IMG/VR virus record: IMGVR_UViG_3300025162_000016 | Location: 62,001 to 126,000 of that record | DNA: 64,000 nt | Reading direction: 5' to 3' (one strand) | Shown here: in pieces, positions 1-64,000 of the stretch | How the letters are laid out: each line of letters opens with the position of its first letter | Numbering within the stretch: position 1 is the stretch's first letter | Position numbers and translations under genes: made by a program | Notes under the pieces: model-generated | The model's input: only the letters and a program-made list of their open reading frames with translations | What the model was told of the DNA's origin: nothing | Database searches by the model: none

Positions 1-573
1 ATTAAGGAAACGTGTCTGGAGAAATATGGTAGTAATACTTTTTTTGCCTCGGATTATGCAAAGGAAAAAATTAAAAATACATGCATGGAACGATATGGAG
101 TGTCCTGTGTTTTATTGCTCCCCGAAATAAAAGAAAAATCGAAGCAAACCAACATTTTAAAGTATGGAGTTGCACACCCAATGCAAAATTCAATAATTAG
201 AAACAAAGTAATGTCGGCTATAAATAGAAAGTCGTATAAATTACAACAATATATGACCATTTTTAACGATAATATTGTATATCAATCTCTTCCGGAACTT
301 GCATTTATTAAGCTGTGCGAATCGAGGGGACTTCGAATTTTAAATGGACCGGTTTTACCGTATATTTTAGATGAAAAAAACAGAATGTATTATTCAGACT
401 TTTTAATTTCCGACACGAAAAGTCAGCGAATAGTAGAAATTAAAAGAAAGCATGAATGGTGGTTTTCCGGATTAAAATCGGGAGAAATTAAAGCAAAAAC
501 GAAATGCGCAATAAAATTCAGTAAAGAAAATGGATATTTGCCGTATAAAATCATTTTCGAAAATAAGATATGA
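1..573 (+). CDS. Free-standing endonuclease (5'-truncated), KYG repeats plus PD-(D/E)XK-type C-terminus
   Basis: Frame is open from base 1 (IKETCLEKYG...KNTCMERYG). C-terminal YSDFLI..IVEIK motif. Stop overlaps the terminase-fragment ATG (ATGA). Confidence 0.7.
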   Translation: MKETCLEKYGSNTFFASDYAKEKIKNTCMERYGVSCVLLLPEIKEKSKQTNILKYGVAHPMQNSIIRNKVMSAINRKSYKLQQYMTIFNDNIVYQSLPELAFIKLCESRGLRILNGPVLPYILDEKNRMYYSDFLISDTKSQRIVEIKRKHEWWFSGLKSGEIKAKTKCAIKFSKENGYLPYKIIFENKI

Positions 574-905
574 GCAATTTTAAAAAAATATCGGATTGGG
601 AAGTATTAACTCCAAATGGGTGGAGCGAGTTTAAAGGGGTTCAGGTTCGTCAAAAAGATTGTTATATTAAAATGGTATTTGATGATGGAACAATTTTAGA
701 ATGTTCGGAAAATCATAAAATTAAATTATTAAATGGTAAATTTGAATATGTTAAAAACATTGAACTTGGCACTTCGATTTTAGCATTAAATGGAAATAAA
801 ATTTTAGTATCTAAAGAGAAGATTGATGGGGAAATTGATTTATATGATTTGATAGAAGTGAAGAAAAACCGGGAATTTTATTCCAACGATATTTTATCAA
901 GTAAT
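570..905 (+). other. C-terminal fragment (112 aa) of an atypically split intein
   Basis: Starts at Met with no block A. Has VLTPNGW, block B CSENH, block F LYDLIEV and ends ILSSN|C. Resembles the AceL/GOS TerL split C-inteins (from memory). Confidence 0.82.
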
Positions 906-3900
906 TGTGCATTTATTGAAAAGGCGGAAGAGATTTGGGCGGCAGCCCAGCCCACACTATCTTGTTTAGATAAAAATACACTTATTTTATCCGACATGGG
1001 TTTAATTCGTTTGGAAACTTTTATTAATAGCTCAACTAAACTGGAATTTAATCCTGTAAATATAAAAACACATGATGGCGATAATATGGTTGATGTTTCT
1101 TCTTTTTATAAATCCGAAAAATCGGATTTATATGAAGTGGAATTTGAAAGTGGTGGCAAGATTGTTGGAACCGAGAATCATCCATTAATGACAAAAAGCG
1201 GGTGGAAAACTATTGGGGATTTAAACGAAAATGAGGATGCTGTTTTATGTAAATATTCTCAAAATGTTTTTGGTTCATCTATAGATTATACTAAATTCAA
1301 TCCCAATATTAGGAAGGATGCTATTGTTTATAAATTCTCCAATGAAGAAATTGCTTATTTGTGCGGGATTTGGACCGCTGAAGGTCACATTTGTAAAAAA
1401 ACAGTTGGGATTACTAACACAGATAAAGAAATAACCGATTGGTTAAAAGAAAAAGGATTTAAATGTTATGATGATAGACATTATTATTTAAGTTCGGGTT
1501 GGGTGGTTAATCTTTTAAAATGGATAGGATGTGAAGGAACGGCTCATACAAAACGAATTCCGGAACGAATTCTTGCGGCATCCCAAGAAGAACAAATTGC
1601 GTTTCTTCAAGGATTGTTTGATGGAGATGGTTGTTCATTAGGTTCCAAAGGAATTAAACTTACATCGGGTTCATATGAACTGCTTTCTAATGTGAGAGTT
1701 GTTCTATTGAATATGGGAATAAATTCTTATATACGAAATGCAGTATGGAAATCAACAAAATCCACGGTTATTAAAGATAAAACTAGAATTTTCAGTGGGT
1801 ATGAATTACATATTGGAGGTTTTGACGCCCATTCATTTTATTCTACAATTGGGTTTAGAATTAAAAGAAAACAACTTGGCTGGCAAAAGTTATCAAGAAA
1901 ATCTATTAAACGGATTTTTCCAGATAAGACAATCGTTAAAAACTTAATTCTTGAAAGTGGGATGTCGGTTAGAAAATTTTCAAAAAAACACAAGTGTTAT
2001 TATGATAGATATTTATGGTATGAAGGAAAGGGATTAAGCATTACATCTGTTGAAACTTTGTTAGATGTAATGAATGGATTAAATACTTCCGAAAATTATA
2101 AATTATTAAAACAGCAATATGACAAAGACATATCAGAATATTATGATAAAGTAGTTTCTATAAAATTCTTAAGAAATGATTATAGTTATGATTTAAGAGT
2201 TCCTTCAACCGAAAAGTTCCTTGCTAATGGTTATATAAACCATAATACTGGTGGTAAAGCTATTTTATTATCATGCGTAACAAAAGATACTATGGTGTTA
2301 TCTTCAAACGGAATCTCGGAGATGGAAGATTTTATTGATACTTCAAAAACAGGGGGGTATCAGAGAAATGATTATGGGATTCTAGGAGTTGATAAAATAA
2401 GATACAGTAATTTAATATATAACAATGGCATTCAAGATACTTTAAAAATTAAAACCAAATTTTCGGAATTAGAATGCACAAAAAATCATAAATTGTGGGC
2501 ATTTAAAAAAGACACAAATTCATTTGGATGGTATAAAAGTGAAGAATTGGGAATAGGAGATTTCCTTTCAATGCAGATTGGTATGAATATTTGGGGAGAT
2601 TATTGTAAATTAAACGGATTTAAACCATCCACTTCGAATAAAATTCATTCTCCTTTTTGTCCAACCGAAATAACTACAAACCTTGCATATTTGTTTGGTT
2701 TATATATTGCGGAAGGCAGTTCATACAAAGTAAAAAATAAATTGGGAGAAATGGTTGGAGGCTCAATAACTATAACATGTGGAGATGATATATCTTGGGT
2801 GTTTGAAACATTAGGATTATTTTATAACTGTTGGGATGGAATACATTATACTGTTTCGAACAAAAACCTACTGGAATTATTTGAGTATGTTGGGTTCGAT
2901 TTGTCTTTAAAAGCAATAAATAAAAAGATACCAAAAAATTTATTGAAAATGAGCCGTGAAAATATACGGTGGATGTTGAAAGGAATATTTGATGGCGATG
3001 GGGGTGGAACAAAGAATATCGTTCAATTAACGTCTACGTCCAAAGAATTAATAAAACAAATTAGGTTTATTTTAATGAATTTTGGAATATTATCCGGAGT
3101 GTGTAATCATTCCAAAGAAAAAATGAACTCTTATCGGGGAAAGATAAAGCATAATAATGGTGCATTGGTTTTAGAAATGAATGGAAGAAATGCTTTAAAA
3201 TTTTACAATGAGATAGGATTTAATCTAGAACGGAAACAAAAAAATAAATATAAATTATCTTTATCCAATTTAAAAAGAGCATGTAGTCACGATGTCGTTC
3301 CAAATACTTTATCTTTAATTAAATTATTAATCGATAAAACGTCACTTAATGGAAAAGAACTTTATGAAAAAACGGGATTATTTTTAAATGGATATTTGAA
3401 TAAAAAAACTCCTTATAAAACATCGCACCTTTCACGTCAAGACGTCCTGTTTTTGTATTCGCTTTTTGGGAATTTCCTTTCTGATGTAGAACAAACCAAT
3501 TGGAATAGAATATTAAAAGAGAATATCGTATGGTGTGAAATTAAAAATATAGAGTCTTCAAAAAACGAAACTTTCGATTTCTCACTACCACAAAACGATG
3601 AGGATTTTTGGTGTCATTCAGTTATTTATAATGGATTTATTGGTCACCAAACTCCGAATGGCGTGGGTAATTTCTTCCATAAAATGTGGGTTCAAGCTGA
3701 AGAAAATAGAAGTAAATTCTTCCCGATTAAACTTCCATGGCATTTGCATCCGGAACGAGATAAAAATTGGCGAGATGAACAGGATAGAGTTAGTGAAAAT
3801 TTAAAAAAGACCGCACAGGAATTGGATTGTGATTTTCTGAGTTCTGGAGCGACAGTTATTGATTTGGTTCTGTTGGCATGGTTTAAACAGACCTATATGA

Positions 3901-4706
3901 AAGATCCGGTGGAGAAACGTGGAATTGATCAAAATTATTGGATTTGGCAATATCCATCTTACACTACGGATACTAGCTATGCAGTAGCCGCAGATGTGGC
4001 AAGGGGCGACGGAGAAGATTTTTCATCATTTCATGTTTTAAATGTCAAAACAATGGAACAATGTGCTGAATATAAAGGACATATTTCAACTAAAGATTTT
4101 GGAAATATGTTGGTTTCGGTGGCAACCGATTATAATAATGCTTTACTTATTGTAGAACGAGAAGGTCCGGGATGGGCAACTTTACAGCAAATTATTGATA
4201 GATCATATCCCAATACCTTTTATGGATCTTCGGATTTAAAATATGTAGACGTAGAACAACAAATGACCAATAAATATTATACTGAAGACAAGAAATTAGT
4301 GCCGGGATTTGCGACTACCCTTCGAACTCGTCCGACCATTATTTCAAATCTCTGTCAATATTTTGTGGATAAATCCATTACAATATATTCCAAAAGAACT
4401 TATTCTGAATTAGAAGTATTTATTTGGGAAAATCATAAGCCGCAAGCGGCTAGAGGGTATAATGATGATTTAGTTATGGCGCTGGCGATTGGAATCTGGG
4501 TAAGGGATACTGCGCTTAGACTTCAAATGGAACGAACTAATCTTACTAGAGCAACATTAGATCAAATCGTAGTTAAAAAAACATCCGAAACCCCGATGTA
4601 CAAAATAGGCCCACAGCGAGCAAAAGATACATGGTCAATGCCAGTGGGACCAACTAAATCTCCATGGGGCTCAAAAAACGAGTCCCTGACGTGGCTTTTA
4701 GATTAA
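570..4706 (+). CDS. terL: Terminase large subunit, C-terminal part, with three inteins
   Basis: Exteins join as CAFIEKAEEIWAAAQPTLS-TGGKAILLS-TPNGVGNFFHKMW (post-Walker B and coupling motif). Nuclease domain has AADVARGDGED and YNDDLVMALAI. Confidence 0.92.
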   Translation: MSNFKKISDWEVLTPNGWSEFKGVQVRQKDCYIKMVFDDGTILECSENHKIKLLNGKFEYVKNIELGTSILALNGNKILVSKEKIDGEIDLYDLIEVKKNREFYSNDILSSNCAFIEKAEEIWAAAQPTLSCLDKNTLILSDMGLIRLETFINSSTKLEFNPVNIKTHDGDNMVDVSSFYKSEKSDLYEVEFESGGKIVGTENHPLMTKSGWKTIGDLNENEDAVLCKYSQNVFGSSIDYTKFNPNIRKDAIVYKFSNEEIAYLCGIWTAEGHICKKTVGITNTDKEITDWLKEKGFKCYDDRHYYLSSGWVVNLLKWIGCEGTAHTKRIPERILAASQEEQIAFLQGLFDGDGCSLGSKGIKLTSGSYELLSNVRVVLLNMGINSYIRNAVWKSTKSTVIKDKTRIFSGYELHIGGFDAHSFYSTIGFRIKRKQLGWQKLSRKSIKRIFPDKTIVKNLILESGMSVRKFSKKHKCYYDRYLWYEGKGLSITSVETLLDVMNGLNTSENYKLLKQQYDKDISEYYDKVVSIKFLRNDYSYDLRVPSTEKFLANGYINHNTGGKAILLSCVTKDTMVLSSNGISEMEDFIDTSKTGGYQRNDYGILGVDKIRYSNLIYNNGIQDTLKIKTKFSELECTKNHKLWAFKKDTNSFGWYKSEELGIGDFLSMQIGMNIWGDYCKLNGFKPSTSNKIHSPFCPTEITTNLAYLFGLYIAEGSSYKVKNKLGEMVGGSITITCGDDISWVFETLGLFYNCWDGIHYTVSNKNLLELFEYVGFDLSLKAINKKIPKNLLKMSRENIRWMLKGIFDGDGGGTKNIVQLTSTSKELIKQIRFILMNFGILSGVCNHSKEKMNSYRGKIKHNNGALVLEMNGRNALKFYNEIGFNLERKQKNKYKLSLSNLKRACSHDVVPNTLSLIKLLIDKTSLNGKELYEKTGLFLNGYLNKKTPYKTSHLSRQDVLFLYSLFGNFLSDVEQTNWNRILKENIVWCEIKNIESSKNETFDFSLPQNDEDFWCHSVIYNGFIGHQTPNGVGNFFHKMWVQAEENRSKFFPIKLPWHLHPERDKNWRDEQDRVSENLKKTAQELDCDFLSSGATVIDLVLLAWFKQTYMKDPVEKRGIDQNYWIWQYPSYTTDTSYAVAADVARGDGEDFSSFHVLNVKTMEQCAEYKGHISTKDFGNMLVSVATDYNNALLIVEREGPGWATLQQIIDRSYPNTFYGSSDLKYVDVEQQMTNKYYTEDKKLVPGFATTLRTRPTIISNLCQYFVDKSITIYSKRTYSELEVFIWENHKPQAARGYNDDLVMALAIGIWVRDTALRLQMERTNLTRATLDQIVVKKTSETPMYKIGPQRAKDTWSMPVGPTKSPWGSKNESLTWLLD
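963..2246 (+). other. Intein with LAGLIDADG endonuclease (428 aa)
   Basis: S|CLDKNT...YINHN|T. LAGLIDADG helices YLCGIWTAEG and FLQGLFDGDG. Confidence 0.93.
2274..3650 (+). other. Intein with LAGLIDADG endonuclease, Gln-terminated (459 aa)
   Basis: S|CVTKDT...GFIGHQ|TPNG. Helices YLFGLYIAEG and MLKGIFDGDG. Confidence 0.9.
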
Positions 4707-4756
4707 ATTCGCTATTTATACACAAGAAATATACACAGACAAAGAAATACAAATAT

Positions 4757-7723
4757 ATGGGAGAGCCAATTAAACAATTTGAAGATGATGTGGTAGATAT
4801 AAAGAAACAGTCTCTTTATGCTAGATTAAAACGACTATTTTCTACGGACGTAATTGTTCGTAATGTCGGCGGTAAGCAAATTAAGATTAAAGATACTGAT
4901 AACATCATGTATGCAACGGATCGCAATTCGTTGCGAGATAGATTTAATCGAATTCGAGCCACTTCGTATAATGCTTACTCAAGAGATTTTGCCCTGTCTT
5001 ATCAGGCCGCAAGAATGGATTTATTTCGAGATTATGATTGTGTCGGACCCGATACCATTATCCCATTGCCCGATGGTTCTCGTCCAACAATAAAAGAATT
5101 AACAGAAAAATATAAAGATAACCCACAGGAACGTTTCTTTGTATTTTCATATGACCACGGAGGCGACTCGATTAAATTAGGAAAAGCATATCACCCAAGA
5201 ATGAAAGGTCCACGTATTGGATTTAAAGTAACATTGGATAATGGTCAATATGTAATTGGAAGTATTAAACATCCGTTCCTAATGCGAAATGGTGAATATA
5301 AAACAATCTTTGATTTGAAAGTCGGTGAGTCAGTAATGCCATTTAATATAAATGATGATAGAATTTATAAATGTGTAAATGAGACCGAAATCGGGATGTT
5401 TTTCGTGATGTCAGCGGCATTAGAGGGAAATTATAATGTATCTCCTAAAATTGCATCCATTGAATGTATTGGAGAAATAGAAGTATATGATATGACCGTG
5501 GAAGAATATCATAATTTCGCTACTGATAGTTGTTTTGTATCAAACACAATGGATCAAGATCCCATCCTGGCATCATGTTTGGATATCGTGGCAGATGAGT
5601 GCCTTACTCTCAACGAATTAAAGGAAGTAATTGTTATTCATTCTAAAAACAACAATGTTAAGAAGATTCTTCATAATTTATATTATGATATTTTGAATAT
5701 TGAAGGTAACATGTGGTCATGGACTAGAAATTTATGTAAATACGGGGATTTCTTTTTAAAATTATATATTACTCCGGAATACGGTATTTACATGGTGGAG
5801 CCAATTTCTCCGTATAATGTTGAACGTATTGAAAATTGTGATCCCTACAACAAACGATATGTTAAGTTTCAACTTCGTCCTACGGATACTTCACAAGCCG
5901 AGATAGTAGAGAATTATGAAATGGCACATTTTCGATTATTATCGGATAGCAATTTTCTTCCATATGGAAAGAGTTATATAGAAGGCGCAAGGCGAGTGTG
6001 GAAACAGCTTTCGTTGCTCGAAGATGCCATGTTAATTCATCGTGTTATGCGGGCACCAGAACGCCGGATTTTTAAAATTGACGTGGGAAATATTCCTCCT
6101 AATGAGGTTGATTCTTATATGGAGAAATTAATATCCAAAGTACAGAAAGTTCCTTATATGGATGAACGAACCGGAGACTATAATCTTCGGTTTAATTTAC
6201 AGAATATGGTACAAGATTTTTATTTGCCGGTTCGGGGTGGAGACAGTGGAACCGCAATCGAATCTCTTCCCGGCATGGAATGGACAGGTATTGAGGATCT
6301 AGATTACGTTAAAAACAAAATGATGGCGGCTTTGAAAATTCCCAAGGCATTTTTAGGGTACGATGAGTCAATATCAGGGAAAAGTACTTTAGCTTGTATT
6401 GTTCCGGAAACAAAAATACCATTATTAAATGAGAAAATTAGTACTGTAGAAGAATTAATTAAAGATTATGATGCTGGTATTAAAAACTACGTGTATGCTT
6501 TTGATGAAGCAACTAAAAATATTGTTCCCGGCGAGATAGAATGGGCGGGATTTACTAGAATGAACACTGATATAGTTAGAGTTCACCTTGATAATAGTAA
6601 ATATATTGATTGCACACCGGATCATCGCTTTATGTTAAGAGATGGGACATGGGTAGAAGCGCAAACCTTAACCCAAGGACAATCATTGATGTCATTATGT
6701 TTATCAGAAAATATAGAAAACCATAAAGTAGTAAGAGTAGAGATATTGTCAGAAAAAAGAGATACTTGTGACATAACAATAAAAAAACATCATAATTTTG
6801 CAACATTGGCCGGAGTTATTATTCATAACTCGGAAGATGTTCGTTTTGCGAGAACGATACAACGACTTCAACGTATTTTAACTTCCGAGTTAAGTAAAAT
6901 TGCCATTGTTCATTTGTATGCACAAGGGTATAGGGATGAAGCATTAGTAGATTTTGAGCTTGAACTTACCAATCCAAGTACAATATTTGAGCGGGAGAAG
7001 GTTGAAATTTGGTCCGACAAAGTTGCAGTTGCAACTGATATGATGGAATCTAAACTATATTCTAAAGATTGGATTTATAAGAATATTTTCAATATGTCAG
7101 ACGACGATAAGACTGTAGTTGAAGATCAGATTATTGAAGATACTAAACAGAAATATCGCCTTACATCAATTGAAGAAGAAGGTAATGATCCGGCTAAACC
7201 TGCTCAAAAAATAGGGGCGGATGAACAAGATGGGGGAGGCGAAAGTGGAGGAGGTTCAGAGGGCGGATCGGATTTAGAAAGTTTAGGAGGCGGGCCTGAA
7301 GGCGGGGAGGGCGAAGGAGGAGGTGAACCTGGAGGCGGAGAGGGTGGAGGAGGTGAACTTGGCGGCGGGGCTCCTGGTGGGTTAAAAGAAGAAAAGGTTC
7401 AAGATCGAAGTGATAGAGATCAAAGCGATAGGGATCAAACTGGGTTAAAACATTCGGAGGATTATCCCTTTGGAGAGGATTATGATGGCAGATTAGGGAT
7501 GAAGTCCAAACCAGGTTCGGATCGTAGAATTCAATATAAACCACGGGATGTTCAATTCGAGGGGGTTCGTATAAAACCAACAATCGATAAAGGAGTCTTA
7601 AGCAATTTAAAGGCGTTTTTAGAAAAACCACTATTGCAAGAGCAAATCGAACTAAGGGAAGAAACCGAAAAAACCGGTAAAAGAAAAACTTTACTCGATG
7701 AAGGTAATATTCGAGATGAGTAA
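4757..7723 (+). CDS. Portal protein (T4 gp20-like) with two mini-inteins and a Gly/Glu-rich tail
   Basis: EDAMLIHRVMRAPERRIFKIDVGN, QDFYLPVRGG and ALKIPKAFLGY motifs. Start taken at ATG 4757 after a TATTTATA box. Confidence 0.93.
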   Translation: MGEPIKQFEDDVVDIKKQSLYARLKRLFSTDVIVRNVGGKQIKIKDTDNIMYATDRNSLRDRFNRIRATSYNAYSRDFALSYQAARMDLFRDYDCVGPDTIIPLPDGSRPTIKELTEKYKDNPQERFFVFSYDHGGDSIKLGKAYHPRMKGPRIGFKVTLDNGQYVIGSIKHPFLMRNGEYKTIFDLKVGESVMPFNINDDRIYKCVNETEIGMFFVMSAALEGNYNVSPKIASIECIGEIEVYDMTVEEYHNFATDSCFVSNTMDQDPILASCLDIVADECLTLNELKEVIVIHSKNNNVKKILHNLYYDILNIEGNMWSWTRNLCKYGDFFLKLYITPEYGIYMVEPISPYNVERIENCDPYNKRYVKFQLRPTDTSQAEIVENYEMAHFRLLSDSNFLPYGKSYIEGARRVWKQLSLLEDAMLIHRVMRAPERRIFKIDVGNIPPNEVDSYMEKLISKVQKVPYMDERTGDYNLRFNLQNMVQDFYLPVRGGDSGTAIESLPGMEWTGIEDLDYVKNKMMAALKIPKAFLGYDESISGKSTLACIVPETKIPLLNEKISTVEELIKDYDAGIKNYVYAFDEATKNIVPGEIEWAGFTRMNTDIVRVHLDNSKYIDCTPDHRFMLRDGTWVEAQTLTQGQSLMSLCLSENIENHKVVRVEILSEKRDTCDITIKKHHNFATLAGVIIHNSEDVRFARTIQRLQRILTSELSKIAIVHLYAQGYRDEALVDFELELTNPSTIFEREKVEIWSDKVAVATDMMESKLYSKDWIYKNIFNMSDDDKTVVEDQIIEDTKQKYRLTSIEEEGNDPAKPAQKIGADEQDGGGESGGGSEGGSDLESLGGGPEGGEGEGGGEPGGGEGGGGELGGGAPGGLKEEKVQDRSDRDQSDRDQTGLKHSEDYPFGEDYDGRLGMKSKPGSDRRIQYKPRDVQFEGVRIKPTIDKGVLSNLKAFLEKPLLQEQIELREETEKTGKRKTLLDEGNIRDE
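5039..5545 (+). other. Mini-intein in portal (169 aa)
   Basis: DYD|CVGPDT...VYDMTV..YHNF..CFVSN|TMDQD. Confidence 0.9.
6395..6829 (+). other. Mini-intein in portal (145 aa)
   Basis: TLA|CIVPET...CTPDH...VIIHN|SEDVRFART. Confidence 0.92.
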
Positions 7724-7792
7724 TCAAAGTTATAATAAATATACTCTTTTCAATGAGAAAGAGTATATTTATAATTAAGTCAAAATACTACT

Positions 7793-8698
7793 ATGCAGAT
7801 CCAGAAGAAAAAGCGGCATTCTAAGTTTAAAAATACTGGCATTCTCTTTGAACTATTGACACAGCAGTTAACCGCCGATATTGTCGGCGGTAAATCTGAG
7901 TCTAATGCAAAGAATTTGTTATTCAAGTATTTTAAAGAAAACACAGAATTAAGTCAAGAATGGAAGCTATATAGCACTCTTTTGACGCATAAACTCAAAA
8001 ATGAGGCACAGGCAGAACGAATGCTTAGTATTATCCTAGAAGCTCGAAAGAAACTTAGTAATAAAAAATTAAACCAAGAAAAATACGAATTAATAAAAGA
8101 AATAAAAGAAACCTATCCTTTGGATGACTTACTTAAAGCGCCGGTTCGAAATTATCGCATATTAGCATCCATTTATAAAATCTTCGAAGATAATATTTCC
8201 CGAAATATTAAATTCAATATCAATGAAGTATTTCAAGCTAAAACCTGTATAATAGAACATGTCATCGATAAACCAAAATCGATAATTAAAGAAACCGAAG
8301 ATGAACAACTTCTTAATACGTATAAACAACAATCTTCGGAAACTCGTCTTCTTGCATATGAATTTTTACTTGAAAAACTTAATGCAAAATACCATACTTT
8401 ATTGGACGATGACCAAAAAACAGTTTTACGTGAATATATTTATAATATAGCTAATACTAATTCTCTGGGAAATTTCATTAAAATCAAGGGGATAGAAGTA
8501 AAAACACAGTTGACTGAAATTGTTAAAAAGATTGAAGATAATGTTGCCCGAATTAAAGTAAATGAAGTAATTCATCAATTAAATAAAATAAGTCCGGAAT
8601 CTTCTAAAGTGCGTGATAGTCAGATTATGGTACTGCTTTTATCCTATGAACTTTTAAAAGAAGTTCGCAAACAATTGGGAATAACTTTACATGGATAA
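7793..8698 (+). CDS. Conserved helical head-assembly-region protein
   Basis: Long ORF between portal and protease, KRHSKFKNTGILFELL start, upstream TATTTATA box. Confidence 0.55.
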   Translation: MQIQKKKRHSKFKNTGILFELLTQQLTADIVGGKSESNAKNLLFKYFKENTELSQEWKLYSTLLTHKLKNEAQAERMLSIILEARKKLSNKKLNQEKYELIKEIKETYPLDDLLKAPVRNYRILASIYKIFEDNISRNIKFNINEVFQAKTCIIEHVIDKPKSIIKETEDEQLLNTYKQQSSETRLLAYEFLLEKLNAKYHTLLDDDQKTVLREYIYNIANTNSLGNFIKIKGIEVKTQLTEIVKKIEDNVARIKVNEVIHQLNKISPESSKVRDSQIMVLLLSYELLKEVRKQLGITLHG

Positions 8699-9029
8699 AA
8701 TAAAATTTCAAAGTTTAGTTCGGGAATGTATTAATGAATATTCTTCCCCAAAAGAGACAATTACTAAAACAGAGCTTAAAACGGTCATCAAAGAAACTAT
8801 TCGAACCATTTTAAATGAAATGGCAAATAAAGCGGAGGAAGAGGAAATTTTAGATGAAATGACTACAACGTCGGCGGTTGGTCCTATCAGTCTTCCCGGT
8901 AATGTCAGAGGAGGATGGGTATCGGGTAGAGGCGGCAGTCATCGAGGAGTAGCCGGATCTGCTGCTCTTGGATATGAACTTACCTCGATTGGTAAGAAAG
9001 ATATGAAACGTAAACAAGACCCGGTGTAA
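8691..9029 (+). CDS. Hypothetical, possible internal head protein
   Basis: Coupled ORF with several I/L-x-E motifs (CINE, ILNE, ILDE|MTTT). Confidence 0.45.
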   Translation: MDKIKFQSLVRECINEYSSPKETITKTELKTVIKETIRTILNEMANKAEEEEILDEMTTTSAVGPISLPGNVRGGWVSGRGGSHRGVAGSAALGYELTSIGKKDMKRKQDPV

Positions 9030-9034
9030 ATTAT

Positions 9035-9349
9035 ATGAAGAAAAAATTATTTGAAAGTTTAGGTGGTAATCAATTTAAAATAGCATCGCCACAACCAATG
9101 GGAATGATGGATGAGGTTTCCAGTGAACCCGCCACAGTTTCTTTAATCCGAGAAATAAGCAAGCTTTCCGGAGATGTAGCAAAATTACAGGAATTGCTCG
9201 AAGCCAGACAGCATACTGCGCCTCTAGCAGATAATTTCATTCAGTATTATATTGGAGAAATAACAAAGATAGATAAATTGATTTTGAAGGCTATCAATGA
9301 TGTCGATGACCAGAAATCTACAAATGATGATTCGCTGCCGCCCGTCTAA
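9035..9349 (+). CDS. Hypothetical protein
   Basis: ORF in the head operon. Confidence 0.45.
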   Translation: MKKKLFESLGGNQFKIASPQPMGMMDEVSSEPATVSLIREISKLSGDVAKLQELLEARQHTAPLADNFIQYYIGEITKIDKLILKAINDVDDQKSTNDDSLPPV

Positions 9350-9423
9350 TTGATGACAAAAATAAAAAGTAGATTTTAAAATAAAACTTAGTCGCATAAT
9401 TGAACAGCAGAACAGTCAACCGT

Positions 9424-10503
9424 ATGAATGAACGAAAATTATTAGTAGAAGTCCAGACTTTCAGTGCCAATCCGAGAATGCTTCGGGAATCACTCGAAAA
9501 GCCGAATGCCCCATTTCGAGTCGAAGGTGTTTTACAACGGGCAGAAGTTCAAAACCAAAACGGTAGAGTATATCCAAAACAAGTCTTAATGCGAGAAGCA
9601 CAAAAATATGCCGATACGTTTATTCGTGAAAGACGGGCGCTCGGTGAACTCGACCATCCAGACTCCTGTCTAACGCAATCAGGTCAAATTCTGACCAAGA
9701 ATGGTTGGAAATATATTAAAGACATTGCGGACAATGAAGAGGTATTAACATTAAATCTTACTACTAATAAACCGGAGTATAACACAATAAATAAAAAGAT
9801 AGACAGTGCATATAAAGGAAAGATGTATCATATTAAAGGAAAAAATATAGATACCACCGTTACTCCAAACCATCGATTTGTTATTGAAGATAGATATGGC
9901 AAGTTAATGCTTAAAACTGCCGCAGAATTATATGATTTAAATAAGAGTGTTAATACTCATTTAAAAATTCCGAAACTTAATGACTCCAATTATATTCACA
10001 TAGACAATAGATTCATTGATATCAAAGAGATTGATTATGATGACAGAATTTATTGTGTATCCGTTTCAAATGAAACATTTTATTGTAGGGACAATAATAA
10101 ATGTTTTTGGTCTGGAAATAGTGTAGTTAATTTAAAAAACGTTTCCCATAATGTTATCGGTATCCATTGGAGCGGTAATGATCTCATCGGCACAGTCGAG
10201 GTATTAACAACCCCCAGCGGTAACATTCTTCGTGAATTATTTCGTAATGGTATTAATGTAGGTATCTCATCCCGTGCCCTCGGTTCACTAAATAAAATTT
10301 CAGAAAGCACCTCGGTTGTAGGTGAAGACCTAGAACTAATCGCTTTTGATTTCGTCAGCAATCCCAGCACAGCAGGGGCATTTATGTTTATGAAAGATCA
10401 AAATTCATTACATGAAGGCGTTCAAAAAGCACAAAATCCGGTGAATAACAAGTGGGAATCGATAAATAAGATCGTTCGGGACATTCTTTCCAACATCGGT
10501 TAA
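9424..10503 (+). CDS. Prohead protease (T4 gp21-like) with mini-intein
   Basis: NQNGRVYP, GELDHP, NLKNVSH, GISSRALGS and DFVSNPST motifs. Confidence 0.92.
   Translation: MNERKLLVEVQTFSANPRMLRESLEKPNAPFRVEGVLQRAEVQNQNGRVYPKQVLMREAQKYADTFIRERRALGELDHPDSCLTQSGQILTKNGWKYIKDIADNEEVLTLNLTTNKPEYNTINKKIDSAYKGKMYHIKGKNIDTTVTPNHRFVIEDRYGKLMLKTAAELYDLNKSVNTHLKIPKLNDSNYIHIDNRFIDIKEIDYDDRIYCVSVSNETFYCRDNNKCFWSGNSVVNLKNVSHNVIGIHWSGNDLIGTVEVLTTPSGNILRELFRNGINVGISSRALGSLNKISESTSVVGEDLELIAFDFVSNPSTAGAFMFMKDQNSLHEGVQKAQNPVNNKWESINKIVRDILSNIG
9667..10119 (+). other. Mini-intein in prohead protease (151 aa)
   Basis: DHPDS|CLTQSG...VTPNH...IYCVSV...FWSGN|SVVNL. Confidence 0.9.
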
Positions 10504-10597
10504 ATTACCTCCAAAAAAATAAATCTCCAAAAAGATTGACATTATATCTTTATTGTAGTATGTAATTATACAACAAAGTCAAATGTAATAATGTCTT

Positions 10598-12292
10598 ATG
10601 AATGAATTAAAAGATTGGGTTATCGATAATCTTCTGGGTAAAACCAAAAAAATAATAGCTAAAAAAACGGATGAGAGTTGGTTTTTAGAAAACGGATTTT
10701 TGGAGAAGTATCATCAAATAATAAATACTACTTCATTTCTTTTTAATAATCCATCCATGTCACAACGGGTATGGCATATTATAAATGATAAACCAGCGGC
10801 GAATAAATGTAACAATCCAGAATGCAACAATTCCACTACTTTTTTATCATTTATCAGAGGATATTTGGGAACATGTTGTAATCGATGTGCTCAAAAAGTT
10901 CCAGAGACATGTGAAAAGATCAGAGCAACGAATATGAAGAAATATGGACACGCATATGGACTTCAAAGTTCGGAAGTAAAAGAAAAACGAGTTTCTACCT
11001 GTTTAGAAAAATACGGAGTGGATAATGTATCAAAATTAGACATTATAAGTGCGAGGAAAAAAGAAACTTGTCTAAAAAATTATGGGGTGTCTTGGATATT
11101 GCAGGATACTGACCGAATTCAGCATGGGGTTATGAAAAAATATGGAGTTGATAATGTACAAAAATCCGCTGAGGTTCAATTAAAAACGACGATAACACGT
11201 CGCAGTGCATTTTACGATTCATTGTTTTCCACGTTACGATTAAATGAGCGTGCGGTTCCCCTGTTTACGAAAGATGCATATATAAATGGAGGGTACTATG
11301 AAAAATATAAGTTTAAATGTAAAAAATGTTCCACTATATTTGAAGATTGTTTAGAAGATGGGGATATTCCACGATGCACCGACTGTTATAAGGGATCGTC
11401 TACGTTTGAAAAAGAAGTTACGGAATATATAAAATTAATATTGGGGACATCAGTAACAATAATCGAGAATGACAAAAAAACTCTTTCGGGAAATTATGAA
11501 CTGGATATTTTATTACCTTCTATAAACATTGCAATAGAATGCAATGGTCTTTTTTGGCATGGTGAGATGGGTGGAAATAAGTTAAGGAAATATCATCTTC
11601 AAAAGACTATTGAGTGCGAAAAGAAGAATATTCAACTTATTCATATATTTGAAGATGAATGGATAAATCATTCCGATATAGTTAAGATAAAACTTTCGCA
11701 TCTTTTGAAACAAACAAAATTAGAGACTATTTATGCAAGAAAATGTATAATAAAAGAAATTTCTTCTACTGAAAAAAATATATTTTTAAACACTTATCAT
11801 ATTCAAGGACAGGATACTAGTTCCATAAAAACCGGACTTTTTTATATGGATAAATTGGTAGGAGTTATGACATTTGGTCATAAAAGGATATTCATGAATC
11901 ATAAACAAGACAATAAATCTGAATTTGAATTAATTCGATATGCAAGCTCATCACATGTTATTGGAGGGGCCGGAAAACTCCTTAACTATTTTATAAAGAA
12001 ATATACTCCCACTAAAATAATATCATATGCGGATAGAAGATGGACATTTTATAAAAACAATTTGTATGAAAAATTGGGATTCGAAAAAGTGTCAGATGGA
12101 ACTCCGAATTATTGGTATTTCGGACGAGGAAAGGAATACAAAAGATATCATCGATTTGGGTTTAGAAAAAATGTTTTAGCGGCTCGATTGAAAATATTTG
12201 ATTCTAATTTATCCGAATGGGAGAATATGAAAAATAACGAATGGGATAGAATTTGGGATTGTGGCAATTTAAAATATGTAATGACTTTTTGA
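10598..12292 (+). CDS. Hef-like homing endonuclease with KYG repeats
   Basis: Cys-pair N-terminus, TCLxKYG repeats, ELDI..IECNGLFWH, HIFEDEW, ISYADRRW, RIWDCG. Confidence 0.75.
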   Translation: MNELKDWVIDNLLGKTKKIIAKKTDESWFLENGFLEKYHQIINTTSFLFNNPSMSQRVWHIINDKPAANKCNNPECNNSTTFLSFIRGYLGTCCNRCAQKVPETCEKIRATNMKKYGHAYGLQSSEVKEKRVSTCLEKYGVDNVSKLDIISARKKETCLKNYGVSWILQDTDRIQHGVMKKYGVDNVQKSAEVQLKTTITRRSAFYDSLFSTLRLNERAVPLFTKDAYINGGYYEKYKFKCKKCSTIFEDCLEDGDIPRCTDCYKGSSTFEKEVTEYIKLILGTSVTIIENDKKTLSGNYELDILLPSINIAIECNGLFWHGEMGGNKLRKYHLQKTIECEKKNIQLIHIFEDEWINHSDIVKIKLSHLLKQTKLETIYARKCIIKEISSTEKNIFLNTYHIQGQDTSSIKTGLFYMDKLVGVMTFGHKRIFMNHKQDNKSEFELIRYASSSHVIGGAGKLLNYFIKKYTPTKIISYADRRWTFYKNNLYEKLGFEKVSDGTPNYWYFGRGKEYKRYHRFGFRKNVLAARLKIFDSNLSEWENMKNNEWDRIWDCGNLKYVMTF

Positions 12293-12308
12293 ATCATATT
12301 TATATTAT

Positions 12309-12779
12309 ATGAAAAAACAATATCTAAAACAACTCATTCAAGAATGTGTTAATATTCTAGTCACCGAAAATTTCTTAACGGAAGATGGCGGAGCCGCAGG
12401 CGGCGGACAAGGTGGTTCTGGCGCACCGGGAACGGGAACGGGGAATGTAACTGCTAATGTGGATCCTATCCGAACTCCAAAAGCGTTCGACCATCCGAGA
12501 GACATTAAAGCGGAAGGACAGGAAGAACCACCGTTATACGTCGAATATATTGGAAAAATGCAGGGCGAAGAACCGTTTGTAATGGGAGGTCGGCGATATG
12601 AATATGTGTGGGCCAAGTATCCATCGGGGAAAAAAGACATCGGGGTTTATGTTTTTGGTCAAGATATGGTTGTTGCATATGATGTATTTCGAAAATGGTA
12701 TAATATTAATGAATCTTTCAGTCCCGGTCCTCCAATAAAACCAATCAAGTTTAGCGAACTTGTTAAAAAAATAAAATAA
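12309..12779 (+). CDS. Hypothetical, possible internal head protein
   Basis: TATTTATA box 4 nt upstream. LKQLIQE/LVTE/LTE motifs, then a Gly-rich linker. Confidence 0.5.
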   Translation: MKKQYLKQLIQECVNILVTENFLTEDGGAAGGGQGGSGAPGTGTGNVTANVDPIRTPKAFDHPRDIKAEGQEEPPLYVEYIGKMQGEEPFVMGGRRYEYVWAKYPSGKKDIGVYVFGQDMVVAYDVFRKWYNINESFSPGPPIKPIKFSELVKKIK

Positions 12780-12816
12780 GTTGCTTTTCTGTATTTTTGG
12801 TATAGCCTACGTCAAA

Positions 12817-13773
12817 ATGCAAAAACAGTTACAATATAAAGACATTATTCTTCGTCCTAACAAGTCTAACGTAAATAGTAGAAATATGTGCGATATTTCC
12901 ACATATATTGGAACAAAAAAATACGCATCTCCGGTATGTTGCGCCAATATGCAGTCTCTCCTAACACCCGAGATATGTAAAATATTTGATGATCGGAATT
13001 GGTTTTATGTTTACCACCGGATTAATGGAGTGTCGGATGTTGAAAATTTTGTAAAAACCGCCAATATAGAAAAATGGAAAACTGTATCTATATCAATTGG
13101 AATAGGAGATGAATGGTGTAATCTTATTAATCGGCTGAACATAGAGGGGTTGACAGTTGATAGTTTTACAATTGATGTAGCATTATCTCATAATAATAAT
13201 ATCATAGTCACCATTAATAAAGTTAAAGAGAAATATCCAAATGCGTATCTCACAGTTGGAAATGGATGCACTCCCGAGTGGATTAACTGGTTAGAAGATT
13301 TTGGAGTAAATTGTGCAAAAATCGGAATAGGCACCTCTGCCAGTTGTAGAACTCGTCAATATACTGGATTTGGATCAACAACGGTATCTTCGTTATTGGA
13401 ATGCGTAGATGCCGCAAAAACAATTGATATTATGAGTGATGGGGGGCTGACAATAGATAAAAATGGAGAAGTGTGGATTGGGGATGTAAACAAAGCATTA
13501 TCGCTTGGAGCCGATTTTGTAATGTCCGGAGCATTATTTTCTAAATGTTTAAATTCTCCCGCCATTATAAATGGATATTATGGAAATGCATCGGAGAAAG
13601 CAAAAGGCAATAAGACTCATATTGAAGGAGTAACAATAAAAATAGAAACAAATGGACTAACAATTTCCGAAATGTGTGATTTAATAGAAGACAGCATTCG
13701 AAGTGGAATCTCATATAGTGGCGGAACTACGTTGGCGGCGTTTAAAACTGTAAAATGGAATATTGTTTTTTAG
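12817..13773 (+). CDS. guaC: GMP reductase / IMPDH-family protein
   Basis: DIILRP, IDVALSH, KIGIG..SCRTR..TGFG, MSDGG, ALSLGADFVM, YYGNAS. No CBS domains. Confidence 0.75.
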   Translation: MQKQLQYKDIILRPNKSNVNSRNMCDISTYIGTKKYASPVCCANMQSLLTPEICKIFDDRNWFYVYHRINGVSDVENFVKTANIEKWKTVSISIGIGDEWCNLINRLNIEGLTVDSFTIDVALSHNNNIIVTINKVKEKYPNAYLTVGNGCTPEWINWLEDFGVNCAKIGIGTSASCRTRQYTGFGSTTVSSLLECVDAAKTIDIMSDGGLTIDKNGEVWIGDVNKALSLGADFVMSGALFSKCLNSPAIINGYYGNASEKAKGNKTHIEGVTIKIETNGLTISEMCDLIEDSIRSGISYSGGTTLAAFKTVKWNIVF

Positions 13774-13788
13774 TTATAAATAACAAAT

Positions 13789-14034
13789 ATGTATTATAAA
13801 ATATCAGGACAGTCGAAATCGACATCGAAATGGCAAGATATCGGAACATTTGCAGATAAAAAATTTGCACTTAAAAAATTTAAAGAATATTCTACGCAAT
13901 ATCCCAATTGCTGGTGGAAAGTAATTGGCATAAAAGAAGTGATTAAAGAGATTATAATTGCGGATTCTAAAACGAAAAATGGAAAAAAGAATACTTCCAA
14001 GATATATCGATCTGAAAAACGTGCCGTTGCTTGA
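13789..14034 (+). CDS. Small hypothetical protein
   Basis: ORF preceded by TATAAATA. Confidence 0.4.
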   Translation: MYYKISGQSKSTSKWQDIGTFADKKFALKKFKEYSTQYPNCWWKVIGIKEVIKEIIIADSKTKNGKKNTSKIYRSEKRAVA

Positions 14035-14162
14035 ACATGTCAATCACGGACAGAAAGTCCGATTTCAATATTTCAAGAACAATACGTTTTGGTATTATCA
14101 TAGGTAATTAATTTTATTGTTTTTTATTGTCTTTTCGTGTTTTTTGGTTATATGTATTCTAT

Positions 14163-14735
14163 ATGAAATTAAGTCACTGGGCGAAAGAAAAAGGAATACT
14201 TTACCGAACAGCATGGTTGATGTTTAATCGTGGACAATTAACAGGAGCATATAAATTACCTACTGGAACAATTATTATTCCAAATGAAATCAATAAAATT
14301 AAGGAAGAATATATTATTACTTATGCCAGGGTATCTTCTTCTGAAAATAAAGATAATCTCGAAACACAATCTAAAAGATTAATTGATTATTGTAATGCTA
14401 ATGGATGGAAAACTCATGAAAATATAAAAGAAATTGGAAGTGGATTGAATGATAAACGTCCCAAATTAATTAAAATTATAAATGACGGTAAGGCGTCAAT
14501 CATAGTGGTTGAACATAAAGATAGATTAAGTAGGTTTGGGTCTTCTTATATTGAATTGGCATGTAAACATTTTAACTGTAAAGTTATTTATATAAATAAT
14601 ATTCGAGAAGAAAAAGAAGATTTAGTACAAGATTTCGTAAATATTATAACTTCATTTTGTGCTAGAATATATGGTCAACGAAGAAGTAAACGAAAAACCG
14701 AACAACTAATCAAAGAACTGGAAACATCCAAATGA
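14163..14735 (+). CDS. tnpA: IS607 transposase (serine recombinase)
   Basis: N-terminal HTH, YARVSS, EIGSGLNDKR, VEHKDRLSRFG, FCARIYG. Confidence 0.93.
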   Translation: MKLSHWAKEKGILYRTAWLMFNRGQLTGAYKLPTGTIIIPNEINKIKEEYIITYARVSSSENKDNLETQSKRLIDYCNANGWKTHENIKEIGSGLNDKRPKLIKIINDGKASIIVVEHKDRLSRFGSSYIELACKHFNCKVIYINNIREEKEDLVQDFVNIITSFCARIYGQRRSKRKTEQLIKELETSK

Positions 14736-15946
14736 TTCGATCAACCAAAACAACTCTTAAATTCTCCAATACCACAAAATTGGATAATATCGACCTGTTC
14801 ATCAACGAATATCGTAGAGTTGTTTCTCTGTTTGTTGATAAATTATGGAATATGGATGATGTCAAATGCCTCCTCGATAAATCTCTAACTTCTACCGTAG
14901 ATAGTTGGTTGTCTGCTCGTTCCATTCAATGTGCCGGAAAACAAGCGTCTGGGATTGTTCGTGGTTGTAAAAAGAAACAATCCAAACGATTGTTCCAAAT
15001 ACGTAAATTCAAAAAATTGGGAATGCCTAAAAAAGCTAGGATTCTTCAAACAATTTATAATAATACTAAACTATCTAAACCAAATATTCAAATAATTCAA
15101 CCAGAACTGGATTCGAGATTTGTTGAAATTGACTTGAATAATATTACATCATTTGATGGTTGGTTGACTTTAACCAGTTTGGGAAATGGATTGAAAATCG
15201 TTGTCCCTTTCAAGAAAACGAAGCATTTTAATAAAATGTTGGAGCATGGAGTGTTAAAAGATGGAATTAGAATATCAAATGATGATATAACTTTAATGTT
15301 TGAATTGCCATCTCCGGTTAAAGTTGAAAGTGGAAAAACCATTGGGATTGACATTGGACAAATTACTACTTTAACTTGTTCTGACGGACAAATTGTAGAA
15401 GCAGATATTCATGGTCACACCTACAAATCTATCTGTGAAAAGTTATCAAGAAGGAAGAAGGATAGTAAGAATTTCAATAAGACTGATAGGCACAGGAGTA
15501 ATTATATACATTGGGCGGTGAATAGGATAAATTTAGATGGAGTAAAGAAAGTAAACATTGAGAATATTAAATATTTGAGGAGAGGAAAGAGATCTTCGAG
15601 GTTATTATCTCATTGGAACTACGCAGAATTATTTGATAAGTTGGAAGTAAGACTGAACGATGCTGGTGTCCAGATAAGTAAGGTTAGTCCGACTTATACC
15701 TCACAGAGATGCAACAAATGCGGATGGACTCGCAAGAGAAATAGGAAGGGAAAGCAATTCAAGTGTGATAAGTGCTCATATGAGTGTGATGCGGATTTGA
15801 ATGGTTCCCTGAACATTTCTTTTGATCTTGTTTCAATTGGGAAGCAGGAACGATTACAGCAGAAGAATAGGAATGGATTCTATTGGGATGTTGTGAGCAA
15901 GGAACCTATAGTTCCTAGTGTCCGGAAAACTAGAGTGTTGTCATAA
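14732..15946 (+). CDS. tnpB: TnpB RNA-guided nuclease (IS607-associated)
   Basis: RuvC motifs GIDIG, IENI and DADLN. Zn finger TSQRCNKCG..CDKC. Confidence 0.9.
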   Translation: MIRSTKTTLKFSNTTKLDNIDLFINEYRRVVSLFVDKLWNMDDVKCLLDKSLTSTVDSWLSARSIQCAGKQASGIVRGCKKKQSKRLFQIRKFKKLGMPKKARILQTIYNNTKLSKPNIQIIQPELDSRFVEIDLNNITSFDGWLTLTSLGNGLKIVVPFKKTKHFNKMLEHGVLKDGIRISNDDITLMFELPSPVKVESGKTIGIDIGQITTLTCSDGQIVEADIHGHTYKSICEKLSRRKKDSKNFNKTDRHRSNYIHWAVNRINLDGVKKVNIENIKYLRRGKRSSRLLSHWNYAELFDKLEVRLNDAGVQISKVSPTYTSQRCNKCGWTRKRNRKGKQFKCDKCSYECDADLNGSLNISFDLVSIGKQERLQQKNRNGFYWDVVSKEPIVPSVRKTRVLS

Positions 15947-16111
15947 AAGACAATAAAATTAGTAACTATAAAACAGAGAAAGGATTATTATTCCCTATTT
16001 CTCTTCAAGAAGCACAGGCAGGGAACTCTACTTTTTTAGCCGAAGATAAAGCTATTTATTTTATTCGATGGATTAGAAAATGGATTAAAACAGATAAAGA
16101 AGAAGAAAAAA

Positions 16112-16564
16112 ATGAGAATAGTAATTACCGGACATCGGATGGAGAAGATTGCTCCGTATGATTTTGGATGGATACAAACCGCCATTGACGATGTTTTAGT
16201 TGAAATAAAAACTAAAAACAAAGATTTATTAGCTTATACTGAAATGGCGAGTGGAATTGATTTGTATTTTTGCAAATCATGTATTTTGCTTGGAATTCCA
16301 TATATTGCCTGTATTCCGTTTGAAGGACAAGAAAACACTATGCAGGTGCGGGATGCCGAGTGGAGAAAGCAACTGTTGGAATCTGCCAAAGAGATAAAAG
16401 AAGTTAAAAATTCATGGATGGTGGAACACATGGATGTTGGAATCTGCGTTTTCGACGGTAACAAGGGAGGAACCGCCAATGTTTTCCAACAATTCATTGA
16501 AAAACGACGAAGTTTCTATTGGATAAATCCGGTTGGAAAAGTGACATGGAAATGTTTTCTGTGA
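16112..16564 (+). CDS. SLOG-family (YpsA/DUF1273-like) protein
   Basis: ITGHR, MASGID, IPYIACIPF..Q, NSWMVE.MD, VFDG..GGTAN. Confidence 0.7.
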   Translation: MRIVITGHRMEKIAPYDFGWIQTAIDDVLVEIKTKNKDLLAYTEMASGIDLYFCKSCILLGIPYIACIPFEGQENTMQVRDAEWRKQLLESAKEIKEVKNSWMVEHMDVGICVFDGNKGGTANVFQQFIEKRRSFYWINPVGKVTWKCFL

Positions 16565-16593
16565 TTGACTTTTCAGCATATGTCTGTTAACCT
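16565..16593 (+). promoter_or_regulatory. Sigma70-like promoter
   Basis: TTGACT-17 nt-TAACCT, with TG upstream of the -10. Confidence 0.45.
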
Positions 16594-16604
16594 GGAGTGT
16601 AAAT

Positions 16605-17132
16605 ATGAAGAAAAACGAAAAATTTCGTCGGACGGCGGAACTGACGATGAAAAAAATCCGAGAAATTTCCAGACATATTCGAAATGTCAGTGATAATTGC
16701 CTTATTTTAGGCGAAAAAATGATAGAACGGGGGGAAATCGATTTAGGAAGAAATCTTATTGCGAATGGGTATGCGCATGATTTGAGTAAGTTTACGGGAA
16801 TTGAATTTGAGTTTATGGCTCCCGGTGTAAAATATGAAGAAGAAAATGCTAAAATGAAATTAAAATTAGCAATTCATCATCATCGGCAAATAAGTCCGCA
16901 TCATGCGGAGCATTGGAATGGAATTGAAAACATGCCCGATGTATTTTTGGCCGAGATGCTATGTGATCTTAAAGCCAGATCAGAAGAATTTGGAACTTCT
17001 CTTATGGACTATATTGATAATGAAGGACTTAAACAATGGCAAATCACCAAGGAAGCCCCGATATACAAAAAAATGATTGGTTATGTAAATTTACTTTGCA
17101 CCAAACCATTTGAGAATATTGCACAGAGCTAA
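16605..17132 (+). CDS. HD-like metal-binding protein (DUF5662-like)
   Basis: HDLSK, HHHRQISPHHAEHW, EMLCD..ARS. Confidence 0.6.
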   Translation: MKKNEKFRRTAELTMKKIREISRHIRNVSDNCLILGEKMIERGEIDLGRNLIANGYAHDLSKFTGIEFEFMAPGVKYEEENAKMKLKLAIHHHRQISPHHAEHWNGIENMPDVFLAEMLCDLKARSEEFGTSLMDYIDNEGLKQWQITKEAPIYKKMIGYVNLLCTKPFENIAQS

Positions 17133-17141
17133 AATATTCCC

Positions 17142-17169
17142 TTGACTATTTCTAAAAAACCAATATACT
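17142..17169 (+). promoter_or_regulatory. Sigma70-like promoter of tagged-gene operon A
   Basis: TTGACT-16 nt-TATACT, 7 nt before ATG 17177. Confidence 0.5.
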
Positions 17170-17176
17170 CACCACC

Positions 17177-17665
17177 ATGAAAAATAGAACATCATTTGTA
17201 TCGAATAGCTCATCCAGTTCATTTATCTGCGACATTTCCGGAGAAGACATCGAGGTATATGATTTGGACTTTAAATCATCTGGATTATGCCGGTGTACGG
17301 CGGGACACGTTTTTAAGGAAGAATATCTCTTTGAATCTTATAAACATTGTATCTCACATAAGGAAATGTTCAATAAATTAATTGAGATTACTGATAGCAA
17401 AAAAGAGTGTCAATACTATCAAAAATTAAATGATATTGAATTACGAAAGGTTTATGATGAAAAAATTAAATCAAATGGAAATCCAATTGGCGGAGATTAT
17501 CCCGCAAATTGTTGCCCGATTTGTTCTATAAATGTAATTACCGATGCCGATTTGGTAAAATATTTTTTAAAGAAATTTAATGTATCCCGAGAAGATATTA
17601 TCAAGGATATTCGTGTTTTCTTCGGCGGTAGTTTTATTAAATTTCAAAGTTATATCAAGGAATAG
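17177..17665 (+). CDS. FVSNSSSSSF-tagged protein 1, Cys-rich; paralog of tagged protein 7
   Basis: MKNRTSFVSNSSSSSFICD, C..GH, CPIC. Confidence 0.8.
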   Translation: MKNRTSFVSNSSSSSFICDISGEDIEVYDLDFKSSGLCRCTAGHVFKEEYLFESYKHCISHKEMFNKLIEITDSKKECQYYQKLNDIELRKVYDEKIKSNGNPIGGDYPANCCPICSINVITDADLVKYFLKKFNVSREDIIKDIRVFFGGSFIKFQSYIKE

Positions 17666-17685
17666 AACTAATATAATTAGTAACT

Positions 17686-18759
17686 ATGACACTAATAATT
17701 GAAAACGGCATTAAGAAGTTTCGGTCGAAAGATTACAACTATAATTTTCGATTGGAGGACGGGTATTTTCAGCGATGGGGGAAAACAGTGGAGGATGATC
17801 CACAACAGTCTCCTGCTCCCGAAATTTTAGATATAGAAACATCGATTAATGGATGTCCCAAGGGAAAGGAATCCGGTAAAATCTGTAATTTTTGTTATAA
17901 AGGCAATTCGGCAGGTACGCCAGAGTATATGTCCTTTGAAAAATTTAAGAAAATTATCGATAAATTTCCTAAAGTGAATGGAATTCATTTTTTGACTCAA
18001 ATGGCAGCAGGAATTACGAGTTTTAATGCTAATCCGGATTTATTCAAAATTTTTGAATATGCTCGTCAGCAAAATATTATTCCTAATCTTACCATTTCGG
18101 GAAGGGATACTCTGACAGATGACGAAATTACAAAACTCGTCTCCCTTATTGGTGCCGCCGCATTTAGTATTTATAAAGAGGATAAGGATCAATGCTATAA
18201 ATTGATTAATCGTTTTCTTAAAGCAGGGTTAAAGCAATGCAATGTGCATTATATGATCAGTCAAGAAACGCTTTCATTTTTATATGAAATATTGAATGAT
18301 ATTAAAAACGATTCTCGTTTAACTGGGTTAAATGCAATTGTATTTTTGGGACTAAAACCTAAAGGCAGAGGAAATACATTTCATATTCTTCCATATGAAG
18401 AATACGATAAATTGGTTACGTTTTGTTTTGATAACAATATTCGATTCGGATTTGATTCCTGTGGATCGCCCAAAGTAGAGAAATCGGTATCCGAAAGCAA
18501 ACAGTTAAACGAAAAAGTTAAAAAATCTATTCTAATGGCATGTGAACGGTGTGAATCCAATTGTCATAGTTATTATATCAATGTAGAAGGAATTTCTTTT
18601 CCATGTAGTTTTGCTGAGGATATGGAAAAGGGAACAAATATACTAGAAGTAAATGATTTTTTAAATGACGCATGGAATTCTCCGGTGTCTTTAAATTGGA
18701 GGGAACGTTTGCATGGGCTGGACCGTCAGTGTCCACTTTATCCTCAGATTAGAATATGA
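17686..18759 (+). CDS. Radical SAM enzyme with SPASM/twitch-like C-terminus
   Basis: CPKGKESGKICNFC (CX9CX2C). C-terminal CERCESNC.S.YINVEG..FPCSF...QCP. Confidence 0.82.
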   Translation: MTLIIENGIKKFRSKDYNYNFRLEDGYFQRWGKTVEDDPQQSPAPEILDIETSINGCPKGKESGKICNFCYKGNSAGTPEYMSFEKFKKIIDKFPKVNGIHFLTQMAAGITSFNANPDLFKIFEYARQQNIIPNLTISGRDTLTDDEITKLVSLIGAAAFSIYKEDKDQCYKLINRFLKAGLKQCNVHYMISQETLSFLYEILNDIKNDSRLTGLNAIVFLGLKPKGRGNTFHILPYEEYDKLVTFCFDNNIRFGFDSCGSPKVEKSVSESKQLNEKVKKSILMACERCESNCHSYYINVEGISFPCSFAEDMEKGTNILEVNDFLNDAWNSPVSLNWRERLHGLDRQCPLYPQIRI

Positions 18760-18762
18760 CAT

Positions 18763-19182
18763 ATGAAAACTAGAAATGGATTTGTATCAAATAGTAGTTC
18801 TTCCTCATTTATTGTTGCAGTGAAGCAGCATTCAGATGCGTGTCCCACTTGTGGAAGAAGAGACCCAGATTTCCTTGATATGGTAGAACATATGGGCAAT
18901 TCCGATGGATATGAGACGACTAAACTTCATCATCGAACGGCACAAGATATTTGGGAGAAAGGGGAAGAAAGTAGAGGATATCAACCGCAAAACAGAGGAA
19001 AATCTCCATTATTTGGAGTGATGATAGATGCCGAACATAAAGGATACAAGGTCGCTGAGATCGAAATATCCTATCATGATACTTCTACCACAGAGATGAT
19101 GAGTCAAATGGAAGCAACCAAAAATCTTATTGTCTTATGGAGCAATCATAGAGACATTAAGCCGAAAAATATAAAATTATGA
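18763..19182 (+). CDS. Tagged protein 2
   Basis: MKTRNGFVSNSSSSSFIV, then CPTCG. Confidence 0.8.
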   Translation: MKTRNGFVSNSSSSSFIVAVKQHSDACPTCGRRDPDFLDMVEHMGNSDGYETTKLHHRTAQDIWEKGEESRGYQPQNRGKSPLFGVMIDAEHKGYKVAEIEISYHDTSTTEMMSQMEATKNLIVLWSNHRDIKPKNIKL

Positions 19183-19766
19183 AAACTAGAAATGGATTTG
19201 TAAGTAATTCTTCTTCATCTTCGTTTATTGTGGGATTTGATACAATACCCAAAACAGTTGAAGAATTGAAGAAGTTACTTTTTAAGAATGATGAAATTCT
19301 ATCTGCGTATGATATAGAATTGGACACCCAAAAAGCGGCAGATATAATTTTCGATGATATTAAAAATCAAAAACTTGCTACAAAAAAACGACTTTTCGAT
19401 GTAATTAGAGCAGGTGAATTAGCAGATTATCCTGAAACGGAGTCAAACCATCCGGTTTATAAATTAATGGATGAGTTTTGCAAGAAATACCCCAAACAGC
19501 ATTGGGGCACTCCAGGAGAAATAGAAAATAAAGATACAAGAAAATTCGCTCAAAAAATTTGGGATATGCAGCATGCAAAATGGAAAGCGGAGAATAAATC
19601 GAGAGATGTGGCGGCAATGAAGTATGTTAATGAGACGGTTCTTCCTAAATTGAAAGATAAGAAAGTTTTTATTTTTGAATACGAAGATCATGATCCGGTT
19701 GGAAATGTATTGGAACATGGTAATGTTTTTAACCGAGTGGTTCATTTTCATATTAGTATGCATTAA
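19179..19766 (+). CDS. Tagged protein 3
   Basis: MKTRNGFVSNSSSSSFIV; ATGA-coupled. Confidence 0.8.
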   Translation: MKTRNGFVSNSSSSSFIVGFDTIPKTVEELKKLLFKNDEILSAYDIELDTQKAADIIFDDIKNQKLATKKRLFDVIRAGELADYPETESNHPVYKLMDEFCKKYPKQHWGTPGEIENKDTRKFAQKIWDMQHAKWKAENKSRDVAAMKYVNETVLPKLKDKKVFIFEYEDHDPVGNVLEHGNVFNRVVHFHISMH

Positions 19767-19772
19767 AAAATT

Positions 19773-20282
19773 ATGAAAATTAGAAATGGCTTTGTAAGCA
19801 ACAGTAGTTCGAGTTCTTTTATTGTTCGGCGGGGCGACAGGAGACCGAAGGGGTCGGTATGTGTACCAATGGTTGTTTTGACTGAGCAACAGGATACCAT
19901 ATTAGATAATTATGGTTTTCGTAAAACTACTGCTCATGTTCCAAGTGGAGTTCCTTCGTTTTATGACAAAAAAGCATGGAAATCTGAGGCGAGGATTATT
20001 AGTAAGGGTTTGAACGAACTTGGATACAATTGGGGATACGAAGTTGATTGTAATCAAGATGAAGTCATGGTATTCTTAATTGAGAATAAGATTCCATTCG
20101 TAGCAGAATGTCATTACGGACATGAATCATTTATATATGATCCTAAAAATGATACTCTATACAAGGGAATTAATTATGGAACGATGATGGAAACCTACGG
20201 ACCCAATAGTTATGAAATTAGTAGAGTAACATCCGTCACCGGTAAAGAATGGATAGAGAAAATAAACATTAAAAAATTATGA
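19773..20282 (+). CDS. Tagged protein 4
   Basis: MKIRNGFVSNSSSSSFIV. Confidence 0.8.
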   Translation: MKIRNGFVSNSSSSSFIVRRGDRRPKGSVCVPMVVLTEQQDTILDNYGFRKTTAHVPSGVPSFYDKKAWKSEARIISKGLNELGYNWGYEVDCNQDEVMVFLIENKIPFVAECHYGHESFIYDPKNDTLYKGINYGTMMETYGPNSYEISRVTSVTGKEWIEKINIKKL

Positions 20283-20373
20283 AAATAAGAATAGGATTTG
20301 TTTCAAATAGTTCGTCGAGTTCATTTATATTATTTGGCGCTTATATGGACACTACTAAAGACGAGGAATTACA

Positions 20374-21628
20374 TCAACTACCCCTGCCTGAAGGCAGAGG
20401 TTTGTAAGACTCCTAAACTCTTAGAAGATTTACATACAATAGGCTGATTGATTGCAGCCCGAGAAATATTTATACTGGCATTGTAATCCGCATTAGTAGA
20501 ATATCCACATTTCTTACAAGTAAATAATTCTTGTGTTAATCTATTGTCTTCTTCACAATGATTGCATTTACTGCAAATTTGAGAAGTATATGATGGATTA
20601 ACAAATAATACTGGTATTCCTGCTATTTTTGCTTTGTAAGTAATGAACTCCCTCAATTGTCCGAAAGACCATTTACCAAGTCTTGCGTTATTATCCCGCA
20701 ATTTCTTGTTAAACTTTTTAACCGTTTTCTTGGAATAAAAATGTAAATCTTCCAACTTAATTCCTACTTCAAGTGCCTTTGCTTTCACAACAATCTTCTT
20801 ACTTATACAATGATTTGTATCTTTCTTATATCTGTTTTCTTTTTTACTAATTTTAACTAAATGTTTTCTCGCCGATTTTGTTCCTTTTGATTGTAAATTT
20901 GATTTTAATAAAGTAATCTTTTTTCTATGAGTTTCAACCTTATCTCCCGAATAAATTTCTCCATCGGATGTTACTGCAATATTAATTATTCCCATATCAA
21001 CTCCTAAAAACTTATTGGTTTCTATTGGTTTCTTCTCAATTTCATCATAAACAAAGTTAACATAAAATTGTTTTTTTACTTTGTCATAGATCAACTCACA
21101 TTGGCCACATAAGTTCAGATCACTAAGTTTTTTATAAGATTGATATGGAATTTTAATTCTACCACTCAGAACCATTAGTGATACCATATTGTCTTTTTTA
21201 ATGGTAAAATTTCTGGTATCATAGTCTATGGAACCATATTTGTAATAATTTATCAATGTATTTCGCTGGTCTTTGTTGGCATAGGAAGAAGAAACTTTTC
21301 TTACTACGAGGATTGCCATTTGAGATGAAAGATTGTATTTCTGTTTTAATTCGTAATACACTGATTTCTGCAATAACATTTTATTAAATATTTTGGAATG
21401 GAATGCTTTTTCGGCAACCCAGTTACAGGCATTATTAAAATTCTCCATAACATCGAGTAATTGTTGATGTTGTGAAGCAGTTTCTAATAATTTACATTTA
21501 ATGGTTATTTTCACTTATTCAATCTTTCACCACATAACTATAATGTAAGAATACGAAAACATCAATTATTTTTATTTATTTTATGGTGGCAATTCCTCCC
21601 TTACCTAAAGGAAAGGGATTCCTTGCCA
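20374..21628 (-). mobile_element. Non-autonomous IS200/IS605-family element (tnpB only)
   Basis: Subterminal hairpins CCCCTGCCT-GA-AGGCAGAGG (about 20381-20400) and CCCTTACCT-AA-AGGAAAGGG (about 21598-21617). No target duplication; ends uncertain by 2 nt. Confidence 0.85.
20378..21514 (-). CDS. tnpB: TnpB RNA-guided nuclease
   Basis: GVDMGIINIA, KLEDL, NPSYTSQICSKC, CKKCG, NADYNASINI. Confidence 0.92.
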   Translation of the reverse strand: MKITIKCKLLETASQHQQLLDVMENFNNACNWVAEKAFHSKIFNKMLLQKSVYYELKQKYNLSSQMAILVVRKVSSSYANKDQRNTLINYYKYGSIDYDTRNFTIKKDNMVSLMVLSGRIKIPYQSYKKLSDLNLCGQCELIYDKVKKQFYVNFVYDEIEKKPIETNKFLGVDMGIINIAVTSDGEIYSGDKVETHRKKITLLKSNLQSKGTKSARKHLVKISKKENRYKKDTNHCISKKIVVKAKALEVGIKLEDLHFYSKKTVKKFNKKLRDNNARLGKWSFGQLREFITYKAKIAGIPVLFVNPSYTSQICSKCNHCEEDNRLTQELFTCKKCGYSTNADYNASINISRAAINQPIVCKSSKSLGVLQTSAFRQG

Positions 21629-21836
21629 CAAAAAGGTTGAAGAACACGGTCTCATACTTTGTGAGAGTGAGGAAGACGGCACATGTATAGGAGTAGGTGT
21701 CGAAGAAATGAAAGGAACCGAAACCCTTACCCAATTTAGAGAAAGAATTGCCAAACAATTCGCTGAAGTTGGACTTGAAGTGAAACTCTCAGATTTGCGT
21801 TTTATCGGCGGGAGTTGTCGTAGTTAATATTAAACG

Positions 21837-21865
21837 TTGACAAAATAATCACTATCTGATATAAT
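21837..21865 (+). promoter_or_regulatory. Consensus sigma70 promoter of tagged-gene operon B
   Basis: TTGACA-17 nt-TATAAT, exact consensus. Confidence 0.8.
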
Positions 21866-21896
21866 ATCATTATGAAAGTTAAAAAAACATTAAAAT

Positions 21897-22172
21897 ATGA
21901 AAACACGAAATGGATTTGTTAGTAATAGTAGTTCGAGTAGTTTTATTATTTACCGCAAGTTATTGACAGAGGATAACTTGGAGAAAATTCAGAATTGGTG
22001 GAATGAGAATGAGAAAAATATTCATGATGATGACGGGGCGTATTACAGTGGATATAATCGCTTCTCACATAATTTTATTTTAGCTAGATGTCATAGTCAT
22101 AGCACACAATTCTCAAAGTTATTGAAAGAATGTGGAGTGAAAGAGGAAGATTATATGATGGATTATCGTTAA
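21897..22172 (+). CDS. Tagged protein 6
   Basis: MKTRNGFVSNSSSSSFII. Confidence 0.8.
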   Translation: MKTRNGFVSNSSSSSFIIYRKLLTEDNLEKIQNWWNENEKNIHDDDGAYYSGYNRFSHNFILARCHSHSTQFSKLLKECGVKEEDYMMDYR

Positions 22173-22176
22173 AATT

Positions 22177-22521
22177 ATGAAAACAAGACAAGGATTTGTA
22201 TCAAACAGTTCGAGTACATCCTTTACCTGTGACGTTTGCGGAAATGAGCAGAGCGGGATGGATATGTCTCTTAGAGATTGTAGTATGGTTAAATGTGTTA
22301 ATGACCACACGGTTTGTCGTGATGAAATGTTGAACTACGAGAGTGGGAAAACCTATGATGTTCCCGCCGAGTTTTGTCCGTTATGTCAGATGAAGAAAGT
22401 ATGTCACGATGATATTTACGGGTATGCCTTGCGGAAACTCGGAAAGACACGCAACGAATTGGAAGAGGAAATTAAAATCCTCTTCCCAACATATAAAGAG
22501 TTCAAAGATTATATTAAATAA
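22177..22521 (+). CDS. Tagged protein 7, Cys-rich
   Basis: MKTRQGFVSNSSSTSFTCDVCG, C..DH, CPLC. Confidence 0.8.
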   Translation: MKTRQGFVSNSSSTSFTCDVCGNEQSGMDMSLRDCSMVKCVNDHTVCRDEMLNYESGKTYDVPAEFCPLCQMKKVCHDDIYGYALRKLGKTRNELEEEIKILFPTYKEFKDYIK

Positions 22522-22522
22522 T

Positions 22523-22798
22523 ATGAAAACAAGACAAGGATTTGTATCAAACAGTTCTTCTGCTAGTTTTATTGTAAGTCTTGAGAAGATCACCGCAAAA
22601 GATGCATTAAAGCTAATGGACTATGATAAACTTCCAGCGGATGCAATGGGACGGGAATGGAAAGACGGATGGGATATTGAGGTGGATTTTACTAAAGGAT
22701 TAATTCACGGATGTGCCATTATGGATAATGGCGATTTGAGTGAATATTTGATAAAAGAAAACGTCAATATAAGTCTTTTTGTGTGGAAACACGATTGA
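22523..22798 (+). CDS. Tagged protein 8
   Basis: Internal ATG of track ORF 22409: MKTRQGFVSNSSSASFIV. Confidence 0.8.
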   Translation: MKTRQGFVSNSSSASFIVSLEKITAKDALKLMDYDKLPADAMGREWKDGWDIEVDFTKGLIHGCAIMDNGDLSEYLIKENVNISLFVWKHD

Positions 22799-22815
22799 AA
22801 AAGCCGGTAAAAAAT

Positions 22816-23127
22816 ATGAAAATAAGATCGGGTTTTGTATCGAATAGTTCGTCCAGTAGTTTCTGTATTCTCGGGGTTGATATTGATGCCGATACTATGG
22901 ATAAAATAGAAGGAATGTATATGGAGCTAAAAGGAACTCGGGTGAGAACTCAATTTTCTATATCCCACGATAATGGAAAATATGTCGGCATCGATGTTAC
23001 TACGATGAAAGATAATGAAACTCCGCTTCAACTTAAACAAGAGATTGTTGATGTTCTGCATAAATGCGGGGTGGACATTGAAATCAATAATATTAACTTT
23101 ATCGAAGATGGGGGTTATAACGGATGA
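22816..23127 (+). CDS. Tagged protein 9
   Basis: Internal ATG of track ORF 22783: MKIRSGFVSNSSSSSFCI. Confidence 0.8.
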   Translation: MKIRSGFVSNSSSSSFCILGVDIDADTMDKIEGMYMELKGTRVRTQFSISHDNGKYVGIDVTTMKDNETPLQLKQEIVDVLHKCGVDIEINNINFIEDGGYNG

Positions 23128-23852
23128 AAACACTATGTTCATATTTGGGTGGAAGTATTAGTTATGGATTAAACACTCCCACCTCGGACAAAGATGAGCG
23201 ATTTGTGTTTTTAAACACAGATGTATCTAAAATCGTCGGGTTAAGCCGACATGAACATGAATCTAACCAAACGGACACCGAAGATAAATTTGGATGGGAA
23301 ATTAGACATTTTTTAAATTTGCTTCATAGGGGAAATACAATGTGTCTGGAAATATTGTATAACCAAAATTGGTTGGAAATTACTAAAGAGTTCATATACA
23401 TTCAATCCTTTAAAGATAAACTAATAGATTCCACTTGTTTATACAAATGCCTTCGAGGATATTGTCAATCCGAACGGGCATTAGTGTTGGGAAAAAGAAC
23501 CGGTGTTCTTGGCGGCAAACGAAAAGAACAATTAGAAAAATATGGATACTCGTATAAAAATGCAGTTCAATTTTTACGATTATGTTTATGCGGAAAAATC
23601 TTTTTTCAAGAAGGATACTTCCCGGTTAATATTCGCCAATTCGATGCGTCAGAAACGCTGTTTTCAATTAAAACCGAACCGGAAAAATATTCGAAAGAGG
23701 ACGTTATAACTCTGATGGATGACTATGAAAAAATGCTAGAACAATCATATGCCACCATTAAAATTAAACACCATTACGATGTTGACATTGCTAACCAAAT
23801 CTGCTATGATCTATATGTGCCGATATTAGTAACTGTCAATAAAAATAGATAA
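23124..23852 (+). CDS. Pol-beta-superfamily nucleotidyltransferase (RlaP/Nuc-transf-like)
   Basis: GGSISYGLNTPTSDKDERFVF, N..CLEIL, YSYKNA.Q.LRL. ATGA-coupled to tagged protein 9. Confidence 0.78.
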   Translation: MKTLCSYLGGSISYGLNTPTSDKDERFVFLNTDVSKIVGLSRHEHESNQTDTEDKFGWEIRHFLNLLHRGNTMCLEILYNQNWLEITKEFIYIQSFKDKLIDSTCLYKCLRGYCQSERALVLGKRTGVLGGKRKEQLEKYGYSYKNAVQFLRLCLCGKIFFQEGYFPVNIRQFDASETLFSIKTEPEKYSKEDVITLMDDYEKMLEQSYATIKIKHHYDVDIANQICYDLYVPILVTVNKNR

Positions 23853-23868
23853 TTAAAAATAAACAAAT

Positions 23869-24309
23869 ATGTCAAAAATAAGCTTAGAAGAAGTTGAGGG
23901 AGTCCTGTTGCAGCATAAGATTAGCGATACCGGTTCAATTATCAAAGATTTGGAAAAAATCCTTGAGGAATTGAAAGCGGAATCGGAAGCCAATGCGGAG
24001 GATAAGCCAACGTATGAATATGTTGTCGTTATCCACGATCCAAGCGGAGAACTAAAAGCACAGAAGAAAGACGAGGTGCTTTCAGCTTACATCGTGCAAC
24101 AGGAAGAAGGACAAGATGCCGGTTTGATTCTATCCAAACTTAAGGAATGTGCGACTACTCAAAACGAAACCGCCAAACGCAAGAAATCTCGATTGGATAG
24201 TATTCGTGATATTTTCGACGGTCTAAAATCTAAGTTTGCTAAAGAGAAGAAGCTCAAAATAAAGACCAAGGAACCAGTTCGGATTCTCTTGACGGACGGA
24301 AAGTTGTAA
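23869..24309 (+). CDS. Hypothetical protein, last gene of operon B
   Basis: ORF followed by a terminator. Confidence 0.55.
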   Translation: MSKISLEEVEGVLLQHKISDTGSIIKDLEKILEELKAESEANAEDKPTYEYVVVIHDPSGELKAQKKDEVLSAYIVQQEEGQDAGLILSKLKECATTQNETAKRKKSRLDSIRDIFDGLKSKFAKEKKLKIKTKEPVRILLTDGKL

Positions 24310-24325
24310 TAATCAATAATAACAT

Positions 24326-24359
24326 AAAGCCTCTGGATTAATTTCCAGAGGCTTTTTTT
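24326..24359. terminator. Intrinsic terminator between convergent operons
   Basis: AAAGCCTCTGGA-TTAATT-TCCAGAGGCTTT plus T-run. Confidence 0.85.
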
Positions 24360-24368
24360 GTTTTTAGA

Positions 24369-24797
24369 TTAAACCTTTTCGGCGGGAGCAACTTTGTAAT
24401 ACCGTTCGACGATATGACGAATATCATCAAATAAAATCGCACAGTGTTGTTTTTTTACGTAACATTCTTGGGCGATCTTCTGAAGTTCTTGAACTTTTTT
24501 ACTACAGTCGGCGAAATTCTTTTTGATGATATTTTCTTGAAATACATCTGGGCATTCATTTATGGCATAATTCTGAGCTAATTCCATAAATTGACTAATG
24601 ACTTTTGCTGACTCTACAATAGCCTTTTCATCCTCGAATGACTTACCATATTCTCGGAACATGTATGCCATTTCTTTCAATTGACGTTTCATTTCCGGTG
24701 TCATGGGAGGTTTTACTTGCCCCATTTTATCGGGAATAGCGCCCATATTTTCAACGATTTGTTTGAGCGAAAATTCAGTTGTCTTTGGTAAATTCAT
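24369..24797 (-). CDS. Helical hypothetical protein
   Basis: ORF with a TATTTATA box upstream on the minus strand. Confidence 0.5.
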   Translation of the reverse strand: MNLPKTTEFSLKQIVENMGAIPDKMGQVKPPMTPEMKRQLKEMAYMFREYGKSFEDEKAIVESAKVISQFMELAQNYAINECPDVFQENIIKKNFADCSKKVQELQKIAQECYVKKQHCAILFDDIRHIVERYYKVAPAEKV

Positions 24798-24830
24798 ATT
24801 ATTTAATATAAATAGCGTTAAATTTTCAAT

Positions 24831-25130
24831 TTAACCTCTTTCTTTATCTATTTCGGGCTGTGAATATTTATTGAAATATTCAATTATTTTTTCAAATTCT
24901 TGGAATATTTGAATTCCGTTTTTATCTTCCAGAAAAAAACACTCTCCTTTCGGTGTTTTCTTTTTATAAATTTTTATAGCAGGTTTTTCTAAAGACATAA
25001 CATAATCCCCATCAAATTCAAATTTCATGTCTTTTAAATGGGAGGCGTCATTGAATTTCCAATCATCAATATTTATTAAACCTTTTTTCTTTTCATCCCC
25101 CACAATATTTAGAAGTTCAGTAAGTTGCAT
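24831..25130 (-). CDS. Hypothetical protein
   Basis: ORF in the minus-strand operon, MQLTELL start. Confidence 0.5.
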   Translation of the reverse strand: MQLTELLNIVGDEKKKGLINIDDWKFNDASHLKDMKFEFDGDYVMSLEKPAIKIYKKKTPKGECFFLEDKNGIQIFQEFEKIIEYFNKYSQPEIDKERG

Positions 25131-25133
25131 AGA

Positions 25134-25898
25134 TTAAGTTTGTTTATGAAATACTGCCGCCAAGAAATTTGTTAAAATCTCAGATCCTTCTTGATCATCA
25201 ATAGGAACAGATTTTATGATTTTAATTTCATCACCGCCACCTTCCGCTTCTTTTAAAGAAGGTGGAGGGGGGGCGGGAGGCGGCTCATTGGCAGGAGGGG
25301 ATTTTGGTTCGGGTGATGGTTCCGGTTCTGGCTCATCTTTTCCAGATCTATTTTTTACAATTGCAACATATATAAATCTACCTGCCGGATCGGAACTCGA
25401 ATTTTGCGAGGGGACATCTTCCTGAAGATTCAAAGGCTCCCATAGTTTTTTTACCATAATTAGACTTGTGTTGCCATAGTCATCGGATTTATTATATCCA
25501 ACCTTAAATTTATTGTGAACAGTTGGTTCGGCATCATCGAAGTTTTGAATTGCTTGATTTTCTTTTGGAGTTAATTCGTATCCACGATACATTCCAAGAG
25601 TTTTTTTGAAATCTCCATGAAATGTTTTAGCACTTGCTATAGGGTTTGGAGAAGATTCAACTTCTTCTTCCTGAAGATTCATGGGTTCTTGAATCTCTTT
25701 AAGTGTTTTTAATAGTCTTCTCTTGGATTCTATATTACATTTTTGGAACCCATATTCTTGCATTAAAAAATCTTTAACATCCTCGGGCGTCATTGAATCC
25801 GCTGCCTTACCCGCTTGTCCGGATTTAGGAGTTTTTCCGTTTTGCATGTTATAAACTACATGCATGAATCTATTTTGCTCTGGCGATTTGCTTGGCAT
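25134..25898 (-). CDS. Hypothetical, possibly virion-associated, Pro-rich linker
   Basis: MPSKSPEQNRFM start, LQE/LKE motifs, TATTTATA box 3 nt upstream. Confidence 0.55.
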   Translation of the reverse strand: MPSKSPEQNRFMHVVYNMQNGKTPKSGQAGKAADSMTPEDVKDFLMQEYGFQKCNIESKRRLLKTLKEIQEPMNLQEEEVESSPNPIASAKTFHGDFKKTLGMYRGYELTPKENQAIQNFDDAEPTVHNKFKVGYNKSDDYGNTSLIMVKKLWEPLNLQEDVPSQNSSSDPAGRFIYVAIVKNRSGKDEPEPEPSPEPKSPPANEPPPAPPPPSLKEAEGGGDEIKIIKSVPIDDQEGSEILTNFLAAVFHKQT

Positions 25899-25931
25899 AT
25901 GTATAAATATGAGAATATAGAAGTAAAATGC

Positions 25932-27605
25932 CTATCCACCATGTTTATTTTTCGAAGATGGAACCCATTCATGTTTTAGATTCCCACAATCCCAGATTCG
26001 ATCATATCCATTTAATTGCATATTCTGCCATTCAGTTAAGTTACTGTCGAAATTGGGAAAAATATCTTTTAAATTGTGTTTTCTAAAATTATATCGGTAT
26101 ATTCTTTTATTATAATTCTTTCCCAGATACCAATAATTAGGTCCGGTGTTTTTATTTATAGAAGTAAATCCTAATGATTTATAAATATTTTTATCAGTAT
26201 TACTCCATCTTACATCCGAATAAGATAAAATATATTCGGGATTATAGTTTTTTATAAAATAGGACAATAACTTACTGCCAATTCCAATAACTCGTTTATT
26301 TAAATGCGTACAAAACCTATACATTTCCCATTGGTTCTTTTTAGCGATATTTCCTAAAGCTATTCTCAATGCCCCAAATGTCATCACCGCCACAAGTTCG
26401 TTATTGTAATATGCTCCCACCCTCAATGATGCCATATCTTTTCCCTGAATATGATTGAGATCTAAAAACTCATTACATACATCCGCATTTAATAATCGAA
26501 TATCACATTTTCTGGCATATATTTTATCAGAAAGATTTTTATTAAATATATGAATTAATTTATTTTTGACTATTTCCTGTTTGTATATCCATTCGTCTTC
26601 AAATATATGAATTAAACGTATCTGCTTATCTTTACACGCCGTTGTTTTATTGAGGTGATAGTTTTTATATTTTTTCCCTCCGATTTCTGAATGCCAAAAT
26701 AATCCGTCATATTCAATTGCAATATTTAGAGATGATATAAAAATATCTAATTCTTTACCGCTCAATATTTTTCGATCGTTTGATATAATAGTTTCATTGG
26801 GTAATATTGATTTTATAAATTCTAATATTTTAGTTTCGGTTTGGGTTTTACTTATAGGATTGCAAATAAAACATCTTGGTATATTACCATTCAATAAAGT
26901 ATCTTCAAATTTGGATTCACAGAATTTACATTGAAACCAGTATTTAGTATCATATGATACATTCCCCCGATATTCCAATTCTGAAAATAATGGTATTATA
27001 TTTGTAAATTTACTCCCATTTACTATAAAATTATAATGATTTATCCGGCGTGCCTGTAATTGTTTTTCTTTTATTTCTAAATTTTGAGATATATAAGGCA
27101 CTCCATAAGTTTTAATGTTAGTCGCCTTTGTTTTCTTTTTATTCTCTTCCAACATCGCTACATTATTAACTCCATATTTATCCAAATTTGTTTTTTTAAC
27201 TCGCTCTAATATTTCGGAACTTTTTAATGGAATAGTAACTTTATATTTTTTATATAATGATTCTATTTGCCGGTTTCTTAATTCACTGTTTTGTTGAGGA
27301 TTCCTTACCCCATATCGCTCTAAACATGTATTAATCTGTTTATCTCTTATTACTTTGTTCTGACTGGGGGATATTACTCCATATTTTTTTAAACACGTTT
27401 TTTTAGCTTTCTCCGATATACACTCAAGTTTAGCTACATTATCAACTCCATATTTTTTTAGATTAAAATCCCGCCGACGAAGATTTGTTTTTTCAATATT
27501 CTCAGGCCGAGAACGATATTCCTCAAAACATCCCGTAGAACAATGCTGCTTATTCCGATGACGAGTATTAAATTCTTTATTACAATTTTTACATTTTTTT
27601 ATCAT
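25932..27605 (-). CDS. Hef-like homing endonuclease with KYG repeats
   Basis: CKNC/CSTGC N-terminus, KYG repeats, ELDI..EYDGLFWH, HIFEDEW, RIWDCG. Confidence 0.75.
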   Translation of the reverse strand: MIKKCKNCNKEFNTRHRNKQHCSTGCFEEYRSRPENIEKTNLRRRDFNLKKYGVDNVAKLECISEKAKKTCLKKYGVISPSQNKVIRDKQINTCLERYGVRNPQQNSELRNRQIESLYKKYKVTIPLKSSEILERVKKTNLDKYGVNNVAMLEENKKKTKATNIKTYGVPYISQNLEIKEKQLQARRINHYNFIVNGSKFTNIIPLFSELEYRGNVSYDTKYWFQCKFCESKFEDTLLNGNIPRCFICNPISKTQTETKILEFIKSILPNETIISNDRKILSGKELDIFISSLNIAIEYDGLFWHSEIGGKKYKNYHLNKTTACKDKQIRLIHIFEDEWIYKQEIVKNKLIHIFNKNLSDKIYARKCDIRLLNADVCNEFLDLNHIQGKDMASLRVGAYYNNELVAVMTFGALRIALGNIAKKNQWEMYRFCTHLNKRVIGIGSKLLSYFIKNYNPEYILSYSDVRWSNTDKNIYKSLGFTSINKNTGPNYWYLGKNYNKRIYRYNFRKHNLKDIFPNFDSNLTEWQNMQLNGYDRIWDCGNLKHEWVPSSKNKHGG

Positions 27606-27684
27606 ATACTGGGTTTGCCTGTGCCATCGTTTAATAAATATATACTACTTAACTATAAAAACCAAGTTTTTTTATTTCAAAACA

Positions 27685-27692
27685 TATTTATA
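27685..27692 (+). promoter_or_regulatory. Putative late promoter box TATTTATA (scaffold/capsid operon)
   Basis: Recurs upstream of many structural genes; see finding. Confidence 0.55.
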
Positions 27693-27824
27693 TTCGTAGC
27701 GGTAATTAGTACATTCTAAAACCGCAAACATGTGGCAATACGGTAACCCTTCTTATTTGCCGTCACATCGACATATTACCCACATTGTGGTTCTAATAAC
27801 TACAGAGATAAAATATAAAATATT

Positions 27825-29252
27825 ATGGATTCAAATTTATTGAAAGAGGCAATTGCAGACGCAAAGGCTGTCCGACAAACTGCTCTGGCAAATGCCAAAG
27901 CGGCATTGACAGAAGCATTTGGAGAACAACTTTCAGCGATGCTTGCCCCAACACTCGAAGAGGATACCATGGAGCAAACTCCTAATGGTCAAGATCCTTT
28001 AGCTCAAACGCAACCACCCGTTCCCGGCATGGAACAAGAATCGGTCAATGAAGCCGATATCGAAGAAATCATTCGTGAACTCGAATCTGGGATTTCACAG
28101 GATCAACAAGATCCAACTGGAATGGGTGCAAATGTTCCACCGCCAGTACCGGGAGCAGGCGCTCCGCCAGTACCGGGAGCAGGTGCCCCGCCATTGCCGG
28201 GAGCAGGTGCCCCGCCATCACCCGAGATGGGAATGGGAGCAGGCGCTCCTCCATCGCCCGAAATGGGAATGGGTGCAGGTGCCCCACCACCAGTACCGGG
28301 AGCAGGTGCTCCGCCAATGGAAACCCCGCCAGTAACACCAGATGCAACACAAGGAGATGAAGAAATGGATGAAGAATTTGATATTAATGAACTTTTGGAA
28401 TCGTTAAAAGACGAGGACGAAACGTGCAATCTCCCTCCGTGGGAAAAGAAAGGCAATGACGACGAGGAACAATTAGATGAAGGCGTTCCCGTTAAATCTT
28501 CAGGCATTGCAGGTTCTAATAATAAGATGCCGTCATCCGATGCAAGTGCCTCTTCTCATATTGAGTCGGGTGGCAGAGATAAAGTTGGCGGTGGAGAAGG
28601 CTATAAAGCCGGACCCGAAGATGCCACTACAGCTAAACGACCAAATCAGGCTAAAAATGCCAATAAAACAAATCTTTCTACTCCCGGTGGAGCATTAAAG
28701 GAAAATACCGGTGGTTCTACTCCCGGCTATCCAGAAGGTGCTAAAAAGAAATCTACCGGTAATGATCCAAGTGAAGTCAGTGATACGCCAAATGCTGGTC
28801 CAGTTACTCCAGAAAAAATGTCTACTCCTGCTCTTCATAAGGAAAATGTTGCCCTTAAAGGACAACTCAAGGAAGCCGAGGATACCCTCACTTACCTTCG
28901 TACCCAACTTAATGAGATCAACTTGCTAAACGCCAAATTGCTTTACACGAACAAGCTGTTTAAAGAATATAGCATGCATAACGATAAGAAAATGAAAATC
29001 GTTGAAATGTTTGACCTCGCCAAAAATGTTCGTGAAGTGAAAATGACCTATGCGGTTATCGCTGAGTCCCTCAATTTCGGTGCCGACTTTAAAAGAAAAG
29101 TGTCTTCTAAAGTTCAATCTATCACCGAAGGCATGGCGAGTAAACCCATAGCCGGAACTGCCCCTCGACAAATCATTGCCGAAAGTGCGAGATCCGAAAT
29201 GGTGTCTAAATTCCAACGACTCGCAGGAATTAAGACCCCATCAAATAAATAA
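27825..29252 (+). CDS. Prohead scaffolding/core protein
   Basis: [21 protein letters not shown] start; [18 protein letters not shown]; KFQRLAGI end. Directly upstream of the capsid gene. Confidence 0.8.
28136..28320 (+). repeat. In-frame PPVPGAGA / [12 protein letters not shown] tandem repeats
   Basis: 24-33 bp GC-rich imperfect repeats. Confidence 0.85.
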
Positions 29253-29281
29253 TAGCGAGGAGAATTAAGGAAAAATCGTAT

Positions 29282-31000
29282 ATGGATAATGTAAAAGAAT
29301 TGTTGACCAGTGCGCTGGATCCACAAGCTCGCCTGAAGAAGGAAACCCGTGGACTCGTGTCTAAATGGGATAAAACCGGTCTTCTTGAGGGACTTAGGGA
29401 TGATATCGCCAAGAGTAACATGTCAGTGTTACTCGAAAATCAAGCAAAACAACTGATCGAAGAGTCTTCCGTCACCGGAACCTCCGCTAACAGTGAACAA
29501 TGGGCTGGCGTGGCACTGCCACTCGTCCGTCGTGTATTTGCTGAAATCGCAGCCAAAGAGTTCGTCTCTGTTCAGCCTATGAACCTGCCGTCCGGTTTGG
29601 TGTTCTACTTGGACTTCAAGTATGGATCAAACTCCGGTGTGTTCACTGCTGATTCTAGCACGAATTACTCATCGCTGTTCGGTGGAATCTCGGGTTCCGC
29701 CACTGCCGACCCGTGGAAACTCGGCTCAACCAATGCCCCAGTGGGTGGTCTCTATGGACCAGGACGTTATGGCTATACCATTAATGATATAACTTCGAAT
29801 AACCTCCCAATCACGGTTGGTACTGCATCCCTTGCAGATATTAACTTCGATACTGGTAACAGTAACGATCCCGTGAATGGAAGCATTTCATCGTCTCTCG
29901 CCGCAGGTATGTTGTTCACCGTAACCACAAATGGCTTACCGTCTGCTTCTCTTGCCCTCGCAAGTTCATACCCCGATATGAATGCAGTTCGCTCGTTCGC
30001 CCCCGCTTCTCCTACTATCTACACTTGCTTCCCCGGCTTTACTCGTATCGCCGGAACCGAAGTATTGTTTGTAGTTAGTGCGTCAAAGGCTAATGCGGCA
30101 TGGCTCGGAGCTGAATTAACGGCATCCGTTAATTATTCCATCCAGCCAAAGGATACCAGTCGTGGTGACTTTGAAGATCGCTTGGGCAAAGCCTCTGGTG
30201 ATACCGGATTGAATAAGGATATCGGTATTCCTGAAGTTAATCTTGAGTTGAAGAGCGAGCCAATTGTGGCCAAAACTCGTAAACTTAAAGCAGTTTGGAC
30301 CCCAGAATTGGCACAGGACTTGAACGCCTACCACTCGGTAGACGCTGAAGCCGAATTGACCGCTCTGTTGTCTGAATACGTGTCTATGGAAATCGATCTG
30401 GAAATCCTCGACATGCTGATTAATAACGTTCCTAATATCAATAAGGAACGTTGGAGCGCAGTGCTCAATCGTGAAATCGTCAAGACTGGCGCTAATTCGT
30501 ATGCATTCCAAGATACGACTACTGCCGGTACTGGTGGATATTACACCAAGGCAACTTGGTACCAGACCCTTGGTAACAAGGTTCAGAAAGTATCCAATAA
30601 GATTCACCAGCTAACGCTGCGTGGTGGTGCTAACTTCATGGTCGTCGGACCAGATGTCGCCACTATCCTCGAATCTATCCCCGGCTTCGTGGTCAACACG
30701 GACGGCGATAGTGCCAAATTCGCTATGGGTGTCTCTAAAGTCGGTAGCTTCGCAAGTCGCTTCCAAGTATATAAGAACCCCTATATGCAGGAAAACCTAA
30801 TCCTAATGGGATTCCGTGGAAATAATTTCCTCGAAACCGGTGCTGTGTATGCTCCATACATCCCGCTCATCCAGACCCCACTGGTCTATGACCCAGTCAA
30901 TTTTACCCCTCGCAGAGGTGTGATGACTCGGTACGCCAAGAAAATCGTTAGGCCCGAGTTTTATGGTCTAATCTATGTTTCTGACACCGATAGAGTCTAA
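29282..31000 (+). CDS. Major capsid protein (T4 gp23-like)
   Basis: LPLVRRVF, VQPMNLPSGLVFYLDF, AKTRKLKAVWTPELAQDLNAYH, YAPYIPL, RRGVMTRYA. Confidence 0.96.
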   Translation: MDNVKELLTSALDPQARLKKETRGLVSKWDKTGLLEGLRDDIAKSNMSVLLENQAKQLIEESSVTGTSANSEQWAGVALPLVRRVFAEIAAKEFVSVQPMNLPSGLVFYLDFKYGSNSGVFTADSSTNYSSLFGGISGSATADPWKLGSTNAPVGGLYGPGRYGYTINDITSNNLPITVGTASLADINFDTGNSNDPVNGSISSSLAAGMLFTVTTNGLPSASLALASSYPDMNAVRSFAPASPTIYTCFPGFTRIAGTEVLFVVSASKANAAWLGAELTASVNYSIQPKDTSRGDFEDRLGKASGDTGLNKDIGIPEVNLELKSEPIVAKTRKLKAVWTPELAQDLNAYHSVDAEAELTALLSEYVSMEIDLEILDMLINNVPNINKERWSAVLNREIVKTGANSYAFQDTTTAGTGGYYTKATWYQTLGNKVQKVSNKIHQLTLRGGANFMVVGPDVATILESIPGFVVNTDGDSAKFAMGVSKVGSFASRFQVYKNPYMQENLILMGFRGNNFLETGAVYAPYIPLIQTPLVYDPVNFTPRRGVMTRYAKKIVRPEFYGLIYVSDTDRV

Positions 31001-31018
31001 CATAACTCCTTCAAATAC

Positions 31019-31050
31019 AGGGACTTCTGAGAAATCAGAAGTCCTTTTTT
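31019..31050 (+). terminator. Intrinsic terminator after capsid gene
   Basis: GGACTTCTGA-GAAA-TCAGAAGTCC plus T-run. Confidence 0.9.
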
Positions 31051-31111
31051 ATTTGTAGATACACGAAATAGATAACTATCTTTTTGGCATATCCACTCTC
31101 TAAGAATTTAG

Positions 31112-32980
31112 TTGAACTATAGACAATTATCTGATATAGTTATAACCATGATAATAAATCAAAACGAAATAATAATAACGGAAGACGAGTCAAAAAAATG
31201 TAAATTATGTAACAATATATTTAGATCGGGACGAGTAATGATATGGCATGTTCGAAAAGAACATAAATTAAATTTTAAAAGTTATATTTTACAAACATAT
31301 TACAATAATGAAACTCCTAAATGTTTAAAAACAGGAAAAGAACTAACGTTTAAACCACATCAATTAGGACCATGGTTTAGTAATTATTCTAAAAACAATT
31401 TTCCGAGAAAAAATCATTCTGAAGAATCTAAAGGAAAAATACGAATCGGATGCGAGAGAACTTCAATGAATAAATTCGGGGTTAAAAATGTGTTTCAAAC
31501 AGAATGGTGCAAGGAAAAAATAAAAAATACTATTAAAGAAAAATATGGAGTTAATAATCCGATGCAAATTGATGAGTTTAAACAAAAAATGATTAATTCA
31601 TTTTTTGAAACGATAAAAAATCGTCCAATTAAAACTTATATAAAAACTAATATAGATCCTAATCGTCCATCAAAATTAGAATTTGATTTTTCAAACAAAC
31701 TGAAATGTAATAACATTGACTTTATATCTCCTTTTGTATACAATGGAAAACGTTTTGATTTTTATATTCCAATTTTAAATACAATTATTGAACTCGATGG
31801 TGAAGCATATCATAAAGATCAGTTAGAATCATTAACTCTTAAAACAATAAACGGAAGTAGGAATGATTACAATAAAAATAATATAATAGATAAATCATTT
31901 TATGATTTTTATCGAATACGATATCATATTGATCGGTTTATTTTTAACGATGTTGCATCTTTAAATAAAGCAATCAACGAAAATAAATATTTTCCGAATT
32001 ATGGAATTAAATATAAACAAAAAATTGTTGAAAGGAAATATTTCAAACGGTATATCAGTTCCAAGGGAAAAGAAAACCTTTTAAAATATTCTTATTTATT
32101 CTTAAAATTCATTAGGGCATTTCAGCCGGAGTTACCGTATCCGGATTTGGAGGAAGAATTGGGTAATATATTACAAAAGGTAGCTAATTATGATATAGCG
32201 AGGGTATATGATAAGGGCACCGGGAATTTTTCGAGTAACATATCAATGGTAGGGAACAATTATTTAAAGCATTATTTTCATTCGTATTGGGGAGCAAAGT
32301 TTTCGGGTAATTTGAGTCCAAAGGAGGCATGGTTAGATAATAAGATAATGAAAGAGGTTATAGAATATCGGGTTGGGTGTAATAACAGCAATGAGGTATA
32401 TGATTTTAGTTTACATCAAGTGGTGAGGGGATTATCAGCGAGGAGGATTACGGTATCTTTTTTTCCTTCTTTATTAGCCGCCAGCATTTATTCGGTTATA
32501 TTAGGAGATAAAGAATATCCGGTGGTATTAGATCCTTGTTGTGGGTTTGGAGGAAGGTTACTAGGATTTAAGAGTAAATATCCTAATGGGACATATATTG
32601 GATGCGAGCCAAATATTGAGACATATAATGAGTTACAGGATTTAGTTAAACGGGCGAATTGGAAGAATGTAACTATATATAATTGTAAATTTGAAGAATT
32701 TGAAGATGGAACTGACAACTATGATTTGATATTTACTTCTATTCCATATTATGATATTGAGATATATAGTAACAATACTGGGTATGGATCATTTGATGGA
32801 TGGAGGGATACATTTATTAAATCGATAGAGAAATACCGGGGAAAGAATTGTTATATTAATGTAGCGACGGAAGTGGCGAATCGGTTACAATGGAATGACC
32901 GTCCGTATAAAATTTTAAAGAATACTTCACATTTTTGTAAAAGCCGGAATCAAAGAATGGAACCTATTGTTAGGTTATGA
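31112..32980 (+). CDS. C2H2 finger / KYG repeat / Vsr-DUF559-like nuclease / amino-methyltransferase fusion (start may be ATG 31148)
   Basis: CKLC..HVRKEH; RFDFYI..IELDGEAYH; DPCCGFGGRLLG, GCEPN, FTSIPYY. Confidence 0.7.
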   Translation: MNYRQLSDIVITMIINQNEIIITEDESKKCKLCNNIFRSGRVMIWHVRKEHKLNFKSYILQTYYNNETPKCLKTGKELTFKPHQLGPWFSNYSKNNFPRKNHSEESKGKIRIGCERTSMNKFGVKNVFQTEWCKEKIKNTIKEKYGVNNPMQIDEFKQKMINSFFETIKNRPIKTYIKTNIDPNRPSKLEFDFSNKLKCNNIDFISPFVYNGKRFDFYIPILNTIIELDGEAYHKDQLESLTLKTINGSRNDYNKNNIIDKSFYDFYRIRYHIDRFIFNDVASLNKAINENKYFPNYGIKYKQKIVERKYFKRYISSKGKENLLKYSYLFLKFIRAFQPELPYPDLEEELGNILQKVANYDIARVYDKGTGNFSSNISMVGNNYLKHYFHSYWGAKFSGNLSPKEAWLDNKIMKEVIEYRVGCNNSNEVYDFSLHQVVRGLSARRITVSFFPSLLAASIYSVILGDKEYPVVLDPCCGFGGRLLGFKSKYPNGTYIGCEPNIETYNELQDLVKRANWKNVTIYNCKFEEFEDGTDNYDLIFTSIPYYDIEIYSNNTGYGSFDGWRDTFIKSIEKYRGKNCYINVATEVANRLQWNDRPYKILKNTSHFCKSRNQRMEPIVRL

Positions 32981-33043
32981 GTAGAAATCGATAAAAGAGA
33001 GTGTTCTTTGCAGTTCATCTGATATTTATATATCAGATTAATT

Positions 33044-35482
33044 ATGCCATTACTTCGAGATATATTATTAAATGAGAAGAAAGCGGTTATACCTGATGAG
33101 GATATTAAGGAGCGTTCATGGATAATTGTTTTTCGGTATAATCCTTCATTAGAAGTATTAATTGTAAGGGATTCAGATAAGCGGTGGACATTACCTGGGG
33201 GACAATTAGACAATGGAGAAACGGCAGAGGAGGCGGCATACCGGGAATTAGAAGAGGAAACCGGTATAGTTGCTAAGAAGCTAGAATTTCTTAAAACGAT
33301 TTATCATGACAAACCTAATAAACTTAAAGTATCTAATGTTTATTATACTGAGGTTTCTAAGACTATTAAAGTAAGAGCCGGTGATGATGCAGAGAAAAGC
33401 AAATGGATTACACCATCTGAGGCCAAGAAGTTATCTGATTTAAGTGATCCTAAAGTTGATGTTATTAAATTAGCGATGGAGAAGGTTTATGATGCCGGTA
33501 AAGAGCTTAAAGAGACGATTGAATTGGCTAGGAGCATGGGTTTACCTCTTCAATTACTTACGGAGTCTAAAAAGAAGCGAAAGACAAATGAGGGGTATTT
33601 AATTGTATTTGAGGGAATCGACGGTTCGGGGAAAACGACAGCCCGTAAAAAGTTAAAAAAATGGTTGGAAGAAAAGGGGTGGAAAGTAGCGGTTAGTAAG
33701 TGGGGAAGTTCTCCCGAGATTGCCAAACTTTTAAAAGTAGGAAAGCAACAAAAGTGGCTTACTCCGATGTTATTTTCTCTTTTACATGCTAGCGATATGG
33801 TATGGAGGCATCAAAACGAGATAGCGCCATTTTTAAAAAAGGGTCATGTTGTTATTTGTGACCGATATCATTATACTAGTTATGTGAGAGATTGTTTACG
33901 GGGAGTTGATAAAAAGATTTTAGATGGGATTTATAAAGATTTTGTAGAACCGGATTTATTATTTCATTTCAAGGTATCTCCTCGCCTTGCGGTAGAACGA
34001 TTACTAAAAGACAAAGGTTTTAAATATTATAGTAGTGGGATGGATATTGGGTATCATAAAAAGATGGAAGAGTGTGCATTGGTATATGAAAAGAAAATGG
34101 ATGCCGAATACTGTAATATTCTTCCAAAGGTAAAAAGTTATAAAAGTGTAGACTCGGAGAGAAGTATAGATGAAATATTCGAAGAAATAAAGAAGTTTAT
34201 TCATGAAAAAATAAAAGAAGTAGAACGTTCTCCAAAGGAAGTGATTGAAGACAATATGATAAAAATGTCAGATTTGATGAGAGATTCCATTTCGAGTGAA
34301 GCGGGAGATTCGTTCAAAATTTTATGTGAAGAATTTCATGAACATAAAGATTGGTTTCTGTATGAGGGATCGGATAAAATAACTACGGTATTTGAAGATA
34401 ATTCTCGACAAACATTTAAGGTTCATTTTCGAGATAATCGCAATGAAAACCGAGAGAAACACCGCATGAAAGCGGCTAGGACATGGAAACGGTTAGCAAT
34501 GGAAATAAGGAAAAACGCAGGGTTAAGTGAAGGTGGGAATCCTATTATTATTCCATGGCAAGAATGTTTTTCCCGAGCATTGAAAAGCGATGGGATGAAA
34601 GAATTTGTGGATGACGGATCAGCCGCCCCGATTTTTGAAACATATATTTACGAGACAGCATCTCTCAATGAGATGACATACGATGAGTTACAACGGAGCA
34701 TGCAAAGATATCGTACCAAAGCAGATATCAATAGAGGAACTACTACGGGAGCAGATGGTAGAGAGCAAAGATCGAAAGAGGTTAAAGTTAGATCATTAAA
34801 AATTATTAGTACATTAGGTCGAGATAAAGAAGAGCATGAAACCTCCACATTTAGTTATAAATCCAATGGAAGCGATCAACGATGGAATGGATTAATCCGG
34901 TTTATAGAAAACAAAAAAGATGGGGAATCAATTCCGGTGGCTCCAAAAAAAGATGATCAGGACGTGGAAGTAAATTGTGACTGTCCGGATTATAAATATG
35001 TCTGGGCCAAAGCAAATTCGGATGTAGATGCGGGAGAGACAGGAACAAAGACTACAGGGGGATTTTCAGCAGGAGGCGCTGTATCTAAGATTGAACCTAA
35101 ATCGATGCAATATAAGACACAGGCAGCTCCAGGAAAACCGGTGAATATTTTTGAAGTTGGAGAAGGAGAAGTTGTTAATGTCGATAGGAGAGGGGGATTT
35201 CAAGGGGGAAATACTAATAATGGGACAGATGGTAAAAGAATTCGAAATCCAGATAACACTCCTGGACTGTGCAAACACTTAATTGCATTAGCGGATTATA
35301 TTGAAGGAAGAACTGTGAATCCAGTAGCTTCTACAGAACCGGGAAAAAAAGAACCATCGGTGGTTGCTAAACCATCTGCTCTTAAAAAGACAGGTAAACC
35401 GGTAAATATATTTGAATCTATTAAACAATTTGCCATGACAAATCCAACTTTTATGGTTAAATACGAGGACGAAAATGATTAA
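33044..35482 (+). CDS. Nudix hydrolase / thymidylate kinase / SWIM-like Zn finger fusion
   Basis: Nudix box GGQLDNGETAEEAAYRELEEETG; P-loop FEGIDGSGKTT plus DRY; CDCPD...CKH. Confidence 0.8.
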   Translation: MPLLRDILLNEKKAVIPDEDIKERSWIIVFRYNPSLEVLIVRDSDKRWTLPGGQLDNGETAEEAAYRELEEETGIVAKKLEFLKTIYHDKPNKLKVSNVYYTEVSKTIKVRAGDDAEKSKWITPSEAKKLSDLSDPKVDVIKLAMEKVYDAGKELKETIELARSMGLPLQLLTESKKKRKTNEGYLIVFEGIDGSGKTTARKKLKKWLEEKGWKVAVSKWGSSPEIAKLLKVGKQQKWLTPMLFSLLHASDMVWRHQNEIAPFLKKGHVVICDRYHYTSYVRDCLRGVDKKILDGIYKDFVEPDLLFHFKVSPRLAVERLLKDKGFKYYSSGMDIGYHKKMEECALVYEKKMDAEYCNILPKVKSYKSVDSERSIDEIFEEIKKFIHEKIKEVERSPKEVIEDNMIKMSDLMRDSISSEAGDSFKILCEEFHEHKDWFLYEGSDKITTVFEDNSRQTFKVHFRDNRNENREKHRMKAARTWKRLAMEIRKNAGLSEGGNPIIIPWQECFSRALKSDGMKEFVDDGSAAPIFETYIYETASLNEMTYDELQRSMQRYRTKADINRGTTTGADGREQRSKEVKVRSLKIISTLGRDKEEHETSTFSYKSNGSDQRWNGLIRFIENKKDGESIPVAPKKDDQDVEVNCDCPDYKYVWAKANSDVDAGETGTKTTGGFSAGGAVSKIEPKSMQYKTQAAPGKPVNIFEVGEGEVVNVDRRGGFQGGNTNNGTDGKRIRNPDNTPGLCKHLIALADYIEGRTVNPVASTEPGKKEPSVVAKPSALKKTGKPVNIFESIKQFAMTNPTFMVKYEDEND

Positions 35483-36014
35483 ATTAAAATCATTATTATT
35501 GGAGATGATGAAAAAGATAGAAGTGCCGGACGAACCCGGTACCGTTTCTATTCCATCCGATCATCTTCGTTTATATCACTACACAAATATATCTCCTGAA
35601 ATTATTAAAAGGGAAGGTTTATTACAATCCAAATCAAGAGGGAGCACATATGGTGAACCTAATGGGGTATGGGCTTCGTTAGAATTACCACAGAAATATA
35701 AATTGTATGCAGAGTTTTCAATGGCAATAGATGACCGTAGGTTTACTGGGGGCGGATTGGGTCCGGATGTGAGCAAGGGGGCGGAATGGTATAAAGGAAG
35801 AGGCAATGATTTTGTTATATTCGGAGATGTTAAACCGTCTGAAATTATAGCAATTCATGAACCGTGGCATCACTCATATAGATATTTAGTAAAAGATAAG
35901 AAATTAATTGCCGAGGTTTTAGCCGGAAATTTCGATGATTTGTTAAAAGGAAATAATCCCACCGAGGCGAAAGCAATTCTTGCTATAAAAACCAACTTCG
36001 GCAATAGTCACTAA
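35475..36014 (+). CDS. ADP-ribosyltransferase-like protein with MIKLKxLL leader
   Basis: LYHYT....IKREGL......GVWAS. Confidence 0.5.
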   Translation: MIKLKSLLLEMMKKIEVPDEPGTVSIPSDHLRLYHYTNISPEIIKREGLLQSKSRGSTYGEPNGVWASLELPQKYKLYAEFSMAIDDRRFTGGGLGPDVSKGAEWYKGRGNDFVIFGDVKPSEIIAIHEPWHHSYRYLVKDKKLIAEVLAGNFDDLLKGNNPTEAKAILAIKTNFGNSH

Positions 36015-36024
36015 TTTTTTTAAA

Positions 36025-36810
36025 ATGAAAAAAAGCCAACTTAAAGAACTGGTGCGAGAAATAATTAAACGCACGTTTTGGATGCGAGAACAGAGACTAG
36101 ATGAATCACAAAAAGGCGAGTGGTGGATTTATTCAGATGGAAGCACTCAATATGCGAATGGCGATATAGGAGATTCCGGACATGAAGGATATGTTATAGA
36201 ACATGTAGCTCGTGAAATATATGAACATTTTCTTGGAGATCTATCGGAAGAAATGGGATATCTTGGAGAATATAACGAAGATATTAAACAAGCGTTAATA
36301 TCCGATGGAAACCTTGATGAGGAAGAGTCGAATATATGGGATGACGGAAAACCAACTCAAATTTTAACTAAAAAACTTCTTGAGGATAAAGTCTATAATA
36401 ATGCCCAACAAGCATCGGATGCGGTGATTATTGCGTGGGGGCCTAGTAGTATAGATGCCCGTGAGTATGCCATGGAGTATTTAGGGTGGAAGAGATTAAC
36501 TACTAATAGAGGTGGAACGAATGTTCAGACATGGTTTTTACGGCAGGAAGATTTGGATGTTATTAAACGAGGTATTTATGATGCATGGGGAGATAGTGAT
36601 TATGGAGATGAAAAATCGGATGATAGTAAACATAAAGTTACACTTGAGGTAATAGCCAATCATAAAGTGTTTAGTGATATTCCTATGGAAGAATTAGAAA
36701 AGGCGGCAGTCGGAGATATTATAACGCATCAAAGAGGGCTAGCATGGATGCGAGAGCGTAAAAAATCGGCCCCGATAATTGATCCGATTAATTTTACAAG
36801 GATGGGTTAG
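36025..36810 (+). CDS. Acidic hypothetical protein
   Basis: MKKSQLKELVRE leader. Confidence 0.5.
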   Translation: MKKSQLKELVREIIKRTFWMREQRLDESQKGEWWIYSDGSTQYANGDIGDSGHEGYVIEHVAREIYEHFLGDLSEEMGYLGEYNEDIKQALISDGNLDEEESNIWDDGKPTQILTKKLLEDKVYNNAQQASDAVIIAWGPSSIDAREYAMEYLGWKRLTTNRGGTNVQTWFLRQEDLDVIKRGIYDAWGDSDYGDEKSDDSKHKVTLEVIANHKVFSDIPMEELEKAAVGDIITHQRGLAWMRERKKSAPIIDPINFTRMG

Positions 36811-37538
36811 ATTTGTTTAACATATTTTATCGGAATAGAATGTTCTACGATTACAGTATATGGAGACATGTCGCTGGGCATTTCATCCTGTCCGGTTTCC
36901 CGATTCAATGAAGAACGAATATGGGTTCTAATTAGATATTCCATTATATCTGGTTCGAAATCCAGGTTTAATTTTTTGAGGTTAGATTCTTTCATGAACC
37001 GGTTTAAATCTAATTCTAAACAAATATTCCCATAAGTTCCAAGCGCATATTCTTCTGAATTGGTGCTTGTAAATATTCCACGTGAATATCGATTAGTCAA
37101 TCCAGTTCCGCCACTTCCAATAACAACGCCCTGTTTTTGAATTTCTTCGAATTTTTCTTCGGTAGTATAATGATATACTTTACCGGGATTTTCTTGTAGG
37201 CATTCAAGTGTAGATTCTATCCATGGATTGTAAATTTTAGAAGGATCAATATCCAGTGAGGCTTCTCCCTTATCATATATCCATTGATCGATATCTTTTA
37301 TTAAACTTACCGTTTCGGCATCTTTATCATATTCCACATAGATATTATGTTTTTTATCCCACAAGTTTAAAACTTTACCACTCAAATATTTTTTTCCGGC
37401 TAAATCATATTTTTTGATTAATTTGAGGAGTTCTTCTTTTTCGATGTCATATACAAAATAATCGATATAATCATACCAATCTTCCCATTGTTCGGAATCT
37501 TCGAGCTCTCCTTCGAGAAGTAATTTAAGTTTTATCAT
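36807..37538 (-). CDS. ADP-ribosyltransferase-like protein with MIKLKxLL leader
   Basis: VYHYT....IQKQGV......GIFTS. Confidence 0.5.
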   Translation of the reverse strand: MIKLKLLLEGELEDSEQWEDWYDYIDYFVYDIEKEELLKLIKKYDLAGKKYLSGKVLNLWDKKHNIYVEYDKDAETVSLIKDIDQWIYDKGEASLDIDPSKIYNPWIESTLECLQENPGKVYHYTTEEKFEEIQKQGVVIGSGGTGLTNRYSRGIFTSTNSEEYALGTYGNICLELDLNRFMKESNLKKLNLDFEPDIMEYLIRTHIRSSLNRETGQDEMPSDMSPYTVIVEHSIPIKYVKQI

Positions 37539-37539
37539 A

Positions 37540-38430
37540 TTAAAATGGAGATTCTTCTATTTTTACAAATTCAAGAACACTGGGAGGAACAGCATAAACA
37601 GTATAAAATGCGTCTCCTTGACTATCCTGACTACAGATTTTATCAATATCAACATTGGGTAAATTAATTTTTTTAACTCGAAATATTGCAATGTCATGAT
37701 ATTTTTCATCATCGAAACTATGAAAAGCATGTTCGGCTATTTTATAGACCCACCAATCTAATGTGCCCAAATCCGAGAAGAATATTTTTCCTTTACTATA
37801 TTCTTTATAATTAGAAACCGTGACGGGTTTACCTCTTATTTTTAATCCTTCTTTTTGAATTAGCGGGACATATGGAGCCAGCGTTACATGGTAATAATAT
37901 TCATCGGATTTCGATCTTAATTCTTCTTCTAAACCATATTTTTGTAACTGTGTTTTAAATGAATTATCCGTGCCTTTTGCTATTTCAGGAACTTTACCGA
38001 GCCATGTTTTACTCCACTCCATCGATTTGTTAACATCAAATCCTTGATAATCATCTTTTACCCAGAGCCATTTATGGTGCCAAATGTTATTTGATTGTCC
38101 TTCTCGAATATTACCATCGGGAAAAACTGCTATATATTTTCCTACATGAGGCTCTCTGGCAGTATCAAAATCACTGACTTCATCAAATCGAATAAGATTG
38201 GTTTTGTGGTCCCACATAACCGAATTAAATTGAAAGGTAGGTATTTTTTGTTTTAATATTTCTACTGCATTTTTGAGTAAACTATTAGGAATTACTTCTG
38301 AAGCATATTTTCGGTGAACATAAAGTTGTGAACCAACTAGTTTTCCAACTTGATTTTTATATCGCTTAATTGTACTTCCCTTAAGTGTTTTCAGAGCTTC
38401 TTCAATAAGTAAGTTTTTTAATTTAATCAT
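37540..38430 (-). CDS. Two-domain protein with MIKLKxLL leader and C-terminal ART-like domain
   Basis: N-terminal HHKWLWVKDDY domain; C-terminal YYHVT....IQKEGL......KIFFS. Confidence 0.5.
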   Translation of the reverse strand: MIKLKNLLIEEALKTLKGSTIKRYKNQVGKLVGSQLYVHRKYASEVIPNSLLKNAVEILKQKIPTFQFNSVMWDHKTNLIRFDEVSDFDTAREPHVGKYIAVFPDGNIREGQSNNIWHHKWLWVKDDYQGFDVNKSMEWSKTWLGKVPEIAKGTDNSFKTQLQKYGLEEELRSKSDEYYYHVTLAPYVPLIQKEGLKIRGKPVTVSNYKEYSKGKIFFSDLGTLDWWVYKIAEHAFHSFDDEKYHDIAIFRVKKINLPNVDIDKICSQDSQGDAFYTVYAVPPSVLEFVKIEESPF

Positions 38431-38510
38431 GTCGATTAATAAATATAACCATAATAACTGAAATTCGGAAAACGATAGAGTTATCTTGAATAGGATGATA
38501 TTTATGTTAT

Positions 38511-39686
38511 ATGGATAATATACTTTCAGATCAAGATAGCATCAGATTTACCGGCAGTGGTTCTAATCCTGCTGGTAACACTCCTTATGGTTTTTACGAC
38601 AACGACGCAATTTTCCTTACGGAATGTTATAGAGGAATGTTATGGGCATCTAGAAAATTGGGTTATCCGATAACCGACATTGAAATGATTGACATTAATT
38701 TCTACGCCTGTTATGAAGAGGCAGTCAATGAATACGGTAAAGAAGTAAATCAATTTAATATTGTTAACAACATGCTCGTGTTTCAAGGTCAAAATCTTGA
38801 AACTTTAGGTAGTGTAAATGGCAGGAACGTTCAAGGAACCGGTCTTAGTCAAATGATTATGTTGGCGAAGGATTATGGTTCGGAAACCGGTGCTGGTGGT
38901 AGAGTAGATTGGAAACGAGGTTATATCCAAGTTAATGCGGGTATACAAGACTACGATCTTCAGGCATTATGGGGAGATGCTAAAGAAAGCTGTAACAAAA
39001 TGGAAATAAAACGTATATTCCATGACCGACCCCCTGCCTCGGCTCGAATTTATGACCCATTTTCGATGACAGGAATGAGTTATAGTAATGTTTTGACTGA
39101 GCTAGGATTTGGGGCATATTCTCCGGCTGTTCAATTTTTAATGACCCCAATTTTCGAAGATTTGCTTCGGATGCAATCGATTGAATTTAACGATATGGTA
39201 CGTAAATCGGCATATAGTTTTGAGATTGTAAATAATAAAGTAAGGGTATTTCCCATTCCGACATATAGCTATAAGATGTGGTTTGAATATATTCTTGAAA
39301 AAGATAGATTAGAGAGTTTATTATCGGCATCTGGGTCGAATGTAGTATCTGATTACTCGAATGTTCCGTATGTTATGCCTATATATTCCAAGATTAATGA
39401 ACCTGGGAGACAATGGATACGCAATTATTTTCTGGCCTGTTGTAAAGAGACTTTAGGACAAATTCGTTCAAAGTATCAGACTATTCCTATTCCGAATGGA
39501 GAAACTACTCTTAACGGTCCGGAGTTGATTCAGGCGGCACAAACTGAGAAAGAATCACTATTAGAGAATTTGAGATTAATGCTTGAGCAATCGGGGAAAT
39601 TTTATCAATTGGAAAAACAATCTGAATTAACCGAACAAATTAATAATACATTAAAGGGAGTTCCTTTGTATATTTACGTGGGATGA
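38511..39686 (+). CDS. Neck/head-completion protein (gp13-like)
   Basis: KLGYPITDIE, CKETLGQIRSKY..IPIP...LNG, VPLYIYVG. Lies after the head genes. Confidence 0.7.
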   Translation: MDNILSDQDSIRFTGSGSNPAGNTPYGFYDNDAIFLTECYRGMLWASRKLGYPITDIEMIDINFYACYEEAVNEYGKEVNQFNIVNNMLVFQGQNLETLGSVNGRNVQGTGLSQMIMLAKDYGSETGAGGRVDWKRGYIQVNAGIQDYDLQALWGDAKESCNKMEIKRIFHDRPPASARIYDPFSMTGMSYSNVLTELGFGAYSPAVQFLMTPIFEDLLRMQSIEFNDMVRKSAYSFEIVNNKVRVFPIPTYSYKMWFEYILEKDRLESLLSASGSNVVSDYSNVPYVMPIYSKINEPGRQWIRNYFLACCKETLGQIRSKYQTIPIPNGETTLNGPELIQAAQTEKESLLENLRLMLEQSGKFYQLEKQSELTEQINNTLKGVPLYIYVG

Positions 39687-41185
39687 AAGTTTAACTGATA
39701 TTTTGTACACCCGCAATCCCAGATTCTATCCCATCCGTTATTTTTCATATTTTCCCATTCAGAAAGAGCGGGGTTAAAATTTGGGAGTCTATTGGACAGA
39801 GAGTTCTTTTTAAATCCGTATCGATGATATCTTTTAGAGTGATCTTTAGTATAGAAATAATTGGGATTAGTTTCCAATATTTTTGAAAATCCCATTTTGG
39901 AATATATTTCCCCGGTTCCCCATCTTCTATCGGAATAGGAGATAATTTTTTCAGGGGAATAGTTTTTGATAAAGTAATTTAATAATTTTCCAAATCCACC
40001 TATCACGGAGCGATTTATTTTCGAACAGAATCTGTACATTTCCCAATGATTATTTACGGGAACTGATCCAAGAGATTTTCTTAATTTTCCAAATGTCATT
40101 ACAGATATCAACTCATTTTTATAATACAAACCGAGTTTTATTAAGGATGCATCTGATCCTTGCAGGTGATTTTCATTGAGAAATAAATTAGAGTCTACAC
40201 CGGGCACTATTTTAGTTTCACATTTTCTGGCATATATTTTTACGGGAGATGTTTTGAGTATGGATTGCAATCTACTTTTTACAATTTGTTCTTTGAATCT
40301 CCATTCATCTTCAAATATATGGATAAGCCGGATTCCTTTGGTTTGACATTGCAATGTTTTATCGAGATGATATTTCTTTGAAATTCCTCCAGTTAATTGA
40401 CTATGATAGTATAATCCATCAAATTCTATTCCTAATTTATGAGAAGGAATGTAAATATCTATTTCTTTACCGGACAAAATGGTTCTATCATTTTCCTTTA
40501 CATCTATTACATTTAAAGTGGTTTTAATATAATCTATAATATCTTTTTGGCATTTTGAAATATAGTTTGGAAAACAAATTGGACATCGAGGTATATGTCC
40601 ATCTTGGAGATGATTATGAAACAAACTTTTACATAATTTACATTCGAATTTATATGTTAATTCGACCCCCAAGTATTCTTCTTTTGAAAATAATGGGGTG
40701 ACATTTTTATATCTTACATCGGTAAAAAATCTCTCATAATTCTCTTGTAGAATATTTGACCGAATTTCTTTAGATTGAATTGGATAATCGGTTCCATATT
40801 TTTTACGATTGGTTTCTTTTATTTGTTGTTTGCATTTATCCAATTTTAGATTACAATCTTCCCCATAATGTTTTAAGCAAGTTTCTTTCTTTTTCTCTTT
40901 TATGAGAGGAGATATTGATGGATTTTTTACTCCATAAGTTTTTAAACAACTGGCTTCTTTTTTCTGTTTAACATTGGTGGAATTATTGGAACATTTGCGA
41001 GAGCAATACGATCTAAAACCGGAGAATATATCATTTAAAACGGTAATATTTCCGCATTGGATGCAGTTTCCGACATTGATTATTTCCGGATGAATCCATT
41101 TATACAATTTCTCTTTAAAGGAATTTCCGGAAAAGTTAGTTAGAATGGACGAATAACATTCGGGATAATCTCGGCGAATAATCAT
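39674..41185 (-). CDS. Hef-like homing endonuclease with KYG repeats
   Basis: KYG repeats, EIDI..EFDGLYYH, HIFEDEW, RIWDCG. Confidence 0.75.
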   Translation of the reverse strand: MIIRRDYPECYSSILTNFSGNSFKEKLYKWIHPEIINVGNCIQCGNITVLNDIFSGFRSYCSRKCSNNSTNVKQKKEASCLKTYGVKNPSISPLIKEKKKETCLKHYGEDCNLKLDKCKQQIKETNRKKYGTDYPIQSKEIRSNILQENYERFFTDVRYKNVTPLFSKEEYLGVELTYKFECKLCKSLFHNHLQDGHIPRCPICFPNYISKCQKDIIDYIKTTLNVIDVKENDRTILSGKEIDIYIPSHKLGIEFDGLYYHSQLTGGISKKYHLDKTLQCQTKGIRLIHIFEDEWRFKEQIVKSRLQSILKTSPVKIYARKCETKIVPGVDSNLFLNENHLQGSDASLIKLGLYYKNELISVMTFGKLRKSLGSVPVNNHWEMYRFCSKINRSVIGGFGKLLNYFIKNYSPEKIISYSDRRWGTGEIYSKMGFSKILETNPNYFYTKDHSKRYHRYGFKKNSLSNRLPNFNPALSEWENMKNNGWDRIWDCGCTKYQLNFHPT

Positions 41186-41361
41186 TTCATAGTGAAATCT
41201 ATGTGAATTAATGATATTGATTGCTAATTCGGATGTTAATTTCGATATAATAACGTTCCATTCTTTTTTCTACCGATGTTACTATTATGTATCACGATGG
41301 GAGAAAAACACAAGTTATTTTATTGTTGAGTACTTTGATAACTCAGTGATATTTATAAGAT

Positions 41362-41832
41362 ATGACATTTGGGCGATATTATTCTGATCGAGACCGTAGA
41401 TTCATCAATTCAGTTAACCGTGAGTTGATTGGGGACATTATACAATGTTTAGTAGACATTCACAAGTTATGTCCGGATCAGAGTAAGATAAATATGTATG
41501 GGGAGTCTGCGGTGACGGAGGGAGGGAAAGTATTTTTTCCAGGGGTATCAGTGACTACATTAGTGGACAAGAGGGATATAGAGACGACGGCGGATGAATT
41601 TGGGACGGATAGGAAGCAAATTATTCAATTTCGGTTTCGAGAACTTACATTAAAAGATTTTAATTTATTTCCAGAAGTGGGTGATATTATCATATATAAT
41701 GATAGATTACATGAAGTGGATGGAGTTATTCAAGATCAATTTTTAGGATCTATACCGGACAAATCATTTTCTATTGTGTGTGATACCCATTATAGCAGAT
41801 TAAGTAAAGCGGGCATGTTTATTAGAAGTTAA
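41362..41832 (+). CDS. Putative neck/head-closure protein
   Basis: FPEVGDII.YN...HEV motif; position; TATTTATA box 4 nt upstream. Confidence 0.55.
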   Translation: MTFGRYYSDRDRRFINSVNRELIGDIIQCLVDIHKLCPDQSKINMYGESAVTEGGKVFFPGVSVTTLVDKRDIETTADEFGTDRKQIIQFRFRELTLKDFNLFPEVGDIIIYNDRLHEVDGVIQDQFLGSIPDKSFSIVCDTHYSRLSKAGMFIRS

Positions 41833-41852
41833 CAGAAAGAAAATATAAAAAA

Positions 41853-43016
41853 ATGGCTTCATGGCAAGGCAATCCGAAAAATCCAACACCCAATCCGGTG
41901 CAAGAAGATATTTCACGTTCTGAAAAGAGGGTGGATGAGAATCGTTCATTTCCCGTGAGGAGAGACACGGATAAACAGAAAAACAATGTAATTACGTTAA
42001 TGGATGTAGACAGGGTAATATTCGATCATTTGGAACGTATGCAGATAACGGTGGTAGATGAAGGGAATATAATTAAAGTTCCTATATTTTATGGATCACC
42101 GGAAAAATGGGTGGCGGCTAGACGGGATGGATGTATTCGTGATCGTCAAGGGAAAATCCAGCTTCCCGCTCTTATTTTCCGAAGAACGAATTTGGAAAAC
42201 GATGATAATATGGAAATGTTTAATCGATATATTAAATATCCAGTTATTCAGAAACATTCGATAAAAAATCAATATACCCAATTTTCAATTCTTACGCAGG
42301 GTAATGCTCCAGTAAATGAAGTGTTTAATATAACGATGGCAGATCATATGATATTCACGTATTCGTTTATTGTATGGACAGAATATCATGAGCAAATGAA
42401 TCCCATTATTGAGAAGATTAAATTTAATACTAAAGATTATTGGGGGACCACTGGAGGGTTTAGGTTTCGTACTAGAGCCGAGGCATTTTCCCACACCATT
42501 GAATTGAATTCGGACGAGGATAGACTTGTTAGAACCGAGTTTAACTTGATTACTAATGGATATATTCTTCCGGAAAGCTATCAACTTCTGGATCGGCAAT
42601 ATCCTACGACTGATAAATTTTTTACTCCAAAGAAAATTATTATAGGGACGGAGACAGTAGCGGATGATTATGATATGTCACAGTTAAATAATAATGCCGA
42701 TAAATGGAAAAGTAAACTATATCCAAATATTAATATGGGAGAAGAACCAAAAGGACCGGGAATTACCTGGGAAGATGCCGGAAATGCGACTTCTCTGCCA
42801 ATTTCGGCAGTTAATGTTCTAAGGTCTTTACAGGTAGTAAATACGATCGCTGGATATGAATTTGCATCTACTACATCATCTAATGTTATGTGGCAAAAAG
42901 CTCCAAGTTTTCCAGATTCACCAGGAACTGATGGATGGATGGCGCATGATGCCAGTTATTTATATATTTATACTGGCGGAAGTTGGAAACGAGTTCCTAT
43001 AAATCAATTTTCATAA
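41853..43016 (+). CDS. Putative tail terminator/sheath stabiliser (gp15-like)
   Basis: VPIFYGSPEKW, GKIQLP. C-terminal GWMAHDASYLYIY...WKRV fibre-type motif. Confidence 0.55.
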   Translation: MASWQGNPKNPTPNPVQEDISRSEKRVDENRSFPVRRDTDKQKNNVITLMDVDRVIFDHLERMQITVVDEGNIIKVPIFYGSPEKWVAARRDGCIRDRQGKIQLPALIFRRTNLENDDNMEMFNRYIKYPVIQKHSIKNQYTQFSILTQGNAPVNEVFNITMADHMIFTYSFIVWTEYHEQMNPIIEKIKFNTKDYWGTTGGFRFRTRAEAFSHTIELNSDEDRLVRTEFNLITNGYILPESYQLLDRQYPTTDKFFTPKKIIIGTETVADDYDMSQLNNNADKWKSKLYPNINMGEEPKGPGITWEDAGNATSLPISAVNVLRSLQVVNTIAGYEFASTTSSNVMWQKAPSFPDSPGTDGWMAHDASYLYIYTGGSWKRVPINQFS

Positions 43017-43019
43017 AAT

Positions 43020-43616
43020 ATGGTTAATCCATACGAGATAGTTTACAGTAAACGGAATGCGAGCGGGACAGGATTTGACGAAAAAATACTTGTTCCCGCA
43101 GCGGACACACTTGTCATCGTTAATCATTGCGGAGATTTAGCAACTTCAATAGAAACAACCGCTTCGCTTAACATTACTGCATCTCAAGCTATAACTGCTT
43201 CGTATGCATTAATTGCATCTCAAGCTATAACTGCTTCGTATGCATTAATTACATCTCAAGTATTAACTGCTTCGTATGCGATAACATCTAGTACGGTTAA
43301 TAATTTTCCATTTGACACGGTATCAGCGATATTAAATATAACAGAATCGGCGGTAATGTTTTTTCAAAAATCCACTGGATCATTCAATGCGGTATTTTTT
43401 GATTATTATACTAAGAGTGGGAGCAATCAAAGAGCGGGGGTAATGTTTGGAACATGGGCGGATGTTTTATCATATACGGAGCAGACTACAATGGACATTG
43501 GGAATACAAGTGATATTGCGATATCAATGACGCTTAGTATGAGTAGTATTCAGTTTTTAGCGGTGGCACAAACTACAGAAAACTGGAACATTAAAGGTTT
43601 CATTAGATACTTATAA
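43020..43616 (+). CDS. Tail-associated protein; C-domain paralogous to 43703
   Basis: ITASYA repeats and shared STGSF..GNTS domain. Confidence 0.55.
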   Translation: MVNPYEIVYSKRNASGTGFDEKILVPAADTLVIVNHCGDLATSIETTASLNITASQAITASYALIASQAITASYALITSQVLTASYAITSSTVNNFPFDTVSAILNITESAVMFFQKSTGSFNAVFFDYYTKSGSNQRAGVMFGTWADVLSYTEQTTMDIGNTSDIAISMTLSMSSIQFLAVAQTTENWNIKGFIRYL

Positions 43617-43702
43617 TAAGAGAATAATATTTATGGCTTATTTACTAAACATCATAAAAAGCCAGTCCAATGCTGGAAGAATTTGAGAAAGGTAATTTTT
43701 AA

Positions 43703-44278
43703 ATGAACGAACTAAAAGTAAAAAATGGGTTAATTGTAGAAGGTCCGGAGAGGATAACAGGATCGTTATATGTCTCTCAAGGAATAACATCCTCATTTGG
43801 TCTTTGTGGTACTGCTTCATGGGCGACTAACGCTGTAGATGCACTTTCCGCAACTTCCGCATCATTTGCTTCCAGTTCATTGACCGCTTCATATTTAATG
43901 AACGGCACGCATGATATAACTGCCAGTTGGGCAATTAACGCATCGACTGCTAGTTCCTTGATTGGGTTATCATTTGATACGACTTCCTCGATAAGTACAG
44001 CTCCTTCTAATATAATATCTCAACGAGATACTGGTTCCTTTATATCTGTAAATTATCAATATGCTGCTCACAGCAGTAGTAATATGAGAGTTGGAAATAT
44101 TTTTGGTGGATGGCTTCCAAACGGTTCAGAAGTCACGTATGCGGAGTTTGTTACCACGGATTTGGGAAATACCAGTGAAATGAGCATGTCAATAGCATTG
44201 ACAGATTCTTATGTTCAATTGATATCCAATGCACCATCATTATCTTGGGCGATTAAAACATTAGCAACTTATTTGTAA
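43703..44278 (+). CDS. Tail-associated protein
   Basis: TASWA repeats; N-terminus resembles that of 44439. Confidence 0.55.
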   Translation: MNELKVKNGLIVEGPERITGSLYVSQGITSSFGLCGTASWATNAVDALSATSASFASSSLTASYLMNGTHDITASWAINASTASSLIGLSFDTTSSISTAPSNIISQRDTGSFISVNYQYAAHSSSNMRVGNIFGGWLPNGSEVTYAEFVTTDLGNTSEMSMSIALTDSYVQLISNAPSLSWAIKTLATYL

Positions 44279-44438
44279 TATAAAAGTTACAAATACAATT
44301 AAATATAATTCCGGAAAATGAAAGAATTATGCCAACAATCAAATTACGAAGTAATATTACGGGGCTATGTACCTTATATAGCAAAAATGAATTTGTAAAT
44401 ACATCACTTAAAAACATCACTGTTAGTGGGAGGTATCT

Positions 44439-47400
44439 ATGAGCCACGAATTTGTAGCAAAACGTGGATTAATTTCCCGAGGTGATGTACAAGTTACTGG
44501 TTCGTTAACCGCCACCGGCGTTATTTTCGGACATCATACTGGTTCTACTTTTGGAACGGCTTCTTGGGCAACTAATTCTTTAACCACGTCTTATGCAGAC
44601 TCATTAACTGTTAACAATGATTTAACAGTTGGCGGCATATTACGAGCCGGACAAATTAGTAGTAGTTTTATATATATCACCTCAAGTTATATTGTAGTAA
44701 CTGATAACATACTTACATTAAATGCACAAACTCCTCATGTAAGATACGCCGGGATTGAAGTATGGGATTCGGGTTCTACCGATCAAATGGCGAGTGTTTT
44801 ATGGGATGGCGAGAATAATTACTTCTTTATTTCATCCAGCGATGCGGGATATAGTAAAAAGATTATATTGGGACCGAGTGGTGAAGTAGATTTAACCGTC
44901 GGTAAAATACCTGTAGTAACTACAGGCGATAGTATTGGTGATAGTATAATACAACAAATTGGATCGGAAATCAATATTACGGGCAATTTAGTAGCTACGT
45001 CGGTAACTGCATCATTGATGGGGACGGCATCAAATGCTATTAGTGCGTCCTATGTTCCTAATTTATATCCACAAATTATACAAACCACCGTTGATTCTGC
45101 ATCGTGGGTGAGTGCTTCGGTATTTATCACTACTGCACAAACCGCTTCTTATATCACTTCCAGTAATATTTTTGGTAAGGTAACCGCCTTTAGTTCTTCA
45201 TGGGCAAGTGCTTCGGTTAGTGCATCCTATGTTCCGAATTTATATCCACAAACATATCAAGAATCTGGTTCATGGGCATCTTCATCGATTAGTGCCAGTT
45301 ATTTATTTGGACCTCATACTGGTTCGACATTTGGAACTGCAAGTTGGGCATTATCATCTTCGACTGCGATCAGTGCATCTTATTCGCCAGTAGAACCCGA
45401 TTATAGTTCATCGGTATCGTTACAAATAGATACTAAACAGAACAACATTGTTACCGGTTCAACCTTACCGATAACTGCAAGCTGGGCTAACTATATTTCT
45501 TCCAGCAATATAATTGGTAATGTTACCGCATTTTCTGCTTCGTGGGCGAGTGCTTCAATTAGTGCTTCCTACGTTCCTAATTTATATCCGCAGACGTATC
45601 AGGAGTCGGGGTCATGGGCCAGTGCTTCATTAAGTGCAAGTTATTCTCCGGTTCAACCGAGTTACAGTGCAAGTATTTCCGATCAATTTGCGACTAAACA
45701 AGATACATTAGTAATTGGCAATACTTATTCAATAACAAGTAGTTGGGCAAACGATGCTATTACGGCATCATATATTTCTTCCAGTAATATTTTTGGTAGT
45801 ATTACCGCATTAAGTTCTTCGTGGGCATCTTCCAGTATTTCATCATCTTACGTTCCCAATTTATATCCACAGGTTATACAAACCACCGTTGATTCTGCAT
45901 CATGGGTAAGTGCTTCGGTATTTATTACAACGGCACAGACTGCTTCGTATGTATCTTCCAGCAATGTTATAGGAATAATAACCGCATTTTCTTCCTCTTG
46001 GGCGAGTGCGTCGATCAGTGCTTCCTATGTTCCTAATTTATATCCTCAGACATATCAAGAGTCTGGTTCATGGGCATCATCCAGTATTTCGTCATCGTAT
46101 GCTACATCAGCATCTTACGTTCCCAATTTATATCCACAAGTTACACAAACAACAGTTGATTCGGCGTCATGGGTAAGTGCGTCGGTATTTATTACTACTG
46201 CACAAACCGCTTCTTATATTACGGCCAGTAATATATTTGGAACGGTAACGAGTTCATCGTATGCTTTAAGTGCGTCTTGGTCACCGCAACCGGCAATACC
46301 GACATCAGTTCCTTCCTCTTCATGGGCATCATCCAGTATTTCGGCGTCATATGCATTAACAGCGAGTTTTGCTTTAAATGCATCAGCACTTACATCGGCA
46401 AGTTGGGCAAGTAGTTCTTTAAGTGCATCATATCTTAATGCGGGGGCGAATATATATCTTTCGCAATCATATATTTTTGCTAATACCAATTCAATTGTAC
46501 CGTCATTTAAACCGGGACAATTATGGTATGATTCATTAACTCATACGTATGCGATTGATACTGATAAAACGGATGTTCGTCTTCAGATAGGACAGGAAAA
46601 TTATGTTAGAATTGTGGCGGGAGAATTAATTGCGAATGGAAACGCTGTTTATATTAGCGGGTCGAATATAAACAAACTTCCGATTGCATACCTTGCGATT
46701 GCAGATGGAACGGGATTGAAAAATCTAGTAGTTGGTTTATCAACTCAACCACTAACAATAGGAGAAGAAGGGTTTGCCACTACAGTAGGAGTTGTTAATA
46801 ATATTAACACATCTACCCTAATTGACGGCGATGTATTGTATTTATCTGACGTTACTTCTGGTTCCTTTACAAATATTATACCATTATTTCCTGCTGAAAA
46901 AGTAATTGTTGGAACGGTTTTATATTCTGGAATATCCGGAAAGATTTTAGTAGATTTGAGTCAACACACTCCTCGGGAAGATTTCAGTGTTGGGGTAATA
47001 GATATTCCTACGTTATCTAATATTGGCAGTACGATTTATATTGGGGCATCTAAAGTTAATTTCTGTATTAATTTATCCGGAAAAGGTATTATACGTTCAT
47101 TTACAGTTCCCTCCGCATCATTTACGATTACAACGGCGTTTTTGGATGTTCAATATATTCTTGCGAATTATAATAATGGCAATCCGATTTATCAGATTGC
47201 GACGGATATGTCAACGGTAGATAACATTCAAACTGTTCCGGTAGCCACATTTACATTGGGGTCGGGTGGAAATTTTTCTTATGTAGATTGGGACTCTTCC
47301 GGATTATTATTAAGCAACAAACTTGAACGTCGTATTATTGATATTTATGGTGCTCAACGAGCAAGTGGATTAGAAATAGGAACCAGCGGTTCTCATATTA

Positions 47401-50400
47401 CTATTACATCCGGAACGGGATATCTTGGAGTTAAGCAATTAACATTTACTAGTTCAAGTACTGCCAATACAAATCAATTTGCATTAGTAGCACATTCCGC
47501 ATCGATTTGGTCGGGATCTTTTATTAATGGGTATGTAACTACTCATTATGATGATGGCATCAATTTACGAACTCTTGGATCGGGTAAATATGTTGTAAAT
47601 TATGTTTATCGTGGAATTGGATCACTCAATCGATCTCAGGTATTGTTGAGCCCGCAATATGTCAATTACGGGGATGCGGTCAAGGCAATAATGCCTATTC
47701 CACCGGCTGAATTATCGAGCATTTCTATTTTTTGTGGACGCATAATAACACAAGAAGGAGATGGGGCATTATTGGTTGAGAGTGCATTTACAACTATTCT
47801 TTCGGTGGCGGGTATTACTGATCACAATTTATTAAATAATATACAAGGTGGAACACCGGGTCAATATTATCATTTATCATCGGCAAGTTACGCTCAGATG
47901 ATAAATGGGACTGCAAGTTATGCATATACTGCTAGTTATATATCTTCCAGTAATATATTCGGGAATATAACTGCATTTAGTGCTTCGTGGGCATCGGCTA
48001 GTATTTCGGCATCTTATGTTCCTAATTTATATCCACAGACATATCAAGTGTCTGGTTCGTGGGCATCATCATCGATTAGTTCGAGTTATTTATTTGGTTC
48101 ACATACCGGCTCTACTTTTGGTACGGCGAGTTATGCATATACTGCTAGTTATATATCTTCAAGTAATATATTTGGTAATGTAACCGCATTCAGTGCTTCG
48201 TGGGCATCGGCCAGTATTTCGGCGTCATATGTTCCTAATTTATATCCGCAAACTTTTCAAGCATCGGGGAGTTGGGCAAGCAGCTCTTTAAGTGCAAGTT
48301 GGGCACAATCTGCATCAATTGCATCAACAGCTAGTTATGTATCTTTCAGCAATATTTTTGGTAATGTAACTGCATTTTCCGCATCATGGGCATCGGCTAG
48401 TATTTCTTCATCGTATACTTTAAAATCATATTGGAATGATATTACTAAAGAGCCATCTGGATTTCCAAACCGGACAGATTCCACTCTTAGTTATGACAGT
48501 GCTTCGGTTAAATTAATGATATCGGGATCGAACTGGAAGGTTTATTGTAATGGCAATGAATTTATTAAAAATAATGAATCCATTGTTATTTCTACACCGA
48601 CCAAAGGACAGTTATATTATATTTATTATGATACGAATGGGGTATTACAACAAGCAGTAAGTGAATGGAGTTTTGTATCTGGAATTGCTTCCGTTTGCAC
48701 GGTATATATTGGGGCAGGGGCGGGTAATGGATTTGTTTCGGATGAACGGCATGGGGTTTTAATGGACGGGATGACCCATGAATATTTGCATGAGACAATG
48801 GGGCCGAGGTATGCTTCTGGATTTGCGTGGACGACAACGACAGCTTCGCTTGGAAAATATGCAATATCAGCGGGGGAATGGTATGATGATGATCTTGAAT
48901 TTAAGACTACCACTATTTTAAGTAGCAGTTTGATGGCATATTATTCGGGAGCGATGGTAGTATCTACAACGGAGACGAGTTCGATGTATGGGGGAGGAAC
49001 TGAAAAATATAATAACACTACATTAGGTACATTGGTAAATATTACGGGGGGTAATGCTGGGTGTTTCTTCATATATGCTATTAATGGGATTAGCAACAAT
49101 TTAGTATCGATATATGGGCAGAGGATTGACACTAGTGTTGCGAATGCTCGGACGAACAATACACCGGACACTTTAATATTTGGTAATTTCCCATTTCGGG
49201 AGGCGAAGTTATTATATCGTGTAATTGTGACGACGGCGGGTATTTCCGAGACCACGGATTACCGAACCGCACAATATGCTGGGTCTACATTTACACCTAC
49301 GTCACATGGATCGTTGACTGGGTTAAGTAATGATGATCATCCGCAATATCTTTTATTAGCGGGTAGAGATGGGCAAGCGGCGGCTACGTTTACGGGATCT
49401 ATAGTTGGCAGTTCTTCATATGCGACGAGTGCTTCGTATGTTCCGAATTTATATCCACAGACATATCAAGTATCGGGGAGTTGGGCAAGTAGTTCTTTAA
49501 GTGCGAGTTATATATCTTCCAGCAATATTTTTGGTAATGTAACTGCTTTCTCTGCTTCGTGGGCATCTTCTTCAATTAGTGCATCCTATGCTCCGGTTCA
49601 ACCATCATACAGTGCGAGTATTTCTACACAATTCGGAACTAAACAAGATACCCTTGTAACTGGTAATACTTATTTTATTACATCCAGTTGGTCGATAAGT
49701 TCAAGTTATGCACCAAATCTTTATCCACAAACTTATCAGATAAGTGGAAGTTGGGCATCTGCTTCAATAAGTGCATCCTATGCAACGATGGCTGGAACAG
49801 CGAATGCGATTTCCTTTGTTCCTCTAACATCGACTAGTGCCTCTTGGGTATCTGCTTCCGTTTTTATTACAACCGCACAGACTGCATCTTATATTACATC
49901 TAGTAATATTGTAGGAATAATAACTGCTATCAGTGCAAGTTGGTCAAGTGCCTCAATTAGTGCATCATATGCACCGGTTCAACCAAGTTATTCTTCCAGT
50001 GTATCCACTCAATTTGGAACCAAACAGGATACTCTTGTAACTGGAACCACTTATTTCATTACATCAAGTTGGTCACTTAATTCAATAACTACATCTTATA
50101 TTACGTCGAGTAATATTGTGGGAATAATAACTGCATTTAGTTCTTCTTGGGCTAGTTCTTCAATCAGTGCTAGTTACGTTCCCAATTTATATCCTCAGAC
50201 AGAACAAACATCCGCTTCGTGGGCTTCTAGTTCGATTAGTGCAAGTTATTTATTTGGACCGCATACGGGATCGACTTTTGGAACTTCAAGTTGGTCACTT
50301 AATTCAATAACTACTAGTTATATTACTTCCAGTAATATTGTGGGAATAATAACTGCATTTTCTGCCTCTTGGGCATCTTCTTCATTGAGTGCTTCATATG

Positions 50401-51566
50401 TTCCTAATTTATACCCACAAACAGAACAGATATCATCAAGTTGGGCTAGTGCATCTATAAGTGCAAGTTATTTATTTGGACCGCATACAGGATCTACTTT
50501 TGGAACATCTTCTTGGTCTAACAATTCCGTAACTGCATCTTATATTACTTCAAGTAATATTTTCGGTAATGTTACCGCATTTAGTTCATCTTGGTCAAGT
50601 GCATCAATTAGTGCTTCATATGCAATAAGTGCTAGCATCGCTAATGCAATTTCTTTTGTTCCTATTGCTAGTGTAAGTGCATCATGGGTAAGTGCATCTG
50701 TATTTATTACAACTGCACAAACTGCATCTCATATTACATCCAGCAATATTTTTGGAATTGTAACTAGTGCTTCTTACAGTTTCTCATCCTCGTATTCATT
50801 AACATCTAGTTATTTGAGTAGTTCAGTTATGGGAAATGGTGTATATAATATCGTATATCTCAATAGTGCAAGTTATGCCGCATTAAATCCTCCTGTATCA
50901 ACTACAATTTATGCGGTAATGTCCGAAAACTTTCGAGTTACAGAAATTGATGATTTAAGAATTACAGAAGATGGTGATATAAGAATTACACAATTAGGAA
51001 ATATTGTATTATATTTAGGATTGAATCCGATTTCAAGTGGTGAGAATATTATATCTTGTTCGTGGGCATCTTCTTCAATTAGTTCCAGTTATTTATTTGG
51101 ACCACATACAGGATCAACTTTCGGAACGGCATCTTGGGCAGTGAGTGCATCTTGGGCTGGTAATATTGCTGCTTCTGGATTTCCAACGATAATAGCATCA
51201 GGAAATTATAATACATATCCACAAGGAACAGATGTAATTATTATGACAGAATTAGCAACTATATCTAATACTGGGTTGTATAGAATATCTGATACTTGTA
51301 ATACTTATTTAACTTCTGCCGCCGCCATTTACTTCACTCGTAGTGTTGTTTGGTCGGATGAGACAAATACTAGACGTACTAGAAATTCAATCCAGTTTCC
51401 TACTTATGCCATTGGTGAGAGACCAGGTTTTTATGGTAATTGGGCCAATGATGTTTTTACTTTATCTATATTAACCGGAACTAAAGTATCTATAACAGAA
51501 AGTTATACTTGTAACGTACAAACAGATGCCTTTCATAGTAAGATTGCATTGGAAAGATTATTTTAA
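44439..51566 (+). CDS. Long tail fibre (2375 aa) with SASWASSS / YVPNLYPQT repeats
   Basis: Three Ser/Ala/Thr repeat blocks separated by globular domains; DHPQY-type motif. Confidence 0.75.
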   Translation: MSHEFVAKRGLISRGDVQVTGSLTATGVIFGHHTGSTFGTASWATNSLTTSYADSLTVNNDLTVGGILRAGQISSSFIYITSSYIVVTDNILTLNAQTPHVRYAGIEVWDSGSTDQMASVLWDGENNYFFISSSDAGYSKKIILGPSGEVDLTVGKIPVVTTGDSIGDSIIQQIGSEINITGNLVATSVTASLMGTASNAISASYVPNLYPQIIQTTVDSASWVSASVFITTAQTASYITSSNIFGKVTAFSSSWASASVSASYVPNLYPQTYQESGSWASSSISASYLFGPHTGSTFGTASWALSSSTAISASYSPVEPDYSSSVSLQIDTKQNNIVTGSTLPITASWANYISSSNIIGNVTAFSASWASASISASYVPNLYPQTYQESGSWASASLSASYSPVQPSYSASISDQFATKQDTLVIGNTYSITSSWANDAITASYISSSNIFGSITALSSSWASSSISSSYVPNLYPQVIQTTVDSASWVSASVFITTAQTASYVSSSNVIGIITAFSSSWASASISASYVPNLYPQTYQESGSWASSSISSSYATSASYVPNLYPQVTQTTVDSASWVSASVFITTAQTASYITASNIFGTVTSSSYALSASWSPQPAIPTSVPSSSWASSSISASYALTASFALNASALTSASWASSSLSASYLNAGANIYLSQSYIFANTNSIVPSFKPGQLWYDSLTHTYAIDTDKTDVRLQIGQENYVRIVAGELIANGNAVYISGSNINKLPIAYLAIADGTGLKNLVVGLSTQPLTIGEEGFATTVGVVNNINTSTLIDGDVLYLSDVTSGSFTNIIPLFPAEKVIVGTVLYSGISGKILVDLSQHTPREDFSVGVIDIPTLSNIGSTIYIGASKVNFCINLSGKGIIRSFTVPSASFTITTAFLDVQYILANYNNGNPIYQIATDMSTVDNIQTVPVATFTLGSGGNFSYVDWDSSGLLLSNKLERRIIDIYGAQRASGLEIGTSGSHITITSGTGYLGVKQLTFTSSSTANTNQFALVAHSASIWSGSFINGYVTTHYDDGINLRTLGSGKYVVNYVYRGIGSLNRSQVLLSPQYVNYGDAVKAIMPIPPAELSSISIFCGRIITQEGDGALLVESAFTTILSVAGITDHNLLNNIQGGTPGQYYHLSSASYAQMINGTASYAYTASYISSSNIFGNITAFSASWASASISASYVPNLYPQTYQVSGSWASSSISSSYLFGSHTGSTFGTASYAYTASYISSSNIFGNVTAFSASWASASISASYVPNLYPQTFQASGSWASSSLSASWAQSASIASTASYVSFSNIFGNVTAFSASWASASISSSYTLKSYWNDITKEPSGFPNRTDSTLSYDSASVKLMISGSNWKVYCNGNEFIKNNESIVISTPTKGQLYYIYYDTNGVLQQAVSEWSFVSGIASVCTVYIGAGAGNGFVSDERHGVLMDGMTHEYLHETMGPRYASGFAWTTTTASLGKYAISAGEWYDDDLEFKTTTILSSSLMAYYSGAMVVSTTETSSMYGGGTEKYNNTTLGTLVNITGGNAGCFFIYAINGISNNLVSIYGQRIDTSVANARTNNTPDTLIFGNFPFREAKLLYRVIVTTAGISETTDYRTAQYAGSTFTPTSHGSLTGLSNDDHPQYLLLAGRDGQAAATFTGSIVGSSSYATSASYVPNLYPQTYQVSGSWASSSLSASYISSSNIFGNVTAFSASWASSSISASYAPVQPSYSASISTQFGTKQDTLVTGNTYFITSSWSISSSYAPNLYPQTYQISGSWASASISASYATMAGTANAISFVPLTSTSASWVSASVFITTAQTASYITSSNIVGIITAISASWSSASISASYAPVQPSYSSSVSTQFGTKQDTLVTGTTYFITSSWSLNSITTSYITSSNIVGIITAFSSSWASSSISASYVPNLYPQTEQTSASWASSSISASYLFGPHTGSTFGTSSWSLNSITTSYITSSNIVGIITAFSASWASSSLSASYVPNLYPQTEQISSSWASASISASYLFGPHTGSTFGTSSWSNNSVTASYITSSNIFGNVTAFSSSWSSASISASYAISASIANAISFVPIASVSASWVSASVFITTAQTASHITSSNIFGIVTSASYSFSSSYSLTSSYLSSSVMGNGVYNIVYLNSASYAALNPPVSTTIYAVMSENFRVTEIDDLRITEDGDIRITQLGNIVLYLGLNPISSGENIISCSWASSSISSSYLFGPHTGSTFGTASWAVSASWAGNIAASGFPTIIASGNYNTYPQGTDVIIMTELATISNTGLYRISDTCNTYLTSAAAIYFTRSVVWSDETNTRRTRNSIQFPTYAIGERPGFYGNWANDVFTLSILTGTKVSITESYTCNVQTDAFHSKIALERLF

Positions 51567-51637
51567 ATTATATGGAATACATTTCACTGAAATATATCTA
51601 TTTATAAGAGATTACAAAAAATGAAATACGCCGAATT

Positions 51638-53035
51638 ATGTCAAATACACGAATAAGCAATTTAAATGCCGCTGGAACAATCACTGGAACCGAATTGATT
51701 GAATTAGTCCAAACCGGTACGTCAGTATATTCTACAATCAATAGTATAGCATCTACTACCACCGCCAGTTTATTGGGCGGTAATCCAAATGAATGGTTTA
51801 TAAAAGATGATATAACTCTGCCAGCTTTTGCTACCACTAATTCACAATCAATGGTCGTTAATAGTAATTTATTAATTTATATAAATAACAAACCGTATAC
51901 ATTTACTAGTGCTAGTAGCACCATTATAATGCCCGCTCTAATGCTCGCTGGAAATGATTATGGTATCTATGCTACTACCGCAAGTACTTTAATCGCTACC
52001 TATACCAATACCAGTTCCATTGAGTTAGGTGGTTATACTGCTCCTGCTGGATACGATGCCACTAACTCCAGATTAGTCGGCGGCTTCTACTTCGCTCATT
52101 CTGGCAGTGCCCCACTGTCAATGATCAGTAGATCTAGATCTGCAGGCGGTGCTGCAGCCTCCGCTTCAATCTCTATGAGTAGTGCTGCTCATGGTTTAGT
52201 TACTGGTGACTATATTGATGTAATATTGATGACCGATTTAACTTATAATACCACAAATATTCCCATCACCGCAAGTGGAACAAATATTATATTCCCAAGT
52301 TCAGGAACATCCGAAACATATGTCGGTGACACTGCCGGTAAAGTATACAAAATAAATAATCGGGGCATCATTAATCAATATAGTATCTGGGATCTAAAAT
52401 TCAAACCAAAATGCCCAGATCCCCGTGGTATGATATTAGTTAATGATTCCTTCTGGGTTGATATCTGGCTAACTGGTAATAACTATCTAACCAGTGGAAC
52501 CAGCAGAAAAGGTGAGAGAATTGCGGATGGTCAAGGCGGTGTATCGTATCCTCTAATTTCAACAAAAATGGGCGGAAATGGTACATCTAGATACGCAAAC
52601 TGCACTTGGTTCACCTCAAATGAAGTACTTGCTCACTGGGGAAAGAAACTTCTGAGTTATGCTGATTTCTGTGTTGCTGCTTTCAATGGAACAACAGAGA
52701 ATGGATCATATGGAACAGATAATCAGTATACCTGTAGACCTCCTGGTGCAATGTATACCAGCAAATGGGGAATGGAGCAATCCTATGGAATCATGTGGAT
52801 ATGGGGTGCAGATTTGAATTTTTATTCGGGAACAATTAACTATGATTGGCAGAATACTACTGAAGGCAGAGGTTATATGTACACAACATCCACAGGAACG
52901 ATTGCAGGTATATACGGCGGCAGTTGGAATGATGGTGTTGCTGGCTCTCGTAGTTCTTATTGGCATGATTATGTTTGGGATAGCAACTACAGTATTGGGC
53001 TGCGTGGTCGTTGTGATCATCTTGTTGTTCCGTAA
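51638..53035 (+). CDS. DGR target 1, Mtd-like receptor-binding protein (CLec fold)
   Basis: INQYSIWDLKF, DPRGM.LV..FWVDI, TSKWG, GRCDHL resemble Bordetella BPP-1 Mtd. C-terminal VR. Confidence 0.9.
   Translation: MSNTRISNLNAAGTITGTELIELVQTGTSVYSTINSIASTTTASLLGGNPNEWFIKDDITLPAFATTNSQSMVVNSNLLIYINNKPYTFTSASSTIIMPALMLAGNDYGIYATTASTLIATYTNTSSIELGGYTAPAGYDATNSRLVGGFYFAHSGSAPLSMISRSRSAGGAAASASISMSSAAHGLVTGDYIDVILMTDLTYNTTNIPITASGTNIIFPSSGTSETYVGDTAGKVYKINNRGIINQYSIWDLKFKPKCPDPRGMILVNDSFWVDIWLTGNNYLTSGTSRKGERIADGQGGVSYPLISTKMGGNGTSRYANCTWFTSNEVLAHWGKKLLSYADFCVAAFNGTTENGSYGTDNQYTCRPPGAMYTSKWGMEQSYGIMWIWGADLNFYSGTINYDWQNTTEGRGYMYTTSTGTIAGIYGGSWNDGVAGSRSSYWHDYVWDSNYSIGLRGRCDHLVVP
52910..53012 (+). repeat. 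DGR variable repeat VR1
   Basis: Differs from TR only at TR adenines, plus one 3-nt deletion. Confidence 0.93.
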
Positions 53036-53119
53036 CGGAGCGGAAGCGAAGTGGGAGGAACAACAGTAGCATTTCTGGTAGTATAGAAGAAAAATTTGGT
53101 ATAAATAAAAATAAATAAT

Positions 53120-54499
53120 ATGGCAACGAAAAAAATAAGTGAATTAAATGTAGCTGGTACTATTGGTGGTAATGAGATGGTGGAATTGGTACAGAGTGGA
53201 TTATCTGTACGATCTACAGTTAGTAATATAATAATTACTGCCAGTGTAGTGAACGGTAATACCAACAATTTTTTTGTTAAATTAAATTATAAAACGCCAG
53301 CATTTGCTACTAATAATTCTCAATCAATGGTGGTAAATAGTAATTTATTAATCTATGTAAATAATACCCCGCACAATTTTGCCAGCGGCTCTTCTATCAC
53401 CATGCCCGCCACTATGCTCGCCGGAAATGACTACGGTATCTATGCCACCATCGATAATACCCTGATAGCTACGTATACCACTCCCAGTTCCGTGACTCTC
53501 GGAGGTTATACCGCTCCTGCTGGATATAATGCCACTAACTCCAGATTAGTCGGTGGCTTCTACTTTGCCCATTATGATAGCTCACCGCTCTCAATTCTCG
53601 GAAGATCTAGATCGTCTGGTAATTCTTCAATCTCTATGAGCAATGCTGTTCATGGTTTAGTTACTGGTGACTATATTGATGTAATCCTAATGACCGATCT
53701 AACTTATAATATCGTAAATGTTCAAATTACTGTGAGCGGTACCACTATAACTTTCCCAAATCCAGGATCAAATGAATCATATACCGCAGATACCGCCGGT
53801 AAAGTATACAAAATAAATAATCGGGGCATCATTAATCAATATAGTATCTGGGATCTAAAATTCAAACCAAAATGCCCAGATCCCCGTGGTATGATATTAG
53901 TTAATGATTCCTTCTGGGTTGATATCTGGCTAACTGGTAATAACTATCTAACCAGTGGAACCAGCAGAAAAGGTGAGAGAATTGCGGATGGTCAAGGCGG
54001 TGTATCGTATCCTCTAATTTCAACAAAAATGGGCGGAAATGGTACATCTAGATACGCAAACTGCACTTGGTTCACCTCAAATGAAGTACTTGCTCACTGG
54101 GGAAAGAAACTTCTGAGTTATGCTGATTTCTGTGTTGCTGCTTTCAATGGAACAACAGAGAATGGATCATATGGAACAGATAATCAGTATACCTGTAGAC
54201 CTCCTGGTGCAATGTATACCAGCAAATGGGGAATGGAGCAATCCTATGGAATCATGTGGATATGGGGTGCAGATTTGAATTTTTATTCGGGAACAATTAA
54301 CTATGATTGGCAGAATACTACTGAAGGCAGAGGTTATATGTACACAACATCCACAGGAACGATTGCAGGTATATACGGCGGCGGTTGGACTGATGGTGGT
54401 GTTGCTGGCTCTCGTAGTTCTTATTGGTATGATTATGTTTGGGATAGCAACTACAGTATTGGGCTGCGTGGTCGTTGTGATCATCTTGTTGTTCCGTAA
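53120..54499 (+). CDS. DGR target 2, Mtd-like receptor-binding protein
   Basis: Paralog of target 1; C-terminal half looks identical outside the VR. Confidence 0.9.
   Translation: MATKKISELNVAGTIGGNEMVELVQSGLSVRSTVSNIIITASVVNGNTNNFFVKLNYKTPAFATNNSQSMVVNSNLLIYVNNTPHNFASGSSITMPATMLAGNDYGIYATIDNTLIATYTTPSSVTLGGYTAPAGYNATNSRLVGGFYFAHYDSSPLSILGRSRSSGNSSISMSNAVHGLVTGDYIDVILMTDLTYNIVNVQITVSGTTITFPNPGSNESYTADTAGKVYKINNRGIINQYSIWDLKFKPKCPDPRGMILVNDSFWVDIWLTGNNYLTSGTSRKGERIADGQGGVSYPLISTKMGGNGTSRYANCTWFTSNEVLAHWGKKLLSYADFCVAAFNGTTENGSYGTDNQYTCRPPGAMYTSKWGMEQSYGIMWIWGADLNFYSGTINYDWQNTTEGRGYMYTTSTGTIAGIYGGGWTDGGVAGSRSSYWYDYVWDSNYSIGLRGRCDHLVVP
54371..54476 (+). repeat. DGR variable repeat VR2
   Basis: 106 nt, colinear with TR. 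About 16 mismatches, all at TR adenines. Confidence 0.95.
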
Positions 54500-54551
54500 C
54501 GGAGCGGAAGCGAAGTGGGAGGAACAACAGTGGCATTTTTTGTGATTTATT

Positions 54552-54902
54552 ATGGATGAAAATATAAAACAACTTGAAATTATTGAAAAATACGAAGAAT
54601 TTGTTAATTATATTTATCCAATTTGTATAAATATTCCTAAAGGTGGGCATGTAACATTGAGGAATAAGATGACCGAATGTATATTTAACCAAGTGGAATT
54701 ATTTGTACAAGCGAAAAAATCTAATCAAATATCAAAACTTTACTTAGCAGATGCGGGATTGGCTCTGTTGAGATTTTATTTACGGTTTCTGGTTCACCCA
54801 AACCGAAAACTTATAAGCAACAATCAACATAAAGTAGCAACATTGCATTTGTGTGAGGTTGAGAATATGTTAAAGGAATGGATAAAAACTATGAAGCCGT
54901 GA
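54552..54902 (+). CDS. avd: DGR accessory variability determinant
   Basis: 116-aa helical protein between target and TR (SKLYLADAGLALLRFYLRF). Confidence 0.85.
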   Translation: MDENIKQLEIIEKYEEFVNYIYPICINIPKGGHVTLRNKMTECIFNQVELFVQAKKSNQISKLYLADAGLALLRFYLRFLVHPNRKLISNNQHKVATLHLCEVENMLKEWIKTMKP

Positions 54903-54917
54903 TGGGTTGATTGTGTA

Positions 54918-55023
54918 AAAAACGGCGGCAATTGGAATAATGGTAATATTGCTGGCTCTCGTAGTTCTAATTGGAATAATTATGTTTGGAATAACAACAA
55001 CAATATTGGGCTGCGTGGTCGTT
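54918..55023 (+). ncRNA. DGR template repeat (TR)
   Basis: AAT/AAC-rich copy of the VRs between avd and RT; the 3' IMH* diverges (CGTTTTGTGACG vs CGTTGTGATC). Confidence 0.93.
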
Positions 55024-55216
55024 TTGTGACGATACGATGTATTTTTGGAATTTTTTGTTTCTATATGATTACGGTTATATAGACAAGACCAATAATTATG
55101 TTTGAGAAATAACAACAAATGGTCAGCATAATCATCCTGCGATAAGCAAACAAATAACGGGCAAATTGTGGTGAATAGTAGAGGGTGAACTCAAATTTCA
55201 CCACAATTTATTTTCT

Positions 55217-56215
55217 ATGGGTAAAAAATATAAAAATCTAATACATTTGGTGGTAGATGACGATAATTTACGTAAAGCATATGAACAAGCAAGAAAAAAC
55301 AAACGATATAAGAGAGGGGTGTTAATATTCAAGGAAAGATTGGAATATAATTTACAACAGATCAAAAAAGAGATTTTAGAAAAAACATATAAAATTGGTG
55401 CATATAAAGATTTTACGATATATTATCCAAAAGAAAGAAAAATCTCGGCTCTACCATTCAAAGATAGAGTAGTTCAACATGCATTATGTAATATTATAGA
55501 ACCTATATTTGATAGATATATGTTTTCCTGTAGTTATGCTTGTAGGAAAGGAAAAGGAACGCACCGATGCATGATGAAAGCAAGGGATATAATCCGTGCG
55601 GTACCAAAAAATAAACCATTGTTCTTTCTAAAAATGGACTTTAGAAAATTCTTCCCTTCCATAAACAAAGAAATATTATATAAAGAAATAAATCGAAAAA
55701 TAAAAGATAAACATATCATGTGGTTATTACATCAAATAATACCACCTATTGGAAATGGGCTTCCTATCGGTAATCTAACCAGTCAATTATTTGCCAATGT
55801 TTACGGAACTATTTTCGACAGATATATAAAACAATTTCTGCGAGTAAAACATTATGTCAGATATATGGATGACACCGTTATTATATCCACCGATAAAGCA
55901 TATCTTATATCAACTCTCCAAAAAATAACGTGGTTTATAAAAAATATATTAAAATTAGAATTCTCCAAATGGTACATAGAAAATATTAAAAAAGGACTTA
56001 ATTTCGTGGGTTATAGAATATTTAGATCTCACATTCTTATCAGAAAATCGTCAGTGGTTAGATGTAAAAGAAAAATTCAATCCTATTTATACCACGAGAA
56101 GTACAAAGAATTGTACAGATCGCTAATAAGTTGGAGTGGACATATTAAATGGTCAAACTCATACAATTTAGGACAACATATAGAAAGACAAATACAATTA
56201 TGGCAAATGAATTAG
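55217..56215 (+). CDS. DGR reverse transcriptase
   Basis: PFKDRVVQHA, KMDFRKFFPSI, GLPIGNLTSQLFAN, YVRYMDD, NFVGY. Confidence 0.95.
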   Translation: MGKKYKNLIHLVVDDDNLRKAYEQARKNKRYKRGVLIFKERLEYNLQQIKKEILEKTYKIGAYKDFTIYYPKERKISALPFKDRVVQHALCNIIEPIFDRYMFSCSYACRKGKGTHRCMMKARDIIRAVPKNKPLFFLKMDFRKFFPSINKEILYKEINRKIKDKHIMWLLHQIIPPIGNGLPIGNLTSQLFANVYGTIFDRYIKQFLRVKHYVRYMDDTVIISTDKAYLISTLQKITWFIKNILKLEFSKWYIENIKKGLNFVGYRIFRSHILIRKSSVVRCKRKIQSYLYHEKYKELYRSLISWSGHIKWSNSYNLGQHIERQIQLWQMN

Positions 56216-56496
56216 GAAATATTACAACGTACAACCTTTTGAAATCAGAAGGTGAATTATGGCAATCCGCCGCAATAGCAGCAATGAAAGCTGCGGTAAA
56301 CATAAAAAATGAAAGTCCAGAAACGCAAAGACATACCGAAAGAATGCAATGGGCAGGTAATGTATTATCAAATCCGGATACTTGGGTAACCGCTCATAGA
56401 TGGGATATCATACAAAATCCTACTATCGCAACTAATGGACATACTTCAACTGATAGTGATATCGAATATGTCGTGGCTGGATTGGTGCCGGTATAA
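56200..56496 (+). CDS. Small tail-region hypothetical protein
   Basis: ATG 56200 overlaps the RT stop region. Confidence 0.5.
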   Translation: MANELGNITTYNLLKSEGELWQSAAIAAMKAAVNIKNESPETQRHTERMQWAGNVLSNPDTWVTAHRWDIIQNPTIATNGHTSTDSDIEYVVAGLVPV

Positions 56497-56602
56497 ATAA
56501 TTAAAACTATCAATTATTCAAAAATTCCAAATATATATACTTATAAACGATGAACTATAATTCGGTTCAGAGAAAAACTTAACTAAGAAAGATATTAAAT
56601 CT

Positions 56603-56866
56603 ATGGCAGAAATTAAAGTCGAAAAACAAACAGTAACAAGCATGTATCCAATTCAATATAAATTCACTACCTACAAAACAGTGAGCGATATTAATGGAGC
56701 CGAAGTCCAAATTGTAGATACTACCGAAATTCGAACCACTGCGGACCTGGAATCTGAAATAACCCAACTCAATTCCCAAGTCACTTCCGTCCAAGCCAGA
56801 ATTACCGCCGTTCAAGCTAAACAAACACTGATCGCTGATCTGTTAGCCGAAGAAGTTACTCCCTAA
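56603..56866 (+). CDS. Small coiled-coil protein, possible fibre chaperone
   Basis: Heptad-like C-terminal helix. Confidence 0.5.
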   Translation: MAEIKVEKQTVTSMYPIQYKFTTYKTVSDINGAEVQIVDTTEIRTTADLESEITQLNSQVTSVQARITAVQAKQTLIADLLAEEVTP

Positions 56867-56896
56867 TCAGAATTAGAATTAGGTGCCCATCATGAA

Positions 56897-56926
56897 CCCC
56901 GTATTTTTATGAATACGGGGATTTTT
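56897..56926 (+). terminator. Intrinsic terminator
   Basis: CCCCGTATT-TTTATG-AATACGGGG plus ATTTTT. Confidence 0.7.
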
Positions 56927-57019
56927 GACGTACATTATTAATATTTTTAAAGAGGAATATGATTGGTGGGCGACTTTCTGTTCCTTCTCTATATTTATGA
57001 TAGAGAATAATATATTAAT

Positions 57020-57979
57020 ATGTTAACCGATGCCCCAAATAAATTAGAGTCAGTTTGGATACAACGAAACACCGGTAACCAATTTTATGAGCAGATTAAC
57101 ATTTCCGGCTCAGATCTGCTTATATATCACTCTTCCAGCGGAGAATTACAAGCCGATAAAATATCCGTTTTTATGGCGAAGTATGCGCCATCCGCTACCA
57201 CTTCATTAAGCGCATCATGGGCTTCTTCTTCTCTCAGTACTAGTTATATAGCATTCGATGGTAATAGACCGATATCTCGGAATGATCCTAACTTTTTCGG
57301 TATTAATGTTGGTGGAAATAATATGACAGATTTTTTAACTAATTTTTTCTTCCCGTTTTTATCAGCAACGGTTGCAATTAATTCAGTTGGACCCTATTTT
57401 GAAATTGGGACTAGTCAGAATATTACCATAAATGCATCCGTTACTGTTAATCAGGAAACTATATTTGGGAGCGGTAGTATATTAAAAGATGGATTAATTG
57501 TTTTAAATTCAGCTACTCCTACTGCCGGATTTTCATATGCTGACACCGGAGTTACTACCTATCATTCATATATAGCAAAAGTACAAACCGATAATAACGG
57601 TTCTCCTACGTTAATTCAATCAAGTACACAAACCGCCACTTTTATTTATCCATATTTTTATGGCACATCAACAAATCCGGCATTATCAGGAACTACACTC
57701 TATACCACCCTTACTAAAGTGGTTGCCCCATTGGGTAATCCACAATTAAATTCAATTGCGGAAGTAACTGCAACTTATCTTTATTTTGCCTTTCCTGCCA
57801 CCCATGCGGATGCAATTGACGCACTTGATCCTAACTTATTCCATGTTTTAACCGCATATAATAAAACCACAGTATCGGTTACTAGTGTAGGATTAGTCAG
57901 TAATTGGACAACAAATTATACAGTTTACCGTTGGTCAACGATAGCGAATTTCAAAGGAACCTATACGTATACTTTTTAA
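57020..57979 (+). CDS. Tail-associated Ig-like/beta-rich protein
   Basis: SASWASSS motif; FIYPYFYG and YLYFAFP motifs. Confidence 0.6.
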   Translation: MLTDAPNKLESVWIQRNTGNQFYEQINISGSDLLIYHSSSGELQADKISVFMAKYAPSATTSLSASWASSSLSTSYIAFDGNRPISRNDPNFFGINVGGNNMTDFLTNFFFPFLSATVAINSVGPYFEIGTSQNITINASVTVNQETIFGSGSILKDGLIVLNSATPTAGFSYADTGVTTYHSYIAKVQTDNNGSPTLIQSSTQTATFIYPYFYGTSTNPALSGTTLYTTLTKVVAPLGNPQLNSIAEVTATYLYFAFPATHADAIDALDPNLFHVLTAYNKTTVSVTSVGLVSNWTTNYTVYRWSTIANFKGTYTYTF

Positions 57980-58008
57980 TGAAAAATCACCCGTAATAAA
58001 GATATTCT

Positions 58009-61000
58009 ATGCCAATCCCGATTTCAACTTTTTTCGAGTTAAGTACCGAATTACCCATTGATAATAGAATTGTTGCGGCTAATATCTCTATAAGAAATGC
58101 GATCACAGATACATGGAGATTTGAAGGATTGCATTGTTATGTAGTCGATGAACAAATAAATTATCAATTACAAGGCGGTATTTTAAATACCGATTGGGTT
58201 GTTTTAAATGCAGGTGGAACTGCGGAATCCGCATCATGGGCTAGCAGTTCTTTAAGTTCAAGTTATTTATTAGGATCACATACCGGTTCTACTTTCGGTA
58301 CAGCAAGTTGGGCAGTATCCGCTTCATGGTCTCCTGCTCAACCATCTTCAACGGCAGAATCCGCATCATGGGCTAGTTCATCTATCAGCGCCAGTTATTT
58401 ATTCGGTCCACATACCGGTTCTACTTTTGGTACTGCAAGTTGGGCAGTATCGGCTTCGTGGTCTCCTAGTCAACCATTTTCAACAGCAGAATCGGCATCA
58501 TGGGCAAGTAGTTCTTTAAGTTCAAGTTATTTATTTGGTCCACATACCGGTTCTACTTTTGGAACCGCATCATGGGCACTTAATTCGTTAACGGCTAGTT
58601 ATATTTCTTCCAGTAATATCACCGGCGATATTACTGCGTTTAGCGCCTCATGGGCATCGAGTTCAATTAGCGCATCATATGCATTATCTTCATCCTGGAC
58701 AATTAATGCGAGTACTGCAAGTAATTCTTTAACGGCGTCATATCTTACTCCTGAAAATAATTACACCGTTCATAATTTAGATATTACTAATAATCTTACG
58801 AATGGAACGGGATCAATTGCAAACAGTCTTGTTTCTCATGCGGAAGGTTATTTTACAATTGCAAATGGGTATGCATCTCATGCGGAAGGAGATTCTACTA
58901 CAACCATCGGGATATCTTCTCATGCGGAAGGCGAATCTGCCACTGCAACCGGTAATTTTTCTCATGCCGAAGGTAAAACCACCAATGCAATTGGAAATTA
59001 TTCCCATGCAGAAGGTCAAAACACACAAGCATATAAAGATTATTCTCATGCCGAAGGTTATGGCACATGGGCAAGCCAAATATATTCTCATGCGGAAGGC
59101 AATTCTACCGTAGCAATTGGAACCGGTTCGCATGCCGAGGGCGACGTTACAACTGCGGCTGGAAATTTTTCTCATACCGAAGGAGATTCTACTACTGCAA
59201 ACACAAACCATTCTCATGCGGAAGGTTCATTTACTATTACGAATGGAGTGGCGTCTCATGCCGAAGGAGAATCTACAACTACAGATGGACATTATTCCCA
59301 TGCCGAAGGTGGTTCTACAAAAACATTCGGACCGTATTCCCATGCGGAAGGTTATAATACAATTGCACGGTCATGGGGGTCTCATGCCGAGGGTGCTTTT
59401 ACGATGGTGTCTGAAATTAGTGACGGAGCACATGCGGAAGGACTAGAAACAACTGCATCGGGACAAAGTTCTCATGCGGAAGGATTTGGTTCAGTTACAA
59501 CCACAAATTTTTCTCATGCCGAGGGCGATCATACTACTGCGAATGGCCAAAGCTCTCATACAGAGGGTAAAAATACAATAGCAAATGGAAAGAGTTCCCA
59601 TGCCGAAGGTTATTTTACAATTGCCACCAATGATTTTTCCCATGCGGAAGGTATGAACACGGAGGCATATGAAGAGGGTTCTCATGCGGAAGGAGGCGGT
59701 ACATCTACACTGGGAGTTGGTTCTCATGCGGAAGGCGCTTCCACAACTGCAACTGGACATTATTCTCATGCGGAAGGTGATACTACATATGCAAATGGAG
59801 CGGCTTCTCATGCGGAAGGTGGATCTACATTCGCAAATGGAGTTAGTTCTCATGCGGAAGGTTATTATACAACTGCAATTGGAGATTATTCCCATGCGGA
59901 AGGTGGATCTACATTCGCAAATGGAAATTATTCTCATGCAGAAGGTTATAGTACAACTGCAACTGGAGAATTTTCTCATGCGGGAGGTAATAATACAGTA
60001 GCATACGCTAATTATCAAACAGTCGTAGGACGATTTAATATTGCTAATAACAGCACCGATTTATTTGTAGTTGGCGGTGGTGCAAATGATGCAAACAGAA
60101 AAGACATATTAAAAGTATCTACCACCGGTGTTATTGTAAATGGTGGCGTCACTTCTTCATTATTTGGAACCGCATCATGGGCACTTAATTGTTTAACTGC
60201 GAGTTATACTTCTGCCAGCAATATTACCGGAAACATTACCGCCTTTAGTTCTTCCTGGGCATCAAGTTCATTGAGTTCTTCCTACGCCTTATCCGCCTCT
60301 TATGCATTATCGGCATCGTATGCATTAACAAGTAGTTACGCCAATTCAGCTTCTTATGCATTATCTTCATCTTATGCATTAACTGCGAGTTATATTTCCA
60401 GTGCATTTGCGATCGTAGGAACAGCATCTTATGCTTATAATGCGGGGACGGCATCATGGGCATGGAATTTAATTGGAGGATTACCGTCAATAGAATCGGC
60501 CTCTTGGGCATCATCGAGTTTATATTCTATTGGAGCAATTTATGCATCCAGTTCAATTAGTTCCAGTTGGGCATCCTCATCGATTAGTTCGAGTTATTTA
60601 TTTGGATCACATACCGGCTCTACATTTGGAACTGCAAGCTGGGCATTTAATGCTTTAACGGCTAGTTATATTTCTTCCAGTAATATTGCCGGAAATGTTA
60701 CCGCATTCAGTGCGAGTTGGGCATCTGCTAGTATTTCCGCAAGTTATTTAAATGGATCACACACTGGTTCTACCTTTGGGACTGCAAGTTGGGCAGTATC
60801 CGCTTCATGGGTAAGTGCCTCTACATTTATTACAACAGCACAAACAGCTTCATATGTATCTTCCAGTAATATTTTCGGTAATATAACTGCATTTAGTGCA
60901 TCTTGGGCATCATCTAGTATATCATCCAGTTATTTATTTGGACCGCACACTGGTTCAACATTTGGTACATCGTCTTGGGCAATTAATGCTACTACTGCAT

Positions 61001-64000
61001 CTTATATCTCTTCCAGTAATATTTTCGGTAATATAACTGCGTTTAGTGCATCATGGGCCTCTTCTTCAATTAGCGCAAGTTATTTATTAGGATCACATAC
61101 CGGTTCTACTTTTGGTACCGCATCATGGGCACTCAATTCATTAACAGCAAGTTATATCACATCGAGTAATATTTTTGGCAGTGTAACCGCTTTTTCCGCA
61201 TCATGGGCAAGTTCATCTATTAGTTCCAGTTATTTATTCGGATCACATACCGGTTCTACTTTTGGAACGGCATCCTGGGCACTTAATTCATTAACGGCTA
61301 GTTATATTTCTTCCAGTAATATTGCCGGAAATGTTACCGCATTCAGTGCGAGCTGGGCATCATCCTCTATCAGTGCGAGTTATTTATTTGGGTCGCATAC
61401 CGGCTCTACCTTTGGAACGGCATCCTGGTCAAATAATTCAATAACCGCTAGTTATATCACATCGAGTAATATTTTTGGCAATGTAACTGCTTTTAGTGCA
61501 TCATGGGCATCAAGTTCAATTAGTTCGAGTTATTTATTTGGTTCACATACCGGCTCTACTTTCGGCACTGCCTCTTGGGCAATAAATTCCTTAACGGCAT
61601 CTTCCGCCGATTCTTTTTTTGTAAGAAACGATTTAACCGTGGGCGGCATATTGCGGGCGGGACAAATTAGTAGTAGTTTTATTTATATCACTTCAAGTTA
61701 TTTGGTAGTAACTGATAATATTCTTACATTAAATGCACAGACACCGCACATGCGATATGCCGGAATTGAAGTGTGGGATTCGGGATCGACAGATCAGATG
61801 GCAAGTATATTATGGGACGGTCAGAATAATTACTTTTTTATCTCATCCAGTGATGCCGGTTACAGTAGGAAAATTATTTTAGGTCCAACCGGTGAGGTAG
61901 ATTTAACAACCGGTAAGATACCAGTGGCTATAGAAGGAAATAGTATTGGTGATAGTATAATACAACAAATTGGATCAGTAATTACTATCACGGGTAGTTT
62001 AGTAGCCACATCAGTAACCGCTTCATTATTTGGAACCGCAAGTTGGGCATTAAACGCTTTAACAGCGAGTTATGTATCTTCCAGTAACATCGCCGGTAAT
62101 GTTACCGCCTTTAGTTCGTCGTGGGCATCGTCAAGTATCTCAGCAAGTTATTTAAATGGATCACACACTGGTTCTACGTTTGGAACCGCATCTTGGGCGA
62201 ATAATGCTTTAACCGCATCTTATATTTCTTCGAGTAATATTACCGGAAACATTACCGCATTTAGTTCTTCTTGGGCATCAAGCTCATTGAGTTCATCGTA
62301 TCCATGGTTTACTACGGGAAGTAATATTGCGTATGTCGGAGGAAATGTTGGTATTGGGATTGCTACACCGGTAGAAACATTAGCAATATATCAACCTATT
62401 GGTTCGAATTCAAGTCTATCATTGGCGGATGGAGATGTTACACATGGAGTAACAACATTAGCAGGAACAAATGTTTGGTTATTAATCAATGAACACACTA
62501 CAGATAAAGGCGGAGCACAATTAATTGGATTTTCGGATGCTTCGGATAATCCGGCATTTGAAATAAAAGGAGTTAATACTACAGATCCGGATGTAAACAT
62601 ACCGGCAATTGTATTAGATGGATATAGTGCCAATGGAACTGGAGTTAAAGCATTGGCGGCAACTAAAACGGTGGTACAGCTTCAGAACAATGGAGTTGCG
62701 CTTTTTAGTCTTTTAGGAAACGGTAATGTTGGCATAGGAATTACTAATCCAATAAACAGTTTGGATGTAGTAGGAAACATTTCTTGCAGCGTAATAACCG
62801 CCTCGTTATTTTATGGCACTGCCAGTTGGGCTCTTAATTCTAAAACAGCGAGTTATATTTCTTCCAGTAATATTTTTGGTAGCATTACCGCATTTTCTTC
62901 TTCATGGGCTTCCAGTTCATTAATAGCAATAAGTGCAATCTATGCATCCAGTTCAATAACAGCTACGAGTTCGATATTCGCATCTGCGAGTTTATATACC
63001 ACCGGCGCAATTTATGCGTCCAGTTCAATCAGTGCAAGCTGGGCATCTGCTAGTATATCGTCTAGTTATTTATTTGGATCACATACCGGCTCTACATTTG
63101 GAACATCATCTTGGGCTTTTAATTCATTAACTGCTAGTTATATTTCTTCGAGTAATATCACCGGCAATATTACCGCATTTTCTTCTTCATGGGCTTCCAG
63201 TTCATTGAGTTCATCGTATCCATGGTTTACTACGGGAAGTAATATCGCTTATGTCGGCGGAAATGTTGGAATTGGAACAACCAATCCAGCAAATATTATT
63301 GATATTTATCAGAATACAAATTCCAAACCGAAACTTTTGTTTACAAATGCATCAAATGGCACGGGGGCACAGAGTTTAATGGAGTTTGCGAATGATGTGG
63401 GTAATAGAGCGGATTTTGGAATGAATAGTTCCAATAAAACCCAATATGGTAATATTGAACCCGGTTTCGCATTTATGTATACGACTGCCCCTGGTTTCGC
63501 ATTCATGGATGATAGCGCAGGGGGTAAAATAAGTTTTTGGATAGGTTCTAATATATGGAATTCGGCACAATTAACAATAACCGCATCTGGCGTTGGCATT
63601 GGTATCACGACTCCAGTAAATAAATTAGATGTAGCAGGTAATATTTCTTGTTCCATAATCACCGCCTCATTATTCTATGGAACTGCATCGTGGGCACTTA
63701 ATTCTTTAACAGCTAGTTATGTTTCTTCCAGTAATATTATTGGTATAGTAACCGCCTTAAGCGCAAGCTGGGCTAGTGCATCAATCAGTGCTTCATATGC
63801 TCCAGTCCAACCAAATTATTCTTCGAGTGTTTCTGTACAATTTGGGACTAAACAAGACACACTTGTAACTGGAAATACTTATTCTATTACATCATCTTGG
63901 GCTTTTAATTCATTAACTGCTAGTTATATTTCTTCCAGTAATATTATTGGTAATGTAACCGCATTTTCTGCATCATGGGCATCTTCCAGCATTTCTTCTA
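58009..64000 (+). CDS. Second long tail fibre/adhesin, 3'-truncated (>1990 aa, absent from ORF track)
   Basis: MPIPISTFFELSTELPIDNR start; spot checks keep frame 1 open to the window end. SASWA repeats, SHAEG repeats and GNVGIG motifs. Confidence 0.85.
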   Translation, partial: MPIPISTFFELSTELPIDNRIVAANISIRNAITDTWRFEGLHCYVVDEQINYQLQGGILNTDWVVLNAGGTAESASWASSSLSSSYLLGSHTGSTFGTASWAVSASWSPAQPSSTAESASWASSSISASYLFGPHTGSTFGTASWAVSASWSPSQPFSTAESASWASSSLSSSYLFGPHTGSTFGTASWALNSLTASYISSSNITGDITAFSASWASSSISASYALSSSWTINASTASNSLTASYLTPENNYTVHNLDITNNLTNGTGSIANSLVSHAEGYFTIANGYASHAEGDSTTTIGISSHAEGESATATGNFSHAEGKTTNAIGNYSHAEGQNTQAYKDYSHAEGYGTWASQIYSHAEGNSTVAIGTGSHAEGDVTTAAGNFSHTEGDSTTANTNHSHAEGSFTITNGVASHAEGESTTTDGHYSHAEGGSTKTFGPYSHAEGYNTIARSWGSHAEGAFTMVSEISDGAHAEGLETTASGQSSHAEGFGSVTTTNFSHAEGDHTTANGQSSHTEGKNTIANGKSSHAEGYFTIATNDFSHAEGMNTEAYEEGSHAEGGGTSTLGVGSHAEGASTTATGHYSHAEGDTTYANGAASHAEGGSTFANGVSSHAEGYYTTAIGDYSHAEGGSTFANGNYSHAEGYSTTATGEFSHAGGNNTVAYANYQTVVGRFNIANNSTDLFVVGGGANDANRKDILKVSTTGVIVNGGVTSSLFGTASWALNCLTASYTSASNITGNITAFSSSWASSSLSSSYALSASYALSASYALTSSYANSASYALSSSYALTASYISSAFAIVGTASYAYNAGTASWAWNLIGGLPSIESASWASSSLYSIGAIYASSSISSSWASSSISSSYLFGSHTGSTFGTASWAFNALTASYISSSNIAGNVTAFSASWASASISASYLNGSHTGSTFGTASWAVSASWVSASTFITTAQTASYVSSSNIFGNITAFSASWASSSISSSYLFGPHTGSTFGTSSWAINATTASYISSSNIFGNITAFSASWASSSISASYLLGSHTGSTFGTASWALNSLTASYITSSNIFGSVTAFSASWASSSISSSYLFGSHTGSTFGTASWALNSLTASYISSSNIAGNVTAFSASWASSSISASYLFGSHTGSTFGTASWSNNSITASYITSSNIFGNVTAFSASWASSSISSSYLFGSHTGSTFGTASWAINSLTASSADSFFVRNDLTVGGILRAGQISSSFIYITSSYLVVTDNILTLNAQTPHMRYAGIEVWDSGSTDQMASILWDGQNNYFFISSSDAGYSRKIILGPTGEVDLTTGKIPVAIEGNSIGDSIIQQIGSVITITGSLVATSVTASLFGTASWALNALTASYVSSSNIAGNVTAFSSSWASSSISASYLNGSHTGSTFGTASWANNALTASYISSSNITGNITAFSSSWASSSLSSSYPWFTTGSNIAYVGGNVGIGIATPVETLAIYQPIGSNSSLSLADGDVTHGVTTLAGTNVWLLINEHTTDKGGAQLIGFSDASDNPAFEIKGVNTTDPDVNIPAIVLDGYSANGTGVKALAATKTVVQLQNNGVALFSLLGNGNVGIGITNPINSLDVVGNISCSVITASLFYGTASWALNSKTASYISSSNIFGSITAFSSSWASSSLIAISAIYASSSITATSSIFASASLYTTGAIYASSSISASWASASISSSYLFGSHTGSTFGTSSWAFNSLTASYISSSNITGNITAFSSSWASSSLSSSYPWFTTGSNIAYVGGNVGIGTTNPANIIDIYQNTNSKPKLLFTNASNGTGAQSLMEFANDVGNRADFGMNSSNKTQYGNIEPGFAFMYTTAPGFAFMDDSAGGKISFWIGSNIWNSAQLTITASGVGIGITTPVNKLDVAGNISCSIITASLFYGTASWALNSLTASYVSSSNIIGIVTALSASWASASISASYAPVQPNYSSSVSVQFGTKQDTLVTGNTYSITSSWAFNSLTASYISSSNIIGNVTAFSASWASSSISS
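58834..59988 (+). repeat. About 28 x 14-aa SHAEG repeats (YadA-head-like beta-roll)
   Basis: 42-bp period, TCTCATGCGGAAGG core. Confidence 0.85.

Follow-up and report, generated by a model that had tools for sequence, protein, structure and literature searches.

The gene for the large terminase subunit (TerL) of a freshwater jumbo phage (~369 kb) is divided between two open reading frames (ORFs) with an endonuclease gene lying between them, which raises the question of how two separately encoded pieces could give a functional packaging ATPase. The window, the 64,000-bp stretch of DNA that was analyzed, covers bases 62001-126000 of one contig (368,758 bp, G+C content of 36%). The host is probably a member of the freshwater Bacteroidota. 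The locus straddles the left edge of the window, and the upstream DNA was examined within G000:C1:58001-68000 (referred to here as L001). An original prediction, made from the letters of the window, had placed an atypically split intein in this gene. The evidence assembled below suggests that the phage likely carries a fractured sole terL, the products of which would be converted by trans-splicing and two cis-splicings into a 543-aa TerL, with the endonuclease as the mobile agent.

Organization of the terL locus

The terL locus consists of three overlapping ORFs on the plus strand (L001:2566-3159, 3137-4573, and 4570-8706). The first, located upstream of the window (G000:C1:60566-61159), encodes a 197-aa N-part made up of a 164-aa N-extein and a 33-aa N-intein (IntN; G000:C1:61058-61156, L001:3058-3156, plus strand). 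The second encodes the complete endonuclease of 478 aa (G000:C1:61137-62573, plus strand); its start lies 863 nt upstream of the window, and its last 190 codons and stop occupy window positions 1..573. This gene begins 23 nt before the stop of the N-part in another frame, giving an overlap of 23 nt, and its TGA overlaps the ATG of the third ORF in an ATGA at window positions 570-573, placing a KYG-repeat PD-(D/E)XK endonuclease just upstream of the terminase ORF as had been anticipated. The third ORF, the C-part (window 570-4706, 1378 codons), is headed by a 112-aa C-intein (IntC; window 570..905, plus strand), recognized by its match to the engineered intein CatC and by 1051 library representatives. 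From the order of the ORFs and their overlaps, the locus reads N-extein plus IntN, endonuclease, IntC plus C-extein. This is the fractured-gene arrangement of Dassa et al. to which the locus had been compared, with a free-standing endonuclease gene on the same strand inside the split.

Downstream of IntC, the C-part contains two further inteins on the plus strand, both contiguous and both of the LAGLIDADG type. The TerL extein segment CAFIEKAEEIWAAAQPTLS (window 906..962), delimited by the intein-free allele P0006 and by alignment to the TerL of Flavobacterium phage vB_FspM_immuto, starts with the Cys+1 that serves as split-intein nucleophile. It is followed by the second intein (428 aa, window 963..2246, C...HN/T junction; Pfam Intein_splicing and LAGLIDADG_3, with boundaries from the extein alignment), the extein segment TGGKAILLS (window 2247..2273, from the same alignment), and the third intein (459 aa, window 2274..3650, C...GHQ/T junction; Pfam and extein alignment). 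The last segment, a 351-aa C-terminal extein with the rest of the ATPase domain, the nuclease domain, and the stop (window 3651..4706), has ~48% identity to the immuto TerL. The GHQ/T ending implies that the C-terminal residue of the third intein is Gln rather than Asn, and an ending of this type is also present in a related locus (L003). Megablast against the phage collection returned no match to the locus, and a promoter and terminator scan of it gave counts equal to the shuffled expectation.

A split intein with a complete set of catalytic residues

The N-part matches Terminase_6N (Pfam) and phrog_5989, annotated as 'terminase large subunit' (PHROGs). It ends in ...SAALSLLVLDE, the Walker B motif, followed by the 33-aa tail CCEKSTVVYIRNKKTGETKPVKIGELYESNIYV and a TAA stop. 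The tail starts Cys-Cys-Glu-Lys-Ser-Thr-Val-Val, the first Cys being residue 1 of the N-intein (Cys1). An upstream terL N-part ending in DE-Cys, with 25 to 35 aa of N-intein and a stop, had been foreseen from the C-fragment, and the tail with block A that the proposal needed upstream is thus present.

IntC carries the motifs VLTPNGW, CSENH, and LYDL and ends in ...ILSSN, followed by CAFIEKAEEIW, and the description of the terminase ORF as headed by a 112-aa C-fragment with these motifs and an SSN/C junction was accurate. Blocks B, F, and G were also correctly listed, but VLTPNGW had been mistaken for block B; it forms the strand directly after the split point, while block B is CSENH, a TxxH motif with Ser in place of Thr. 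The class 1 catalytic set is complete, comprising Cys1, S46-x-x-H49 of block B, D93 of block F, N112, and Cys+1. The penultimate residue of IntC is S111, as first read, replacing the usual His. A penultimate His assists Asn cyclization in many inteins. The Ser could slow or impair this last splicing step.

To relate the fragments to solved structures, we searched the PDB (phmmer) with 127 residues translated from window 570-950, that is, IntC plus 15 extein residues. The best match was 6dsl_B, 'Consensus engineered intein CatC' (E=4.6e-13, residues 9-114), followed by gp41-1 intein entries 6qaz_A (E=9e-6) and 6riz_A (E=6e-5). The sequence similarity of IntC to CatC is far beyond chance and denotes homology, and their alignment places block B at S46-x-x-H49, block F at D93, and S111-N112 at the C-terminus ahead of Cys+1. 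A 43-aa N-intein query gave only chance pilin matches in the PDB and no CatN, such short peptides being below the reach of phmmer, and an N-intein query from the second site occupied by this family likewise had no match in the PDB, again with a peptide too short for the program.

Pairing of the two fragments was addressed by complex prediction, using IntC with 15 extein residues and IntN with 10 extein residues in three runs. The ipSAE was 0.78 (three runs), versus 0.01 for the best of 3 controls, a score to which the model's prior exposure to solved split inteins may contribute. The runs share at least 88% of contacts, with a partner pLDDT of at least 77. Of 78 solved complexes, 51 attain the mark set for the prediction tool, as do 2 of 108 mismatched pairs. 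In the predicted interface, LDE-Cys1-Cys-Glu-Lys of the N chain faces residues 43-50 (block B), 89-94 (block F), and 110-113 (S-S-N-Cys+1) of the C chain. The model supports binding of IntN to IntC in an active-site-like geometry, which speaks to binding and not to chemistry.

Reconstruction of TerL

When IntN plus IntC and the 428-aa and 459-aa inteins were removed in silico by script, the conceptually spliced TerL was 543 aa long. This product aligns end to end with the intein-free 524-aa TerL of phage vB_FspM_immuto (50% identity over 537 columns), with zero gaps at all three junctions. At the split-intein junction, the sequence is rebuilt as ...LLVLDECAFIEKAEEIW..., the counterpart in the immuto TerL being ...LLLIDEAAFIDNIEE..., and the aligned junction stretch reads LLVLDECAFIEKAEEIWAAAQPTLSTGGKAILLSTPNG in the window phage and LLLIDEAAFIDNIEETFTAAQQTLATGGQCMALSTPNG in immuto. 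The insertion point lies directly after the Walker B DE, and conceptual excision restores the motif; the expectation that splicing would rebuild Walker B as DE/CAFI is thereby borne out by an ungapped alignment. A metagenomic fragment (P0006) with near-identical exteins has empty sites for all three inteins and reads DE-AAFIEKAEEIWAAAQPTLSTGGKAILLSTPNG at the site of the split intein. A tblastn search (E≤1e-3) of the 368,758-bp genome found no second terL.

The endonuclease in the split

The endonuclease belongs to Pfam family DUF7487 (E=2.3e-58), with a weak match to Tn7_TnsA-like_N, and it matches phrog_3339 and phrog_12131, both annotated as 'homing endonuclease' (PHROGs). Its N-terminus is Zn-finger-like, and the protein contains 12 KYG repeats spaced 19 to 23 residues apart; the 3' part of the gene inside the window is assigned by DUF7487, PHROGs, and these repeats. 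The C-terminal nuclease domain (residues 345-478; window 169..570, plus strand) was defined by alignment, an AlphaFold model, and a profile. It has a classical D...ExK motif, and D421, E434, K436, and K454 are invariant across 14 homologues (alignment A1). The AlphaFold model of this domain (pLDDT 86.5) has the TnsA catalytic domain as its best fold match (TM 0.63 by query, prob 1.00), followed by Hjc, Bax1, and R2 nucleases, and the domain profile matches T7 endonuclease I (E=8e-4). We therefore assign the C-terminal domain to the PD-(D/E)XK superfamily, with a restriction-endonuclease-like fold. Endonuclease activity and a target site are putative, as indicated by the family and its motifs.

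A sequence search of the PDB with the whole endonuclease gave nothing significant. Neither Vsr nor I-Bth0305I appeared in the PDB sequence and profile searches or among the 50 fold matches listed, and this endonuclease thus differs from both types that Dassa et al. found in fractured genes.

Relatives and states of the split

When the N-part was used as a protein query, 459 clusters reached E≤1e-3. In 90 of the 120 best, the DE is followed by a 30-44-aa tail before the stop; 71 of these 90 tails have a length of precisely 33 aa, and the first tail residue is Cys in 89 and Ser in one. The tail consensus is roughly C-x4-T-x-I-x-I-R-N-K-x-T-G-E-I-K...L-Y/F...E-Y-K. Since this search admits only proteins of 0.55-1.75x the query length, it excludes full-length TerLs and enriches split forms. 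The view that the split form dominates, which the 90 of 120 N-parts might invite, was rejected on account of this length filter and because relatives in IMG/VR are mostly intein-free: among the 80 closest TerL relatives there, 77 have no intein at the Walker B site and one is split.

The 1051 library representatives (E≤1e-3) came from an exhaustive search with IntC. Of the best 150, 144 allowed the junction to be located, with IntC at the protein N-terminus in 91 and internal in 53. By the rule of the script, Asn or Gln precedes Cys, Ser, or Thr at all 144 junctions, and the +1 residue is Cys in 137. Of the 148 penultimate residues scored among the best 150, 112 are His and 24 are Ser. The recurrence of Ser in these representatives, split loci such as L008 included, marks it as a naturally recurring variant rather than a symptom of decay. 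The same intein family occupies several TerL positions, namely the Walker B DE, ECD/C(D/E)F, the TPNG motif, and a site just before Walker B.

Four loci with common upstream synteny (L003, L002, L004, and L008) all carry the same split and differ in what lies within it. L003 (NCBI GCA_005795865.1) has an N-part, a 502-aa DUF7487 endonuclease, and a C-part, with 23-nt and ATGA overlaps identical to those of the window phage. In L002, a 124-aa remnant of the nuclease domain is alone between the intein halves, whereas L004 is split without an endonuclease and retains the stop and the restart with a spacer of only ~50 nt. The slot in L008 is filled by a different 350-aa endonuclease, and the intein there ends in SSN/C. 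The inserted ORF overlaps the IntC part by ATGA in four of four insert-bearing loci. In contiguous versions (P0082 and P0051), a short loop connects the two halves; P0082 is without an endonuclease domain at this position. Diverged relatives, with N-parts 65-75% identical to that of the window phage, have the same layout, and many clusters preserve both the 33-aa tail with its stop and the Met with which IntC begins. This conservation of the tail, Cys1, and the junction residues implies function. We infer from the locus series that an endonuclease has been gained, has decayed, and has been replaced or lost within a stably split intein.

Proposed mechanism and alternative explanations

The three ORFs of the terL locus are probably co-transcribed, judging from their overlaps, and translation of the C-part is probably coupled to that of the endonuclease through the ATGA overlap. 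The HINT domain of IntC, almost complete but still open, would then receive the short IntN. In class 1 trans-splicing, Cys1 would form a thioester and the N-extein would be passed to Cys+1; cyclization of Asn112 and an S-to-N shift would leave ...LLVLDE-CAFIEK.... Cis-splicing of the two LAGLIDADG inteins would complete the 543-aa TerL. The endonuclease occupies the split and probably once created or spread it. It likely cuts endonuclease-free alleles of co-infecting relatives and would be copied in by repair. Among otherwise syntenic split loci, the gene is present, a remnant, absent, or replaced, which lends homing indirect support.

The main rival to splicing is that the intein halves no longer splice and act instead as non-covalent docking domains that hold the pieces of TerL together, as the tails of Aeh1 NrdA do. 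Phage genes fragmented by endonucleases and rescued without splicing provide a precedent for this (Crona et al. 2010, PMC3045599), Ser does stand in the place of the penultimate His, and the complex prediction speaks for binding, not for chemistry. However, the nucleophiles, the block B His, the block F Asp, and the terminal Asn are intact and conserved family-wide, and the penultimate Ser is the recurrent variant described above (24 of 148 representatives). Docking would also retain a 145-aa insert after the Walker B strand, beside the catalytic Glu, an arrangement in which ATPase function is difficult to envisage. We consider docking without splicing improbable. Still less probable, by a wide distance, is that the fractured terL is a decaying pseudogene and that another protein carries out packaging. 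Three inteins and an endonuclease in one gene do suggest heavy parasitism, but the genome has no other terL (tblastn, E≤1e-3), the extein segments are all intact and together match a functional phage TerL from end to end at 50% identity, and the same layout persists in relatives whose N-parts have diverged to 65-75% identity.

Endonuclease ORFs are known both inside group I introns and as in-frame domains of inteins, and the endonuclease ORF here overlaps that of the N-part in another frame. The break could accordingly be imagined as an assembly or sequencing artifact, or as one repaired at the level of RNA or translation (a group I intron, a frameshift, or bypass), the intein being contiguous with an internal endonuclease. 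We regard this as scarcely credible, the remotest of the explanations considered. Separate assembly of three runs gave contigs that cover L001:2400-5400 without a single substitution or indel, although some of the runs may be the source of the window DNA; one run belongs to a freshwater metagenome of 2017 and two to lake-water metagenomes of 2020, such that two studies are represented, and a fourth run covers most of the stretch. The frameshift or assembly error named at the outset as one danger to a split-intein reading is therefore not borne out. An Rfam search of L001:2400-5200 detected no intron or other RNA family. The 33-aa tail with its stop and the IntC Met start recur in many clusters, L004 keeps the stop and restart around its ~50-nt spacer without any endonuclease, and the contiguous P0082 has a short loop with no endonuclease domain at that point, all of which argue against an artifact or a repair at the RNA or translation level.

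Comparison with known split inteins and fractured genes

GOS-TerL presumably comes from the Lake Gatun 'Terminase' locus of Dassa et al. That locus was reported in 2009 as a fractured terminase, broken at an unusual N-proximal point with a C-part of 122 aa (PMC2677866), and the arrangement described here is thus of an already known kind. In both cases, a phage TerL (gp17-like) from freshwater metagenomes is split by a free-standing endonuclease gene, and with the break at an N-proximal point, the C-part (122 aa in Lake Gatun, 112 aa here) keeps all N-terminal motifs but the first. The canonical inteins of fractured genes are split at the insertion point of the endonuclease domain, giving N-fragments of ~88-105 aa and C-fragments of 33-54 aa (PMC2677866), while the intein of the window is split after ~33 aa. 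The gp41-1 and other canonical split inteins nonetheless share with it the logic of the fractured gene and a detectable HINT homologue (6qaz/6riz).

Few natural inteins with a short N-fragment have been characterized, namely AceL-TerL and GOS-TerL, to which the Cat consensus can be added (PMC11766414). AceL-TerL (Thiel et al. 2014) is atypically split into 25 and 104 aa (PMC11766414). GOS-TerL, a TerL split intein from GOS data (Bachmann & Mootz 2015), consists of 37 and 115 aa with Ser1 and Cys+1 (PMC11766414). Cat-TerL (Stevens et al. 2017; PDB 6DSL) is a consensus of these two experimentally trans-splicing atypical inteins (PMC11766414). The proposed resemblance to the short-N/long-C layout of AceL-TerL and GOS-TerL holds, the fragments here being 33 and 112 aa and the nearest solved sequence being the Cat consensus. 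Like the intein of the window, AceL-TerL and Cat belong to class 1 and use Cys1/Cys+1, their N-intein being short (25-30 aa) and their C-intein long (104 aa). GOS-TerL differs in having Ser1 in place of Cys1, and the window intein is further distinguished from it by a 33-aa N-intein and the penultimate Ser. By eye, IntC has roughly 35% identity to CatC and is clearly diverged from it, with small insertions and an SSN end where CatC has SHN. At a second TerL site (ECD/C, in L004), another intein of this family matches CatC slightly better (E=1.6e-15). No TerL sequence is present in the supplements of Pinto et al. 2020.

With respect to the passenger gene, the fractured-gene endonucleases of Dassa et al. 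are of the GIY-YIG or Vsr-like type (PMC2677866). The GIY-YIG cases and the Vsr-like/EDxHD cases (I-Bth0305I family) resemble the window locus in having a free-standing endonuclease between the intein halves, with a catalytic domain of restriction-endonuclease-like fold as a further common point. The endonuclease described here combines a DUF7487 repeat array, as the DNA-binding part, with a TnsA/T7-endo-I/Hjc-like domain; the passenger differs, whereas the arrangement does not. A further parallel is the NrdA of phage Aeh1, which is fragmented by mobE and assembled via non-covalent tails (Crona et al. 2010, PMC3045599). There, as in the window TerL, an essential phage gene is fragmented by a mobile endonuclease gene and rescue is at the protein level; the window TerL differs in having complete intein halves with all catalytic residues.

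Significance

Split inteins of this kind have been known since 2009 and in use since 2014, and uncharacterized members are numerous. The suggestion that the locus might hold a new natural trans-splicing pair therefore overstated its novelty, the kind being known and the split form occurring in many metagenomic protein clusters. Current concepts are left unchanged by the locus. Atypical split inteins whose N-fragment is short are prized in protein labeling and semisynthesis, and the locus supplies a complete natural pair with both native exteins and a known genomic context; metagenomes contain many more such pairs. Taken together, the states with a full endonuclease, a remnant, a different endonuclease, or none, and the contiguous form, document the life cycle of a fractured gene. 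On the evidence of its sequence, this jumbo phage would need one trans-splicing and two cis-splicing events for its sole packaging ATPase.

Two readings are more far-reaching: that the intein at the Walker B site, with its penultimate Ser and 'IRNKxTGE' N-fragment, forms a distinct orthogonal sub-lineage with useful kinetics, and that the KYG array (twelve 23-aa repeats, DUF7487) is an uncharacterized homing-endonuclease architecture that reads DNA in a modular fashion and is swapped among nuclease, methylase, and Mom-type domains. We think these readings rather doubtful. In atlas clusters from phages and giant viruses, DUF7487 is elsewhere fused to TnsA-like, DUF559/Vsr, HNH, Mom, acetyltransferase, and methylase domains, and about nine further DUF7487 ORFs are present in the genome of the window phage.

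Endonuclease gene and the split terL intein

The endonuclease gene between the two halves of the split terminase (terL) intein begins inside the N-intein coding sequence. Its ATG is made by the conserved Tyr-Glu codons (TATGAA) close to the N-intein end, so that an identical 23-nt out-of-frame overlap between the N-intein end and the endonuclease start is present in two diverged loci, L001 (this phage's fractured terL region; L001:3137-3159, genome 61137-61159) and the related L003 (L003:6578-6600). The contents of the slot between the intein halves vary from locus to locus. Related locus L008 carries a different endonuclease of 350 aa with NUMOD3-like motifs (L008:2602-3654), L002 a nuclease remnant of 124 aa (L002:6649-7023), and L004 a spacer alone of ~50 nt (L004:6610-6659). 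At its 3' end, every ORF inserted in the slot overlaps the C-intein start by ATGA. Immediately 5' of the terL block in L003, a phage contig (NCBI GCA_005795865.1), is an insertion with a resolvase gene and a Cas12f1-like_TNB (TnpB-type) gene (L003:3256-5150), which is missing from the window's genome at the corresponding position.

In relatives, inteins of the split intein's family sit at a second site within the TerL nuclease domain, AAQECD|C(D/E)F (L004:7300-7800, where the intein is contiguous, and proteins P0033, P0039, P0045, P0048, P0062, and P0075). In several relatives other than L004, this second-site intein is also atypically split, after ~30 aa, and N-proximal splitting is thus recurrent in this intein lineage.

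KYG/DUF7487 paralogues

Besides the terL endonuclease, the KYG/DUF7487 repeat array is found in ~9 further ORFs of the phage genome (window 10598-12292, +; 25932-27605, -; 31148-32980, +; and 39674-41185, -; genome 140702-142519, 149151-150656, 151730-152839, 152842-154842, and 218471-219376). Most of these carry another conserved domain at the C-terminus (...NG(W/Y)DRIWDCG...) rather than the TnsA-like nuclease. The KYG/DUF7487 ORFs, which are free-standing, endonuclease-like genes, form a large family of paralogues within a single phage genome.

Further inteins in terL and portal genes

In addition to the split intein, the phage's terL gene contains two contiguous inteins with LAGLIDADG domains, of 428 aa (window 963-2246) and 459 aa (window 2274-3650). 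The latter terminates in His-Gln|Thr, its last residue being Gln instead of Asn, and this ending is also present in L003. The T4-like portal gene (window ~4757-7723), identified by Pfam Portal_T4, contains mini-inteins of 169 aa (C...VSN|T; window 5039-5545) and 145 aa (C...IHN|S; window 6395-6829). Portal genes in related loci have two or three inteins. A long low-complexity stretch rich in Gly and Glu lies near the portal C-terminus.

Follow-up and report, generated by a model that had tools for sequence, protein, structure and literature searches.

Why should nine small proteins encoded side by side in a giant phage begin with the same stretch of 16 amino acids, and why should a radical SAM (rSAM) enzyme be encoded among them? 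The initial annotation had described such an array, with an RlaP-like nucleotidyltransferase (NTase) as the only other enzyme, and our first step was to verify its existence in the window, i.e. the whole 64-kb stretch of DNA that was analysed. Listing of the open reading frames (ORFs) and a six-frame motif scan revealed exactly nine copies of M-K-x-R-x-[GS]-F-V-S-N-S-S-S-[STA]-S-F, all on the + strand, starting at 17177, 18763, 19179, 19773, 20279, 21897, 22177, 22523 and 22816, and none elsewhere in the window; the observation as first made is therefore confirmed. The features of the locus are as follows.

17177..17665 (+), tagged protein 1 (162 aa), of a Cys-rich, zinc-ribbon-like type, immediately upstream of the rSAM gene
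17686..18759 (+), radical SAM enzyme with a putative partial SPASM (twitch-like) C-terminal domain
18763..19182 (+), tagged protein 2 (139 aa)
19179..19766 (+), tagged protein 3 (195 aa), from one of the two most widespread tagged families, also present in T4-like phages
19773..20282 (+), tagged protein 4 (169 aa)
20279..20407 (+), tagged protein 5, N-terminal fragment of a gene interrupted by an IS
20378..21514 (-), TnpB (IS200/IS605-type OrfB), which splits tagged gene 5; an intruder and not a component of the system
21636..21827 (+; approximate limits), C-terminal remnant of tagged gene 5
21897..22172 (+), tagged protein 6 (91 aa)
22177..22521 (+), tagged protein 7 (114 aa), zinc-ribbon-like type, with the tag variant SSSTSF
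22523..22798 (+), tagged protein 8 (91 aa), with the tag variant SSSASF
22816..23127 (+), tagged protein 9 (103 aa), of the type ending in GGYxG, the most widespread tagged cluster
23124..23852 (+), RlaP-like nucleotidyltransferase, whose start overlaps the last tagged gene by 4 nt; a local accessory and not a core component

The genes are tightly packed, with successive gaps of 20, 3, -4, 6, -4, [IS], 4, 1, 17, -4 and 16 nt. The copy at 20279 is cut after about 33 codons by the TnpB gene (Pfam Cas12f1-like_TNB, E 8.7e-25, and OrfB_IS605, E 3e-8); when the two pieces were searched separately, the C-terminal remnant matched the C-termini of intact 95-103-aa tagged proteins from other phages, in three of the loci that we fetched (L060, L136 and L093; E 1e-7 to 7e-5). 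Tagged protein 1 clusters with the 22177 copy and with Cys-rich tagged ORFs in other loci, and a tagged zinc-ribbon ORF also sits directly upstream of a 40%-identical rSAM in another locus, L006. Across the 16 tag codons the mean pairwise identity is 87% at the amino-acid level, 71% at the nucleotide level and 60% at third positions, and serine codons of both the TCN and AGY boxes occur at every Ser position, so that selection acts on the peptide, as had been proposed. Chance does not explain the tag either, because in all fetched loci the strict pattern occurred on the opposite strand only once among 704 matches.

The next question is whether the association with the rSAM is general. That tagged genes might usually occur without the enzymes had been set beforehand as a condition against the idea, and for the rSAM this is not what we found. 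Loci seeded on the tag fall into 61 dereplicated groups, of which 40 have the rSAM within 10 kb; many of the rest are cut by contig ends, although a few long contigs do have tagged ORFs and no rSAM within this distance. Conversely, among loci seeded on the rSAM, 72 of 80, or 64 of 70 after dereplication, carry at least one strict tag ORF within 10 kb (1-13 per locus), and 259 of 260 of these ORFs lie on the rSAM strand, usually directly downstream; several of the exceptions carry variant tags. Over 120 locus groups the rSAM, found in 96, is the only recurrent untagged family, since the next most frequent ones reach 10 groups or fewer. The pairing recurs in phages of many kinds. The T4-like phages RB16, RB43 and KP15 carry the rSAM plus two tagged genes; the latter are not adjacent to the rSAM gene but about 20 kb away. 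Nevertheless, among isolated phages 172 records carry the rSAM and 175 and 174 carry the two T4-like tagged proteins, with a near-identical genus breakdown. Vibrio phage D479 has at least four tagged ORFs upstream of its rSAM. In cellular genome collections the system was seen only on phage-like MAG contigs.

The same survey bears on the NTase, which the initial annotation had suggested might NMPylate the serines of the tag. The gene product matches Pfam RlaP (PF10127; 46.2 bits against a cutoff of 23, E 6.3e-12) and phrog_388 (E 6e-22), so its membership of that family is established; its gene overlaps the last tagged gene, and relatives lie near tagged genes in T4-like phages, in the loci L009/L010 and in L075. 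However, a relative is present in only 6 of the 120 dereplicated groups, and the NTase therefore cannot explain a tag conserved in about 25,000 protein clusters. It is not part of the core, and we regard this reading as very unlikely.

What, then, are the tagged proteins? Their bodies are mostly acidic, range from 72 to 269 aa and fall into many families with no detectable homology: BLAST yields about 90 clusters, some with family-specific motifs including zinc ribbons, and profile-profile comparison with hhalign found no similarity (best probability 29%), in agreement with the initial view that they are of unrelated types. They also evolve much faster than the rSAM: in a relative whose rSAM is 82% identical, tagged orthologues are only 34-53% identical and reordered, yet the tag is unchanged. 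By contrast, the tag has a fixed position. In 347 of 347 tagged ORFs a Met lies exactly six residues before F7, and a profile search, which returned 25,356 clusters, places the tag at positions 1-30 in nearly all of the 150 best hits.

Tagged protein 3, which matches phrog_7397 over its full length, is the one member for which we have a model. AF2 predicts its fold with a pLDDT of 92, residues 1-9 being disordered (pLDDT below 50) and residues 13-20 forming strand 1 of the sheet; no fold match was found in the PDB. Besides the tag, D60, D170, E179-H180-G181 and H195 are invariant in this family, which suggests an active site of its own that might include the Ser run. Because residues 13-20 of the tag are an integral beta strand of the model, part of the conservation could be structural, and one may ask whether the tag was grafted onto unrelated proteins or is the only surviving part of one very fast-evolving superfamily, in which strand 1 and a Ser-rich loop would bind a metal, a phosphate or a cofactor. 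All tagged genes would then descend from one ancestor by duplication, and the rSAM would be linked because it makes a small molecule or cofactor that these proteins bind or use, not because it modifies them. It is consistent with this view that true tagless homologues of the bodies were essentially absent from the loci, most of the 60 apparently untagged hits being variant tags or truncated calls; tag and body therefore travel together. On the other hand, besides the lack of similarity between bodies and their range of sizes and motifs, a role internal to the fold does not explain why residues 1-9 are conserved yet predicted to be unstructured, and a structural strand would not normally stay identical between T4-like and unrelated jumbo phages while the rest of the protein drops below 30% identity. 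We consider this possibility doubtful, although it is the most serious of the alternatives.

The model also bears on the suggestion that the tag is a shared assembly strand, through which tagged paralogues would join one another, or a common scaffold, to form hetero-oligomers. Residues 1-9 are free in the monomer model and have a sequence compatible with a beta strand, and several tagged types co-occur in many loci. But no fixed combination of types exists, since repertoires vary from 1 to 13 and differ between close relatives, and this reading gives no role to the rSAM; it appears improbable.

Another possibility is that the tag is a sorting or fate signal read by a conserved machine, for packaging into the capsid and injection, for export or for regulated proteolysis, the rSAM being a neighbour with a separate role. 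The strict position at residue 1, the basic start and the diverse small acidic cargo would suit such a signal, and in the window the array lies between the portal gene (4664-7723) and the major head gene (29282-31000). Arrays of diverse small phage genes sharing a short conserved N-terminal leader exist in the case of the capsid-targeting leaders of T4 internal proteins; there, however, the leader sequence is different and no rSAM is known to be associated. Sorting does not explain the near-universal, same-strand adjacency to one rSAM family across very different phages, the tagged genes of T4-like phages lie among small non-structural ORFs, and the tag contains neither a hydrophobic core for Sec or prepilin recognition nor an acidic cleavage site of the kind used by prohead proteases. 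This explanation is unlikely. The related proposal that MKxRxG|F resembles a class III prepilin leader is not supported: what follows G6-F7 is the polar V-S-N-S-S-S-S-S rather than a hydrophobic stretch of about 20 residues with Glu at +5, no Glu is present, and G6 is replaceable (Gly in 251 of 259 cases; S, K, N and C also occur). Nor does the tag fit a glycyl radical site, which requires an invariant Gly in an RVxG[FYW] motif near the C-terminus and a PflA-type activase: G6 is not invariant, its spacing to R4 differs, the motif is N-terminal, and the rSAM resembles SPASM maturases, not activases.

We then asked what kind of enzyme the rSAM is. The protein matches phrog_7293 (E 1.6e-77), with weak Pfam Radical_SAM and SPASM hits; in an alignment of 32 family members, 22 hit Radical_SAM and 23 hit SPASM (best E 2.7e-6). 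C57, C67 and C70, which would bind the SAM cluster, are conserved, with a spacing that varies from CX3 to CX13 before CX2C and is CX9CX2C in the window copy, and membership of the radical SAM superfamily is thereby satisfied. Invariant residues include C70, C259, C289, G302, C307 and C349. Of the SPASM signature (CX9-15GX4C ... CX2CX5CX3C ... C), the segment C289-x12-G302-x4-C307 is invariant, as are C259 and C349, but the CX2CX5CX3C block is absent, a pattern that fits a twitch-like single cluster, inferred from sequence alone. The AF2 model has a pLDDT of 94 and its nearest solved structures in a Foldseek search are rSAM enzymes, the peptide maturases SkfB (E 2.5e-9), SuiB (E 4.5e-9, TM 0.65-0.68) and PqqE, together with BlsE. 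This last hit calls for caution, because some SPASM and twitch enzymes, such as BlsE and BtrN, act on small molecules, and BtrN, NirJ-type and W-cofactor maturase models are among the weak sequence hits. No RiPP recognition element (RRE, a PqqD-like winged helix) was detected: Pfam gave no hit other than Radical_SAM and SPASM, and the 31 N-terminal residues model as four beta strands without helices.

Comparison with known systems is instructive in this respect. As with the RiPP maturases SkfB, SuiB and PqqE, an rSAM protein with a predicted auxiliary-cluster domain is encoded in the same operon as putative substrates that share a short conserved sequence in otherwise variable products, which recalls the one-enzyme-many-substrates logic of ProcM-type systems. 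Here, however, the putative substrates are folded proteins of 72-269 aa and not short peptides, the conserved part is the very N-terminus and is probably itself the modified site rather than a leader that is removed, only about half of the SPASM cysteine motif is present, no RRE was found, and the system is viral. The anaerobic sulfatase-maturing enzyme (anSME) is an rSAM/SPASM enzyme that matures many different full-size proteins by acting on a short Ser- or Cys-containing motif near the N-terminus; serine oxidation would suit a Ser-rich target, and some database sources label relatives of our rSAM 'sulfatase maturation enzyme AslB'. But the (C/S)-x-(P/A)-x-R motif is absent from the tag consensus, the bodies are not sulfatases, and the rSAM has no significant match to anSME models. 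A precedent for modification of a full-size protein encoded beside an rSAM/SPASM enzyme is provided by CrpC/CrpA of Methanococcus voltae (PMC13692751), although that system makes thioethers on a Cys-rich protein and has an RRE and a full SPASM domain, while the tag has no cysteine. Finally, triceptide (three-residue cyclophane) synthases are rSAM/SPASM enzymes that cross-link an aromatic ring to the C-beta of the third residue in aromatic-X-X motifs (PMC11499958). F7-V8-S9 fits that pattern formally, but no specific sequence similarity to these enzymes was found and S9 can be Gly in natural variants, which argues against S9 C-beta as the site. We found no description of the motif in the searchable literature, in line with the initial annotation, which knew of no characterised function for it.

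The interpretation first offered, i.e. a RiPP-style recognition tag on whole proteins, is thus supported in part: it holds for the peptide-level selection, the unrelated sequences of the bodies and the rSAM as a true, conserved partner with a predicted fold closest to RiPP maturases, but not for the NTase or the prepilin analogy. The reading that we favour, and hold to be somewhat more likely than not, is that the tag is the docking and modification site of the rSAM. In this view, the free, basic stretch of residues 1-9 would dock on the enzyme, possibly on its conserved N-terminal four-stranded sheet, and the enzyme would abstract a hydrogen atom in the invariant N10-S11-S12(-S13) segment, at the junction with strand 1 of the substrate, to install a covalent modification. 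At this point we may only guess at the chemistry: the first candidate is dehydrogenation of a serine to a formylglycine-type aldehyde (-2 Da), as in the anSME and BtrN class, and the second a side-chain cross-link (-2 Da). Our analysis establishes the tag, its selection as a peptide, its fixed position at residue 1, its genomic coupling to the rSAM, the structural kinship of the rSAM model to RiPP maturases and, in one model, the flexibility of residues 1-9; that the tag is the substrate, where it binds and what covalent change it undergoes are inferences from gene context and fold similarity, without any modification having been observed.

If so, the locus is one example of a widespread, phage-restricted two-part system, made of one rSAM enzyme with a reduced, putatively twitch-like SPASM domain and a variable set of 1-13 small, mostly acidic proteins that share only their first 16 residues. 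One maturase would thus serve many unrelated substrates through a common tag, as ProcM-type or sulfatase-maturing enzymes do, but here on whole folded proteins of a virus, a protein-level analogue of RiPP maturation. As to the putative role of the tagged proteins themselves, their acidity, their diversity and their fast turnover between related phages are typical of host-takeover or counter-defence proteins.

The window holds exactly nine ORFs that begin with M-K-x-R-x-[GS]-F-V-S-N-S-S-S-[STA]-S-F, all on the + strand between 17177 and 23127, with none elsewhere in the 64 kb; the observation made in the initial annotation therefore holds. Eight of these ORFs are intact, at 162, 139, 195, 169, 91, 114, 91 and 103 aa, and the ninth, which starts at 20279, is interrupted after about 33 codons by a minus-strand TnpB gene. 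When the two pieces of the interrupted gene were searched separately, the C-terminal remnant matched the C-termini of intact 95-103-aa tagged proteins from other phages. Within the 48 nucleotides of the tag, mean pairwise identity is 87% for amino acids, 71% for nucleotides and 60% at third positions, and both serine codon boxes are used at every Ser position, so that selection is on the peptide. The genes are tightly packed, with overlaps of 4 nt or gaps of 1-20 nt. The 30 nt preceding each of the nine starts are A/T-rich (for example ...TTAAAAAATT at 19149-19178) with no obvious Shine-Dalgarno sequence, which may reflect the host's mode of translation initiation. Both enzymes named in the initial annotation are present. 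The features of the array and of its surroundings are as follows.

570-4706: a 1378-aa ORF that matches terminase large-subunit families only at its two ends (residues 132-257 and 1166-1310); the middle carries an unrelated or helicase-like segment, which could be an intein or another insertion in the terminase gene
10598-12292 (+), 39674-41185 (-), 31112-32980 (+) and 25932-27605 (-): several large homing-endonuclease-like ORFs, two being phrog_3339 members (E 5.5e-114 and 1.4e-124) and one a weaker hit, and also a 557-aa protein with DUF7487 plus a weak GNAT match
12781-13773: an IMPDH/GMP-reductase-like gene (Pfam IMPDH, 2.6e-31)
14127-15946: an IS607-like pair just upstream of the array, a serine resolvase (Pfam Resolvase, 7e-18) followed by, and overlapping, a TnpB (Cas12f1-like_TNB, 1.6e-17)
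16112-16564: a 150-aa ORF with no Pfam hit
16605-17132: a DUF5662 protein (E 1e-22), directly upstream of the first tagged gene
17686-18759: the rSAM, which matches phrog_7293 (E 1.6e-77), with weak Radical_SAM and SPASM hits
19179-19766 (+): the 195-aa tagged protein
20378-21514 (-): the TnpB gene that interrupts the tagged gene starting at 20279
about 21636-21827: the C-terminal remnant of the interrupted tagged gene
23124-23852: the RlaP-like NTase, which matches PF10127 (E 6e-12)
27825-29252: a 475-aa ORF with no PHROG hit
29282-31000: the major head protein gene
44439-51566: a 2375-aa ORF

The window belongs to a contig of up to 369 kb and encodes a terminase, a portal, a major head protein and tail proteins, so it is from a jumbo phage. 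No close DNA relative exists among isolated phages, megablast of the region having given no match, and scans of the window for tRNAs and Rfam families returned nothing. The large homing-endonuclease-like ORFs make up an unusually high load of selfish elements. With the TnpB of the IS607-like pair and that at 20378-21514, the phage carries at least two TnpB elements within 7 kb. GC content rises to 0.48 at 28001-30000, against about 0.35 elsewhere, in a stretch that covers the 475-aa ORF and the start of the major head protein gene.

To assess how general the tag is, we first scanned IMG/VR, in which 466 exact GFVSNSSS stretches were found. In the fetched loci, 347 of 347 tagged ORFs (259 unique) have the initiator Met exactly six residues before F7. 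M1, S9, N10, S11 and S12 are invariant in this set, K2, R4, F7 and S15 are 99% or more conserved, and G6, V8 and F16 are about 97% conserved. A looser search revealed natural variants with A or G at position 9, H at 7, C/S/K/D at 6 and C/M at 15-16, but the N-S-S core persists in all of them. A 32-position profile of the tag, searched against 1.84 billion cluster representatives, found 25,356 proteins at E <= 1e-3 and 385 at E <= 1e-10, and nearly all of the best 150 matched at residues 1-30. The few internal matches are rare single polypeptides containing two complete tagged units in frame, the second of which still begins with MKxR; they could be stop-codon losses, recoded stops or gene-calling artefacts, and they show that the tag evolved as an N-terminus. 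That the tag might be a sorting or packaging signal is a possibility that we regard as quite unlikely. In 185,579 species genomes only 136 exact GFVSNSSSS stretches exist, and the confirmed ones lie on MAG contigs that carry the same arrays, most with the rSAM, or on one 178-kb contig (locus L162) filed under the marine flavobacterium Flagellimonas marina. The latter carries an NTase 99% identical to that of Cronobacter phage leE and the same two tagged genes, and is probably a contaminating T4-like phage genome. No cellular version was thus found in this collection, and the system is essentially viral.

Linkage of tag and rSAM was examined from both sides. Starting from the tag, 40 of 61 dereplicated locus groups have the phrog_7293-type rSAM within 10 kb, and most of the others are cut by contig ends or are T4-like phages in which the rSAM lies about 20 kb away. 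Starting from the rSAM, 72 of 80 loci, or 64 of 70 dereplicated groups, carry at least one strict tagged ORF within 10 kb; 259 of 260 of these ORFs are on the rSAM strand, typically directly downstream, with a median of 3 and a maximum of 13 per locus, and several of the six apparent exceptions have variant tags. When all 120 groups are pooled, the rSAM (96 groups) is the only untagged family that recurs, the next most frequent reaching 10 groups or fewer: relatives of the IMPDH/GMP-reductase-like gene recur near the arrays in 9 groups, and the RlaP-like NTase reaches 6. NMPylation of the tag by the NTase, as proposed in the initial annotation, was accordingly rejected and is in our view very unlikely. 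Among 50,697 isolate records, the rSAM is in 172 and the two T4-like tagged proteins are in 175 and 174, with a near-identical genus breakdown (phages of Klebsiella, Enterobacter, Cronobacter, Citrobacter and Escherichia, including RB16, RB43-type phages, KP15 and KP27). This is one clade, and so it counts as one observation only, but it shows that the association survives loss of adjacency. In Cronobacter phage leE (locus L001, 6852-9098), and at the same position in RB16-like phages, a 748-aa protein with a vWA-like DxSGS motif lies between the two tagged genes, and an RlaP-like NTase lies 3-4 kb upstream. Vibrio phage D479 (258 kb) has at least four tagged ORFs upstream of its rSAM.

With the tag removed, the 259 unique proteins fall into about 90 BLAST clusters, and profile-profile comparison (hhalign) of the bodies of the 16 larger families gave no significant pair (best probability 29%). 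Searches of Pfam and NCBIfam returned nothing meaningful for any tagged protein. Each family has its own conserved residues, including a four-Cys zinc-ribbon type represented by the 17177 and 22177 copies. We asked whether this zinc-ribbon type is the specific neighbour of the rSAM, but it is not, since the adjacent types vary and no particular type is obligatory; nor does any fixed combination of types accompany the enzyme. The bodies are acidic, with a median pI of 4.6 and 88% below 5.5, against 34% of control ORFs from the same loci, although this control set is noisy. In a related phage whose rSAM is 82% identical, the recognisable tagged orthologues are only 34-53% identical and in a different order, and some types are not shared, whereas the tag is unchanged. 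True tagless homologues of the bodies were essentially absent from the loci, most of the 60 ORFs that lacked a strict tag being variant tags or truncated calls.

The 195-aa protein, the one tagged protein for which a model was obtained, is predicted with pLDDT 92 and pTM 0.84. Residues 1-9 (MKTRNGFVS) have pLDDT below 50, while residues 13-20 (SSSFIVGF) form the first strand of a sheet that also includes strands 162-169 and 188-193. A PDB sequence search with the profile of this family gave nothing, and Foldseek found no fold relative of the model in the PDB and, in BFVD, only what appears to be its own T4-like homologue. Besides the tag, the family has invariant D60, D170, E179-H180-G181 and H195, which suggests a functional site of its own. 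One alternative is that the tag is an intrinsic motif of one diverged superfamily, with the rSAM supplying a cofactor, but we consider this unlikely. Another is that it serves as an assembly strand, which seems more unlikely still.

The alignment of the rSAM family (A3) shows the SAM-cluster cysteines with a loop between the first and the second that varies from 3 to 13 residues (CX3 to CX13 before CX2C, and CX9CX2C in the window copy), which is unusual for radical SAM enzymes. Four further Cys are invariant, C259, C289, C307 and C349, with C289-x12-G302-x4-C307. This is the first half of the SPASM motif without its CX2CX5CX3C block, and we read it, by inference from sequence, as a twitch-like single auxiliary cluster. 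Pfam SPASM matches 23 of 32 members and Radical_SAM matches 22 of 32. The AF2 model, with pLDDT 94 and pTM 0.91, begins with a conserved four-stranded sheet at residues 2-31, ahead of the barrel. Foldseek ranks the peptide maturases first, SkfB (E 2.5e-9) and SuiB (E 4.5e-9, TM 0.65-0.68), followed by BlsE and PqqE. A search with the rSAM profile gave multi-repeat PPR hits, which we discounted as spurious, plus weak SkfB, GDGT-MAS and BtrN hits, and database sources give only generic names, such as MoaA/NifB/PqqE/SkfB family, AslB-like or SPASM.

Four lines of evidence point the same way: a short invariant peptide sits at the extreme N-terminus of many unrelated, fast-evolving proteins; it has near-universal, co-directional adjacency to a single rSAM/SPASM family; that enzyme is, in its predicted structure, akin to peptide maturases; and the first nine tag residues are predicted to be free. 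Together they support the tag being what the enzyme recognises and modifies, a reading that we hold to be somewhat more likely than not. The tag, its fixed position and its linkage to the rSAM are established by the sequence analysis, but recognition and covalent modification of the tag, and the site and nature of any such modification, are inferred from gene context and predicted structure. The interpretation offered in the initial annotation is thus partly supported: its association of the tag with the rSAM stands, but the roles proposed for the NTase and for a prepilin-like signal do not. The prepilin-like reading, as well as the glycyl-radical and sulfatase-motif readings that we also considered, fails defining features of the respective class. 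A precedent exists, since a SPASM rSAM enzyme that modifies a full-size neighbouring protein has recently been demonstrated (PMC13692751). The site would most likely be within N10-S12, the only residues that never vary. As to the chemistry, we may only speculate. One possibility is dehydrogenation of serine to an aldehyde, which would match the anSME and BtrN type of reaction and a Ser-rich target. Alternatively, F7-V8-S9 formally fits the aromatic-X-X motif of cyclophane-forming rSAMs (PMC11499958), but S9 can be Gly in natural variants.

Both gene families are catalogued only as PHROGs of unknown function, and no Pfam or NCBIfam model covers the tagged proteins. A full-text search for the motif strings returned only unrelated plant and animal papers, and further searches on phage rSAM, SPASM and T4-like phages found no description of the system. 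An rSAM/SPASM maturase with cognate tagged substrates is in itself known; what is new here is the viral setting, the presence of whole-protein putative substrates in arrays, and a tag fixed at residue 1.

A more far-reaching view, which the evidence does not rule out but which we put forward only tentatively, is that phages of many lineages, from T4-like enterobacterial phages to phages above 300 kb, use one twitch/SPASM radical SAM enzyme to install a covalent modification on an invariant 16-residue N-terminal module heading a large, hypervariable repertoire of small acidic proteins. The modification, for example a serine-derived aldehyde or an N-terminal macrocycle, would arm, stabilise or target these proteins for host takeover or counter-defence, functions for which the fast-evolving acidic cargos are candidates, and the whole would be a protein-level, viral counterpart of RiPP biosynthesis covering tens of thousands of protein clusters. 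If the rSAM does modify the tag, this would be a new post-translational modification system that is specific to viruses and very common. It would extend RiPP-style logic (one maturase, one short tag, many cargos) from peptides to whole proteins, and the result could be a portable 16-residue tag for enzyme-directed protein modification. It would also assign a first functional handle to about 25,000 clusters of phage proteins of unknown function, including genes in well-known T4-like phages of E. coli and Klebsiella.

What the first reader, a model, noticed from the sequence alone, without database searches (positions are those of the whole stretch)
51638..56215. Complete BPP-1-type DGR with two tandem Mtd-like targets in a large T4-like phage
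The order is target1, target2, avd, TR, RT. VR/TR mismatches fall only at TR adenines (AAT/AAC codons). Both targets resemble Bordetella Mtd but add an N-terminal (R/K)IS(N/E)L..AGTI.G.E..ELVQ docking-type segment and an inserted HGLVTGDYI domain. One TR could diversify two receptor-binding tips. DGRs are best known from temperate phages, so one in a gp23-type large phage is notable.
Basis: partly seen in the sequence, partly recalled or inferred. Interest (0 to 1): 0.65.

Follow-up and report, generated by a model that had tools for sequence, protein, structure and literature searches.

The report
Active DGR in a jumbo phage
A complete 369-kb T4-like phage carries a Bordetella-phage-type retroelement that rewrites the receptor-binding tips of two tandem tail proteins; near-identical strains from other samples differ almost only at those tips, so it has been active recently, in a phage size class where such elements are not reported in the sources I checked.

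Summary
Window 51638-56215 holds target1, target2, avd, TR and RT, in the BPP-1 order. Both targets match Bordetella phage Mtd (PDB E 2.6e-53; Foldseek E 6.5e-30). VR2 differs from TR at 17 of 109 positions, 16 of them TR adenines. VR1 shows the same pattern but lacks one AAT codon.

The host genome is a complete 368,758-bp phage with direct terminal repeats. It has T4-type capsid, portal and sheath genes and no lysogeny-type integrase.

A contig from another project gave the test instead. It matches 8,062 window bases with 55 differing columns: 51 lie in the two VRs and 4 outside. 24 of the 25 in VR2 are at TR adenines, and the TR is identical. So the element was active recently.

Relatives carry one to three tandem targets. 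Some have clearly different VRs served by one TR. In this strain the last ~700 nt of the two targets are identical except at four TR-adenine sites, which points to gene conversion or assembly collapse.

A common sister strain lost avd, TR and the RT 5' end where a TnpB gene now sits.

Verdict: a new member of a known kind, in an unusual host phage.

The parts
51638..53035 (+). Target 1, Mtd-like variable protein (465 aa). N-terminal ~53 aa of unknown fold, Mtd beta-sandwich domain, ~80-aa inserted beta-barrel, then the C-type-lectin-fold domain ending in VR1.
   Evidence: Pfam mtd_2nd 3.8e-10. PDB Mtd 1yu2 E 2.6e-53 in two stretches. AF2 pLDDT 83.9; Foldseek top Mtd E 6.5e-30, TMt 0.77. PHROG tail protein 2.5e-72.
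52910..53015 (+). VR1, 106 nt. It is TR minus one AAT codon, with 12 substitutions at TR adenines.
   Evidence: The same VR1 haplotype, with the codon deletion, is seen in all three targets of L088.
53023..53065 (+). 9-bp inverted repeat (53023-53031 / 53057-53065) spanning the target-1 stop codon. Candidate counterpart of the hairpin/cruciform that marks a BPP-1 VR as recipient.
   Evidence: DNA fold of the identical copy after VR2 (z-score -0.75, not significant). Conserved in L006, L008 and L087 with one T-to-C change that makes a G-T pair.
53120..54499 (+). Target 2, Mtd-like paralogue (459 aa). The first two thirds are 62-88% identical to target 1 at nucleotide level. The last ~700 nt are identical except inside the VR.
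54371..54479 (+). VR2, 109 nt, colinear with TR. 16 substitutions at TR adenines plus T>G at the 3' boundary.
54487..54529 (+). Second copy of the 9-bp inverted repeat (54487-54495 / 54521-54529) spanning the target-2 stop codon.
54552..54902 (+). avd, accessory variability determinant (116 aa).
   Evidence: Pfam bAvd 8.6e-28. NCBIfam DivGenRetAVD 91.9 bits against a cut-off of 80. PHROG 'Avd protein of DGR'.
54918..55026 (+). TR, template repeat. 33 adenines, 32 of them at codon positions 1-2 of the VR frame. The 3' end diverges from the VRs after GGTCGTT (IMH* versus IMH).
   Evidence: The TR is 100% identical in strain L089, whose VRs differ.
55027..55216 (+). TR-RT spacer, the presumed Sp part of the DGR RNA. 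It has two conserved hairpins.
   Evidence: Sub-threshold, full-length match to Rfam Phage_DGR RF03022 at 55077-55207 (26.2 bits, gathering score 50). Both hairpins keep pairing through compensatory changes in L006-L008.
55217..56215 (+). DGR reverse transcriptase (332 aa) with IGNLTSQ and YMDD motifs.
   Evidence: Pfam RVT_1 7.3e-18. 43% identity to BPP-1 Brt over 98% of its length. It is the only RT in the genome. The motifs are read from the translation.
44439..51566 (+). Context: a 2375-aa Ser-rich repetitive fibre-like protein immediately upstream of target 1.
   Evidence: The orthologue in sister strain L090 carries a Peptidase_S74 tail-fibre chaperone domain.

Best explanation
This is a functional BPP-1-type diversity-generating retroelement inside the fibre-gene cluster of a complete, probably virulent, 369-kb T4-like jumbo phage.

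Inferred mechanism, by analogy with BPP-1. The avd-TR-spacer-RT region is transcribed. The RT-Avd complex copies the TR into cDNA and misreads adenines. The cDNA then replaces the last ~109 nt of an Mtd-like target gene. Direction is set by the G/C-rich 3' end of the VR, which differs from the TR end, and possibly by the inverted repeat downstream.

Because TR adenines lie at codon positions 1-2 of AAY codons, about 15 codons of the lectin-fold ligand-binding face are randomised without creating stop codons.

The lineage carries a tandem array of one to three Mtd-like paralogues, all with the same recipient signals. One TR can therefore retarget several receptor-binding tips.

In this strain group the 3' ~700 nt of the paralogues, VR included, are kept nearly identical, most likely by gene conversion between the tandem copies.

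Shown: the anatomy, the homology, the A-specific TR/VR pattern, VR-restricted divergence between near-identical strains, and multi-target relatives.
Inferred: the biochemical steps, the receptor-binding role, a virulent lifestyle, and gene conversion.
For: - All parts are present and intact. The order is the same as BPP-1.
- The targets are Mtd homologues by sequence and by fold.
- In six TR/VR pairs of this lineage, 111 of 120 substitutions are at TR adenines. Six of the other nine are the shared boundary T>G.
- Strain L089 (ENA) matches window 47160-55221 with 55 differing columns. 26 are in VR1, 25 in VR2 and 4 outside. 24 of the 25 in VR2 are at TR adenines, and the TR is identical.
- Protein P0001 equals target 1 at 414 of 414 aligned residues outside the VR and differs at 15 positions inside it.
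- Clusters of orthologues at >=90% identity hold several VR haplotypes each.
- L102 has 2 targets and L104 has 3. Each has one TR and one RT, and the VRs differ from each other at TR adenines.
- Both window targets share identical sequence from ~52370/53831 to 53067/54531, which includes the VR 3' end and the inverted repeat.
- The genome is a complete record with direct terminal repeats, 368,758 bp. It has Gp23 capsid, T4 portal and sheath genes.
- There is no tyrosine integrase. The only Resolvase-domain ORFs are ~205 aa. The one that lies in this window sits directly upstream of a TnpB gene, which is an IS607-type arrangement.
Against: - Within-population variation at VR1 and VR2 in this sample was therefore not seen.
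- VR1 and VR2 of this genome share most of their substitutions and differ at only four TR-adenine sites. That is not what two independent full-length homing events would give.
- Within each of three assemblies of this strain group, the paralogue VRs are identical or nearly so. A de Bruijn assembler could produce this by collapsing a 700-nt repeat.
- VR1 is one codon shorter than TR.
- L089's VRs carry one change at a TR thymine.
- The Rfam match to the DGR RNA family is below its gathering score.
- The VR-proximal hairpin is not energetically significant.
- Host, virion location and binding are unknown.
Confidence: 0.85

Rival explanations
1. The cassette was active in the recent past of the lineage but is silent or very slow in this particular genome. 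On this view the two VRs are a fixed haplotype copied between paralogues, and the one-codon deletion in VR1 is ordinary decay.
For: VR1 and VR2 share at least 11 identical substitutions. The VR1 haplotype, including the codon deletion, recurs unchanged in all three targets of a second assembly from another project. VR2 is identical in contig L005. A sister strain has truly lost the DGR and is the most widely sampled form.
Against: RT, Avd, TR and both recipient ends are intact. A strain 99.9% identical outside the VRs, with the same TR, has about 25 A-site changes per VR. The four differences between VR1 and VR2 are the only differences in ~700 nt, and all lie at TR-adenine positions.
Confidence: 0.12
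2. The near-identity of VR1 and VR2, and of the last 700 nt of the two genes, is an assembly artefact. The two genes are real. Their shared 3' repeat was collapsed and written twice, so the true VRs of the two paralogues may be quite different.
For: The repeat is ~700 nt of perfect identity, longer than short reads. Contig L005 starts at window 54260, inside the repeat, which fits a possible assembly break there. In three assemblies of this strain group the paralogue VRs are the same or nearly so. Two substitutions outside the VR appear in both copies in parallel.
Against: The window assembly did keep four differences between VR1 and VR2. At least one of them, 52964/54428, lies 104 nt from the first unique downstream base. 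In L102 an assembler resolved two very different VRs behind a ~300-nt perfect repeat. This rival concerns only VR phasing and does not affect the existence or activity of the DGR.
Confidence: 0.3
3. The A-site pattern reflects diversifying selection on ordinary point mutations in a receptor-binding loop. On this view the RT and TR are unrelated or defunct.
For: Receptor-binding tips of phages are often hypervariable without any DGR.
Against: 111 of 120 substitutions are at TR adenines in six pairs. A non-coding TR copy with A at every variable site is conserved in relatives. The avd-TR-RT synteny equals BPP-1. Flanking synonymous sites are unchanged: 4 differences in ~7,800 nt.
Confidence: 0.01

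Closest known systems
Bordetella phage BPP-1 tropism-switching cassette (mtd - bbp7/avd - TR - brt)
   Same: Same gene order and similar spacing. The RT is 43% identical to Brt. The targets are 39-40% identical to Mtd over the beta-sandwich and lectin-fold domains, with the VR at the extreme C-terminus. The mismatches are adenine-specific. The VR 3' end is G/C-rich and differs from the TR end. There is an inverted repeat after the VR.
   Different: - The host phage is a 369-kb T4-like myovirus, not a 42-kb temperate podovirus.
- There are two (in relatives one to three) tandem targets instead of one.
- The N-terminal ~53 aa are unrelated to the start of Mtd.
- An ~80-aa beta-barrel is inserted between the sandwich and lectin domains.
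- The TR is ~109 nt against 134 nt.
- The inverted repeat has a 9-bp stem and a 25-nt loop, and is weak.
Metagenomic phage DGRs, including multi-target ones (Roux et al. 2021, PMC8144416; tentaclin paper, PMC10743442; slurry virome, PMC7981956; crAss-like phages)
   Same: Phage-encoded DGRs that diversify tail proteins with lectin-fold VRs. More than one VR per RT is known. DGRs on apparently lytic phages are known.
   Different: All DGR-RT carriers that I saw listed among deposited phage records are <=137 kb. The lists cover roughly 85 of the 151 hit records. A survey of 224 jumbo phages found no DGR-type lectin (FGS) domain (PMC7824862). I could not find this contig in the held supplements of Roux et al..
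T4-like phages nearest by capsid: Microcystis phage Mel-JY01, Flavobacterium immuto phages, uncultured huge phage LR756508 (484 kb)
   Same: Major capsid protein 51-52% identical. Gp23 family.
   Different: None of these three genomes has a homologue of the RT. The cassette is therefore not a trait of the wider clade and was probably acquired horizontally (inference).

Membership tests
Diversity-generating retroelement, BPP-1 (Mtd/Avd) type | Reverse transcriptase of the DGR clade | tested here: met
   RVT_1 7.3e-18. Best deposited match is BPP-1 Brt, 43% over 98% of the length. IGNLTSQ and YMDD are read in the translation. NCBIfam has no DGR-RT model; it gave only below-cut-off hits to group II, retron and Drt models.
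Diversity-generating retroelement, BPP-1 (Mtd/Avd) type | Avd accessory protein next to the TR | tested here: met
   NCBIfam DivGenRetAVD equivalog, 91.9 bits against a cut-off of 80. Pfam bAvd 8.6e-28. The gene ends 15 nt before the TR.
Diversity-generating retroelement, BPP-1 (Mtd/Avd) type | TR/VR pair whose differences lie at TR adenines | tested here: met
   VR2: 16 of 17. VR1: 12 of 13 plus one codon deletion. Six pairs in the lineage: 111 of 120.
Diversity-generating retroelement, BPP-1 (Mtd/Avd) type | VR at the C-terminus of a C-type-lectin-fold variable protein | tested here: met
   Sequence match to Mtd E 2.6e-53. The model matches Mtd structures at E 6.5e-30, then TaqVP.
Diversity-generating retroelement, BPP-1 (Mtd/Avd) type | Recipient signals at the VR 3' end (IMH differing from IMH*, downstream hairpin/cruciform) | tested here: inconclusive
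   The G/C-rich shared end is followed by VR/TR divergence that is conserved in all relatives. A 9-bp inverted repeat is present and conserved, but the fold z-score is -0.75. Function was not tested.
Diversity-generating retroelement, BPP-1 (Mtd/Avd) type | Structured spacer RNA between TR and RT (Rfam Phage_DGR) | tested here: inconclusive
   Full-length match at the right place and strand, but 26.2 bits against a gathering score of 50. Two hairpins show compensatory changes, though in only four sequences.
Diversity-generating retroelement, BPP-1 (Mtd/Avd) type | Mutagenic homing actually occurs | tested here: met
   Indirect but strong. Strains that are nearly identical differ in 51 of 55 columns inside the two VRs, with an identical TR. 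There are several VR haplotypes per orthologue cluster. Biochemistry is not testable here.
T4-like (Gp23-type) jumbo myovirus | Gp23 capsid, Gp20-type portal, contractile sheath, genome >200 kb | tested here: met
   Pfam Gp23 1.5e-71 and Portal_T4 1.7e-64. Phage_sheath_1 above its cut-off. 368,758 bp, direct terminal repeats, CheckV 100%.
Temperate phage | Integrase or other lysogeny module | tested here: not met
   No PF00589 match in the genome, although the control genomes rang. The three Resolvase-domain ORFs are ~205 aa. The one in this window directly precedes a TnpB gene, an IS607-like layout. Repressor and partition genes were not searched.

The most novel reading that the evidence does not exclude
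In this jumbo-phage lineage the DGR works on a tandem, copy-number-variable array of one to three Mtd-like fibres. Frequent gene conversion between the paralogues spreads a newly selected VR, together with its lectin scaffold, to all copies, so the phage switches all its diversified tips together. In more distant relatives the copies diversify independently. The system can also be lost: in the most widely sampled sister strain, avd, TR and the RT 5' end are missing where a TnpB gene now sits. This would be the first described DGR of a jumbo phage, and a natural series running from active multi-target, through concerted, to dead.
Probability: 0.3. Interest if true: 0.65.

Novelty: new member of a known kind. 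Interest (0 to 1): 0.5.

Why it matters
DGR biology rests mostly on a 42-kb temperate Bordetella phage and on catalogues of fragments. This case is a complete, probably virulent, 369-kb T4-like genome.

It offers three things:
- An intact cassette close enough to BPP-1 that the known biochemistry should transfer.
- Two to three tandem targets that share one template.
- Natural comparators: near-identical strains with different VRs, strains with one, two or three targets, and a strain that has lost the DGR where a TnpB gene now sits.

That set makes several questions testable with existing metagenomes. How fast does a lytic phage retarget its tips? Are multiple tips diversified independently or in concert? 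What happens to a lineage after it loses the DGR?

The Mtd scaffold here also tolerates an ~80-aa domain insertion and a foreign N-terminus. That is useful to know for engineering Mtd-type binders.

Tried and rejected
No run ids were available, so read laying could not be used.
- Exact-pattern scans for VR variants (TR adenines written as N) found only this contig, its twin L005 and one 1.3-kb relative.
- N-terminal 'docking' segment. No other ORF of the genome shares it (blastp). A word search restricted to residues 1-52 found only its own cluster. Atlas features gave scores <=0.88, which are leads only. Pfam found nothing. The AF2 model has pLDDT <50 for residues 1-47. The role stays untested. 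Other Mtd-like homologues carry different N-termini, which fits modular exchange but does not prove docking.
- Inserted domain. Pfam found nothing. Folded alone it reaches pLDDT 73 and forms a seven-strand beta structure. Foldseek gave no hit below E 0.2. VIA-align gave a best Z of 5.8 to the ubiquitin-E1 FCCH barrel, tied with FAD-binding and efflux-adaptor barrels. Atlas listed a viral E1_FCCH cluster at 0.78. Conclusion: a small beta-barrel, possibly FCCH-like, not established.
- The TnpB that sits at the DGR deletion site in the sister strain is only 28% identical to the window's TnpB at 20378-21514. It is not the same element.
- The held supplements of Roux et al. 2021 have no entry for this contig or its samples. 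The files may be truncated.
- The record names of the ENA contigs (BUCK21-1 ...) suggest the stratified-lake data set of 10.1101/2020.11.12.379446. I could not confirm the sample accessions.
- A prophage or cellular origin was rejected, because the record is a complete phage genome with terminal repeats.
- No complex prediction was run. No claim here depends on one.


Full report
**What is there.**
Target 1 is at 51638-53035, target 2 at 53120-54499, avd at 54552-54902 and the RT at 55217-56215. A 109-nt template repeat lies at 54918-55026.
- The TR has two cognate copies at the 3' ends of the targets: VR1 52910-53015 and VR2 54371-54479. A DNA search of the whole genome finds only these three copies.
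- Pfam gives mtd_2nd for both targets, bAvd for the small ORF and RVT_1 for the RT. NCBIfam places the small ORF above the curated cut-off of the DGR Avd equivalog.
- The RT carries the IGNLTSQ and YMDD motifs (read). It is the only RT in the genome.

**TR/VR pattern.**
- VR2 is colinear with TR. It differs at 17 of 109 positions. Sixteen are TR adenines. The seventeenth is a T>G at TR 55024, where homology between VR and TR ends.
- VR1 lacks one AAT codon. In codon register it has 12 adenine-site changes and the same boundary T>G.
- 32 of the 33 TR adenines lie at codon positions 1 or 2.
- After GGTCGTT the VRs and the TR diverge in the same way in every relative examined. This is what an IMH/IMH* pair looks like.
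- A 9-bp inverted repeat spans each target's stop codon (53023-53031/53057-53065 and 54487-54495/54521-54529). It is conserved in relatives but is not energetically significant.

**The targets.**
- Target 1 matches the solved Mtd variants of Bordetella phage BPP-1 at E 2.6e-53 in two stretches. Residues 54-158 align with Mtd 57-150, and residues 240-464 with Mtd 157-380.
- An AlphaFold model built on 53 homologues has mean pLDDT 83.9 and pTM 0.83. Its best structural matches are the five Mtd entries (E about 1e-29, TM 0.77 on the target). TaqVP, another DGR variable protein, comes next.
- Residues 1-47 are modelled with pLDDT below 50.
- Residues about 155-242 form an extra domain, which is present only in the ~20 closest homologues. 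It replaces a 13-aa loop of ordinary Mtd-like proteins. Two other homologues carry a different ~140-aa insert at the same point.
- Folded alone, the insert is a small beta-barrel without a significant structural match. The best is Z 5.8 to the ubiquitin-E1 FCCH barrel, tied with other barrels.
- The N-terminal motif is shared by the closest homologues but by no other ORF of this genome. Searches found nothing informative. Its 'docking' role remains a guess.

**The spacer RNA.**
- The 190-nt TR-RT spacer gives a full-length but sub-threshold match to the Rfam family of phage DGR RNAs, on the right strand (26.2 bits; gathering score 50).
- Two hairpins keep their pairing through compensatory changes in three relatives.

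**The phage.**
- The window is bases 62001-126000 of a 368,758-bp IMG/VR record with direct terminal repeats. CheckV rates it 100% complete.
- It encodes a Gp23-family capsid protein, a T4-type portal that carries an intein, and a tail sheath.
- The nearest capsid proteins (51-52%) are those of Microcystis phage Mel-JY01, the Flavobacterium immuto phages and an uncultured 484-kb phage. None of these three genomes has an RT homologue.
- There is no tyrosine integrase.
- The three Resolvase-domain ORFs are about 205 aa. The one in this window sits directly before a TnpB gene, which is an IS607-type layout.
- The cassette lies between giant repetitive fibre-like genes.
- Gene order and spacing equal those of the BPP-1 cassette. 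BPP-1 also supplies the closest deposited RT (43%) and target (39-40%).

Contigs from other projects gave the test instead.
- L089 is an 8,065-nt ENA scaffold that aligns with window 47160-55221. There are 55 differing columns: 26 in VR1, 25 in VR2 and 4 elsewhere. The TR is identical.
- In VR2, 24 of the 25 differences are at TR-adenine positions. That is about 23% divergence in the VRs against 0.05% outside.
- At protein level, P0001 equals target 1 at all 414 aligned residues outside the VR and differs at 15 positions inside it.
- Orthologue clusters of related phages hold up to five VR haplotypes among six members.
- Over six TR/VR pairs of the lineage, 111 of 120 substitutions are at TR adenines.

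**One template, several targets.**
- L088 is 99% identical to the window over about 10 kb and has three tandem targets.
- L102, from a 139-kb contig, has two targets, one TR and one RT. Its two VRs differ from each other, each with 21 adenine-site changes. They lie behind a ~300-nt stretch where the paralogues are identical.
- L104 has three well-diverged targets with three different VRs and one TR.
- A tandem array served by one TR is therefore the rule in this group, and independent diversification of the copies does occur.

**What is odd in this genome.**
- The last ~700 nt of targets 1 and 2 (52370-53067 and 53831-54531) are identical, except for three substitutions and one codon indel. 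All of these are in the VR and all are at TR-adenine positions.
- The two VRs share at least 11 identical substitutions, so they are copies of one another rather than products of separate homing events.
- The same holds in L088, where three identical VRs carry the VR1 haplotype with its codon deletion. It also holds in L089, which has two identical VRs. Two substitutions outside the VR changed in both copies in parallel.
- Either gene conversion between the tandem copies spreads a VR with its scaffold, or short-read assemblers wrote a collapsed repeat twice. I cannot decide this without long reads.
- The mosaic structure of L088 target 1 shows that the paralogues do recombine.
- I have no good explanation for how four adenine-site differences arose between two otherwise identical VRs.

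**A natural loss.**
- A sister strain (L090-L093) is 95-98% identical in the flanks and has a single target. A 1.27-kb segment encoding a TnpB on the opposite strand replaces window 54565-55570. That removes avd, the TR and the first 118 codons of the RT.
- Its exact target protein is on record in 35 contigs. Its VR still shows the adenine-only pattern against the window's TR.

**Known or new.**
- DGRs in phage metagenomes are catalogued by the tens of thousands (PMC8144416). Several VRs per RT are known (PMC10743442). DGRs on lytic phages have been reported (PMC7981956) and occur in crAss-like genomes. The mechanism is therefore of a known kind.
- Every DGR-RT carrier that I saw listed among 50,697 deposited phage records is 137 kb or smaller. 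The lists are not exhaustive.
- A survey of 224 jumbo phages reported no DGR-type lectin domain (PMC7824862).
- I rate it a new member of a known kind in an unusual host, with a useful set of natural comparators.

Noticed in passing
L090:10401-11666 (also L091-L093); corresponds to window 54565-55570: In a widely sampled sister strain, a 1.27-kb segment encoding a TnpB on the opposite strand replaces avd, the TR and the first 118 codons of the RT. That strain keeps a single target with a VR that can no longer be rewritten. The exact target protein is on record in 35 contigs.
   Followed up: partly
window 52370-53067 versus 53831-54531: About 700 nt of perfect identity between the two tandem targets, with a sharp boundary upstream. 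The only differences are four events at TR-adenine positions of the VR. This is either gene conversion or assembly collapse. The origin of the four differences is unexplained.
   Followed up: partly
L088:7070-11374: A 99%-identical strain has three tandem targets. Its first target is a mosaic of the window's target 1 (N-terminus) and a target-3-like middle part, so copy number and composition of the array vary by recombination.
   Followed up: partly
L104:7001-8728: The middle of the three targets in a more distant relative has several non-adenine, mostly synonymous, differences from the TR inside the VR. It may not have been overwritten for a long time.
   Followed up: no
window 570-4706 and 4664-7723: Inteins. 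A 1378-aa ORF carries LAGLIDADG and intein-splicing domains; its host protein was not identified. The T4-type portal protein is also interrupted by an intein.
   Followed up: no
window 10598-12292 (+), 25932-27605 (-), 39674-41185 (-): Three paralogous 500-560-aa HNH homing endonucleases (PHROG 3339, E 1e-114 to 1e-124) are scattered through the structural region.
   Followed up: no
window 14127-15946 and 20378-21514 (-): An IS607-like pair (a 202-aa Resolvase-domain ORF followed by a 404-aa TnpB) and a separate 378-aa TnpB. The genome has three such small Resolvase-domain ORFs.
   Followed up: partly
window 27825-29252: A 475-aa acidic protein with [10 protein letters not shown]-type repeats lies just upstream of the capsid gene, in a local G+C peak (0.48 against ~0.35). 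It has no family match and may be a scaffold or core protein.
   Followed up: no
window 33044-35482: An 812-aa ORF combines a NUDIX hydrolase region and a thymidylate-kinase-like region (PHROG hits).
   Followed up: no
window 44439-51566 and 58009-64000: Giant Ser-rich fibre-like proteins with 222-nt, 150-nt and 132-nt tandem units. The second protein also has 42-nt units that encode an SHAEG-type 14-aa repeat.
   Followed up: no
window 55058-55120: A sub-threshold match to the Rfam RT-9 motif (28 bits; gathering score 46) overlaps the first conserved hairpin of the TR-RT spacer.
   Followed up: no
L103 (Ga0209083_1000268, 82.9 kb): The metagenome that yielded this genome (3300025162) also holds a second, related phage contig with Mtd-like targets of the L102 type.
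   Followed up: no
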